A DNA stretch of 32,000 nucleotides from Xylanibacter ruminicola 23. Lineage in GTDB: Bacteria; Bacteroidota; Bacteroidia; Bacteroidales; Bacteroidaceae. The stretch is taken from assembly GCF_000025925.1 (NCBI RefSeq), contig NC_014033.1:1320001-1352000 (forward strand), in the 5' to 3' direction. Positions within the stretch are counted from its first letter, which is position 1. The number at the start of each line of letters is the position of its first letter. The translations under genes and the position numbers were made by a program. A model generated the notes under the pieces. The model was not told the DNA's origin. It saw only the letters and a list, made by a program, of their open reading frames with translations, and did no database searches. Positions 1-32,000 of the stretch are shown here, piece by piece.

Positions 1-338
1 AATATGGAGTCAAGTTTCAGCACATCCTGAGTATTGGCAGGATTTTCTATCACCGCTATCACATCACCAGCATTGACATGTTGTCCGTCTTGGGCGTACA
101 ACTCTTGCAATCTGCCAGATGTTTTAGCCACAATCCATACAGGCGGCTCTGTTTTTGTGATTGTAACAGTGCAGGTAATCGTATCTGGGTATTTAAATAT
201 AAAGCATCCGATGAACAGAACCAGCAATATACCGCCAATCACTGACGAGCCAACGCTCAGCAGTGTATGGGGAGGTGTTGACAGGATCTCCTGTACGTCC
301 TCACTTCTTATAATACTATCCTTATTTCTCTTGGGCAT
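1..338 (-). CDS. HlyD-family membrane-fusion/secretion adaptor protein, N-terminal part (continues beyond the window start)
   Basis: Absent from the ORF track because it runs off the window. Reverse-strand ATG at 336-338, 6 nt after the ABC exporter stop (345-347). Hand translation: MPKRNKDSIIRSEDVQEILSTPPHTLLSVGSSVIGGILLVLFIGCFIFKYPDTITCTVTITKTEPPVWIVAKTSGRLQELYAQDGQHVNAGDVIAVIENPANTQDVLKLDS. This gives one TM anchor followed by the lipoyl-like G..V..GD.I motif typical of HlyD adaptors that follow C39-ABC exporters. Confidence 0.7.
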   Translation of the reverse strand, partial: MPKRNKDSIIRSEDVQEILSTPPHTLLSVGSSVIGGILLVLFIGCFIFKYPDTITCTVTITKTEPPVWIVAKTSGRLQELYAQDGQHVNAGDVIAVIENPANTQDVLKLDSI

Positions 339-344
339 CGTGCA

Positions 345-2546
345 TTATACATTTAATTGGTTCTTGACTAAAGTGTAATATACCCCATGACGGCAAATCA
401 GTTCTTCGTGGGTGCCCTGCTCGCAAATCTTTCCTCCTTGTAGCACCACGATTTTATCGGCATCTCTCACTGTGCTCAGACGATGGGCGATGACTATAGC
501 TGTCCTGCCTTGCATAAAACGGTTGAGCTTTTCCATTATCAGGTACTCGTTATTGGCATCAAGCGAGTTTGTGGCCTCATCCATAAAGATGAACTCAGGA
601 TTCTTATAGACGGCGCGAGCTATAAGGATACGCTGTTTTTGGCCCATGCTTAGTCCATGGCCCTCAGCTCCTATCTTTGTATTATAGCCTAATGGCAAAT
701 CCTCGATGAAATCTCTGATGTTGGCTGTTTCTGCTGCTTCACGCATTCTGTCTTCATCAATCCGCTCTTCTCCTGGGGCGATATTTCGGGCTATAGTGTC
801 TGAGAAGATGAATCCGTCCTGCATCACTGTACCGCAGTGCTTACGCCACTCCCGTTTGTCATAGTTGGCAATATCCGAACAGCCCAACACTACTTTCCCC
901 TTGTCTGGTTCATAGAAACCTAATATCATCTTAAGCAGTGTGGTTTTTCCGCTGCCACTAAGACCTACTATGGCAGTTGTCTTACCTTTAGGAATTGCCA
1001 GGTTTATGTCATCAAGTGTAGGCACCTCGTTGAGTTTGTCGTATCTGAATGTCAGATGTTCTATCCTAATGTCTGCATTCTTGATATCTGTAATCTTGGT
1101 CTTGCCTGCAGGGCGTTCGTCGTCTCTGTTATAGATTTCCTGTAGTCGGTCTAAACTCAATTTGGCATCCTGATATTGACGGACAAAACCTATCAGTTGG
1201 TCAACAGGACTATTCAATTGTCCAATGATATATTGGATGGAAAGCATCATGCCAAGAGTGATGTTTCCTTTTATAACCAATGCCGCAACAAGGGCTGTAA
1301 TAATAGCATTTTTCATCTGATTTATCAACACGCCACCCGACTGCTGGTATTGTGACAGGGCTAGCCCTTTGACGGTAATCCTGTATTTTCGAGCCTGTAT
1401 ATGCTCCCATTCCCAGCGTTTCTGCTGTTCGCAGGCATTTAGTTTGATTTCCTGCATGCCACTCACCAGTTGCACCATATTACTTTGATTGGCCGAATTT
1501 TGTGCAAACATCTTATGGTCGAGAACAGCCCTCCGTTTCATGAAACCCCATACCCAGGCAATATATAAGCCACTACCGATAAAGAATATAAAGAATATCA
1601 TCCAGTTATAGAATAGGATGACCAGTCCAAAAATGATGATGTTGACAATGGAGAAGAGTGTTGACAGACTGGTACTGGTCAAAAACTCTTGTATTCTAGT
1701 ATGATCATTGATGCGCTGAAGAATGTCGCCCGTCATCTTCGTGTCAAAATAGGCGATGGATAGGCGCATTAGTTTGGCCAGATAGTCAGATATCAGCGAG
1801 ATATTCACCCTCATGCCGATATGAAGCAATATCCAGCCTCGGATAAACTCCACAGATGTGCTACTGATAACGAGCACCATTTGGGCTATCAGCACTAAAT
1901 AAATATAGCCTAAATTCTGATTGGTAATACCGAAGTCAACGATAGACTGTGTGAGAAATGGCAGGATAAGCTGTATCAACGAGCCTGTAGCTAATCCGAT
2001 AAAGAGTTGTAGAATCAGTTTCTTATATGGTCGAAGATACTCAAACAGGAACAGCATGCTTCGCTTATTCTTTTTGTCATCGTCTTCATCTGAATGACTA
2101 TAGAAATCTGGTGTTGGCTCCAGACAGAGCACAACACCTTCATCTTCGCCATCATTTCTGCCAGATAGCCAACATCTTTTAAATTCCTCTTCTGTATATG
2201 TTACTTTACTGCCTGCAGGATCTGCAACATGAAACAAGTGTCCATTCTTATTTTTTTCTATCCGATAGAGTACCACGAAGTGGTTCTGGTTCCAGTGGAT
2301 GATGCAAGGCAGGGGCACATCCTCTATCAGCCGTGAAATAGGAATACGTAGCCCTATGGTATGCATTCCTAGTTTCTCTGCGGCTTCACTGATACCCAGC
2401 ATCGACACCCCCAGTCGGGAGATAAAACAGTTCTCCCGCAGATATTGCAGGGAATACCGCCTGCCATAGAATGCGGCTACCATCCTTAAACAGGTCGGGC
2501 CGCAATCCATGGCATCATGCTGGGTATAGATAGGGAAAGACTTCAT
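345..2546 (-). CDS. Peptidase C39 domain-containing ABC transporter (bacteriocin/peptide exporter, permease + ATPase)
   Basis: 733-aa ORF. N-terminal C39 motif QHDAMDCGPTCL with the catalytic Cys. Six-TM ABC membrane domain. Walker A GLSGSGKTT, signature LSMGQKQR, Walker B IFMDEATN. The start ATGA overlaps the upstream gene stop (2543-2546), suggesting translational coupling. Confidence 0.9.
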   Translation of the reverse strand: MKSFPIYTQHDAMDCGPTCLRMVAAFYGRRYSLQYLRENCFISRLGVSMLGISEAAEKLGMHTIGLRIPISRLIEDVPLPCIIHWNQNHFVVLYRIEKNKNGHLFHVADPAGSKVTYTEEEFKRCWLSGRNDGEDEGVVLCLEPTPDFYSHSDEDDDKKNKRSMLFLFEYLRPYKKLILQLFIGLATGSLIQLILPFLTQSIVDFGITNQNLGYIYLVLIAQMVLVISSTSVEFIRGWILLHIGMRVNISLISDYLAKLMRLSIAYFDTKMTGDILQRINDHTRIQEFLTSTSLSTLFSIVNIIIFGLVILFYNWMIFFIFFIGSGLYIAWVWGFMKRRAVLDHKMFAQNSANQSNMVQLVSGMQEIKLNACEQQKRWEWEHIQARKYRITVKGLALSQYQQSGGVLINQMKNAIITALVAALVIKGNITLGMMLSIQYIIGQLNSPVDQLIGFVRQYQDAKLSLDRLQEIYNRDDERPAGKTKITDIKNADIRIEHLTFRYDKLNEVPTLDDINLAIPKGKTTAIVGLSGSGKTTLLKMILGFYEPDKGKVVLGCSDIANYDKREWRKHCGTVMQDGFIFSDTIARNIAPGEERIDEDRMREAAETANIRDFIEDLPLGYNTKIGAEGHGLSMGQKQRILIARAVYKNPEFIFMDEATNSLDANNEYLIMEKLNRFMQGRTAIVIAHRLSTVRDADKIVVLQGGKICEQGTHEELICRHGVYYTLVKNQLNV

Positions 2547-3847
2547 GATTTTAAAATGTATTTCAGATCCCCTATATCATAGACCTCCGGCAATTCATGA
2601 CCATCTACAACAATTGTCGGAGTTCTTACTATTTGATTCCTCTCACAATAAAGTCTAACCTCTGGGGCTTTTGCTGCTAATGATACAATTTTGACTCTGG
2701 CTATTTGGCTTAATTGGGAAATGGCTGCCTCAACAGTTTTGCATTTTTTGCATTGGGGGTGAACAAAAACGGTTATTGTATCTGTTCCATTTATCCCACT
2801 GCATTCTGCATAATTGTCACTAATTTCTTCAAGTTCTCTTTCCTGCGACAATAGCCATTCAAAGAGTCCCCTTCTATACAGCACCGACAAACGATTCCTC
2901 AATGAATATGTCTGCCGAGAAAGACTCACGTTGCGGACTGTAAAAGACCATATCAAATAAGATATTAAAACAGAGAATATAAAAATATAGGGGGTGCCAA
3001 CCTTTGGTAATGGTGCATTAGTGGTTATAAGAATGGTGTCTAACCATGTAATTAGGTTGACTGACATACAGTACAAGCAAACCTTGTGGATGACAGTTAT
3101 TTGATACACTACCGAATAGACTGTAAAACAACAGCCAATTATTAGGAGTATCAGTGAAAATGTCTGCCATCCGTTGTTAGAAATCAATACAAGGAACAGT
3201 TGAGTAGAAAAGAAGAAAAAGCCCAAGTCGCTCAATCGAAGAAATCTCCAAAATCTGCTACCCTTGGAATCAAGTACACTTTGACAATCTATGAAACGTC
3301 CGATTTTACAGTATCTTCCTGTGGAATTACTTTCAGAATAATCCTTTCTGAGTAAAGAAATCGAAACCCAGATGCCAATGAGAGACAAAAACACATGACT
3401 CATAGTGAAAAGGTTTGGTTGTAATAACATCGCAAATGCGACGACTATGGCAGAGAAAATTAGCTCTAGGTGACTATTGCATATGTTATCAATGGCATCA
3501 CGTAGCCATACATAGTTATATATAGGTGTGGCATTAGTTTTTTTAGCGGCTAATACTACACCGTCCCATTTGGGCAAAGCCTTTTCTTTTTCATTGTCAT
3601 TTGTAATGATTGCAAACCCCTCCTTACTATTTGAAAGCACCATCAAGTATGGATAGTCCAACTCCTTTAGATATTCTTTAGGAAGTTGATAGACACTATT
3701 GTCAATGTGCAATGAATCAAGTGAATCGCTTATTCCTCTAAGTGTTGTACCAACTGGAGTGTCAAGCAATTTTCGGACTACAGAGTAAGGCACCTTAATG
3801 CCTAAACTCTGTAGAAATTGGTGTAATGCCCATTGTACTTGATTCAT
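2543..3847 (-). CDS. Vitamin K epoxide reductase (VKOR) family protein with N-terminal C39-like domain and C-terminal thioredoxin-like domain
   Basis: The ORF track gives 2543..3913. I prefer the ATG at 3845-3847 (MNQVQWALHQF...) because the longer form overlaps the upstream gene by 56 nt. Central multi-TM region has the loop cysteines CKIGRFIDC and the CLYC redox motif typical of VKOR. C-terminal HPQCKKCK is a CxxC thioredoxin-like motif. The N-terminal about 130 aa resemble a C39 fold without an obvious catalytic Cys. Confidence 0.8.
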   Translation of the reverse strand: MNQVQWALHQFLQSLGIKVPYSVVRKLLDTPVGTTLRGISDSLDSLHIDNSVYQLPKEYLKELDYPYLMVLSNSKEGFAIITNDNEKEKALPKWDGVVLAAKKTNATPIYNYVWLRDAIDNICNSHLELIFSAIVVAFAMLLQPNLFTMSHVFLSLIGIWVSISLLRKDYSESNSTGRYCKIGRFIDCQSVLDSKGSRFWRFLRLSDLGFFFFSTQLFLVLISNNGWQTFSLILLIIGCCFTVYSVVYQITVIHKVCLYCMSVNLITWLDTILITTNAPLPKVGTPYIFIFSVLISYLIWSFTVRNVSLSRQTYSLRNRLSVLYRRGLFEWLLSQERELEEISDNYAECSGINGTDTITVFVHPQCKKCKTVEAAISQLSQIARVKIVSLAAKAPEVRLYCERNQIVRTPTIVVDGHELPEVYDIGDLKYILKS

Positions 3848-3857
3848 CCGTAATGCG

Positions 3858-4223
3858 TTAAAGGTTAATGTAACCGTAGAAACAATAACAGCCACGAACA
3901 ATCTGGAGTTCATACTCCCCAGAGAGATATGACGGCAACGTTAAACTTGTGGTCTCGTCAGTTATAACCACCATGTATTCCACATCGCCGTCTTCGTTTA
4001 GTAACCGGAGAATGCAGCCATCACAAGATGTAGCAAAAATCAAATTGTGCCCTTCAAGACTGACAGAAGGAATTACAACAGGACTTCTCTTAATTGGCTT
4101 TTGATCTTCTGTCGGGTCTGTAAGTGATACCTGAAGAAACACTTCATCACATACGTGTTGCACTTTGGCATCAGATAAAGATGCCGATAAAATCAATACT
4201 AAAGCTAAAATACTTCTTTTCAT
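3858..4223 (-). CDS. Small secreted Cys-rich protein, DUF3244-like
   Basis: 121 aa. Sec signal peptide MKRSILALVLILSASLSDA. Beta-rich body ending ...GEYELQIVRGCYCFYGYINL, resembling the Bacteroidetes DUF3244 family. Five cysteines, including CDGC and CYC. Own promoter TACCTTTG on the minus strand at 4250-4257. Confidence 0.6.
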   Translation of the reverse strand: MKRSILALVLILSASLSDAKVQHVCDEVFLQVSLTDPTEDQKPIKRSPVVIPSVSLEGHNLIFATSCDGCILRLLNEDGDVEYMVVITDETTSLTLPSYLSGEYELQIVRGCYCFYGYINL

Positions 4224-4387
4224 TTCCTTTGCATATTTGTATTTTTCTGCAAAGGTATCTCAACATAATTATTCAACCAAAAATCTGAGGCTTTTTCGTT
4301 TCGTCAAAATTCGTTGAGAAAGAAATTGCCCCCCCCCTAAAACCTATTATAACACAATGAGTTACAAAAAATATTCGTCAAAATTCG

Positions 4388-6163
4388 TCAAGAGCGATGA
4401 AGCCTATTTATGAGGTTATTTTTAAGCGAATGAGCATCTTTCTTTCCATAAAGTTTTTCATTAGCACGTGATTTTGCATTCGATACCGTTGAGGCAAAAG
4501 AATCTGTCATAAGTGATATGTTCTTTTCTTGGATATCAAGAATAAGAAGAATGCATATGCGCTGTTCTAATTGTGATAAAGATCTACCTTGTCCAAAAGA
4601 CTTATATGTAACTGGGATGTCTTTGCTAAATTGAGATATCAATAAGTTCCATTCAGTCCCTGTTGGCTTAATTCTTTCAGATTTGCTGGTTGCTTTCTTA
4701 ATAAACTGTTGTGCGATGGCACTACCGAGAAAATTTTCAAGATTATCAATACGTGTGATGTCATTTGCATCCTTTTTATTGTTGTTCTTAGCCTCCAGGA
4801 ATTCTATTCTTTTTGACAACTCAATCTCTTGTTTTTCTTTAATCGCTATTATACTCTCATAGTCTTTTTCCTTTAATATCCTTAATTCCTCCTGAATAGC
4901 ATTTCTTTGGGATTTTGCACTATTAAGTGTTTCTTCTAATTCGGCTATTCTTGCCTTTTTTTCTTCCTGATTCTTTCTATACAGCCAAACAACGACAATA
5001 ATAACTATTAATAAAACTATTGTTGCAAACGAGATAAGACTAAGCAGATATAGTCTATCTTGAGCCTTTTCTCTTTCTTGTTCAGCCTCTTTTTGACTTC
5101 GGCTGTAGTTATAAAGAGAAGACATCTGGTGAATTGCGTCTGTCTGCATCTTATTATGCAAAGAGTCTTGTGCTGCCTCATATAAGCGGGAAAAACAATT
5201 CACAGAATCAATATTATGTTTTTCTCTATATATGGATAGTAATCCTTTGTATCCTTCTGAAAGATATCCATATTTGATGGCTTTACGGAAATAATATTCT
5301 GCAGAACCAAGTTGGTTGATAGCAAGTTCATATAGGCCTTTTGTATAATAGTAATGTTCACGGCCTTTGGCTATATTCCCATACTCGTCAAACAATCCAG
5401 ACTCTTTTTCGAATATATCCATCGCATGTTTTGCCTTGGTCAAATCACCACGTTCTAAATAAATAGATATTGAAACGACTAATGCATCCGCAGCTTCTTG
5501 GTGTTCCCCCAACTGTTTCAATGACGAGTATGTATTATTTATTAGATTTAGCACACTATCCTTTTTGTTAAGAAGATAATAAGGCCTTATAAGCTGCTCT
5601 GTTTCCATAATATAATCTTTAAGATTCCCATTCCTACGAATATACTCAACATAATGCCTCAACGCCCATATCTCATCATGAGGAAGATTCTGCTTATGGA
5701 ATATTCGGGACATTTGTCCATACACGACTGTTAAAGTTCTAAAATCACAAGATGTATTGGTCGTGTCAGCCATAGAAATGGCATCATAATAAGCTTGTAA
5801 TGCCTCTGGTGCCTCTTCCATATCGCTATAAGCCCGTCCTAACAGATAATATGCAAGCATTATTTCATTGGCATTTCCGTTGTCTTTATAATAAGCAACA
5901 ACATCTTTGATAATCGAATCTGATGTGAATTTTATACCCGATTTATTTTCAGCCTTTAGTCTTATGAGTTCATAATGCATCCTGTCACCTTTTCCCCATT
6001 CATTCTTGTCAGTATCGAACTTACTTAGCAACGTAAGTGCGGAGTCTGGGTTATCATCGGCAATTTTACTGATCTCATCTAATTGCGCCATCATCTTTCT
6101 GCCATTGCAACTACACAATGCAGCAATCACTATACCTAAATATATAAATGTCAGTTTCTTCAT
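4388..6163 (-). CDS. Membrane-spanning TPR-repeat sensor/regulator with C-terminal LuxR-like HTH
   Basis: 591 aa. Lipoprotein-like signal MKKLTFIYLGIVIAALCSC. About 350 aa of TPR-like repeats (AYYLLGRAY, ALQAYYDAI, AEYYFRKAI). One TM helix LYLLSLISFATIVLLIVIIVVVWLY. Coiled coil (EEKKARIAELEETLNSAKSQ...). C-terminal LSQLEQRICILLILDIQEKNISLMTDSFASTVSNAKSRANEKL matches the LuxR/GerE HTH pattern. Minus-strand promoter TACCTTTG at 6219-6226. Confidence 0.75.
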   Translation of the reverse strand: MKKLTFIYLGIVIAALCSCNGRKMMAQLDEISKIADDNPDSALTLLSKFDTDKNEWGKGDRMHYELIRLKAENKSGIKFTSDSIIKDVVAYYKDNGNANEIMLAYYLLGRAYSDMEEAPEALQAYYDAISMADTTNTSCDFRTLTVVYGQMSRIFHKQNLPHDEIWALRHYVEYIRRNGNLKDYIMETEQLIRPYYLLNKKDSVLNLINNTYSSLKQLGEHQEAADALVVSISIYLERGDLTKAKHAMDIFEKESGLFDEYGNIAKGREHYYYTKGLYELAINQLGSAEYYFRKAIKYGYLSEGYKGLLSIYREKHNIDSVNCFSRLYEAAQDSLHNKMQTDAIHQMSSLYNYSRSQKEAEQEREKAQDRLYLLSLISFATIVLLIVIIVVVWLYRKNQEEKKARIAELEETLNSAKSQRNAIQEELRILKEKDYESIIAIKEKQEIELSKRIEFLEAKNNNKKDANDITRIDNLENFLGSAIAQQFIKKATSKSERIKPTGTEWNLLISQFSKDIPVTYKSFGQGRSLSQLEQRICILLILDIQEKNISLMTDSFASTVSNAKSRANEKLYGKKDAHSLKNNLINRLHRS

Positions 6164-6298
6164 CTTTTGTCAAACCATTAAGTAATATCCATTTGCTATC
6201 TTCTGATATTATTGAGTGCAAAGGTACAAAAAAGAATCGGAAAAATTTGTTTTTTCACTTTTATTTAACGGTTCTGACATAATAAAGTGTCCACAGAA

Positions 6299-6492
6299 TT
6301 TGGTTATTTCAACAATTCTTCTTACCTTTGCAGCGATGAAGGGTCATTAAAACGGCTGGTGGCTCGGAGTCACGGGTTCTTTGAAAGCAATTCAATGCAG
6401 AACGTGGAATTGAGAACGGTCTCCAAATCGTAACCCGCGACATTTCCCAATCCCCCGAACTGCCTTTATACAAAGAAAGATTGCTTTTTCTA
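6299..6492 (+). ncRNA. Candidate orphan sRNA (promoter plus about 155-nt rod-like transcript), unclassified
   Basis: Canonical Bacteroides promoter on the plus strand: TTTG 6299-6302, then a 20-nt spacer, then TACCTTTG 6323-6330. No plus-strand ORF follows it (ATG AAG GGT CAT TAA only). Nested pairings: GTCACGGGTT 6370-6379 with AACCCGCGAC 6432-6441, and CAATTC 6388-6393 with GAATTG 6407-6412. A weak T-rich end lies at 6480-6492. The class is not recognised. Confidence 0.35.
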
Positions 6493-6573
6493 TCCAAAAT
6501 TAATAAATAATTTTGGCACTAACCACACTAATCCCATTTATTTTATGAAAAATCGCGTAATTAGTGCCATAAA

Positions 6574-7851
6574 TCAATCCTTTACCTGCTTTTTCGAGGT
6601 CATGATGTTCAAAACCATGTCATCGGTTTTACACATGGCCTCGGCACCAATGCTGGTAAGATTGTGGATGCTCTTGTCAACACAGTCGTCCACGATACCT
6701 TCGTCCTGCGATACGCATTTGCCCTCCATAGCCAGCAGTGCTGACAGCAAAGCCGTGCTGACGCCACTGGTAATCTTCAACGAGCACGATGGTTTGGCAC
6801 CATCACAGATCATACCCGTCAGATTGGCAATCATATTCTTTACAGCATAGCAGATACGCTCGTAGTCGCCTCCCATCAGGTAGGTAATGCCACAACTTGA
6901 ACCTATCGAGGCTACCACACAACCGCAGAGTGCCGACAGCTTTCCAAGACTCTGTTTGATATAGATGGCCGTCAAATGACTCAGCATCAGGGCACGCAGC
7001 AGTTCCTCCTCCGTATTCTCGTTTTCTTTGGCATACACACATACGGGGTTTGTGGCACAGATGCCCTGATTACCCGAACCTGAGTTACTCATCACGGGGA
7101 TCATGGCGCCACCCATACGGGCATCACAAGCCGAAGCTGTTCGCGAAATAATGTGCGAATAGATGCTGTTACCGAAGATGCCTTTGGCCAGCGGACGATC
7201 GATGGTCTTACCCAGATTATGACCGTGGTTGCCCTTCAGCGCTTCGCGGGCAGCATTCATATTGTAGGTGCGTGCCTCCTCAATAAAACGTATCTCGTCC
7301 AAAGGAGCGGTAGTTGCAAAGTCGTACACCAGTCGCATGTTCAGTGCTATCTCGTCATCTTCATCGCTCGCCGCAGTCCTGGCGTAACTGGCATCACCCG
7401 AAACAAAATGGGTATGACTGCCTGCGATGATAGCCGTTTCCTGTCGGTCGCCTGCCGATGCAATAATCTCAATGTACAGTTTGTCGCACTTTCCATCCTT
7501 TAACCGGATGTCAATTCTATCCTCCGTGATATATTGTTTGCCCTCTTCAAGTGCCTCAGGAGTAAGGTCCTTCAGCACCTCCAACTGGTATTCGCTCTTG
7601 CCTATGAGCGCACCCAGGGCGATGGCAATGGGAAGTCCTATCATACCTGTGCCTGGAATACCAACACCCATAGCATTCTTTAGGATATTGGCACTCAGCA
7701 GTGCCACAATCTTTTCTGGTTTACAGCCTAACTGCTCTTTAGCTTTTGCCGTACACAGTGCCACCGCCATCGGTTCGGTACACCCGATAGCAGGCACCAC
7801 CTCTTTATGCACCAAAGCTATTATCTGTTCGCGTATATCTTTACTTATCAT
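6574..7851 (-). CDS. UPF0597 / L-cysteine desulfidase family protein (serine dehydratase alpha-chain-like)
   Basis: 425 aa. The N-terminus MISKDIREQIIALVHKEVVPAIGCTEPMAVALC is characteristic of the UPF0597 (YhaM/CyuA-like) family. Minus-strand promoter TATCTTTG at 7873-7880. Confidence 0.8.
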   Translation of the reverse strand: MISKDIREQIIALVHKEVVPAIGCTEPMAVALCTAKAKEQLGCKPEKIVALLSANILKNAMGVGIPGTGMIGLPIAIALGALIGKSEYQLEVLKDLTPEALEEGKQYITEDRIDIRLKDGKCDKLYIEIIASAGDRQETAIIAGSHTHFVSGDASYARTAASDEDDEIALNMRLVYDFATTAPLDEIRFIEEARTYNMNAAREALKGNHGHNLGKTIDRPLAKGIFGNSIYSHIISRTASACDARMGGAMIPVMSNSGSGNQGICATNPVCVYAKENENTEEELLRALMLSHLTAIYIKQSLGKLSALCGCVVASIGSSCGITYLMGGDYERICYAVKNMIANLTGMICDGAKPSCSLKITSGVSTALLSALLAMEGKCVSQDEGIVDDCVDKSIHNLTSIGAEAMCKTDDMVLNIMTSKKQVKD

Positions 7852-7885
7852 AGATTTTTAATAATTTGGTTGCAAAGATACGAAA

Positions 7886-7920
7886 AAATCCCAAAGCATG
7901 TTAATTCTGCCTTGGGATTT
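7886..7920 (-). terminator. Rho-independent terminator of the flavodoxin-like gene
   Basis: Arms AAATCCCAAAGC (7886-7897) and GCCTTGGGATTT (7909-7920). The single mismatch becomes a G-U pair on the minus-strand RNA. It is followed on the minus strand by a T-run (plus-strand aaaaa 7883-7887). Confidence 0.7.
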
Positions 7921-7936
7921 ATGATTTATTTATCGT

Positions 7937-8452
7937 TTATATTATCGAAGCAAGTGCCACTACCTTCCGTTTGGTTTCCTCGGTCTTCTGCTCGTCAATC
8001 TTGGCAGTAACAAAGCCCATGTTCTCTACCTTCCAGTAGTTGCAGATATCGCGGAACTCGGCTTTAGCACCATCATATACACCAGGCGAGTACGACGATA
8101 TCAGCAGCGCCATCTTCCTCACGTTGGCTGGCTTGTTTACGCAGTACATGCGCTGGATAGCAGCCTGAATCTGTGCACAGATTGTAAAGTAGTAGATGGG
8201 TGCAGCCAGTACAATTACCTCGGCCTCGTTCATCATGGGACAGAGTTCCTGCATGTCGTCCTTCTGGATGCAGGTGCCGTTGCCCTTCGTATGACAGTAC
8301 TCGCATGCCAAGCAGCCTGCAATCTTCTTTTTAGCTACGTTCACCAGTGTCACCTCATGACCTGCTGCCTCGGCAGCCTTCTTGTACTCTTCCGCCATCC
8401 AAGCGGTGTTTCCATTAGCTCTTGGAGAGCCTTGTAAAATCAAAACCTTCAT
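7937..8452 (-). CDS. Flavodoxin-like fold NAD(P)H-dependent FMN reductase / iron-sulfur flavoprotein-like protein
   Basis: 171 aa. MKVLILQGSPRANGNT is the typical FMN-reductase N-terminus. CLACEYC cysteine cluster. Confidence 0.75.
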   Translation of the reverse strand: MKVLILQGSPRANGNTAWMAEEYKKAAEAAGHEVTLVNVAKKKIAGCLACEYCHTKGNGTCIQKDDMQELCPMMNEAEVIVLAAPIYYFTICAQIQAAIQRMYCVNKPANVRKMALLISSYSPGVYDGAKAEFRDICNYWKVENMGFVTAKIDEQKTEETKRKVVALASII

Positions 8453-8490
8453 AATCGTAATTGTTTAGTTATTATAATATTGTCGCAAAG

Positions 8491-8952
8491 TTACAGCACA
8501 ACTTCCATGGTTATTTTCTGTACTTTCATGCCCATGTTTTTGTAGAAGGATAATGCGGCATCGTTGCCATCCCATACATTCAGGGTGATGTTGTTACAAC
8601 CAATCGATGCGGCGTAATCGCGCACGTATTCGTACAAGGCCTTGCCCACATGCTGGCCGCGTGCATTTTCATCTACACAGATGTCATCTATATACAGTGT
8701 TTTGATGTCCTGCAGCAACTTGTCGCCCTTTACTTCGTTTACCATGCAAAAAGCATGACCTAACACTCCCCCATCTTCGAAAACAAAGATAGGTTTGCTA
8801 TCATCACCCATCAAGGCCTCCAGCTCCTGCTCGTTATACTTGGTGGTATAAGGCTTAAACAAGTCGGGGCGCAACACATGGTGCACCATGTTTACCTGAT
8901 GCAACAGTTCAATAATACCTGGTATATCTTTTAATTCTGCTCTTCTAATCAT
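8491..8952 (-). CDS. GNAT family N-acetyltransferase
   Basis: 153 aa. Acetyl-CoA binding motif A-like segment VDENARGQHVGKALYEYV. Overall GNAT length and pattern. Confidence 0.8.
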   Translation of the reverse strand: MIRRAELKDIPGIIELLHQVNMVHHVLRPDLFKPYTTKYNEQELEALMGDDSKPIFVFEDGGVLGHAFCMVNEVKGDKLLQDIKTLYIDDICVDENARGQHVGKALYEYVRDYAASIGCNNITLNVWDGNDAALSFYKNMGMKVQKITMEVVL

Positions 8953-9025
8953 CGTTTAAATTAATTAATTATTTAGCTAACTCTTTTTGCATCTCCAGTC
9001 CTATCTTGTTCCAATAAGGTAGGTG

Positions 9026-10255
9026 CTACTTTCGTCCCTTGAACGTATAACCAATACCTTCAACCGCTGTGCGGATGGCCTCTTCGGTGGCAGTACCTTT
9101 GATAGTAAGGGTGTTGGCAGATGCACTGGCCTTAGCTTTCTCAACGCCAGGCAAATCCTCAACGGCACGAACCACGGCAGCCTCGCAATGACTGCAATGC
9201 ATGTCCTCAACGCGATAGATGGTTACATCGGGGGCTAACGTTTTTTTGGTGGTAAACTTGCTAAAAAACTTCATCATAAGCGCAAATATAATTAATAATG
9301 TTAATACTGTGGCACAAACAATCTTGAACACACTTGGCATAGCCGATTCATTCATGCAACAAGCATCCTGAACGGCAACGGCAAAGTCGAGCCCCGTAGC
9401 ATTGAGCAGCAGGCCGAAGAGAACGGCAAAGCCTACGATGGTCATCAGATAAATCGATGTAAAACGGCGCCCCATCGACTTATGAACCACCAGGATTGAT
9501 GCGAGATTAACGGCAGGCCCTGCCATCAGCATCACTAATGCTGCACCAGGCGAGAGCCCCTTCATCATCAGCGCGGCTGCCACGGGGATGCTACCCGTAG
9601 AACAGATATACATCGGCACTGCAATGATCAGAATCACCAGCATCTGCAACAATGGCTGACTGCCGAAACTGAGGAAAAACTCATCAGGCACAGCCACCTG
9701 AATCAGCGCTGCTACTATCAGTCCGATAAGCAGTCGCAGACCGATGTCGCGAAGCATATCGTAATAGGCATATCGCAGAACACGCCAAATTCTGTTTCCA
9801 CTTTCCACCTCACACGAACAGTTGTCGATGCTGGAGATATCATCTTCGCGAACCAGTCGGTTCACCAGCAGTCCACCACAAACACCGGTGATAAGTGCAG
9901 CCACAGGACGGATAATGGCAAAGCCAAGTCCCATCAGCGAGAATGTGGCCAAAATGGAGTCGATACCCGTCTGTGGTGTGGCAATCAAGAACGAGGCAAT
10001 GGCTCCCTTCGAAGCCTTCTCGTTCCTCAAACCAATAGCAGTTGGGATTACTCCGCACGAACACAACGGCAGTGGCACACCTAACAGCGCCGCCCAAAGC
10101 ACCGAAAACTTATTGTTACGCGAAAGATAATTTGCATAAAACCTCTGCGGCACGAACACGTGCAGCACGCCTGCGATGAAGAATCCCAACAGCAGGTAGG
10201 GAGCCATCTCGCAAACTACATTCAAAAGCGATATAAAGAAACTCTGTAAATCCAT
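9026..10255 (-). CDS. Permease (DUF318/SO_0444-like metal efflux family) fused to a C-terminal heavy-metal-associated (HMA) domain
   Basis: 409 aa polytopic membrane protein with PLCSCGVIP and CSTGSIP motifs. C-terminal about 70 aa form a ferredoxin-like HMA domain with MHCSHCEAAV (M-x-C-x-x-C). Confidence 0.8.
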   Translation of the reverse strand: MDLQSFFISLLNVVCEMAPYLLLGFFIAGVLHVFVPQRFYANYLSRNNKFSVLWAALLGVPLPLCSCGVIPTAIGLRNEKASKGAIASFLIATPQTGIDSILATFSLMGLGFAIIRPVAALITGVCGGLLVNRLVREDDISSIDNCSCEVESGNRIWRVLRYAYYDMLRDIGLRLLIGLIVAALIQVAVPDEFFLSFGSQPLLQMLVILIIAVPMYICSTGSIPVAAALMMKGLSPGAALVMLMAGPAVNLASILVVHKSMGRRFTSIYLMTIVGFAVLFGLLLNATGLDFAVAVQDACCMNESAMPSVFKIVCATVLTLLIIFALMMKFFSKFTTKKTLAPDVTIYRVEDMHCSHCEAAVVRAVEDLPGVEKAKASASANTLTIKGTATEEAIRTAVEGIGYTFKGRK

Positions 10256-10276
10256 CTATCAATATTACGGAAAGTG

Positions 10277-11380
10277 CTATTCACTATAGTTATGATCCAC
10301 TACGACAACCACTTGCTGGTCGGGCACTAACGGCTGAAGTTCTGCGGTAAGCTGACTGATAAAGGCTGCCTCGTCGTGGACGGAGATATCAGGCACAACA
10401 TCTACAGACAGATACTTCCTTTTCTCTGAATAGTAGAAGCCATGCACCTGTACGATGTCCTTGTGGGCTGCAAGGGTCTGTGTCACCGTTGCCTGCAACT
10501 CGGCCCGCTTGTTATCGCCCGTAGCGATGGCATATACGCCAACAGTCATGATAATACCATGCTTCACATACATCTGCGTAGAAATCCGTCGTGTCAGTCC
10601 GTGAATCTCATGGGCTGTCATCGTATCATAAACGTTGATGTGCAGCGAACCAATCTTTACGTCTGGACCGTAGTTATGCAGTATCAGGTCGAAGACACCA
10701 TGAACTCCCTCAAAGTCTGCGACCTCCTTCTGAATCTGTTTGGCGAAATCTGCCGAAATGCTCGTTCCCAGCAGTTCGTTGACAGGCGAAGCCAGCATCT
10801 CGATACCAGCCTTGATAATCACAACCGAAATCAGTGCACCCAGAATACCATCCAGCGATACACCCCACAGCAGCATAACACCAGCCGAGATAAGCGTTGC
10901 CAGCGTGATAACGGCATCGAACAGCGCATCAGAGCCGGAGGCAATCAGCGCATCGCTCTTCAGTTGTTCGCCCTTCTTCTTCACATACTGGCCGAGGATG
11001 AGTTTTACCACAATGGCCACCACAATAACCACCAGTGTCGTCGTAGTGTATTCTGGCTCCGTAGGGTCGAAGATTTTCTTCACCGACTCGATGAGCGAGG
11101 TGATACCTGCCGACAGAACAATAACGGCAATGATGATGGCGCTGAAATACTCGATGCGGCCAAAACCAAAGGGATGCTTTCTGTCGGCAGGACGCTGCGA
11201 GAGCTTGGTGCCTACGATGGTGATGACACTCGACAGTGCATCGCTCAGATTGTTCACGGCATCCATCACAATAGCTACACTACTGGCCAGTATTCCTACA
11301 GCGGCCTTAAAGCCAGCCAACAGCACGTTGGCTACAATACCAATCCAACTGGTACGGATGATTTCTTGACTACGATCCAT
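10277..11380 (-). CDS. Cation diffusion facilitator (CDF) family transporter
   Basis: 367 aa. Six TM helices with the CDF signature around SVAIVMDAVNNLSDALSSVI. C-terminal cytoplasmic alpha/beta domain. Adjacent to the HMA-permease, suggesting a metal homeostasis operon. Confidence 0.9.
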   Translation of the reverse strand: MDRSQEIIRTSWIGIVANVLLAGFKAAVGILASSVAIVMDAVNNLSDALSSVITIVGTKLSQRPADRKHPFGFGRIEYFSAIIIAVIVLSAGITSLIESVKKIFDPTEPEYTTTTLVVIVVAIVVKLILGQYVKKKGEQLKSDALIASGSDALFDAVITLATLISAGVMLLWGVSLDGILGALISVVIIKAGIEMLASPVNELLGTSISADFAKQIQKEVADFEGVHGVFDLILHNYGPDVKIGSLHINVYDTMTAHEIHGLTRRISTQMYVKHGIIMTVGVYAIATGDNKRAELQATVTQTLAAHKDIVQVHGFYYSEKRKYLSVDVVPDISVHDEAAFISQLTAELQPLVPDQQVVVVVDHNYSE

Positions 11381-11391
11381 TGTATCTTGTA

Positions 11392-11958
11392 TTAAAGTCC
11401 AGTATGTGTGGGATTAATCTTTTTGATGATTCGGGCAGGATTACCGCCGACGACCACATTGTCAGGTACATCCTTTGTGACGACAGCACCAGCGGCAATG
11501 ACGGCATTCCTACCGATGGTTACGCCTGGACAGATGATGGCTCCGATACAGATCCATGCATTCTCTTTGATGGTCACCTGTCCGAAATGAAACAGGTTGT
11601 GACGATCATAGAGATCGTGATCCACCGTTGCAATCTTAACTTCGGGGCCAATCAGTACGTTGTCCTCTATCACCACCTTCCCAGGCGAGAGAATGGTGGC
11701 ACCTTTGTTGATAGTGACATTCTTGCCGATTGTCATCCGACATCCGCAGTCGCAATAGAATGGGGAGACGATAGCGACACTATCATCAATCTTGCACTGG
11801 AACAGTTCTTCCAACAGTCCCTTATAATCAGGATCAGTGGGCTTTTTGGCAGAGATTTTCAGGCACAGCTCATGACTTCTTATCATCTCACCCTCCACGT
11901 TGCGCATACGAGGGTCGTTCTTGTAGCCAGAACCCGTAGCATCTATGATATCAAACAT
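11392..11958 (-). CDS. Sugar O-acetyltransferase (maltose/galactoside O-acetyltransferase-like, left-handed beta-helix)
   Basis: 188 aa. Hexapeptide repeats (IGKNVTINKGATI, IGPEVKI, ICIGAIICPGVTIGRNAVIAAGAVV) and the C-terminal GGNPARIIKK typical of the Maa/LacA family. Minus-strand promoter TATATTTG near 11978-11985. Confidence 0.85.
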   Translation of the reverse strand: MFDIIDATGSGYKNDPRMRNVEGEMIRSHELCLKISAKKPTDPDYKGLLEELFQCKIDDSVAIVSPFYCDCGCRMTIGKNVTINKGATILSPGKVVIEDNVLIGPEVKIATVDHDLYDRHNLFHFGQVTIKENAWICIGAIICPGVTIGRNAVIAAGAVVTKDVPDNVVVGGNPARIIKKINPTHTGL

Positions 11959-12070
11959 ACCTTATTGTTTTTATTATTTGGCAAATATACGAATAAGTGA
12001 TAACAAAATGGTATTAATTAACATTATTTAGGATATGCCAGGTACCAGGTCCCTGACATATACGAGAAGA

Positions 12071-12105
12071 AAATCCCAAGGCAAAAACGCTATGCCTTGG
12101 GATTT
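12071..12105 (-). terminator. Rho-independent terminator of the amidase gene
   Basis: Perfect 13-bp stem: AAATCCCAAGGCA (12071-12083) with TGCCTTGGGATTT (12093-12105). The stem and flanks resemble the terminator at 7886-7920. Confidence 0.7.
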
Positions 12106-12117
12106 AATGATTTTTAT

Positions 12118-12543
12118 TTACTTGGGCTGAAGGTCGGCGTACTCCTGGGTTACGTTCTCGATGCACGGGCAGGCCTTTTGCGGATTAAGATCGTGGTGCC
12201 CCACGATAACCGCACGGGGATAGCGGCGATGCAAATCTGCCAGTAGTGTGCGCAGAGCCGCCTTCTGTTCCGGTGTACGCGTATCAGCGGGTTGTCCGCG
12301 GGCATTCAGTCCTCCTTCGTAGCACACACCGATGGAGTACTTGTTATGGTTCATGCAGTGAGCCCCAGCCAGCCATTCCGGTCTACCCTGCTCTATCTCT
12401 CCGTTACGACGGACCACGTAATGGTAGCCAATGCCGAGTTTAAAACCTCGCTGGCGATGCCATGTATCTATCTGGGCTGCCGATGAAGTCTGCAAGGGTT
12501 TCACTGCCGAACAATGAAGAACAATCATTGTTATCGACCGCAT
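12118..12543 (-). CDS. N-acetylmuramoyl-L-alanine amidase (Amidase_2/PGRP type)
   Basis: The ORF track starts at a GTG (12603). The first ATG (12541-12543) gives MRSITMIVLHCSAVKP..., the usual start of this family. Motifs GYHYVVRRNGEIEQGR and SIGVCYEGG. Confidence 0.85.
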   Translation of the reverse strand: MRSITMIVLHCSAVKPLQTSSAAQIDTWHRQRGFKLGIGYHYVVRRNGEIEQGRPEWLAGAHCMNHNKYSIGVCYEGGLNARGQPADTRTPEQKAALRTLLADLHRRYPRAVIVGHHDLNPQKACPCIENVTQEYADLQPK

Positions 12544-12659
12544 GACTGTACAGCAATAGTTCCCAGAACTGTTGTAATCACTGTTGCTGCAAATCGCAAC
12601 CACTTAGCTACTCTATTCCAATTTACTTTTATCATAAAATTACTACAAATTATTAATTA

Positions 12660-13135
12660 ATTATTTTTCCCAACCTCCTTAGTCCTCCTTATCTTAAGGA
12701 GTTTTCCATCACCCCCTAGCCCCCTCTTCATAAGATGGGGTCTCGACTCTTTTCCCCACCCCTTTCCCTATCCCAGGAAAAGGGGCTTTAGTTGATTCCG
12801 AGGGAAAACCCTCTCCATCAAAGTTTTGGTATGGCTCTCCAGCCTTTGCCCCTTCGGGGTTCGCCATATTTTGCTTAATGGGGGCCAGCCCCCAAACCCC
12901 TTATAATCTATACCATGTTCAAGCACCGAGGGTATTAGGGGCGAGCAGCCCCTATTAGACAATATAGGCCGAAGTCCCGGCCTGCCAAAACATAGCATGG
13001 ATTTGGGTTTCCCCAAATTCAGGATTTAAGTCCCTTGCCAAAGATTGGCGAGGGGTTTGGGGAGTGGTTTGAAGCCCTCCTTAGGATGAAGGAGGGTTGG
13101 GTGGTTGTGACCCCTGCAGGGGGTACCCTGCTAAC
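12660..13135. other. About 480-nt non-coding region densely packed with short GC-rich hairpins
   Basis: At least 10 independent 5-8 bp GC-rich inverted repeats. Examples: CTCCTTA/TAAGGAG 12685-12701, CCCCTTT/AAAGGGG 12760-12786, CCCC-ttc-GGGG 12849-12859, GGGGG-ccag-CCCCC 12880-12893, AGGGGC/GCCCCT about 12937-12953, GGCCG/CGGCC 12967-12982, TTTGGG/CCCAAA 13002-13017, CCCTCCTT/AAGGAGGG 13074-13095, CCCCTGCAGGGG 13111-13122. The only ORF (12768..13016) is low-complexity and overlaps the hairpins. Confidence 0.6.
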
Positions 13136-13714
13136 TTAATCACCAATAGGCTCGTGACTTGAGTTACCGCCTCCACCGGTATTACCACCTGAGGTATTAC
13201 CGCTGCCACCGGTATTGCCACCGCCATTACCAGTAGATGGTGATTCGCTCTCGGTGTTCATGGAGTTATCATGTGTCTCCTCGAACACCACATCCTTCAG
13301 CAGGGAGATGGCCGTAACATACTTCTGCTTAACGGTGCCATCCGTGCGCTTCTGCTGACCAACCACAACACGCTCTGTCTCAGGCTGGAACAGGATGCGA
13401 CGTGTAGTGATGGTTGAAGCCGAACACTCATCAGCCTTTGCCACACCGATGCTCGAGAAACCAACCTTCAGGATACCGATGCCCTCCAGCTTAATCTTCT
13501 GTCCCATCTCAAAGAAATGCTTCATGGCCTCGCCCAGCTCCTGCAGCACAGCCTTGATATCGCTCTTCTTAACCGAGGCCTGACGCTGGATAAAATCAGC
13601 AATCTCGTCGGTACCCACAAAATGGTTGTCGTAAACTGCAGTGGCAAAATACTTACCGTAAGCCTTCGCATTGGCGCGGTTGTTGTTCTTAAGTTTAATA
13701 AACTTCTGACTCAT
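13136..13714 (-). CDS. HU-family (Bacteroides-type histone-like) DNA-binding protein with G/N/T/S-rich C-terminal tail
   Basis: 192 aa. The N-terminal about 130 aa have the Bacteroidales HU-like pattern (YGKYFA..V....V..DEIADFI......VKKSDIKAVLQEL...). The tail is GNGGGNTGGSGNTSGGNTGGGGNSS. Minus-strand promoter TATCTTTG at 13923-13930 implies a leader of about 200 nt. Confidence 0.8.
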   Translation of the reverse strand: MSQKFIKLKNNNRANAKAYGKYFATAVYDNHFVGTDEIADFIQRQASVKKSDIKAVLQELGEAMKHFFEMGQKIKLEGIGILKVGFSSIGVAKADECSASTITTRRILFQPETERVVVGQQKRTDGTVKQKYVTAISLLKDVVFEETHDNSMNTESESPSTGNGGGNTGGSGNTSGGNTGGGGNSSHEPIGD

Positions 13715-14104
13715 TTTTAATGTTTAATCTTTAATGTTTAATGTTCTCGGCAGCCGAGGTAGGTTGTGGGTTGCTCAGATAGTCTGTGTGTGCTATCCGG
13801 ATAGTCTTTACCAGGTGTTCGGATAATCCCTATAGGGGTATGGAGATAATCTGAACGAGTGGTTCGTGACGTCTGAGCGAGGCATAAGTGCCATCCCCAC
13901 GGCTCATCTTGCTTACCGCTTACAAAGATACCACATTTCGGAGAGCGTTTTGTCTGCATATTCAGCACTATCCGTACAATCGGCAGATTCTGCATTAATT
14001 TAACATTCATTCAAATAAAATCGATTTTTTTCTTTGTTGCTATCATAATTAATCGTATATTTGCGCAATATAACCATCTTACTCTATTAATTATTTTACA
14101 ATCT

Positions 14105-15451
14105 ATGGTGACATTCTTGGTTATTTTACAACTGTTTATCGTATTGGCCCTTATATTTATCGGCGCCAGGGTTGGTGGAATCGGACTGGGCATCTACGGT
14201 ATGGTGGGTGTGTTCATACTCGTGTTTATCTTCGGCATGCATCCCGGCAAGGTACCCATTGATGTGATGCTGATCATAGCATCGGTAATTACGGCTACGG
14301 CGGCGCTGCAGGCTGCTGGTGGCTTGGATTACATGGTAGGATTGGCAGCCAGGTTCCTGCGTAAGCACCCTACACACATTACTTATTATGGTCCGCTCAC
14401 CACCTGGTTGTTCTGCTTGGTAGCAGGCACAGCCCATACCTCTTACTCGCTGCTGCCTATTATCTCGGAGATTGCCAAGAATTCTAAGATACGTCCGGAG
14501 CGCCCCATGACGGTGGCCACCATCGCGGCCTCGTTAGGTATCACAGGTTCGCCCATGTCGGCGGCTACGGCAGCTGTTATATCCACCGACCTGCTTGGCG
14601 GACAGGGCATAGAACTGAAGGATATCCTGCTGGTGTGTATCCCAGCCTCGCTGATAGCCATCCTGGTGGCTTCGTTTGTGCAGAACCGTGTGGGCAAGGA
14701 ACTTGAAGATGATCCCGAATACCAGCGCCGTGTACGTGAAGGACTGATTGACCCGGAAGCCGAAGCCATGGCGATGGCACAGATGGAGCAGAGTCCCAAT
14801 CCACGTGCCAAGTGGAGTGTGCTGGCATTCCTGTTGGGCGTTGTGCTAGTGATTGTTTTTGGTAGCGCTCCTTCGCTGCGTCCATCGTTCGAGGTTGACG
14901 GCGTGGTTACCCAGCTATCGATGCCTGAGACCATCGAGATACTGATGATGTCGATGGCAGCAGTGATTCTGCTGGTTGGTAAGGCCAGTGTGAAGCAGGC
15001 TGTGAGCGGCAATATATTCAGTGCAGGTATGAATGCCATGATAGCCATCTTTGGTATTGCCTGGATGGGCGACACCTTCTTTAATGGCAACCTGGAGTTC
15101 TTTAAGAGTCACATAGCCGACGTGGTAACACAGTATCCGTTCCTGTTCAGCGTGGCCCTGTTTATCATGAGTATCATGCTGTTCTCGCAGGCAGCCACGG
15201 TACGCACGCTCTTCCCGCTGGGTATTGGCTTGGGCATTCCGCCATTGGCACTCGTGGCTATGTTCCCCGCTGTCAACGGTTACTTCTTCTTCCCCAACTA
15301 TCCTACCGAGGTGGCAGCCATCAACTTTGATACCACGGGTACTACCCGTATCGGCAAGTACGTGCTTAACCACTCGTTCCAGCTTTCGGGCTTTATCACC
15401 ACTTTTGTGAGCATTGGCGTAGGCTATCTTATTATAACATTCCTATATTAA
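14105..15451 (+). CDS. dcuB: Anaerobic C4-dicarboxylate transporter, DcuA/DcuB family
   Basis: 448 aa. FIGARVGGIGLG, IRPERPM and FDTTGTTRIGKYVLNHSF match the Dcu family signatures, closest by eye to E. coli DcuB. Promoter TATATTTG upstream near 14056-14063. Confidence 0.9.
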   Translation: MVTFLVILQLFIVLALIFIGARVGGIGLGIYGMVGVFILVFIFGMHPGKVPIDVMLIIASVITATAALQAAGGLDYMVGLAARFLRKHPTHITYYGPLTTWLFCLVAGTAHTSYSLLPIISEIAKNSKIRPERPMTVATIAASLGITGSPMSAATAAVISTDLLGGQGIELKDILLVCIPASLIAILVASFVQNRVGKELEDDPEYQRRVREGLIDPEAEAMAMAQMEQSPNPRAKWSVLAFLLGVVLVIVFGSAPSLRPSFEVDGVVTQLSMPETIEILMMSMAAVILLVGKASVKQAVSGNIFSAGMNAMIAIFGIAWMGDTFFNGNLEFFKSHIADVVTQYPFLFSVALFIMSIMLFSQAATVRTLFPLGIGLGIPPLALVAMFPAVNGYFFFPNYPTEVAAINFDTTGTTRIGKYVLNHSFQLSGFITTFVSIGVGYLIITFLY

Positions 15452-15472
15452 ACTTATATCGCCCCCACCCCG

Positions 15473-15688
15473 TTAGTCAATACACAGCCAGTACTTGATG
15501 CGCTCCACCATCTGGGCAGTAAACCCCGTATCACCGCTATGGTAGTGCAGGCGGTACAGATCGCGCAACAAGTCGGGGCACCTGTTAATATCGCGCCACA
15601 ACTTTTTCATTCGGCTCTCAGGTTTAATGTTACCGGCATACAAAGCATCCGCCAGTTCTTGCTTAGAATAGTCTTTTACTTCTAACAT
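15473..15688 (-). CDS. DUF4248 domain-containing protein
   Basis: 71 aa. YSKQELADALY ... FTAQMVERIKYWL fits the small Bacteroidales DUF4248 family that usually accompanies VirE-type primases. Confidence 0.7.
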   Translation of the reverse strand: MLEVKDYSKQELADALYAGNIKPESRMKKLWRDINRCPDLLRDLYRLHYHSGDTGFTAQMVERIKYWLCID

Positions 15689-15810
15689 AATTACTTATAT
15701 TATTTAAAAATTTTACTATTTAACTTATTGGTATTCAGTTATTTATATATAATAGTGTGATTTTGTGAATTAGAGAAATACAAAGTTTTGTATACAAAAA
15801 GGGAAAATGT

Positions 15811-15843
15811 GCAACATTTTATTTTTTGTATGATAAAAGTTGC
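15811..15843 (-). terminator. Terminator of the primase gene
   Basis: Hairpin GCAACATTTTAT (15811-15822) with ATAAAAGTTGC (15833-15843). It is followed on the minus strand by a T-rich tract. Confidence 0.5.
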
Positions 15844-15874
15844 ATATTACTAATTCACTGATTCACACTTTCGA

Positions 15875-18154
15875 TCACAGAGGCAGTCCAAGTTGCTGAT
15901 ATTCAGCCGCTTCGTCGTCATCCGCCTCTTTAAATTCAAAGTTAAAATCTTCGGAGGCAATATATACTTGCTGATGGTCGAGCGGGATTTCAACAACCTT
16001 AAAGAAGTTGCCATTACGCTTATGCATGCTTTCATATCCCAGTTCGAGCATAATATCCCCTATCTTACGATTTGAGAAAAAGTTATTATGCCTGCCATAG
16101 TTTAAAAACAGGTTTATCATCTGCGAACTCATCAATTGATAAGGTTCATTCTTCTTTGGCTTGCGCAAACGTATCACAATCATCTGCTCTTCGGGGCTGA
16201 TAACCCTGAAAGGCTCGTTAAGTTGCTTTACACGCTTCTCGTCGGCTTTCGAAAAGTAATACTTAAACCCCTCATAGTACTCCTTTTGTAGCTGAGCATA
16301 CAACTGTGCGTAATCGATGGTCCACTCAAACGGACTGTCAATCTCGCTTAACTTAAAGCAAAGCCATCGCCGGTTACCGGTTGCATCTGTCAATATCTGT
16401 TGCTCGTTGGTTGATGCGCATAGCGAGGCTAAACGTGGTTTCTCCTCACGTGCGCGACCATATACAGGGCGCTCTTTTATCTTATCGGCAGTAACCAATG
16501 CTTTCAATTTAGCCAGCTCCGTTCCCTCAAAAGCCGACACCTCCTCGAGCTCTATCACACAGTGCTCCTGCATAGCTATACGATCGTCTTTCTGCGATAC
16601 AGAGTTGGTGCGGTTCTCCATAAAATAGGATTGGAGCTGTGGTGGCAGCAGATGACGGAAGAACTCGGTTTTATACTTTCCCTGCGGACCAACGAGCGTA
16701 AAAATACAGTGATTCATTACACGGTCGTCGAGCCATGTGCCCACCGCAGCCACCATCCATTTATGAAAAGCCCAGTGCATGGCCTCCTGTGCCTCCTTGT
16801 CGGTCATATCCGGTGTGGCCGAAACAGCATGGATATGGTCGGATAGCTCTTTCACACGGTCGATACCATCCCACTCAGGTAGCAGCTTCATATATTGTCG
16901 GATGGGATGCACTTTCAGCGCAAAGTCGCTTTTATAAACAGCCCTCAGATGTTTCTCCTCTACACGCTTTCCTGTATCAAGTTCTATCTGATACATGCGG
17001 GTGTTTATCTCTACATCATCAACAGGTTGCCATTTGTCGGATGTTAATGGCGGCAACGAAGAAATCAGGTCATCATCATCATCCCCATCAGTTTCGGCGA
17101 TATCATCCCTCGAGCACCATAGCAAGGCGTTGGTTAATATATTAAAGCAGCACACGATACGTTCGGATAGCCATTTTCTTATTTCGGGCAGTGTCATCAG
17201 TACGTTACCGCGTGGTTTCTCCATCCCGGGCAGGCGCCAGGTGCCATGCAGTGCTTCCTTTTTATAGCAATGACTGATGGCCCTGTCGCGCTCTTTCTTT
17301 GTGTGGTCGCGCCACTCTACATCGGCAAACTTCACAAGCTCGTCTTTCGGCACACCGTAACGGTTAAACAGGTAAGCGGCATGCAGTATGTAATCGTGAT
17401 GGTGACCAGGCTCATAGCGTATCTGTTTCTGCGACAACTGCTGCTCGATATGTTGCCACGCCTCTTCAGCTTTTACCTCGAACGATTTAGCATCGTAAAC
17501 CTTACGGGGACGGCCGTGTTCCTGATGCTCGCAGTTCTGTTCCACTATCATATCGTCGGAAATAACGAAAGGTACGGCCTGCTCGTTAAAATACACATCG
17601 GGATCGCCAGCCAAACACGACAAGCGTGTAAAATCGCTGTTGGCCTTATCGTAAGGGTGCTGTGCCACGGCAGCCAGATACTCATTACCCTTGATAAAAG
17701 CGCCCTGCCACGAGGTATCATCGATACGTTTTCCACCCTCGCGCTCGTAACAATAGATGATGTGCAAACCTAATCCGCCTATCGAGCGATACATCAACAG
17801 TACATGCGGATCCTTGGAGAGCCGCTCGATGGCGGCCTCCAATTCTTCCACACTCTCAAAATGATCGATATCACACAGGGCAAGCCTCGTCCATCCACAG
17901 GCCTGCGCCGCACTATGTCCTAACCCACTAAAATTTACTGCCACACCAAAGGCAGGCTGCAGTTGCGATTTGATATAACTATCAGCCTGCTTTTTGCCCA
18001 TCGCTGCCATTGTTTTACGATAGCTAACGGTATTGGCGGCAACAATTTTATCGTAACGTATAAAGTGTACAATCTCATTTAGAGTTTTAAGTACGTTAGA
18101 GTAGCTTGTATGGTTAGCAAATAGTGATACCTTTAGTTTGTTAATATCCATCAT
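15875..18154 (-). CDS. VirE-N/primase-helicase protein (BT4734-like N-domain + VirE/VapE P-loop domain)
   Basis: 759 aa. The N-terminus has the Bacteroides VirE_N/primase-like region. The C-terminal half has Walker A GPQGKYKT and the NRRWLCF motif characteristic of the virulence-associated E (PF05272-like) family. Confidence 0.85.
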   Translation of the reverse strand: MMDINKLKVSLFANHTSYSNVLKTLNEIVHFIRYDKIVAANTVSYRKTMAAMGKKQADSYIKSQLQPAFGVAVNFSGLGHSAAQACGWTRLALCDIDHFESVEELEAAIERLSKDPHVLLMYRSIGGLGLHIIYCYEREGGKRIDDTSWQGAFIKGNEYLAAVAQHPYDKANSDFTRLSCLAGDPDVYFNEQAVPFVISDDMIVEQNCEHQEHGRPRKVYDAKSFEVKAEEAWQHIEQQLSQKQIRYEPGHHHDYILHAAYLFNRYGVPKDELVKFADVEWRDHTKKERDRAISHCYKKEALHGTWRLPGMEKPRGNVLMTLPEIRKWLSERIVCCFNILTNALLWCSRDDIAETDGDDDDDLISSLPPLTSDKWQPVDDVEINTRMYQIELDTGKRVEEKHLRAVYKSDFALKVHPIRQYMKLLPEWDGIDRVKELSDHIHAVSATPDMTDKEAQEAMHWAFHKWMVAAVGTWLDDRVMNHCIFTLVGPQGKYKTEFFRHLLPPQLQSYFMENRTNSVSQKDDRIAMQEHCVIELEEVSAFEGTELAKLKALVTADKIKERPVYGRAREEKPRLASLCASTNEQQILTDATGNRRWLCFKLSEIDSPFEWTIDYAQLYAQLQKEYYEGFKYYFSKADEKRVKQLNEPFRVISPEEQMIVIRLRKPKKNEPYQLMSSQMINLFLNYGRHNNFFSNRKIGDIMLELGYESMHKRNGNFFKVVEIPLDHQQVYIASEDFNFEFKEADDDEAAEYQQLGLPL

Positions 18155-18276
18155 TTCAATAACTTTTTATAGCGTTTATAACTGCGCAGTATGGTGTTAA
18201 CCCGTTTGCTGCAAACAGGATTATCAGCCAGATTGGTAAACGTGGCCAGAATAACAGCCAGTTTACGCTGTGAGCA

Positions 18277-18504
18277 TTATAAACCATTAGGCTGAGTGGT
18301 TGCCTTTACCAAAAACTTATACACATCGCCTTTACTTATGAGCTTAAAATCAAACTCAACCCTAACTAATTGGTCGGGGTTACTCTGACTATAAACCTCA
18401 TTGATAGCTATAGCCAATTGATCGAGCGAAGCACGCAATTTATGCATATCACTGGGATACACAATCCCATAAAGAGAGTATTCCCTCTTTTCAATTTTGT
18501 TCAT
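18277..18504 (-). CDS. Hypothetical small protein
   Basis: 75-aa ATG-initiated ORF directly upstream of the primase on the same strand. No recognisable motif. Confidence 0.45.
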   Translation of the reverse strand: MNKIEKREYSLYGIVYPSDMHKLRASLDQLAIAINEVYSQSNPDQLVRVEFDFKLISKGDVYKFLVKATTQPNGL

Positions 18505-18842
18505 ACTTGTTTTTATTTTTTTATTCTACAATCCGTGTGCCTGAGGTCGTCAGTCAGCACACACCATTAACCGATAAGTAGAATCTATCAGTCGGGTGAA
18601 TGTTCGAATCTGGCGCCCATCTCAAGGAAAGCCTTCCATGAAGCTGAGCCGGGGTGAATGTTCTTAGTTATTATCATCTATATATCTGTTTTTAATGTTA
18701 TTGTTACACGCAAAGTTAACAACAAGAAATGAATCTTGCAAATTATTAGGGACGTTTTTATTAAAAACATCCCTAAAACCTGCAAATTGTTGTACCCACG
18801 GCCCAATTTTGATGCTAAAAAGCAAGAAAAACGCCATTTTTC

Positions 18843-19215
18843 TTTGATTATTGTCCGCTTTTAACTACCTTTGCAAACGATCGCCGGCACATACCATAGT
18901 GAAAGGCTACGGGTAGGCGAACTCTGTTCGGGAATGGTGCCGGTGTGACTTTTGTGGGTAAATAAATAACAGCATTAGCTGATTATTCGGTACATCTTGA
19001 AACCTAGGAAATTTCACAGATTGAACAACCGATGATTAGTCACTGATGTCTGCGTCGTATGGCGTGGACATGACTTATCTGGTTGTTCGGGCTTTCCTAG
19101 GGCCTCAAGATGTAGATAAGGCGGTTCACGCTTTTTCTATGTCTTGCGGTCCCATTAGTTTAGCCCGTGTAAATCCCGATAAGTCGGCAGTGCTATAAAC
19201 CGAATAATAGCAACT
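18843..19215 (+). promoter_or_regulatory. Promoter plus about 335-nt highly structured 5' leader of the MmeI-like gene
   Basis: TTTG 18843-18846, then a 19-nt spacer, then TACCTTTG 18866-18873. Hairpin 1: GCCGGCAC 18883-18890 with GTGCCGGT 18937-18944, followed by gtgacTTTTg. Hairpin 2 is a 122-nt imperfect hairpin (18992-19113) with more than 30 bp: ACATCTTGA/TCAAGATGT, CCTAGGAAA/TTTCCTAGG, GAACAACC/GGTTGTTC. A long-range 10-bp helix pairs ATTATTCGGT 18982-18991 with ACCGAATAAT 19199-19208 and ends 7 nt before the ATG at 19216. Confidence 0.55.
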
Positions 19216-21987
19216 ATGACCGACAAACAACAGTCAGCCGCCGCTGCAGCCTTTGCTGAGCGGTGGAGAGGCAGAGGGTATGAACGGGGTGAATCACAGT
19301 CATTCTGGATTGACCTCCTGAGCAACGTGTATGGAATCGATACACCTACCAATGGTTTTATCACTTTCGAAGACCATCAGATGGTGGATAGCTCAAACTT
19401 TATCGATGGTCGCATACCATCCACCAAGGTGCTTATCGAACAGAAATCACTGGGTAAGGATTTGCGTAAAGGCATCCACCAAAGCGATGGTTCGCTGCTT
19501 AATCCATTCCAGCAGGCACGCCGCTATGTGGTGAGTCTGCCTGTATCCGAACATCCACGATGGATTGTCACCTGCAACTTCTCAGAGTTTCTGGTTTACG
19601 ATATGGAGCAGCCCAATGGCGAACCCGAACAGATACTACTTGAGAATCTAGGAAAAGAATACTATCGCCTGCAGTTTTTGGTAGATGCAAAGAACGACCA
19701 CCTGCGTAAGGAGATGGAGGTATCGATGCAGGCAGGCGAAATAGTGGGTCGCATCTACGAGGCACTGCTCAAACAATATGATGATAACTCTACCGAGGCC
19801 CTGCGATGGCTAAACATCCTGTGTGTGCGCATCGTATTCTGCTTGTATGCCGAAGATGCAGGAATTTTCAGTCACGACCAATTCCATGATTTTCTGGTAA
19901 CTTACGAGGCCAAGGACCTTCGCCGTGCACTGCGCGATTTGTTCGAGGTTCTAAATACCCCTAAAGAGCAACGCAGCAAATACCTGCAGGCAGAACTGGC
20001 TGCATTCCCATACACTAATGGCGGACTGTTTGCTGAAACCATCGAGATACCGCAGTTTACCGATGAGCTGAAGCAGACACTGCTGCAGAATGCCAGTCTG
20101 GATTTTGACTGGAGCGAAATCTCCCCCACTATATTTGGTGCCGTATTTGAGAGTACGCTCAATCCTGAGACGCGTCGCAGTGGTGGTATGCACTACACCT
20201 CGATAGAGAATATCCATAAGGTTATCGATCCATTGTTCTTGAACGACCTACGTGCTGAACTCGATGAAATATTGGATGAGAAAGTTGAGAAGCAACGCGT
20301 TCGAAAACTCGATGCCTATCAAGACAAGTTAGCATCGCTCACCTTCCTGGATCCTGCCTGCGGCTCAGGTAACTTCCTGACCGAAACCTACCTGAGTTTG
20401 CGCCGATTAGAGAACGAGGCTATCCGTTCTAAATACCACGACCAAACCATGATAGGTGCATTTATGAACCCCATCAAAGTGAGCATCCACCAATTTTATG
20501 GTATCGAGATTAACGACTTTGCTGTAACCGTAGCCACAACAGCTTTATGGATCAGCGAGGCTCAGATGATGGCTGAAACAGAGAAAATAGTAACCTTTGA
20601 AGATAACTTTCTGCCTTTAAAAAGCTACTCAAATATCCACGAAGGCAATGCCCTCCGCACCGATTGGGAAACCGTAGTACCCAAATCCCACCTTACTTAT
20701 ATAATAGGTAACCCACCGTTTGTGGGAGCTAATATAATGAATGATAATCAAAGAGCTGATATAAGGTCCATTTTTGGTAGTAAATGGAAGAACATCGGTG
20801 AAATGGACTATGTAACAGGATGGTACTTGAAGGCAACTCAAATGATGCATGGAACAGATATACGTACGGCTTTAGTTTCGACAAATAGCATATCACAAGG
20901 AGAACAAGTTGCCAATCTATGGAAACCACTCTTTGAAGAAGGTGTTCACATAGACTTTGCCCATCGCACATTTCGCTGGGATAGTGAAGCATCACTTAAA
21001 GCACATGTTCACTGCGTAATTATAGGATTTAGCTGCACGAACGATAAACATACAATGACCATTTACGACAATGCAAAGGAACATAAAGCATCAAACATTA
21101 ATGCATATTTGATGGATGCCCCAAATGTATTTGTCGAGAGTAAGAGCAAACCCTTATGTAGGGTACCTTCTATTCGTAAAGGCAATCAACCTACTGATGG
21201 TGGTAATCTTATAATAGAAGCAGCTGATCTTGAAAACTTTCTTGCTTGTGAACCAAAATCAAGAAAATTTATAAAACGCCTAATTGGATCAAAAGAATAC
21301 ATAAACAATAAAGCAAGATACTGTCTTTGGCTTAAAGAAGCAACACCTGCAGAATTAAGGCAGATGCCAACAGTTCTTAACCGCATAGAAGGCGTGCGGA
21401 AAATGCGAGAATCAAGTAGTGACGAAGCTACTCGCCGTCTTGCCAATTATCCTCACTTATTCCGTGAGACGAACAACCCTGAAACGTACATCGTAGTTCC
21501 CAGCGTCTCTTCTGAGCGTCGTCGTTATGTTCCAATGGGATTTCTTACCAAAGACACCATTCCTACCAACCTCGTTTTAATTATACCTGATGCAACTTTA
21601 TATCATTTCGGTATTCTTGAAAGTAATGTTCATATGGCTTGGATGAGAGCTGTATGTGGACGATTAGAAATGCGATATCGATATTCCAAGGATGTTGTTT
21701 ACAACAACTTCCCCTGGCCTACTCCAACAGAAGAACAAAAAGAAAAGATAGAGCAAACGGCCCAGGCTATCTTAGATGCCCGTGCCCTCTACCCCGACTC
21801 TTCTTTGGCCGACCTCTACGACGAGCTAACCATGCCCGTTGAACTCCGCAAAGCCCACCAAGAGAACGACCGCGCCGTCATGGCAGCTTATGGTTTCCCC
21901 ATCAAGACCACGACCGAAAGCCAGTGTGTAGCCGAGCTGTTCAAACTATATCAAGAACTTACAAACAAAAAACCAATAACGATATGA
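19216..21987 (+). CDS. Type IIL/IIG single-chain restriction-modification enzyme, MmeI family (endonuclease + gamma-class N6-adenine methyltransferase + TRD)
   Basis: 923 aa (MmeI is about 919 aa). The N-terminus AAFAERWRGRGYERGESQSFWIDLL is typical of the family. PD-(D/E)xK-like motif FIDGRIPSTKVLIEQK (D-x10-E-x-K). MTase motif I LDPACGSGNFL lies upstream of motif IV IIGNPPFVG. Long C-terminal TRD/helical region. Confidence 0.85.
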   Translation: MTDKQQSAAAAAFAERWRGRGYERGESQSFWIDLLSNVYGIDTPTNGFITFEDHQMVDSSNFIDGRIPSTKVLIEQKSLGKDLRKGIHQSDGSLLNPFQQARRYVVSLPVSEHPRWIVTCNFSEFLVYDMEQPNGEPEQILLENLGKEYYRLQFLVDAKNDHLRKEMEVSMQAGEIVGRIYEALLKQYDDNSTEALRWLNILCVRIVFCLYAEDAGIFSHDQFHDFLVTYEAKDLRRALRDLFEVLNTPKEQRSKYLQAELAAFPYTNGGLFAETIEIPQFTDELKQTLLQNASLDFDWSEISPTIFGAVFESTLNPETRRSGGMHYTSIENIHKVIDPLFLNDLRAELDEILDEKVEKQRVRKLDAYQDKLASLTFLDPACGSGNFLTETYLSLRRLENEAIRSKYHDQTMIGAFMNPIKVSIHQFYGIEINDFAVTVATTALWISEAQMMAETEKIVTFEDNFLPLKSYSNIHEGNALRTDWETVVPKSHLTYIIGNPPFVGANIMNDNQRADIRSIFGSKWKNIGEMDYVTGWYLKATQMMHGTDIRTALVSTNSISQGEQVANLWKPLFEEGVHIDFAHRTFRWDSEASLKAHVHCVIIGFSCTNDKHTMTIYDNAKEHKASNINAYLMDAPNVFVESKSKPLCRVPSIRKGNQPTDGGNLIIEAADLENFLACEPKSRKFIKRLIGSKEYINNKARYCLWLKEATPAELRQMPTVLNRIEGVRKMRESSSDEATRRLANYPHLFRETNNPETYIVVPSVSSERRRYVPMGFLTKDTIPTNLVLIIPDATLYHFGILESNVHMAWMRAVCGRLEMRYRYSKDVVYNNFPWPTPTEEQKEKIEQTAQAILDARALYPDSSLADLYDELTMPVELRKAHQENDRAVMAAYGFPIKTTTESQCVAELFKLYQELTNKKPITI

Positions 21988-22022
21988 TATAAAGCCATCA
22001 ATAATAAAAAAACAGGAAATTA

Positions 22023-22054
22023 TTTGGAAGTTTCAAAATATCTTCCTATCTTTG
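22023..22054 (+). promoter_or_regulatory. Promoter of sRNA copy A
   Basis: TTTG 22023-22026, 20-nt spacer, TATCTTTG 22047-22054. The spacer contains the palindrome GGAAG (22026-22030) / CTTCC (22042-22046). Confidence 0.7.
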
Positions 22055-22059
22055 CAGCG

Positions 22060-22190
22060 TGAAAGGTGGAACCAAGTAGAGCCACGATGTGCGGAACGGT
22101 GGCATCTGTGTGATGATGAGCAATTCGACCTTGCCGCTTGGTTTCATAAACATAGCGCCCATCACTCAATCGAGGGATGGGCGTTTTCTA
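22060..22190 (+). ncRNA. Structured sRNA, copy A (cloverleaf/tRNA-like hand fold), unclassified family
   Basis: Starts about 6 nt after the -7 box. Ends at a terminator: CGCCCATC 22156-22163 with GATGGGCG 22176-22183, followed by TTTT. About 95% identical over the core to copy B, apart from a variable hairpin and compensatory terminator changes. Closing helix ACCAAGT 22071-22077 with GCTTGGT 22136-22142. Inner hairpins GCCAC/GTGGC (22081-22085 with 22099-22103) and CATC-tgtgt-GATG (22103-22115). A third hairpin, GCAA-TTCGACC-TTGC (22120-22134), has a T-loop-like heptaloop. Confidence 0.65.
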
Positions 22191-22638
22191 TTTTCACATA
22201 TCGCTTTCCATTAAATTCCTTCTTATCTATACGACGTGTTGCCGTAATGAAGTTTACAAGCTTTACCTGTTCGCGATTTACTTTCATTTTATAGTTCGGA
22301 TGAATGATGAATTTGGAAACTTCGTCGGTATAGATGAAGCATTCGCCATCGTAGTATAGATCCATCTTAAATCGGCTTTTGGGAAAACGCACAAGTTCCT
22401 CAGCTGAAACAACCAGTCCCTTGGCACCTTTTGAGGCACGCATGCAATGCTGTAACTGTTTAGCGCTCATATATAATTGCTCGCAAGCCAACTTTATGCC
22501 ATTGTTCTGAGCAAACTGCACCATTCTCTGTTCCACATCACCGATACTAAACGGCTGTATAGCAGAAAAACCTTTCTGCTCTATATCAATCAAAACAGCT
22601 GTGATCTGTTCTTCTATCGTTGGTTTATCTGATTCCAT
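22162..22638 (-). CDS. Hypothetical protein (158 aa), convergent with and overlapping the terminator of sRNA copy A
   Basis: ATG at 22636-22638. Own minus-strand promoter TATCTTTG at 22663-22670. The last 7 sense codons plus the stop lie inside the sRNA terminator hairpin. No family recognised by eye. Confidence 0.6.
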   Translation of the reverse strand: MESDKPTIEEQITAVLIDIEQKGFSAIQPFSIGDVEQRMVQFAQNNGIKLACEQLYMSAKQLQHCMRASKGAKGLVVSAEELVRFPKSRFKMDLYYDGECFIYTDEVSKFIIHPNYKMKVNREQVKLVNFITATRRIDKKEFNGKRYVKIENAHPSIE

Positions 22639-22804
22639 ATACTTTCTTAAGCAAATCGCCTACAAAGATAAGACTTTATTTTAAACCCAACAAGCATATA
22701 GGCAAAAAACAAGAAAAAAATCCACGATGTGCGGTGCTCGTCCCAGACTTCCGAAATATCATCGAAGGTCGCAATAAGTTGGTCTTCTTCATGAGGATCA
22801 CATT

Positions 22805-22845
22805 CCCCCTAAAGCGCATCTCTTTCTTAGGGAATAATGAATAAT
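22805..22845 (+). repeat. Intergenic 40-nt repeat, copy R1 (CCCCC-TAAAGCGCATCT-n-TTCTTAGGGAATAATGAATAA)
   Basis: One of three near-identical copies (22805-22845, 24028-24067, 24506-24545), all in the same orientation. It contains the internal inverted repeat CCCTAA...TTAGGG. Stop codons in R2 and R3 exclude a conserved reading frame. Confidence 0.75.
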
Positions 22846-22847
22846 AA

Positions 22848-22879
22848 AGAAGCAGGGCATTTAACTGCCCTGCTTTCTT
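22848..22879. terminator. Bidirectional terminator hairpin after the 330-aa gene
   Basis: AGAAGCAGGGCA-tttaac-TGCCCTGCTTTCT with T-rich tracts on both strands. It lies 5 nt downstream of the 22884 stop. A homologous hairpin is at 24071-24102. Confidence 0.7.
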
Positions 22880-22883
22880 GTTA

Positions 22884-23876
22884 TTATTTATCTTCACCAT
22901 GCAACCACTGCCACTTCCATGTTGCCATACGTTCCAAATCAGGTGAGAACTGGATGATATTGCCATCGCGAGAAACATAGCCTAAATCAATAGCCAATTG
23001 CAAATCTTTATCGTAATCATTATAGCTTTCCCATCTAGCTTTCTTCATAGCCATCACAAAGTCGTCGTAAAAACAGCGACCTTTTCCTATCTTTTCCAAA
23101 CAACATAACAGGTGATAAACAAGTTTGCCATTTTCCCCGCTCTCAACATAGTTGCCATAAAGCTTCGCCAACTCAATTAGTTCGTTAACCTGCAGCTGAT
23201 AGTCGGCATACCCGTCTTTCAGCTTGATATTCTCAAAGGTAACACCAACTTCATCCCAATTATTAATCTGACGCCATAATCCACTTAAAACTTCTCGTGG
23301 AGATATTATTAATTCGTCACTATTCCATATATTTACTTTCAAAGCAATATCTTTTCTAACCTCCAAATAATAACTTTTGCTATCATTATCGCCATAATAA
23401 CATTTGATATCGCCTTCAACTTCCTTCATCTTGCAGTTATCGGCTAGATTAATTTTTAATCCTGTCATCATTATTCTTTTAATAATGCTCTTCATTGGCA
23501 GATATCCATCAGAGCAGAACAAATCCATCCATCCAATCTTGACTAATTTGTCCTTCCCGATGGTGTCACCAACAAAGCCTAAGAAGATCGGGTCACTTAT
23601 CATAGGCCCCATATCATCAGGTATATAGCAATGCTCAAAGTCAAGCATATATTCATTCGGCATACGGTAAACAGCTTTGCTTTCGAAACACATTTTACCC
23701 TCCTCGTTCACTTTTCCTGTTAGCATAGTACCTATCAACTGCGCAATAGTTGTAAACGGGCCTTCATAAACGAAAGCATAGACCGCATAGGGCTTTTCTG
23801 CGGGTACGTAATGACTCTGATAATTTGCTCCCTGAACCGTAATTGGTCCTGAGTAATGATTGTGAATTTGATCCAT
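22884..23876 (-). CDS. Hypothetical protein (330 aa), possible C-terminal winged-helix
   Basis: ATG at 23874-23876. Minus-strand promoter TACCTTTG at 23926-23933. Terminator directly after the stop. The C-terminal segment KLVYHLLCCLEKIGKGRCFYDDFVMAM...LAIDLGYVSRDGNIIQFSPD looks wHTH-like. The N-terminal domain is not recognised. Confidence 0.6.
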   Translation of the reverse strand: MDQIHNHYSGPITVQGANYQSHYVPAEKPYAVYAFVYEGPFTTIAQLIGTMLTGKVNEEGKMCFESKAVYRMPNEYMLDFEHCYIPDDMGPMISDPIFLGFVGDTIGKDKLVKIGWMDLFCSDGYLPMKSIIKRIMMTGLKINLADNCKMKEVEGDIKCYYGDNDSKSYYLEVRKDIALKVNIWNSDELIISPREVLSGLWRQINNWDEVGVTFENIKLKDGYADYQLQVNELIELAKLYGNYVESGENGKLVYHLLCCLEKIGKGRCFYDDFVMAMKKARWESYNDYDKDLQLAIDLGYVSRDGNIIQFSPDLERMATWKWQWLHGEDK

Positions 23877-24027
23877 AATTTGGTTTATTTTTATTTAGTA
23901 ACTTATGTATTTGTAATTGCGCTTGCAAAGGTACTAAAAGTTTTTTAAACTCAGCATTAAATAAGAAAAAATATATCCTAAAATAGGACATGTTTTTTAG
24001 TCACCTACATCTCTTCATTAAGAGCTT

Positions 24028-24067
24028 CCCCCTTAAACACATCTAGTTCTTAGGGAATAATGAATAA
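24028..24067 (+). repeat. Intergenic 40-nt repeat, copy R2
   Basis: CCCCCTTAAACACATCTAGTTCTTAGGGAATAATGAATAA, followed as in R1 by a homologous terminator hairpin. Confidence 0.75.
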
Positions 24068-24070
24068 AAA

Positions 24071-24102
24071 AGAAGCAGGACAGTAAAATACCCTGCTTTC
24101 TT
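24071..24102. terminator. Terminator hairpin homologous to 22848-22879
   Basis: AGAAGCAGGACAgtaaaaTACCCTGCTTTCT, followed by TGTTTT. It lies downstream of the 69-aa gene. Confidence 0.6.
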
Positions 24103-24182
24103 GTTTTATGCTATCGGATGAGGTTTAAATGTTCCATCAGGAAATAGAAAAGAAACATCTACAATATCTCTCTGATGGTATT

Positions 24183-24392
24183 TCATAAATAACGCTCTAT
24201 TGTTTTAGACATACTTTTACGAGAATGACTTAGAAATGCGTTTCTAAGTTCTCTATGCGCTTCCACTTCATCAGGCTTAGGCTCGTAAGGAATATGTTCC
24301 TTTTTAGCGAATAGCCCTGTGGCAAGTAAAGCGGCTAACTTACGCCTTGCTAGAGCGTTGTTTGGATTGTATTCTAATGTTATGGTGCACAT
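24183..24392 (-). CDS. Hypothetical small protein (69 aa)
   Basis: ATG at 24390-24392. MCTITLEYNPNNALARRKLAALLATGLF... resembles small Bacteroidales accessory-region proteins. No assigned function. Confidence 0.5.
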   Translation of the reverse strand: MCTITLEYNPNNALARRKLAALLATGLFAKKEHIPYEPKPDEVEAHRELRNAFLSHSRKSMSKTIERYL

Positions 24393-24505
24393 AATTGTAT
24401 GTATTATTTGAATTTGGGTGCTAATATAAGGATTTATTTTATATAAACAAAGTAATTATTCAAAAAAATGACAATAATCGAGAGTTAACCCTCCTGATAG
24501 AAACT

Positions 24506-24545
24506 CCCCCTTAAGCGCATCTTGTTCTTAGGGAATAATGAATAA
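24506..24545 (+). repeat. Intergenic 40-nt repeat, copy R3
   Basis: CCCCCTTAAGCGCATCTTGTTCTTAGGGAATAATGAATAA. It lies directly upstream of the promoter of sRNA copy B. This copy has no terminator hairpin. Confidence 0.75.
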
Positions 24546-24566
24546 AAGCATTTTTCTTTAAAAATA

Positions 24567-24598
24567 TTTGGAACTTTCAGAAAGAGTTCCTATCTTTG
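24567..24598 (+). promoter_or_regulatory. Promoter of sRNA copy B
   Basis: TTTG 24567-24570, 20-nt spacer, TATCTTTG 24591-24598. Spacer palindrome GGAAC (24570-24574) / GTTCC (24586-24590), which is the compensated version of the copy A palindrome. Confidence 0.7.
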
Positions 24599-24603
24599 CA
24601 GCG

Positions 24604-24745
24604 TGAAAGGTGGAACCAAGTAGAGCCACGATGTGCGGAACGGTGGCATGGCTGCAGCAATGCAGAGATGATGAGCAATTCGACCTTGCCGCTTGGTTTC
24701 ATAAGCATAGCGACCATCACTTGTTTGAGTGGTGGTCGTTTTTAT
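24604..24745 (+). ncRNA. Structured sRNA, copy B
   Basis: Same core as copy A (24604-24650 and 24667-24710). The variable arm is replaced by CTGCA-GCAA-TGCAG (24652-24665, with a GNRA loop). Terminator CGACCATCACT 24711-24721 with AGTGGTGGTCG 24728-24738, followed by TTTTT. Confidence 0.65.
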
Positions 24746-24746
24746 T

Positions 24747-32000: not shown

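Follow-up and report, generated by a model that had tools for sequence, protein, structure and literature searches.

The antitoxin RNAs of the Bacillus subtilis type I pairs txpA/RatA and bsrG/SR4 are convergent with their toxin genes and overlap them at the 3' end, the toxins being small and hydrophobic and the antisense overlap long. Type III antitoxins are composed of tandem repeats that precede the toxin gene on the same strand; their processing is carried out by the endoribonuclease toxin (PMC5086642, and in part general knowledge of the field). In the MuF polymorphic toxins of temperate phages, which belong to a head-internal type of protein, the toxin domain is located at the C-terminus and is followed by an immunity gene; the known immunity factors are proteins, and recognisable toxin domains are found in only approximately one third of the MuF C-terminal extensions (PMC5576092). 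The abiF motif RNA is a structured RNA encoded beside a protein gene and associated with defence or phages (10.1101/2025.04.15.648962).

The window analysed here, a stretch of 32,000 nucleotides of Xylanibacter ruminicola 23, contains two copies of a structured RNA gene, copy A (approximately 22059-22190) and copy B (approximately 24603-24746), both on the forward strand and each with its own promoter and terminator (Table 1). This RNA is not a free-standing regulator but forms a conserved two-gene module together with a convergent gene for a 158-aa protein. Copy A represents the intact module; copy B is an orphan, its protein gene having been lost by deletion.

Similar to the type III systems ToxIN, CptIN and TenpIN, the module combines a protein with a dedicated structured RNA, although neutralisation by direct binding is here only the proposed reading; the likeness to these systems, which are used in anti-phage defence, extends to the location on mobile elements and to the tolerance of orphan or excess antitoxin. 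Unlike them, the RNA is a single-copy four-way junction that is convergent with and downstream of the protein gene and has its own promoter. Tandem Repeats Finder detected no tandem repeats in either RNA gene, and a repeat finder recovered the two dispersed copies only. The 158-aa protein could not be placed in the ToxN/AbiQ, CptN or TenpN families, having no match in Pfam, NCBIfam, PHROG or PADLOC and no fold match in the PDB. The convergent layout, the overlapping 3' ends and the strong promoter of the RNA are shared with the type I pairs, but the overlap comprises 0-30 nt of unconserved sequence, the RNA core is structured and conserved, and the protein is globular and much larger than type I toxins (<60 aa). 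As in the MuF toxin-immunity modules (PMC5576092), the domain can be found at a MuF C-terminus with a dedicated gene directly following it; this gene, however, is a convergent RNA gene instead of a small immunity ORF, and the domain is uncharacterised and mostly stand-alone. Finally, the abiF motif and the HEARO/omega RNAs are likewise conserved structured RNAs that mobile elements carry in genetic linkage with a single protein family, but they are located upstream of or overlapping their gene on the same strand and are represented in Rfam, whereas the RNA described here is convergent and has no Rfam match.

Table 1. Coordinates of the features of the RNA-protein module and its relics, in positions of the window.
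Feature	Position	Strand	Description
Promoter, RNA copy A	22023-22054	+	-33 TTTG 22023-22026, -7 TATCTTTG 22047-22054; read from sequence
Structured core, RNA copy A	22059-22152	+	Single-sequence fold, covariance model (97.9 bits), pair counts
P1, copy A	22061-22077 / 22136-22152	+	
J1/2, copy A	22078-22080	+	AGA
P2, copy A	22081-22085 / 22099-22103	+	Loop L2 GAUGUGCGGAACG, 22086-22098
P3 (short), copy A	22104-22106 / 22112-22114	+	AUC-UGUGU-GAU, 22104-22114
J3/4, copy A	22115-22119	+	GAUGA
P4, copy A	22120-22123 / 22131-22134	+	T-loop-like L4 UUCGACC, 22124-22130
Intrinsic terminator, copy A	22155-22190	+	Hairpin 22155-22183 and U-tract; fold and sequence
Partner protein gene, 158 aa	22162-22638	-	ORF; convergent with and abutting RNA copy A
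Candidate -7 box of the 158-aa gene's own promoter	22663-22670	-	TATCTTTG, read from sequence; in repeat D4, kept beside copy B
Relic of a third, decayed RNA copy	22722-22734	+	Exact 13-mer CCACGAUGUGCGG
Promoter, RNA copy B	24567-24598	+	TTTG 24567-24570, TATCTTTG 24591-24598
Structured core, RNA copy B (long-P3 subtype)	24603-24708	+	Fold z = -4.1, covariance model (113.5 bits), pair counts
P1, copy B	24605-24621 / 24691-24707	+	
P2, copy B	24625-24629 / 24643-24647	+	L2 24630-24642
P3, copy B	24648-24669	+	GCAA loop 24657-24660; CUGCA-GCAA-UGCAG 24652-24665
J3/4, copy B	24670-24674	+	
P4, copy B	24675-24678 / 24686-24689	+	L4 24679-24685
Intrinsic terminator, copy B	24710-24748	+	14-pair stem, then T-run
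Remnant of the copy B partner gene	24750-24835	-	Promoter and first ~11 homologous codons kept; ATG 24794-24792; ~15-codon ORF left

Copies A and B were confirmed as paralogous genes for one structured non-coding RNA, located where the original prediction had placed them. Pairwise alignment and the repeat finder (families D2/D5) aligned them in a block of 89 nt with 92% identity (22017-22105 and 24561-24649) and a block of 76 nt with 88% identity (22112-22187 and 24667-24742), separated by an 11-nt indel, and the two-block core pattern had two matches in the window versus none expected. A covariance model scored copy A at 97.9 bits and copy B at 113.5 bits, the next best match in the window being 16 bits. 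Both copies carry the predicted common promoter (TTTG and TATCTTTG), which we take to match the Bacteroidetes consensus; TAnnTTTG was present upstream in 68 of 75 distinct homologue regions, in 61 of these at the same distance. Judging from these signals, A and B are probably independently transcribed, with a core of approximately 100 nt that would reach approximately 130-145 nt with the terminator; the transcription start of copy A is a position inferred from the sequence. The terminator of copy A overlaps the final codons of the convergent 158-aa gene.

No Rfam 15 match was obtained at gathering scores over the whole window, and at E<=10 the RNA regions alone gave only chance matches of 8-21 bits (C/D-box snoRNAs, isrD, trpB motif), consistent with the initial impression of an unrecognised family; the divergent homologues had no Rfam match at E<=1. 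The RNA had also been judged by eye to be neither tRNA nor tmRNA: ARAGORN, applied to the window and to six loci with homologues, called neither type of gene, and no tRNA or tmRNA model of Rfam matched even at E<=10. Of a cloverleaf with a 7-bp acceptor stem, a 7-nt anticodon loop and a T-arm, the RNA recalls only the order of the arms and, by one hairpin, the T-arm. Literature searches returned no description of this RNA or of the 158-aa protein.

The RNA is a four-way junction of helices P1 to P4. P1 is a long closing helix, P2 bears a conserved 13-nt loop containing GG, P3 varies freely in length and sequence, and P4 bears a T-loop-type heptaloop (UUCRANN); among homologues, the junction strands and two loops, one of which is the heptaloop, are near-invariant. 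Conservation at the level of nucleotides and structure, as originally proposed, is borne out by compensatory changes in all four helices: both-sided, helix-preserving changes occur at 23 of 35 pairs in a set of 42 sequences and at 29 of 33 pairs in a diverse set of 15 homologues. None of 500 shuffles matched the observed values in either set, and control structures with slid pairing partners scored far lower in both. RNAalifold independently recovered P1, P2 and P4; the extra pairs that it proposed within L2 were dropped, as the divergent clade lacks them. The strand of the RNA is fixed by its many G-U pairs, including those at six P1 positions.

P3 distinguishes two module subtypes, short P3 and long P3, represented by A and B, respectively. 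The internal arm of A had been read as CATC-tgtgt-GATG; the hairpin itself was recovered (AUC-UGUGU-GAU), but the leading C belongs to P2, while the longer GCAA-capped arm of B was found just as described. Likewise, the difference noticed between the terminator stems (C22158-G22181 in A, A24713-T24736 in B) is correct in sequence and folds, but it reflects ordinary terminator turnover, the terminator sequence being variable among homologues, and is not part of the conserved structure. The argument that length differences shift the reading frame holds across the homologues, whose core-pattern matches are 42, 47, 51, 53, 54 and 57-60 nt long: because the P3 indels are not multiples of three, an ORF conserved across the variable arm is impossible.

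The layout resembles a tRNA cloverleaf without anticodon loop and CCA end, in which L2 and L4 may interact as an elbow. With tRNA and tRNA-like RNAs (the tRNA-like domain of tmRNA, the bacterial Y-RNA-like YrlA, viral tRNA-like structures) it shares the four-way junction and the order of the arms, a last arm with a 7-nt UUCRANN T-loop (GCGG-UUCAAAU-CCGU in the prophage locus L296), a GG-containing loop similar to the D-loop (in the divergent clade UAUGGUAAAG) and a 5-nt 'variable loop'. Unlike in tRNA, the closing helix spans 12-17 bp and ends in neither a 3' overhang nor CCA, the 'anticodon' arm forms a closed hairpin capped by a tri-, tetra- or pentaloop, and the P2 loop is 12-14 nt long. 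Two other resemblances were rejected: a hammerhead-like core, prompted by CUGAUGAG in L001 and L178, lacks a GAAA strand after P4 and an Rfam match, and a C/D-box or kink-turn reading of GAUGAUGA rests only on the 8-13-bit chance matches, the divergent clade having GUGUA at this place.

The RNA was found in approximately 76 genome loci of rumen Prevotella/Xylanibacter/Bacteroidales, in prophages and in one phage head-gene module, and several genomes carry two or more copies. A plasmid collection gave no match, and IMG/VR contained one module only (L001, identical to L292) and none of the divergent type; three matches of the genome scan (L141, L168 and L190) were discarded as chance matches inside GC-rich coding sequence. 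Recurrent neighbours of the module are restriction-modification, GmrSD, SNF2/PLD, WYL and VapE genes, and in the window MmeI and a Schlafen/AlbA_2 protein; the RNA-protein pair has no other conserved neighbour.

Approximately 1000 homologues of the 158-aa protein, all unnamed, were found, and a representative library held 294 clusters of the family, most members of which, including the protein of the window, are stand-alone and 150-190 aa long. The protein is mildly basic (pI 8.7), and its AlphaFold2 model (pLDDT 89) is a confident globular alpha/beta fold, for which Foldseek found no match in the PDB and a profile search no match to solved structures. Foldseek did match the model with a 'minor capsid' protein of a gut phage and with an end segment of ~1000-aa 'nuclease' proteins. 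The window protein has no N-terminal MuF (SPP1 gp7-like) domain, but the same domain forms the C-terminal extension of some MuF/SPP1-gp7-like phage head proteins encoded right after the portal gene: among the 150 representatives listed of the 294 clusters, at least four (P0314, P0360, P0364 and P0368) have the MuF N-domain, match PHROG head-morphogenesis families with E as low as 1e-65 and show a GWHPxC(R/M)C motif. In two MuF fusions (L329 and L330), where the domain occupies the toxin position, it is also followed by the RNA; conversely, 25 phage loci with the MuF N-domain and without this C-domain had no RNA, the best match being an 18.9-bit hairpin.

At approximately 95 related protein-gene sites, the RNA was convergent (tail-to-tail) with the protein domain wherever there was room to look. 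When 80 metagenome loci were fetched by the protein alone, the covariance model located the RNA in 76, on the opposite strand and starting no more than approximately 40 nt from where the protein match ended; in the other four the contig ended less than 50 nt past the gene. The same arrangement was found in divergent relatives, namely the prophages L296-L299 and L301, and in L293-L295, L300, L302 and L303. Across four different genomic settings the protein was never seen without the RNA where there was room downstream, the RNA was downstream and convergent in all loci examined, and the 3' ends of RNA and coding sequence abutted or overlapped by 0-25 nt in every clade examined. The junctions and loops of the RNA are near-invariant across partner proteins that are only 50-55% identical. 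The P3 subtype tracks the C-terminal subtype of the protein (64 and 32 concordant cases versus 2 exceptions). A direct contact between P3 and the protein C-terminus, suggested by this pattern, was dropped as insecure: L178, L144 and L192 do not follow the pattern, and physical linkage of sites approximately 100 bp apart suffices as explanation.

In the opposite direction the association is looser. RNA-anchored genome loci with enough flank (n=70) contained an intact protein gene in 34 cases, a truncated remnant in 21 and none in 15; both anchored samples required an intact motif, and a decayed RNA beside an intact protein could be slightly under-sampled. Copy B is one of the truncated-partner loci: approximately 400 bp of the gene body were deleted, 24760-24835 is 89% identical to 22604-22679 (repeat D4), and tblastn recovered only residues 1-12 of the partner protein.

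For this RNA we tentatively favour, with a probability slightly short of even, a role as protein-binding antidote to a toxin-like effector. On its own the 158-aa protein would be harmful, and an abundant, stable RNA would bind it directly via the conserved junction and the L2/L4 'elbow' and keep it inactive, either as a type III-like RNA antitoxin or as an RNA 'immunity' factor. The module would then be an addiction or abortive-infection element of defence islands and prophages, it would also protect the producing cell where a phage head protein includes the domain, and copy B would be an orphan antidote left after loss of the protein gene. One-sided decay, with 34 of the 70 RNA loci retaining an intact protein gene, counts for this reading since such asymmetry is expected of toxin and antidote, and the location of the domain at the MuF C-terminal position, where toxin domains sit, points to a toxin-like protein, as do the Foldseek matches. 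The strict linkage of the RNA to the protein domain and the recurrent neighbours of the module also count for it. However, one-sided decay would also be expected from an RNA function independent of the protein or from protein supplied in trans by copies elsewhere, the gene arrangement differs from that of known type III systems in being convergent and in having an RNA that lacks repeats and does not precede the protein gene, and no nuclease or other enzymatic signature was detected in the protein. The broader proposal of a tRNA-shaped RNA as the dedicated antidote ('RNA immunity') of a new toxin/effector domain, circulating among defence islands, prophages and MuF head proteins, is put forward with somewhat more reserve, with a probability of perhaps a third; the RNA would then possibly act as a decoy for a tRNA-directed activity. 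If the RNA is an antidote, RNA-based neutralisation following type III logic would extend to a new RNA architecture, gene layout and toxin family, a new architectural class of RNA antitoxin would be established, and toxin-antitoxin biology would be linked to the polymorphic effectors borne in phage heads, for which only protein immunity is known. To our knowledge, no other polymorphic-toxin-type domain has an RNA instead of a protein as its neutralising factor, and this one would be the first.

Unlikely, but to be taken seriously, is that the RNA, instead of inhibiting the domain, serves it as obligate cofactor, cargo or substrate in a working ribonucleoprotein; it could have the MuF head protein as chaperone or packaging partner and be delivered along with the phage DNA, or, being tRNA-shaped, be modified by the domain. 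The strict co-occurrence, which holds even in the phage head-gene module beside the portal gene, would suit such a complex, as would the highly conserved RNA core, the mildly basic protein and the head-internal nature of MuF-type proteins (PMC5576092). Against an obligate complex, however, about half of the RNA genes stand without protein, which would be surprising unless the protein works in trans. Stand-alone modules are located in defence islands without phage structural genes, and the RNA offers no single-stranded segment of variable sequence as a 'guide', its sole variable part being a closed hairpin.

Control of the mRNA by convergent transcription and 3'-end complementarity, as type I-like antisense RNA or transcriptional interference with the fold serving stability only, appears improbable. 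Such control would benefit from 3' ends that abut or overlap in every clade and, since no strong minus-strand terminator is evident past the coding sequence at copy A, the mRNA may read through the antisense of the RNA gene. Pairing, however, is automatic for overlapping genes and leaves the helix-preserving double changes unexplained; the overlap, formed by terminator or U-tract, is the least conserved part, and near-invariant junctions and loops, which a purely antisense role would not require, argue for more than such a role. Base-pairing of the RNA core with the 5' region of the mRNA was rejected, no excess complementarity being found over 16 loci (mean z = 0.17); moreover, the protein is soluble and not a small membrane peptide, and orphan RNA genes stay intact without any mRNA to regulate.

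Slightly less credible still is that mobile elements carry the RNA for a trans-acting or housekeeping-like role independent of the protein, for instance as a tRNA-elbow mimic directed against a host or phage factor, the only tie between the two genes being a common bidirectional terminator slot. The 36 of 70 loci without intact partner that keep promoter, core and terminator intact would be in line with such an RNA, as would the genomes with two or more copies, but it would not account for a protein never found without the RNA in four genomic settings, for the absence of the RNA from MuF loci without the domain, or for the matching of P3 and protein subtypes, although the latter could be explained by physical linkage.

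If the antidote reading holds, the module would provide a well-supported structured RNA class absent from Rfam 15, with four covarying helices and ultra-conserved junctions and loops, tied to an uncharacterised protein domain that has approximately 300 sequence clusters and no match to a known fold. It would also show that annotation pipelines miss this partner of approximately 1000 'hypothetical' proteins, and the simple pair of an RNA of approximately 100 nt and a 158-aa protein would lend itself to work on structure and defence in Bacteroidales of the rumen and gut.

A DNA-level element (recombination or attachment site, operator) or a small coding gene is very improbable: rearranged relics do break within the L2 sequence (22722-22734 in the window, and L199) and the P2 arms form an inverted repeat, but the compensatory changes including G-U pairs are specific to RNA and to one strand, promoter and terminator are conserved, the relic is confined to close relatives, and a small coding gene is contradicted by the P3 indels. 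Site-specific recombination in L2 was rejected, since a simple deletion, located at a short shared ATG, accounts for the junction seen in L199. The 13-mer of the relic has three exact matches in the window, and four versus 0.45 expected when two mismatches are allowed; upstream of the protein gene it was also considered as a conserved operator or target, a reading that was dropped because it occurs only in the window, L138 and L002, which are close relatives. In L002 the same relic still bears the 3' end of the RNA and its terminator.

The two paralogous stretches proposed in the original prediction are present where claimed: alignment and a repeat search returned two blocks common to both, one of 89 nt (22017-22105 and 24561-24649, 92% identity) and one of 76 nt (22112-22187 and 24667-24742, 88% identity), separated by an 11-nt indel. 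The two-block core pattern matched twice in the window with zero matches expected, and a covariance model scored the two copies (A and B) at 97.9 and 113.5 bits, the next best match in the window reaching 16 bits. The common promoter was likewise recovered, with TTTG at -33 and TATCTTTG at -7 in each copy; judged by these motifs, the upstream part is a putative Bacteroidetes-type promoter, and of 75 distinct homologues 68 have TAnnTTTG upstream, 61 of them with the same spacing. Both copies terminate in a G+C-rich hairpin with a T-run after it, and the compensated terminator pair (C22158-G22181 in A versus A24713-T24736 in B) had been read correctly. The window gave no match to Rfam 15 at gathering scores and only chance matches of 8-21 bits at E<=10, even when the ~140-nt RNAs were searched alone; divergent homologues had no Rfam match either, no description of the RNA was found in the literature, and ARAGORN found no tRNA or tmRNA, so that the family is indeed an unrecognised one.

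Single-sequence folds and comparative data identify the RNA as a four-way junction of helices P1 to P4, copies A and B representing two module subtypes with a short and a long P3, respectively. Among 42 distinct homologues, 23 of 35 pairs carry changes on both sides, a number reached by none of 500 shuffles, and sliding the 3' partners by 1-3 columns lowers the paired fraction from 87% to ~40%. For 15 deliberately diverse sequences, which take in prophage and MuF-associated homologues (MuF: SPP1-gp7-like phage minor head protein) and whose alignment was fitted to the covariance model, a bias in favour of structure, 29 of 33 pairs show double changes and 92% of cells are paired; this set adds double changes in P2 (A-U to G-C, C-G to G-C) and in all four P4 pairs. 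P1, P2 and P4 were recovered independently by RNAalifold on a plain MAFFT alignment. The + strand is the transcribed one, since the frequent G-U pairs of P1 are C-A mismatches on the other strand, and no ORF is conservable across the RNA, since the P3 length differences are not multiples of three. Substitutions in homologues thus preserve the helices rather than break them, which bears out the proposed conservation at the nucleotide and structure level rather than the protein level, and a structured RNA rather than a small ORF. The structured RNA is under strong purifying selection.

Features of the RNA genes, their product and the surrounding island (positions in the window)
Feature	Position	Strand	Remarks
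VapE/BT4734-type primase	15875-18154	-	
MmeI-family type IIG restriction-modification enzyme	19216-21987	+	complete
Promoter, copy A	TTTG 22023-26; TATCTTTG 22047-54	+	putative, read from sequence
P1	copy A 22061-22077 / 22136-22152	+	long closing helix
J1/2			junction strand AGA
P2			GCCAC/GUGGC; 13-nt loop L2 = GAUGUGCGGAACG
P3, short form			variable arm AUC-UGUGU-GAU
P3, long form			internal loop and 5-7 more pairs; loop usually GNRA-type
J3/4			junction strand GAUGA, 5 nt
P4			GCAA/UUGC; heptaloop L4 = UUCGACC
P4-to-P1 link			1-2 nucleotides back into P1
Partner gene	22162-22638	-	158-aa ORF, convergent with copy A; last codons run into RNA terminator
Orphan gene, 330 aa	22884-23876	-	between RNA copies
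Orphan gene, 69 aa	24183-24392	-	between RNA copies
Promoter, copy B	TTTG 24567-70; TATCTTTG 24591-98	+	putative, read from sequence
Partner remnant, copy B	24750-24835	-	promoter and first ~11 codons; 89% identity to 22604-22679
Schlafen/AlbA_2-domain protein, 1244 aa	24961-28695	+	

The RNA is strictly coupled genetically, in four settings, to one protein domain, that of the partner gene. The partner family comprises ~1000 close homologues, none of them named, and 294 clusters at 50% identity in a library of 1.84 billion proteins; the protein had no match in Pfam, NCBIfam, PHROG or PADLOC, and no sequence relative among solved structures. Its AlphaFold2 model is confident (pLDDT 89) and found no fold match in the PDB, the only structural neighbours being uncharacterised gut-phage proteins, a 'minor capsid protein' and the end segment of ~1000-aa phage 'nuclease' proteins. 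When 80 metagenome loci were fetched via the partner protein alone, RNA sequence playing no part, 76 of them had a covariance-model match to the RNA on the other strand, its start at most ~40 nt from where the protein match ends (71 essentially full-length with 94-117 bits, five cut by the contig end); in the remaining four the contig ends <50 nt after the partner gene. L2 is variable in this sample at one position only (GAUGUG[C/A/U/G]GGAACG), the junctions and L4 are invariant, and no conserved neighbour other than the RNA and its partner was found in the loci compared. The partner of a short-P3 RNA ends in ..EFNGKRY.., that of a long-P3 RNA in ..EFTLPKY.. (64 and 32 cases versus two exceptions), a correspondence that is blurred in deeper lineages and could be explained by physical linkage. 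The 3' ends of the RNA and partner genes abut or overlap by 0-25 nt in all clades, and therefore both sequences constrain each other; the U-rich 3' tail of the RNA is the reverse complement of Lys codons in the K-rich C-terminal tail of the partner (window 22162-22190 and homologous loci L293, L296, L298, L301, L329 and L330).

With a degenerate core pattern, 81 loci were found in a one-genome-per-species collection, three being chance matches; the genuine ones come from genomes of rumen Prevotella, Xylanibacter ruminicola, Prevotellaceae or Bacteroidales, and several of these genomes have two copies. Similarity to loci L199, L133 and L138 places the window in this group, and it is identical to none of the loci fetched. 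The arrangement is kept in divergent relatives, all of which have a TAnnTTTG promoter of their own: five loci in prophages (L296-L299, L301) carry the module of RNA and partner gene among terminase, PAPS-reductase, WYL and integrase genes, and six more divergent loci (L293-L295, L300, L302, L303) show the same layout. Their helices are rewritten, with the AGA junction, GAUGU..GG..AA.G in L2 and the UUCRANN heptaloop kept; P4/L4 of L296 (GCGG-UUCAAAU-CCGU) looks like a tRNA T-arm. The RNA resembles tRNA in its arm order, 5-nt J3/4, T-loop-type L4 and GG-containing L2, but is not recognised as one by any tRNA membership test. These features suggest a tRNA-like L-shape with an 'elbow', on which basis one might speculate that the RNA acts as a decoy for a tRNA-directed activity.

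In four representatives of the partner family (P0314, P0360, P0364 and P0368) the domain forms the C-terminus of a larger protein, whose N-terminal part has matches in phage families for head morphogenesis and minor head proteins, as well as in the N-part of Bxa, a Bacteroides phage toxin. All four show a GWHPxC(R/M)C motif and are MuF/SPP1-gp7-type proteins; the P0364 gene lies directly 3' of an SPP1-type portal gene, and its phage, occurring in 502 blocks of the collection's index, seems widespread. The C-terminal extension of MuF proteins is a site of polymorphic toxin domains, with the immunity gene next to it, and recognisable toxins make up only about a third of such extensions (PMC5576092); by sequence comparison, the partner protein is homologous to this effector position. 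Both fusion loci fetched (L329 and L330) contain a divergent RNA copy (30.5 and 32.6 bits, E about 1e-6 to 1e-7), convergent with the fusion gene and overlapping its last ~8 codons. No RNA was found in 25 control phage loci having a homologous MuF N-domain and another C-terminus (best match, an 18.9-bit hairpin), and therefore the RNA follows the domain, not the gene context. By eye, the GWHPxC motif of P0314 (501 aa) seems to be interrupted by an intein-like insertion (GWHPCCYSSDSQVLT...HN...).

Decay affects the protein, not the RNA. For 70 genome loci anchored on the RNA and having 620 nt or more of sequence downstream of it, the partner is intact in 34, present as truncated or disrupted remnants in 21 and absent in 15. 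Hence no protein gene is seen that lacks the RNA, while RNA genes kept in the absence of the protein are frequent. The remnant next to copy B has lost ~400 bp of gene body. A third-copy RNA relic (22716-22790), limited to close relatives, holds at 22722-22734 an exact copy of the 13-mer CCACGATGTGCGG, with degenerate sequence after it, and its counterpart in locus L002 retains the RNA 3' end and terminator.

From the selection on the RNA, its coupling to the domain, the protein-only decay and the homology to the MuF effector position, we infer a module function in which the partner protein would be harmful alone and the RNA would be its antidote, acting by direct binding via the conserved junction and L2/L4 surfaces. 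[quoted passage not shown] A type III-like pair is the closest resemblance of the module, but the RNA architecture and the layout are new; membership in a known type I or type III family, or among tRNAs, was rejected, and as far as can be told this two-gene RNA-protein module is uncatalogued. We regard as rather unlikely an obligate ribonucleoprotein in which the RNA serves as cofactor, cargo or substrate: such a complex is compatible with the phage head setting but hard to reconcile with the frequent loss of the protein. The abutting 3' ends would suit a type I-like antisense or transcriptional-interference pair, which is nevertheless improbable in view of the invariant loops, the helix-preserving changes and the orphan RNAs, no complementarity to the 5' region of the mRNA having been found. 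Domain-specific co-occurrence and the MuF control make it quite improbable that the RNA is independent and merely has the terminator slot in common with the partner gene, and RNA-specific covariation leaves a DNA site or small ORF instead of an RNA scarcely credible.

Positions 1-15451 of the window hold ordinary chromosomal genes, and an island from ~15.8 to 28.7 kb contains the primase, the MmeI-family enzyme, the RNA genes and the Schlafen/AlbA_2 protein, the two RNA genes standing among three orphan minus-strand genes (158, 330 and 69 aa); no integrase was seen inside the window. Recurrent neighbours elsewhere are methyltransferases, GmrSD-HNH, PLD-SNF2 helicase, WYL and HTH regulators and VapE primases, and the module neighbourhoods are defence islands on integrative elements. 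The 330- and 69-aa proteins have no family match except a weak one of the former to PADLOC PDC-S22 (E = 0.004); a homologue of the 330-aa protein adjoins RNA copies in loci L199 and L133. A ~43-nt repeat (TCCCCCTTAAGCGCATCT..TTCTTAGGGAATAATGAATAA) occurs three times (22804-22846, 24027-24069 and 24505-24547), each 110-150 nt upstream of one of the orphan genes and two of them adjoined by bidirectional terminator hairpins (22849-22876, 24073-24098), a layout that looks like a cassette array; in L199 an RNA pseudogene truncated at its 5' end is fused to the repeat. At locus L201 (2940-2995) the RNA gene begins ~20 nt after a tRNA-3'-end-like sequence (GGTTCGAATCC...), an arrangement that islands inserted at tRNA genes would typically show; no tRNA was called by ARAGORN in this 8-kb locus. 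Unrelated to the RNA module, a C39-peptidase ABC exporter followed by a VKOR-thioredoxin fusion (345-3913, minus strand) forms a bacteriocin-export-like pair.

Follow-up and report, generated by a model that had tools for sequence, protein, structure and literature searches.

Positions 22058–22190 on the plus strand of the window, that is, of the whole 32,000-nucleotide stretch of Xylanibacter ruminicola 23 DNA analyzed here, are predicted to be transcribed as a small RNA (sRNA) that folds into a four-way junction and lies convergent with a gene for a 158-aa protein. Judged from sequence comparison, this is a real structured small RNA gene, approximately 90 nt plus terminator here and with its own predicted transcription, and the 158-aa protein appears as its conserved partner. 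The family can be recognized as a backbone element of Bacteroidales siphovirus-like phages, in which it is located between the gene for an approximately 155-aa protein and the terminase genes. The same two-gene module appears to have spread into chromosomal islands, including that of Xylanibacter ruminicola, and there adjoins defence cargo that varies. The RNA family was found in neither Rfam 15 nor the searchable literature, and was classified as a new relative of tRNA-like RNAs with a protein partner.

The window contains two copies of the sRNA gene. The core of copy A was detected at 22062–22152 (plus strand) as a covariance-model match of 105.5 bits, and together with its terminator it makes up the predicted full transcript (22058–22190, plus strand). 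Transcription is thought to start at approximately 22058–22062, downstream of a promoter (22023–22054, plus strand) that comprises a −33-like TTTG (22023–22026) and the Bacteroidetes −7 box TATCTTTG (22047–22054). The TAnnTTTG-type −7 motif is established for Bacteroidetes sigma-A promoters, and such a box was located 8–25 nt 5′ of the covariance-model start in 14 of the 16 copies examined. The terminator, a G+C-rich hairpin followed by a U-run (22154–22190, plus strand), overlaps the final codons of the convergent 158-aa ORF by 29 nt. The terminator hairpins of chromosomal homologues differ in sequence with the pairing kept, which means that they covary. Copy B has its core at 24606–24707 (plus strand, 88.9 bits) and a predicted transcript of 24602–24745 (plus strand), which is preceded by a −7 box (24591–24598) and closed by another G+C-rich hairpin and U-run (24709–24745, plus strand). 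Its plus-strand elements are P1 (24610–24621 paired with 24691–24702), P2 (24625–24647), an extended P3 capped by a GCAA tetraloop (24648–24669), J3/4 (24670–24674), and the T-arm (24675–24689). The cores of copies A and B differ only in the middle arm, where copy B has 11 additional nt inserted at the tip and a few substitutions occur nearby. An earlier note on this DNA had held that copy B preserves every element of copy A up to 24700; all elements are indeed kept around the insertion, but the UCA end is at 24701. A decayed relic of a further copy was found at 22723–22800 (plus strand), where the 13-mer CCACGATGTGCGG is identical to P2 and loop 2.

The same note had folded copy A by hand into a tRNA-like cloverleaf lacking an anticodon loop. 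Its sequence elements are all present in copy A where it had placed them, and RNAfold and RNAalifold, applied to the copies and their homologues, reproduced the arms. The four-way junction was confirmed by covariation among 20 homologues, while the proposed closing helix and tail were not. The closing helix P1, described by hand as 7 bp, has 12 bp in RNAfold and in all 20 homologues; in copy A it pairs 22066–22077 with 22136–22147 (plus strand) in both the minimum-free-energy and centroid structures, and 22065–22076 with 22137–22148 in the family register. Since P1 is 12 bp long, the “U-UCA” tail, once taken as the counterpart of the N-CCA end of tRNA, is base-paired, its partner being the upstream GUGGA, and its sequence is not conserved, as homologues read UUCUU, UUCCU, CUCAC, and CACAA at this site. 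P1 is followed by the J1/2 linker AGA (22078–22080, plus strand), which reads NAGA if 22077 is counted and of which AGA is invariant family-wide. The D-arm-like hairpin P2 (22081–22103, plus strand) pairs GCCAC (22081–22085) with GUGGC (22099–22103) around the 13-nt loop GAUGUGCGGAACG. This first arm is present as the hand fold had it, with the GG of its loop kept, but across the family only the three pairs GCC/GGC are retained, together with the loop motif GAU..GG.AA. The short variable arm P3 (22104–22114, plus strand) pairs AUC (22104–22106) with GAU (22112–22114) around UGUGU. It has only 3 bp and a 5-nt loop in copy A and varies in length elsewhere, being longer and capped by a GNRA tetraloop in copy B and some homologues, so that the middle arm has no 7-nt anticodon loop, as had been said. 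The 5-nt J3/4 linker GAUGA (22115–22119, plus strand) occupies the site of the tRNA variable loop. It leads to the T-arm P4 (22120–22134, plus strand), composed of GCAA (22120–22123), the loop UUCGACC (22124–22130), and UUGC (22131–22134). The remainder (22135–22147, plus strand) consists of J4/1 and the 3′ strand of P1. J4/1 is CG in the family register, where this C and G separate P4 from P1, while in the window’s own fold G22136 can wobble-pair with U22077.

The thermodynamic z-score of the 91-nt core was −1.35, and values of −2.8 and −4.0 were obtained with the terminators included. Such single-sequence support is modest, and a comparative test was hence needed. A scan of viral sequences gave us the contig L001, which exhibits compensatory changes in the closing helix and encodes the RNA convergently with a 55%-identical homologue of the 158-aa ORF. 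When contigs were retrieved by the protein, the position of the sRNA was unchanged in every context for which the DNA extends far enough. Among loci of 70–90% protein identity the sRNA core was 100% identical, with differing terminators. A metagenome scan built to leave out the common variant yielded the deeply diverged loci L039–L043, of which L042 is a phage-like contig with two tandem, non-identical sRNA units. Diverged homologues folded singly gave the same junction (z = −4.0 and −3.3). The covariance model R1 was applied to ten further IMG/VR contigs retrieved via the protein, and it matched all ten with 23–53 bits, on the opposite strand and abutting the partner stop codon. A loose DNA pattern searched against viral sequences returned mostly unrelated matches, its sole true new member being L072. 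No blastn match to the sRNA was obtained from the GenBank sets of plasmids and phages, and the searchable literature, queried with sequence strings and keywords, held no description of it. A pattern used on genome contigs, TGATGAGNNNNTTCGA, was one base off the true TGATGANNNNTTCGA; its 15 matches were all due to chance, and this search says nothing on the GTDB representatives.

The covariation evidence for the four-way junction is decisive. When 12 sequences were aligned with MAFFT, 94.8% of the cells were paired, as compared with 35–49% when the partners were slid; none of 500 shuffles attained the observed pairing, and 16 of the 24 pairs had changed on both sides. The same helices were obtained independently by RNAalifold. 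For 20 sequences aligned to the covariance model, the values were 96.8% against 36–50%, with 18 of the 22 pairs changed on both sides, though this alignment was fitted to R1 and thus leans toward the modelled structure. Changes on both sides in the 20 homologues were counted for 12 of 12 pairs in P1, 3 of 3 in P3, and 3 of 4 in P4 (as in GUGG/CCAC, GCAG/CUGC, and GGUA/UACC), and the P2 core GCC/GGC was invariant. G-U occupied 48 cells and A-C only 1, which indicates that the fold belongs to the promoter-bearing strand. The unpaired conserved nucleotides are NAGA of J1/2, GAU..GG.AA of loop 2, the 5-nt J3/4 (GAUGA and variants), CG of J4/1, and NUCRANN of the T-loop. The last arm had been assigned as a T-arm from its loop in copy A, and NUCRANN was found in all 20 homologues (UUCGACC, UUCGAUU, UUCAAAU, GUCGAUA, UUCGAAU, and CUCGAAA, with U as the first base in 16 of 20). 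On this consensus we regard it as a bona fide T-arm. In unit 1 of L042 its stem extends to 5 bp (GUGGG-UUCGAUU-CCCGC). Conservation of loops and junctions while the helices change argues for a specific three-dimensional shape and its recognition rather than mere antisense pairing. In phage copies a U-tract is located directly 3′ of P1, which suggests that P1 there doubles as the terminator stem.

The partner ORF (22162–22638, minus strand), convergent with copy A, encodes the same protein sequence as WP_041385806.1 from Xylanibacter (Prevotella) ruminicola. The 158-aa protein has no match in Pfam, NCBIfam, PADLOC, or PHROGs, and its AlphaFold2 model (pLDDT 89) gave no fold match against the PDB. 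The remote structural matches of this model were solely phage proteins, namely uncharacterized ones, the N-termini of approximately 1000-aa “nucleases”, and a “minor capsid protein”. The family forms 297 clusters at 50% identity, almost all of them single-domain proteins of 150–190 aa, and more than 980 clusters at 90%. Longer proteins fused to this domain contained no Pfam domains in the fusion partners. The partners showed no recognizable toxin-like or RNA-binding domain, and their pI (median 9.1, range 5.8–10.4) is mildly basic and uninformative. The association with the RNA is strict. In all 14 loci retrieved through the protein, which represent six distinct chromosomal or metagenomic contexts where the DNA reaches far enough, the sRNA lies at the stop codon and is encoded on the other strand, and the same arrangement was observed in all ten further viral contigs, at 41–50% protein identity. 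The pairing persists even at 34% protein identity (L041). The sRNA was also found without an intact partner, as in copy B and in L039, L040, and L043, where the last 46 partner codons are left; L042 has no partner within its 2.4 kb of sequence. Conversely, the protein without the sRNA was never found among loci retrieved via the protein. The remnant of the copy B partner gene (24747–24835, minus strand) retains the promoter, the 5′UTR, and the first ~15 codons (MESDKPTVEEQI...; 24747–24794) fused to the sRNA terminator.

Most phage contigs examined share one gene order, in which PAPS_reduct and a ParB-like (or DUF4417) gene are followed by the partner, the sRNA on the opposite strand, TerS, TerL (Terminase_3), and an SPP1-type portal. 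The spot just upstream of terS-terL-portal is fixed in four viral contigs, as assigned by Pfam for L001, L060, and L065 and by ORF size for L056. An exception is L057, in which a PAPS_reduct gene comes after the sRNA. The chromosomal modules are flanked by AlwI and Dam methylases, by SNF2-PLD with an MmeI-like enzyme, or by T5orf172 with a type IIG enzyme, and further defence flanks include NmeDI, AAA_21, and an MNT-like nucleotidyltransferase. In L029–L033, one and the same module precedes four different cargos. Many chromosomal copies (L018, L024, and L034) lie apart from any phage or satellite genes. The island in the window is located between dcuB and a GH43 gene and carries a VapE/BT4734-like primase together with an MmeI-family enzyme. 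The sRNA–protein module could serve as a marker of defence hotspots in Bacteroidales genomes. In phages the pair keeps to one core position next to the packaging genes, which suits a developmental role, in regulation or packaging, no less than it suits an addiction module.

A reading to which we give slightly less than an even chance is that the sRNA acts as a structured ligand, cofactor, or antidote dedicated to the approximately 155-aa protein, which would need the RNA in one of these capacities. We infer such binding and function because loops and junctions are invariant while helices covary, and because the RNA persists alone and the protein was never found to do so. The 3′-end antisense overlap would additionally couple expression of the sRNA and the partner gene. 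By analogy, the pairing may be likened to that of SmpB with the tRNA-like domain of tmRNA, or to that of a type III antitoxin RNA with its toxin. Like the tRNA-like domain of tmRNA, the sRNA lacks an anticodon arm, possesses a canonical T-arm, and is accompanied by a dedicated protein of approximately 155–160 aa. Unlike tmRNA, it lacks an acceptor/CCA end, an mRNA-like domain, and pseudoknots; its partner protein gave no SmpB-like fold match, and it is carried by phages and islands, whereas tmRNA is a housekeeping RNA. The sRNA was not assigned as a tmRNA, as ARAGORN detected none and the sole tmRNA signal in Rfam was a sub-gathering match to the T-arm of L042 unit 1, which cmscan aligned locally to tmRNA over 17 nt with 10–13 bits (gathering score 47). 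The likeness to type III toxin–antitoxin systems (ToxIN, CptIN, and TenpIN) lies in the tight linkage of a structured RNA to a single protein gene in mobile elements, phages, and defence islands, where the RNA can outlast the protein while the protein is only ever found together with its RNA. In contrast to those systems, there are no toxin-processed tandem repeats here, the genes are convergent rather than co-directional, and no ToxN, AbiQ, or CptN match was obtained. Membership in type III was therefore rejected for this single RNA unit convergent with an ORF that has no Pfam or PADLOC match. The role of the pair could reveal a new RNA–protein regulatory or addiction mechanism in phage–host conflict. 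Gut and rumen Bacteroidales contain the family in abundance, and the pair is small and suited to genetics.

A more specific form of the dedicated-partner reading, which we put forward tentatively and consider rather unlikely, is that the sRNA descends from a tRNA and, as a phage RNA, lost both the acceptor end and the anticodon arm. It would combine with the novel-fold protein into a new kind of ribonucleoprotein switch that gates expression or activity, at the packaging-gene boundary in phages and at defence hotspots in chromosomal islands, and in which the RNA would be an obligatory antidote or cofactor. If true, this switch would represent a new class of RNA–protein addiction or regulatory module.

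The sRNA might instead function as a cis-antisense RNA or a bidirectional terminator–insulator, which would block or process read-through from the upstream gene into the terminase operon of phages or the cargo of islands and direct duplex decay of the partner mRNA; its fold would then serve mainly for stability. There is precedent in the OOP RNA of phage lambda, which causes duplex-dependent decay of cII mRNA, and lambda OOP, P22 sar, and P1/P7 c4 are likewise short phage RNAs that converge on a gene in a regulatory region and overlap its 3′ end. Several features agree with such a function: the two genes are convergent with a 3′ overlap at all loci, an A-run and a U-run flank P1 in the style of a bidirectional terminator, and terS of L060 is probably transcribed through the antisense strand of the sRNA, since its ATG lies a mere 50 nt or so from the start of the sRNA and the gap holds no TAnnTTTG box that could serve terS. 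The linkage of sRNA and protein could partly result from one shared bidirectional terminator, and a read-through transcript of the phage operon would be fully antisense to the sRNA. However, those phage antisense RNAs are simple hairpins acting by base pairing, whereas what is conserved here is an elaborate junction that has a T-loop and invariant loops, and no match to C4 or any other Rfam family was obtained. Conserved loops are needless for cis-antisense action, yet the T-loop and the loop and junction nucleotides are invariant while the helices covary, and the asymmetry between G-U and A-C indicates selection on the fold of one strand only. A separate terminator in the chromosomal copies reduces the mRNA overlap to just ~29 nt, and orphan sRNA copies stay intact without the partner gene. 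Furthermore, duplex energies between the sRNA and the 5′UTR and start region of the partner were no better than those of shuffled controls, so that no complementarity stands out there. We therefore judge a purely antisense or terminator role unlikely. A type I toxin–antitoxin pair was also rejected, because the partner is a soluble α/β protein of 158 aa according to its model and because of the same lack of complementarity to the 5′UTR above shuffles.

The resemblance to tRNA is one of architecture. The helices follow the order of closing stem, D-like arm, middle arm, 5-nt linker, and T-arm, the T-loop reads NUCRANN and is closed by a G-C pair in several homologues, and the first loop contains GG. 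The junction linkers of the sRNA measure 4, 0, 5, and 2 nt, as compared with 2, 1, 4–5, and 0 nt in tRNA. The closing helix of the sRNA is 12 bp without a free 3′ NCCA, while tRNA has a 7-bp acceptor stem, and its middle arm is 3–6 bp with a 4–5-nt loop, while the anticodon arm is 5 bp with a 7-nt loop. The first loop of 13–17 nt and the T stem of usually 4 bp also differ from tRNA. A tRNA-like elbow, in which the GG loop would be docked on the T-loop, is plausible from these motifs. The candidates for this contact are the conserved GG in the 13–17-nt first loop and the T-loop; both are invariant, and covariation therefore cannot show the contact. The earlier note had proposed a check with ARAGORN in relaxed modes. 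With default settings it called 0 genes in the window and 9 loci, and there were just sub-threshold calls at 70–90% of the threshold. At 80% of the threshold, 6 of the 20 family members were called, as compared with 4 of 400 shuffles; at 70%, 21 calls were made over the two strands and approximately 18 of the 20 members were called in sense orientation, with the shuffles giving 24 of 400. The arms drawn by ARAGORN differ from the covariation model. Rfam 15 gave no tRNA, tmRNA, or other full-length match, either at the gathering threshold or at E ≤ 10, for the window, the 98-nt core alone, or the homologues. Assignment as a tRNA was hence rejected, given the missing anticodon arm, the missing free acceptor/CCA end, and the lack of a default ARAGORN or Rfam match. 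The 3′ end of the sRNA runs on into a terminator or a U-tract. The YrlA RNAs with Ro60/Rsr are similar in that a noncoding RNA with a tRNA-mimicking T-arm and D-arm has a protein partner and is sometimes phage-associated, though the sRNA has no long Ro-binding stem. It was not assigned as YrlA or another bacterial Y RNA, as no Rfam match reached threshold and no TROVE/Rsr protein occurs among the window ORFs scanned with Pfam. The family would add a well-supported structured member to the short list of bacterial tRNA-like noncoding RNAs.

These likenesses lead to another explanation, according to which the sRNA is a tRNA mimic or decoy whose elbow would be recognized by RNase P, TruB/TrmA, or the ribosome, or would soak up tRNA nucleases, including the Schlafen-like protein encoded nearby. 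The T-arm consensus, the GG loop, the cloverleaf topology, and the enrichment of relaxed ARAGORN calls over shuffles are all compatible with it, and the module is found in phages and defence islands, where tRNA-centred conflicts are common. Against it, the RNA has no anticodon arm and no free acceptor/CCA end, its P1 is 12 bp, it gave no full-length Rfam match to tRNA, tmRNA, or any other family, and a free decoy leaves the strict coupling to the 158-aa protein unexplained. The earlier note had regarded the adjacency of a tRNA-like sRNA to the 1244-aa AlbA_2/Schlafen-like protein as a suggestive pairing. This protein has numerous homologues; those of 11 loci in five contexts (57–73% identity) were collected and the sRNA was sought within 4 kb. 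None of the 11 loci contained a covariance-model match at E ≤ 10, and none of the four loci checked had a homologue of the 158-aa protein. The AlbA_2/Schlafen-like link thus fails, because the homologous loci carry no sRNA; copy B adjoins the 1244-aa gene because its own partner gene was deleted down to approximately 15 codons. A tempting link is corrected by this result, and the decoy explanation as a whole appears quite unlikely.

A packaging RNA was considered as a speculative and very unlikely alternative. The RNA and its protein would then work alongside the terminase or portal in the manner of the phi29 prohead RNA (pRNA), or mark a packaging site, and the islands would carry the pair to hijack the packaging of a helper phage. 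Its place directly 5′ of terS-terL-portal in L001, L060, L065, and L056, the remote matches of the protein to a “minor capsid protein” and to the N-termini of large virion-type proteins, and the VapE/BT4734-like primase in the window island would all suit this function. However, many chromosomal copies, such as L018, L024, and L034, have no neighboring phage or satellite genes, and no pRNA model matched. Slightly less probable still is a role at the DNA level, in which the 70-bp core would be an att-like anchor for the exchange of cassettes or defence cargo and the RNA fold incidental: tandem and decayed copies, cassette-like genes between copies A and B, and the same module before four cargos in L029–L033 are in line with it, but compensatory changes with 48 G-U against 1 A-C are a signature of RNA rather than of a site in duplex DNA, the gene possesses a promoter and a terminator of its own, and no linked recombinase was found.

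Some homologues contain the sequence CUGAUGA, for which a hammerhead ribozyme was considered and rejected, since no GAAA follows the stem and no Rfam match was obtained. The FopS sRNA family of Bacteroides was set aside as well, because its described biology, the regulation of PUL/SusC, is unrelated. J3/4 exhibits weak C/D-box-like matches to RUGAUGA. The habitat of the family comprises gut and rumen Bacteroidales phages and defence islands.

The module formed by the sRNA and its partner protein gene seems to mark a defence-gene hotspot. Among the retrieved homologous loci, the protein, the sRNA and a 190-nt spacer bearing an outward-facing TAnnTTTG promoter are identical in L029, L031, L032 and L033, and the cargo downstream differs from one locus to another. 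The defence cargos located after this identical module pair an SNF2-PLD protein with an MmeI-like enzyme or a T5orf172 protein with a type IIG enzyme, or consist of NmeDI. The island in the window, flanked by dcuB (14105–15451) and a GH43 gene (28812–29831), encodes at 15875–21987 a VapE-like/BT4734-like primase of 759 aa on the minus strand and, on the plus strand, an MmeI-family type IIG/IIL restriction-modification enzyme of 923 aa, which is complete. The window revealed no integrase.

Two cassette-like ORFs on the minus strand, of 330 aa (22884–23876) and 69 aa (24183–24392), lie between sRNA copies A and B, and a strong bidirectional terminator of its own stands after each ORF. Neither exhibited a significant match in NCBIfam, PADLOC or PHROGs, and the same was true of the 330-aa ORF in Pfam. 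A 43-nt direct repeat (TCCCCCTTAAGCGCATCT..TTCTTAGGGAATAATGAATAA), which contains the inverted repeat CCCTTAAG/CTTAGGG, is present in three copies at 22804–22846, 24027–24069 and 24505–24547. Two of them are positioned just past the terminators of the cassette-like genes, and the third is immediately 5′ of the sRNA B promoter. The same repeat precedes the B-type sRNA in the homologous locus L017, and it may represent a cassette boundary or a recombination site.

A decayed relic of a further sRNA copy was located at 22723–22800, upstream of the promoter of the partner gene, where the 13-mer CCACGATGTGCGG exactly matches P2 and loop 2, the D-arm-like hairpin of the sRNA. Another relic at 229–330 of L017 still retains the P1 3′ strand and a terminator. 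These relics suggest that the module forms tandem arrays, which decay via internal deletion. Orphaning of the same kind as that of copy B was observed in three rumen metagenome contigs (L039, L040 and L043), in which an intact sRNA with its promoter adjoins only the last 46 codons of a partner gene. The phage-like contig L042 contains two non-identical sRNA units in tandem and, approximately 40 nt beyond them, a third RNA of approximately 125 nt bounded by a promoter and a terminator; these elements lie at 372–497 and 543–732 on the minus strand. This third RNA gave no Rfam match, and its folding energy was not better than that of shuffled sequences (z = 0.67).

The Bacteroidales family that includes the 1244-aa AlbA_2/Schlafen-domain protein (24961–28695, plus strand) is large and well conserved, with proteins of approximately 1230 aa, and is represented by the homologues at L044–L054. 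The known-domain match covers only about 140 residues of the protein. Neighbours of this family are variable, and consist of Endonuclease_NS followed by a 163-aa ORF, DUF6088 and AbiEii; a PF06580 His_kinase-like protein with AAA-ATPase_like/PDDEXK_9; or a LexA-like with an ImuB-like protein.

Within the sRNA itself, C/D-box snoRNA models weakly matched the conserved RUGAUGA of the junction linker J3/4 (22109–22119). Sheared G-A pairs between this motif and the J1/2 linker's invariant AGA (22078–22080) could create a k-turn-like junction core.

Follow-up and report, generated by a model that had tools for sequence, protein, structure and literature searches.

An important question raised by this locus is why an sRNA and a gene for a 158-aa protein face each other with overlapping 3' ends on the chromosome of Xylanibacter ruminicola 23, and whether the two are functionally linked. 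An earlier note on the window (i.e. the whole 32,000-nucleotide stretch of DNA analysed here) had compared the pair with type I toxin–antitoxin (TA) systems such as TxpA/RatA and BsrG/SR4. We tentatively favour a TA-like or abortive-infection pair with the sRNA as antidote, a reading that is plausible, if short of probable, and in which both the toxicity of the protein and its control by the sRNA are what we infer. The features that bear on this question are collected in table 1.

Table 1. Positions of the sRNA, the 158-aa protein gene and related elements, numbered from the first letter of the window.
Feature	Position	Strand	Description and basis
sRNA copy A promoter	22023..22054	+	-33 TTTG 22023-22026 and -7 TATCTTTG 22047-22054, 20 nt apart; read from sequence
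sRNA copy A, short-P3 form	22060..22194	+	short 5' leader, cloverleaf core, terminator; fold z = -2.8
Four-helix core	22068..22145	+	P1 22068-22076/22137-22145; P2 22081-22103; P3 22104-22114; P4 22120-22134; RNAalifold consensus
Shared hairpin	22154..22185	both	predicted sRNA terminator (+); last 7 codons and stop of the 158-aa ORF (-)
158-aa protein gene	22162..22638	-	stand-alone version of phage MuF C-terminal domain; alignment A1, AlphaFold2 model
ORF promoter -7 box	22663..22670	-	TATCTTTG; 5' UTR ~19 nt; read from sequence
13-nt fragment of decayed further sRNA copy	22722..22734	+	CCACGATGTGCGG; exact match to sRNA P2 region; 4 matches vs 0.45 expected
sRNA copy B promoter	24567..24598	+	-33 TTTG 24567-24570; -7 TATCTTTG 24591-24598
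sRNA copy B, long-P3 form	24604..24750	+	terminator hairpin 24709-24740; fold z = -3.8; terminator scan
Remnant of second protein-gene copy	24747..24826	-	-7 box 24819-24826; 15 codons MESDKPTVEEQIIKR*, 24747-24794; 89% identical to 22604-22679

The convergent architecture with its 3' overlap, as described in the earlier note, is real. The ~130-nt sRNA copy A on the plus strand and the 158-aa ORF on the minus strand run towards each other, and ~29 nt of coding sequence fall within the sRNA as predicted, both transcript ends being predictions. The ORF ends in ...ENAHPSIE with a TGA stop at 22162-22164, and its last seven sense codons (22165-22185) lie inside the sRNA hairpin; the coordinates given before for ORF and hairpin were correct, with 22156-22183 being the GC core of the full structure. 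This hairpin common to both genes folds on either strand, with -21.0 kcal/mol (z = -6.5 against shuffles) and an adjoining U-rich tail on the plus strand and with -19.3 kcal/mol (z = -5.7) on the minus strand, and compensatory changes are found in it among copies A and B and other loci. Since the U-tract that follows the hairpin on the minus strand is weak, read-through of the mRNA into the sRNA gene is possible. An inverted repeat in the spacer of the sRNA promoter was considered as the real terminator of the mRNA and discarded, because a spacer hairpin occurs in just 20 of 86 promoters and is not general.

Transcription of the sRNA would be served by a promoter of the Bacteroidetes type, the position of which places the start near 22060. 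Of 86 distinct upstream regions, selected by a -7 box shortly before the sRNA, 74 also carry a TTTG-like -33 element at the right distance, with the spacer sequence itself being variable. The 158-aa ORF had been credited with a strong promoter of its own: a separate -7 box is indeed present, but no clear -33 element was found upstream of it, so that 'own' stands and 'strong' is only partly borne out. A TAnnTTTG box lies 6-30 nt before the ATG in most of 16 modules inspected.

How the two genes meet at their ends is a family trait. In 64 of 64 distinct modules, with terminator sequences that differ, the stop codon lies either inside the hairpin (30 modules) or 0-6 nt past it (34 modules). The family-typical C-terminus is ...KI or ...KV with a TAA in the U-tail; the seven-codon run into the hairpin is an extension after loss of this canonical stop in the window's version and is not conserved in the family, most members of which overlap the sRNA with their coding sequence in the U-tail only. 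As the coding sequence always ends in the sRNA terminator or its U-tail, the 3' end of the mRNA must be complementary to that of the sRNA. In the reading that we favour, pairing between the two hairpins, or collision of the converging polymerases, would leave less intact mRNA, much as in type I systems with a 3' overlap. This terminator overlap is complementary by construction, however, and its conservation is inseparable from plain terminator sharing, which is common among convergent genes; this frequency speaks for a pair that is nothing but a compact cassette. Base-pairing between the sRNA core and the mRNA in addition to the overlap was not detected, i.e. duplex energies were no better than those of shuffles (z mostly -1 to +1) and the predicted sites were inconsistent between loci.

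Starting from eight homologous proteins (65-98% identity), the same sRNA was found convergent downstream of the gene at all of the ~45 loci reached, which goes well beyond chance, and within the sampled clade the gene was never seen without the sRNA, although the surrounding genes differ widely. All loci come from this one clade, and phylogenetic non-independence inflates every locus and module count given here. Judged from these sequences, sRNA and gene together form a self-contained two-gene module that has spread horizontally in rumen Prevotella/Xylanibacter. It has no conserved protein-coding partner; the flanking genes vary between loci and include MmeI/Eco57I restriction-modification, AAA_21, SNF2-PLD, Fic, MNT, PIN and HEPN genes, i.e. 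those of defence/TA islands. The module is located in strain-variable defence islands and is accessory, and being conserved, portable and placed among defence and TA genes strengthens the TA-like idea. Carriage by phages or plasmids was considered and rejected, with the sRNA not found in IMG/VR, no DNA match of the module in INPHARED phages or PLSDB plasmids, and no match of the 158-aa protein to phages in tblastn.

The window itself carries traces of further copies. Copy B of the sRNA aligns to copy A in two blocks, with 92% and 88% identity, and the remnant of a second protein gene that adjoins it again has its stop in the sRNA U-tail; remnants like this one occur at other sRNA loci as well. 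At the site that matches the 13-nt fragment, another locus (L001) retains a longer sRNA remnant. A supposed third sRNA copy at 6298-6342 was dropped, its similarity being confined to the promoter.

Not all loci have both genes, and this asymmetry leads to a second reading, in which the sRNA would be an independent accessory RNA, either a trans regulator or an island landmark like tRNA and tmRNA genes, and the gene a hitch-hiking cargo that borrows its terminator with no regulatory link. About one-third of the sRNA loci are without the gene (among 92 with enough flanking sequence, 50 have the full gene, 13 a partial one and 29 none, several of the latter with short remnants), and the sRNA is mostly intact there (31 of 47 gene-less loci), with PIN, HEPN, HicB-like or ORF6N genes as convergent neighbours in place of the 158-aa-type gene at orphan loci. 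X. ruminicola D31d has the sRNA alone at the window's chromosomal site, without the neighbouring island genes, and in other strains the sRNA there is bordered by variable cargo to the left and to the right. The sRNA loci are recombination-prone, as small REP-like inserts and tandem remnants show. The dependence of the gene on the sRNA, which runs one way, could alternatively result from the gene preferring to land beside a pre-existing sRNA, and an invariant core that is not complementary to the mRNA, together with the many intact orphans, suggests a separate function of the sRNA.

Such independence sits less well with a gene that, in very different surroundings, is never away from the sRNA in this clade, and with the fixed position of its stop codon relative to the hairpin. 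Gross disruption of the sRNA by inserts or truncation, moreover, is confined to loci that lack the gene (7 of 47 gene-less against 0 of 55 gene-bearing loci; Fisher p = 0.003). Integrase genes and att-type direct repeats are, in general, not found beside the gene; insertion of the gene as a cassette into the sRNA at CCACGATGTGCGG, with direct repeats, was likewise rejected, because second sRNA fragments occur in only 5 of 101 loci, all of them X. ruminicola-type tandem arrays. Finally, the sRNA is present at 23 loci in genomes and at least 120 in metagenomes, with an exact 27-mer of it in ~20 of 185,579 species genomes, a patchy distribution among Prevotella that argues against a housekeeping RNA. 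An independent sRNA with a borrowed neighbour seems to us unlikely, yet deserving of serious weight.

Whether the favoured TA-like reading has a toxin to offer depends on the 158-aa protein. The earlier statement that it has no recognisable family is true for curated families, with no match in Pfam, PHROG, NCBIfam or PADLOC, and a Pfam search with 36 aligned relatives (E <= 1) also gave no consistent match and neither PBECR nor MuF_C; it does not extend to phage proteins, where a relation to a MuF C-terminal domain was found. Homologues fall into 988 clusters when grouped at 90% identity and into 245 at 50%. In four of them (P0142, P0192, P0201 and P0210) the C-termini align to query residues ~7-153 (E 1e-18 to 1e-28, 35-45% identity) and the N-termini match MuF, minor-head and Bxa PHROGs, with the P0201 gene being located after an SPP1-type portal gene. 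MuF relatives in IMG/VR have other C-terminal domains, and a protein search queried with P0139 returned only P0139. By these alignments, C-terminal extensions of phage MuF head proteins are homologues of the 158-aa protein, which is the effector domain that phages have at this position, here in stand-alone form. The toxin label has some basis in this, as the toxin domains of MuF polymorphic toxins occupy the C-terminal position (PMC5576092, PMC5512222), recognised toxin domains being found in only 34% of MuF C-terminal extensions (PMC5576092).

The AlphaFold2 model (pLDDT 94.6) is alpha/beta, with an acidic N-terminus and no hydrophobic helix. Across phage and bacterial homologues H64, R67 and K70 are invariant and T132 (> 90% conserved) and A133 nearly so; in the model H64, on helix 59-65, as well as R67 and K70 are placed on helices, and T132 on the four-strand sheet that follows them (strands 93-96, 101-104, 108-120 and 123-135). 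The search for nuclease or ART folds suggested before came out negative, as Foldseek against the PDB gave no match with E < 0.3 (best E = 0.31) and an HMM search of PDB sequences gave none; the structure matches in BFVD are phage proteins named 'Nuclease' and 'Minor capsid protein', which is suggestive only. The conserved residues look catalytic, and we infer a metal-independent RNase-like toxin using H64, R67, K70 and T132.

The sRNA, its putative antidote, has a core of ~90 nt that is structured, nearly invariant and without complementarity to the mRNA. Covariation supports helices P1 and P3 of the cloverleaf: canonical pairing in P1 is 98.4% in register but 31-67% when slid, with 85 of 97 deviating cells still paired against 30.5 +/- 4.5 expected, and each of 41 variants of P3 forms a hairpin. 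P4 shows one compensatory change (A-U to U-A) and P2 is invariant among the compared sRNAs. No Rfam family matched at the gathering score in the whole window plus eight loci, or at E <= 10 in 21900-25000. A tRNA or tmRNA identity was rejected, as ARAGORN found 0 genes and the respective Rfam models did not match, and a FopS identity was ruled out by size and structure. The sRNA hardly varies between species and would represent a structured RNA family that Rfam does not contain. For the favoured pair this core probably means a second function besides 3' overlap, i.e. binding the protein or stabilizing the sRNA.

If binding the protein were the primary function, the 3' overlap would be incidental, and the sRNA, as decoy, substrate mimic or cofactor, would inactivate or guide an RNase targeting tRNA or rRNA, in a type III-like system or a ribonucleoprotein defence sensor. 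The lengths in the predicted four-way junction are near those of tRNA, the seven-nucleotide P4 loop UUCGACC is T-loop-like (a resemblance only) and the P2 loop contains GG, but neither ARAGORN nor the Rfam tRNA and YrlA models recognize the RNA, and the invariance of P2 and P4 means that no covariation bears on the proposed tertiary contacts. Extreme conservation of the core is typical of partner-constrained RNAs; here, however, the protein has diverged to 55-65% identity beside an RNA that remains invariant, unlike the co-evolution expected of a specific binder. P3 is the only variable helix; in 60 of 61 modules its form, short or long, goes with one of two C-terminal types of the protein (FNGKRY or FTLPKY), an association that linkage over < 100 bp can also explain. 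BECR-type RNases, in turn, commonly cut tRNA (PMC5512222), whereas the tandem repeats and same-strand order of known type III systems are both missing. This reading is rather unlikely, and its most specific form appears improbable: here a tRNA-shaped sRNA decoy would bind and silence a new-fold, MuF-derived RNase, as a new RNA-protein class that is neither type I nor type III, and phage shut-off of host transcription, or phage degradation of the short-lived decoy, would free the RNase to cut tRNA or rRNA.

That the protein is no toxin at all, and rather a domesticated phage effector (e.g. in anti-defence, RNA processing or regulation) in a co-inherited cassette with a common bidirectional terminator, is a quite doubtful proposition. 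In its favour, most MuF C-terminal extensions are without demonstrated toxicity (PMC5576092), many non-toxic enzymes occur among polyvalent-protein domains (PMC5512222) and the protein has no toxin or defence HMM match; against it, the gene is often truncated or deleted independently with the sRNA being retained, the module sits among defence and TA genes, and its His, Arg and Lys are invariant in phages and bacteria alike.

If the toxin–antidote reading is true, it would extend RNA-antitoxin systems to the Bacteroidota and RNA antitoxins to an enzymatic toxin that is large and derived from phages, assign a function to a protein family so far without one (~1,000 clusters at 90% identity; the fold is confidently modelled and has no relative in the PDB), and define a new structured RNA family beyond those in Rfam. 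Whatever the mechanism, a hypervariable defence island of rumen Prevotella, a genus abundant in the rumen, is marked by the sRNA, which could serve as an anchor for mining new defence genes.

Among known RNAs, the sRNA shares with tRNA-like sRNAs (YrlA/Y RNA-like) and with tRNA/tmRNA island anchors a predicted cloverleaf-like four-way junction, a T-loop-like hairpin and adjoining variable defence cargo; unlike tRNA, YrlA and tmRNA it is not recognized by Rfam models or ARAGORN and lacks a CCA end as well as an anticodon-type loop, and unlike YrlA and island anchors it has no Ro/Rsr protein or integrase nearby. Like the FopS/GibS sRNAs of Bacteroides, it is multicopy, has a canonical Bacteroidota promoter and is conserved across species, but FopS RNAs, 65-70 nt long, consist of a single-stranded seed with a terminator behind it and form a family deposited in Rfam (PMC11697453), whereas the sRNA described here has ~130 nt, a four-helix core and no Rfam match.

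On the protein side, the homology to C-terminal extensions of MuF proteins encoded beside portal genes connects the module to the MuF polymorphic toxins (Jamet 2017, PMC5576092). In contrast to these, the gene is stand-alone, has its own promoter, lies on a bacterial chromosome and lacks a MuF domain, and it is followed by an sRNA instead of an immunity ORF. PBECR domains, predicted RNases among the effector domains of phage polyvalent proteins (Iyer 2017, PMC5512222), are described as having a helix with a conserved His, then four or five strands and a conserved C-terminal Thr or Ser, a pattern that the 158-aa protein seems to fit as far as the published description goes; the 158-aa protein, however, matches neither the PBECR Pfam model nor a BECR structure in the PDB.

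Type III systems (ToxIN, CptIN, TenpIN) resemble the pair in that a structured RNA could neutralize an endoribonuclease-like protein, and they often act in phage defence. Yet the RNA has no tandem repeats (21900-25000 contains only one unrelated 20-nt repeat), the genes are convergent whereas type III systems have RNA, terminator and toxin on one strand, and searches of PADLOC, Pfam and NCBIfam gave neither ToxN/AbiQ nor any other match for the protein.

The original comparison with type I systems holds up in part. As in TxpA/RatA and BsrG/SR4 of Bacillus subtilis, two compact genes with their own promoters converge on complementary 3' ends in accessory DNA, and this layout is conserved as a module. 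The protein, however, had rightly been called much larger than typical type I toxins: it belongs to a family of soluble alpha/beta proteins of ~150 aa, whereas a type I toxin is a hydrophobic membrane peptide of usually < 60 aa. The overlap that is provable here consists of the terminator only, compared with about 75-120 nt in TxpA/RatA and BsrG/SR4, and beyond it the sRNA contains a large structured core that is nearly invariant, which a pure antisense antitoxin would not need. Moreover, the host belongs to the Bacteroidota and not to Bacillus; in the part of the literature covered by a limited search, no type I system of Bacteroides was returned. The pair fits neither type I nor type III, and as an sRNA combined with a MuF-like gene in rumen Prevotella it has been undescribed until now.

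In the window, the 158-aa protein gene and the small RNA (sRNA copy A) converge with overlapping 3' ends, as the earlier note had correctly described, with the 3' end of the ORF inside the sRNA terminator hairpin. This hairpin encloses the last seven codons and the stop of the ORF, and its reverse strand also folds (-19.3 kcal/mol). From the Bacteroidetes-type promoter, an RNA of ~130 nt starting near 22060 is predicted. The second, long-P3 copy of the sRNA (copy B) is followed by a gene remnant, of which the promoter and 15 codons survive.

Features of the window in and around the sRNA–protein gene pair (window positions)
Feature	Position	Strand	Remarks
Candidate RNA	6298-6460	+	sRNA-like promoter TTACCTTTGCAGCG
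VapE-like/BT4734-N primase-type gene	15875-18154	-	left edge of island
Strain-specific stretch	19015-28854		relative to strain D31d
MmeI-type restriction-modification gene	19216-21987		absent in D31d
sRNA promoter, Bacteroidetes type	22023-22026; 22047-22054	+	TTTG; TATCTTTG; upstream of hairpin
Hairpin, sRNA terminator	22154-22185	+	U-rich tail after; dG -21 kcal/mol, z -6.5 vs shuffles
158-aa ORF	22162-22638	-	stop 22162-22164
Own promoter box of 158-aa ORF	22663-22670	-	TATCTTTG
Third sRNA copy	at 22722		13-nt fragment only
REP-like insert site	22735-22740
Repeated 43-80-nt element	22803-22882; 24026-24105; 24505-24547		three copies
Orphan gene, 330 aa	22884-23876	-	no family; absent in D31d
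Orphan gene, 69 aa	24183-24392	-	no family; absent in D31d
sRNA copy B	24604-24750
1244-aa Schlafen/AlbA_2 protein gene	24961-28695	+	absent in D31d
70-nt direct repeat	28694-28763; 31195-31264		93% identical

The 158-aa protein is a member of a large orphan family comprising 988 clusters at 90% identity, with every name 'hypothetical' or absent. When coding loci were looked up for eight distinct family proteins, with 65-98% identity to the one in the window, the same sRNA lay convergently and immediately 3' of the gene in all ~45 loci, with varying neighbouring genes. Among 64 distinct modules, i.e. sRNA plus convergent protein gene, the stop codon is located in the U-tail, 0-6 nt past the terminator hairpin, in 34 and within the hairpin in 30; in none does it lie further away. 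Canonical family proteins end in ...KI or ...KV, with TAA in the sRNA U-tail. In the window protein this stop is lost and seven extra codons run into the hairpin; such C-terminal extensions vary from locus to locus, and family-wide homology stops at residue ~150. At five loci (L015, L020, L022, L033, L040), a -7 box is found 6-8 nt before the ATG of the protein gene, so that the mRNAs of these modules would be leaderless or nearly so.

Over 85 unique sRNA sequences, a core of ~90 nt is nearly invariant and forms a four-helix junction according to RNAalifold and position-anchored counts. P1 (9-12 bp) shows 98.4% canonical pairing in register versus 31-67% when slid; 85 of its 97 deviating cells remain paired, where random substitutions would give 30.5 +/- 4.5, and at locus L073 it is entirely different in sequence yet complementary. 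P2 (GCCAC/GUGGC) is invariant, P3, either short or long, is a hairpin on a CAU/AUG base throughout its 41 variants, with many compensatory changes, and P4 (GCAA-UUCGACC-UUGC) has a single compensatory change (A-U to U-A). Many P1 substitutions are A-U to G·U, with canonical pairing at 98% on the plus strand versus 89% on the minus strand, and the -33 element sits at the correct distance in 74 of 86 distinct sRNA upstream regions despite a variable spacer. Judged by sequence, this pairing bias and the conserved plus-strand promoter indicate a genuine plus-strand RNA. Its junction lengths and 7-nt UUCGACC loop look like a tRNA cloverleaf with T-loop, but this is a resemblance only; tRNA models miss the sRNA, and ARAGORN finds nothing in it. 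Rfam holds no family for it at gathering score or E <= 10, and FopS was rejected as a candidate identity.

Two other stretches deserve mention. The candidate RNA at the left of the window is an unannotated stretch of ~150 nt that converges on a serine dehydratase gene; it is unmatched in Rfam and is possibly a further sRNA. At another locus with the sRNA (L002, 5650-5900, minus strand), a GC-rich, apparently structured region of ~250 nt just past the promoter of the protein gene has the same kind of promoter and no Rfam match at gathering score.

Exact-pattern scans found the sRNA at 23 loci in rumen Prevotella/Xylanibacter genomes and in at least 120 metagenome contigs, and did not find it in IMG/VR, INPHARED or PLSDB. 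At the 92 metagenome loci with enough sequence downstream of the sRNA, the protein gene is full in 50, partial in 13 and missing in 29, several of the latter keeping a few of its 3'-end codons at the terminator. Together with its presence at ~45 of ~45 gene loci, this means that the gene always has the sRNA, which often outlasts the gene. Grossly damaged sRNA copies, either truncated or with GC-rich inserts of 30-40 nt in the promoter, P2 loop or P4, occur at 7 of 47 loci without the gene and at none of the 55 with it (Fisher p = 0.003). The inserts are REP-like and found in both orientations (L014, L016, L024, L026, L061, L087), with three recurrent sites, i.e. the interval between -7 box and start, the P2 apical loop after GCGG and the 3' side of P4; the protein gene is absent beside every insert-bearing copy.

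The earlier note had seen no recognisable family in the 158-aa protein and had suggested a structure prediction and fold search. Its statement holds for Pfam, PHROG, NCBIfam and PADLOC, and distant homologues allow it to be refined. An exhaustive HMMER search gave 245 clusters at 50% identity, and H64, R67, K70, F85 and K109 are invariant and T132 and A133 near-invariant in an alignment of 36 diverse members. The confident AlphaFold2 model (pLDDT 94.6) consists, in this order, of an N-terminal alpha/beta part, helices with H64, R67 and K70, and a four-strand sheet with T132. Foldseek found no match to it in the PDB (best E 0.31); in BFVD its hits comprised two large proteins of myoviruses that bear the name 'Nuclease', a 'Minor capsid protein' and, at E = 1e-7 and TM 0.69, an uncharacterised protein of a siphovirus. 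Four distant homologues of 291-530 aa have the domain C-terminally, and their N-termini match PHROGs of phage head proteins (MuF), minor head proteins and Bxa type. The gene of one of these four, P0201, directly follows an SPP1-type portal gene, MuF relatives in IMG/VR bear different C-termini, in line with a polymorphic position, and a further homologue (47% identical) is encoded after an ADP-ribosyltransferase toxin gene. As the domain is C-terminal in the MuF-type homologues, the 158-aa protein is this MuF C-terminal domain, a predicted effector, encoded as a gene of its own. A third of such extensions are toxin domains and the others are unknown (PMC5576092); PBECR, the class found most often, is described as a helix bearing a conserved His and then 4-5 strands, with Thr/Ser near the C-terminal end (PMC5512222). 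The 158-aa protein is a candidate PBECR member that fits this pattern of helix with His and strands with Thr, but HMMs and solved structures give no confirmation. Phage versions of the domain have no such sRNA beside them.

The window comes from the chromosome of an X. ruminicola-like strain. In X. ruminicola D31d (L027), both flanks are 91-95% identical to the window and the sRNA including its promoter is 96% identical, with ~600 bp on each side of it replacing the MmeI gene and 6.6 kb of cargo; the 158-aa gene and copy B are absent. Elsewhere, the module adjoins genes of Eco57I/MmeI-type restriction-modification, AAA_21, SNF2-PLD, Fic, MNT, PIN and HEPN type. Thus, the module is a portable element of defence islands, and the sRNA marks a hypervariable one. 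In the 1244-aa protein, the Schlafen/AlbA_2 domain is confined to residues 857-995, the remainder being uncharacterised. The repeated 43-80-nt element (TCCCCCT.AA.C.CATCT...TTCTTAGGGAATAATGAATAA), which flanks the two orphan genes, contains a bidirectional terminator in copies one and two and occurs upstream of the sRNA promoter also in L001, looks like a cassette boundary. Of the 70-nt repeat, copy one lies where the variable island ends on the right, directly past the Schlafen/AlbA_2 gene, and copy two forms the 3' end of a ketopantoate reductase gene; the repeat may be the scar of an attachment site or flanking sequence that was carried over.

How might the pair work? Tentatively, we favour a toxin–antidote pair with the sRNA as antidote and 3' antisense coupling, because the gene strictly depends on the sRNA in a one-way manner, because it decays repeatedly while the sRNA does not, and because the 3'-to-3' geometry is fixed, no protein partner is present and the protein has toxin-like ancestry. 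Since the terminator overlap is obligatory, the simplest option is a type I-like mechanism, in which the sRNA would act on the mRNA by antisense pairing through the shared terminator; beyond this overlap, no extra sRNA/mRNA complementarity was found. An sRNA acting purely as antisense antitoxin leaves two features unexplained, the invariant, structured core, which lacks complementarity to the mRNA, and the abundance of intact orphan copies. Both would fit an independent role of the sRNA, with the gene as a hitch-hiking neighbour borrowing its terminator, which we consider rather doubtful. Direct action on the protein, with the sRNA core binding it in a type III-like manner or as a decoy, seems unlikely. 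P3, the one helix that varies, co-segregates in its short or long form with the C-terminal type of the protein (..FNGKRY.. or ..FTLPKY..; window 22104-22114, 22165-22240) in 60 of 61 modules, but linkage can explain this association. N-terminal parts are common to both types, which places recombination breakpoints inside the protein gene. That the protein is non-toxic is quite improbable.

Of the type I toxin–antitoxin layout put forward in the earlier note, the convergent architecture with 3' overlap is borne out (stop in hairpin or U-tail in 64/64), whereas the defining feature of type I toxins is not; by analogy, the toxin–antidote pair would work like such systems, but without this feature. 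Both features that define type III systems are missing from the pair. The protein shares homology to a MuF C-terminal extension with MuF toxins but, lacking a MuF domain as well as an immunity ORF, is not one of them. The sRNA, the protein family and their pairing are undescribed in Rfam, Pfam, PADLOC and the searchable literature, which does not prove absence. By comparison with these systems, we class the pair as a putative RNA-controlled toxin-like module.
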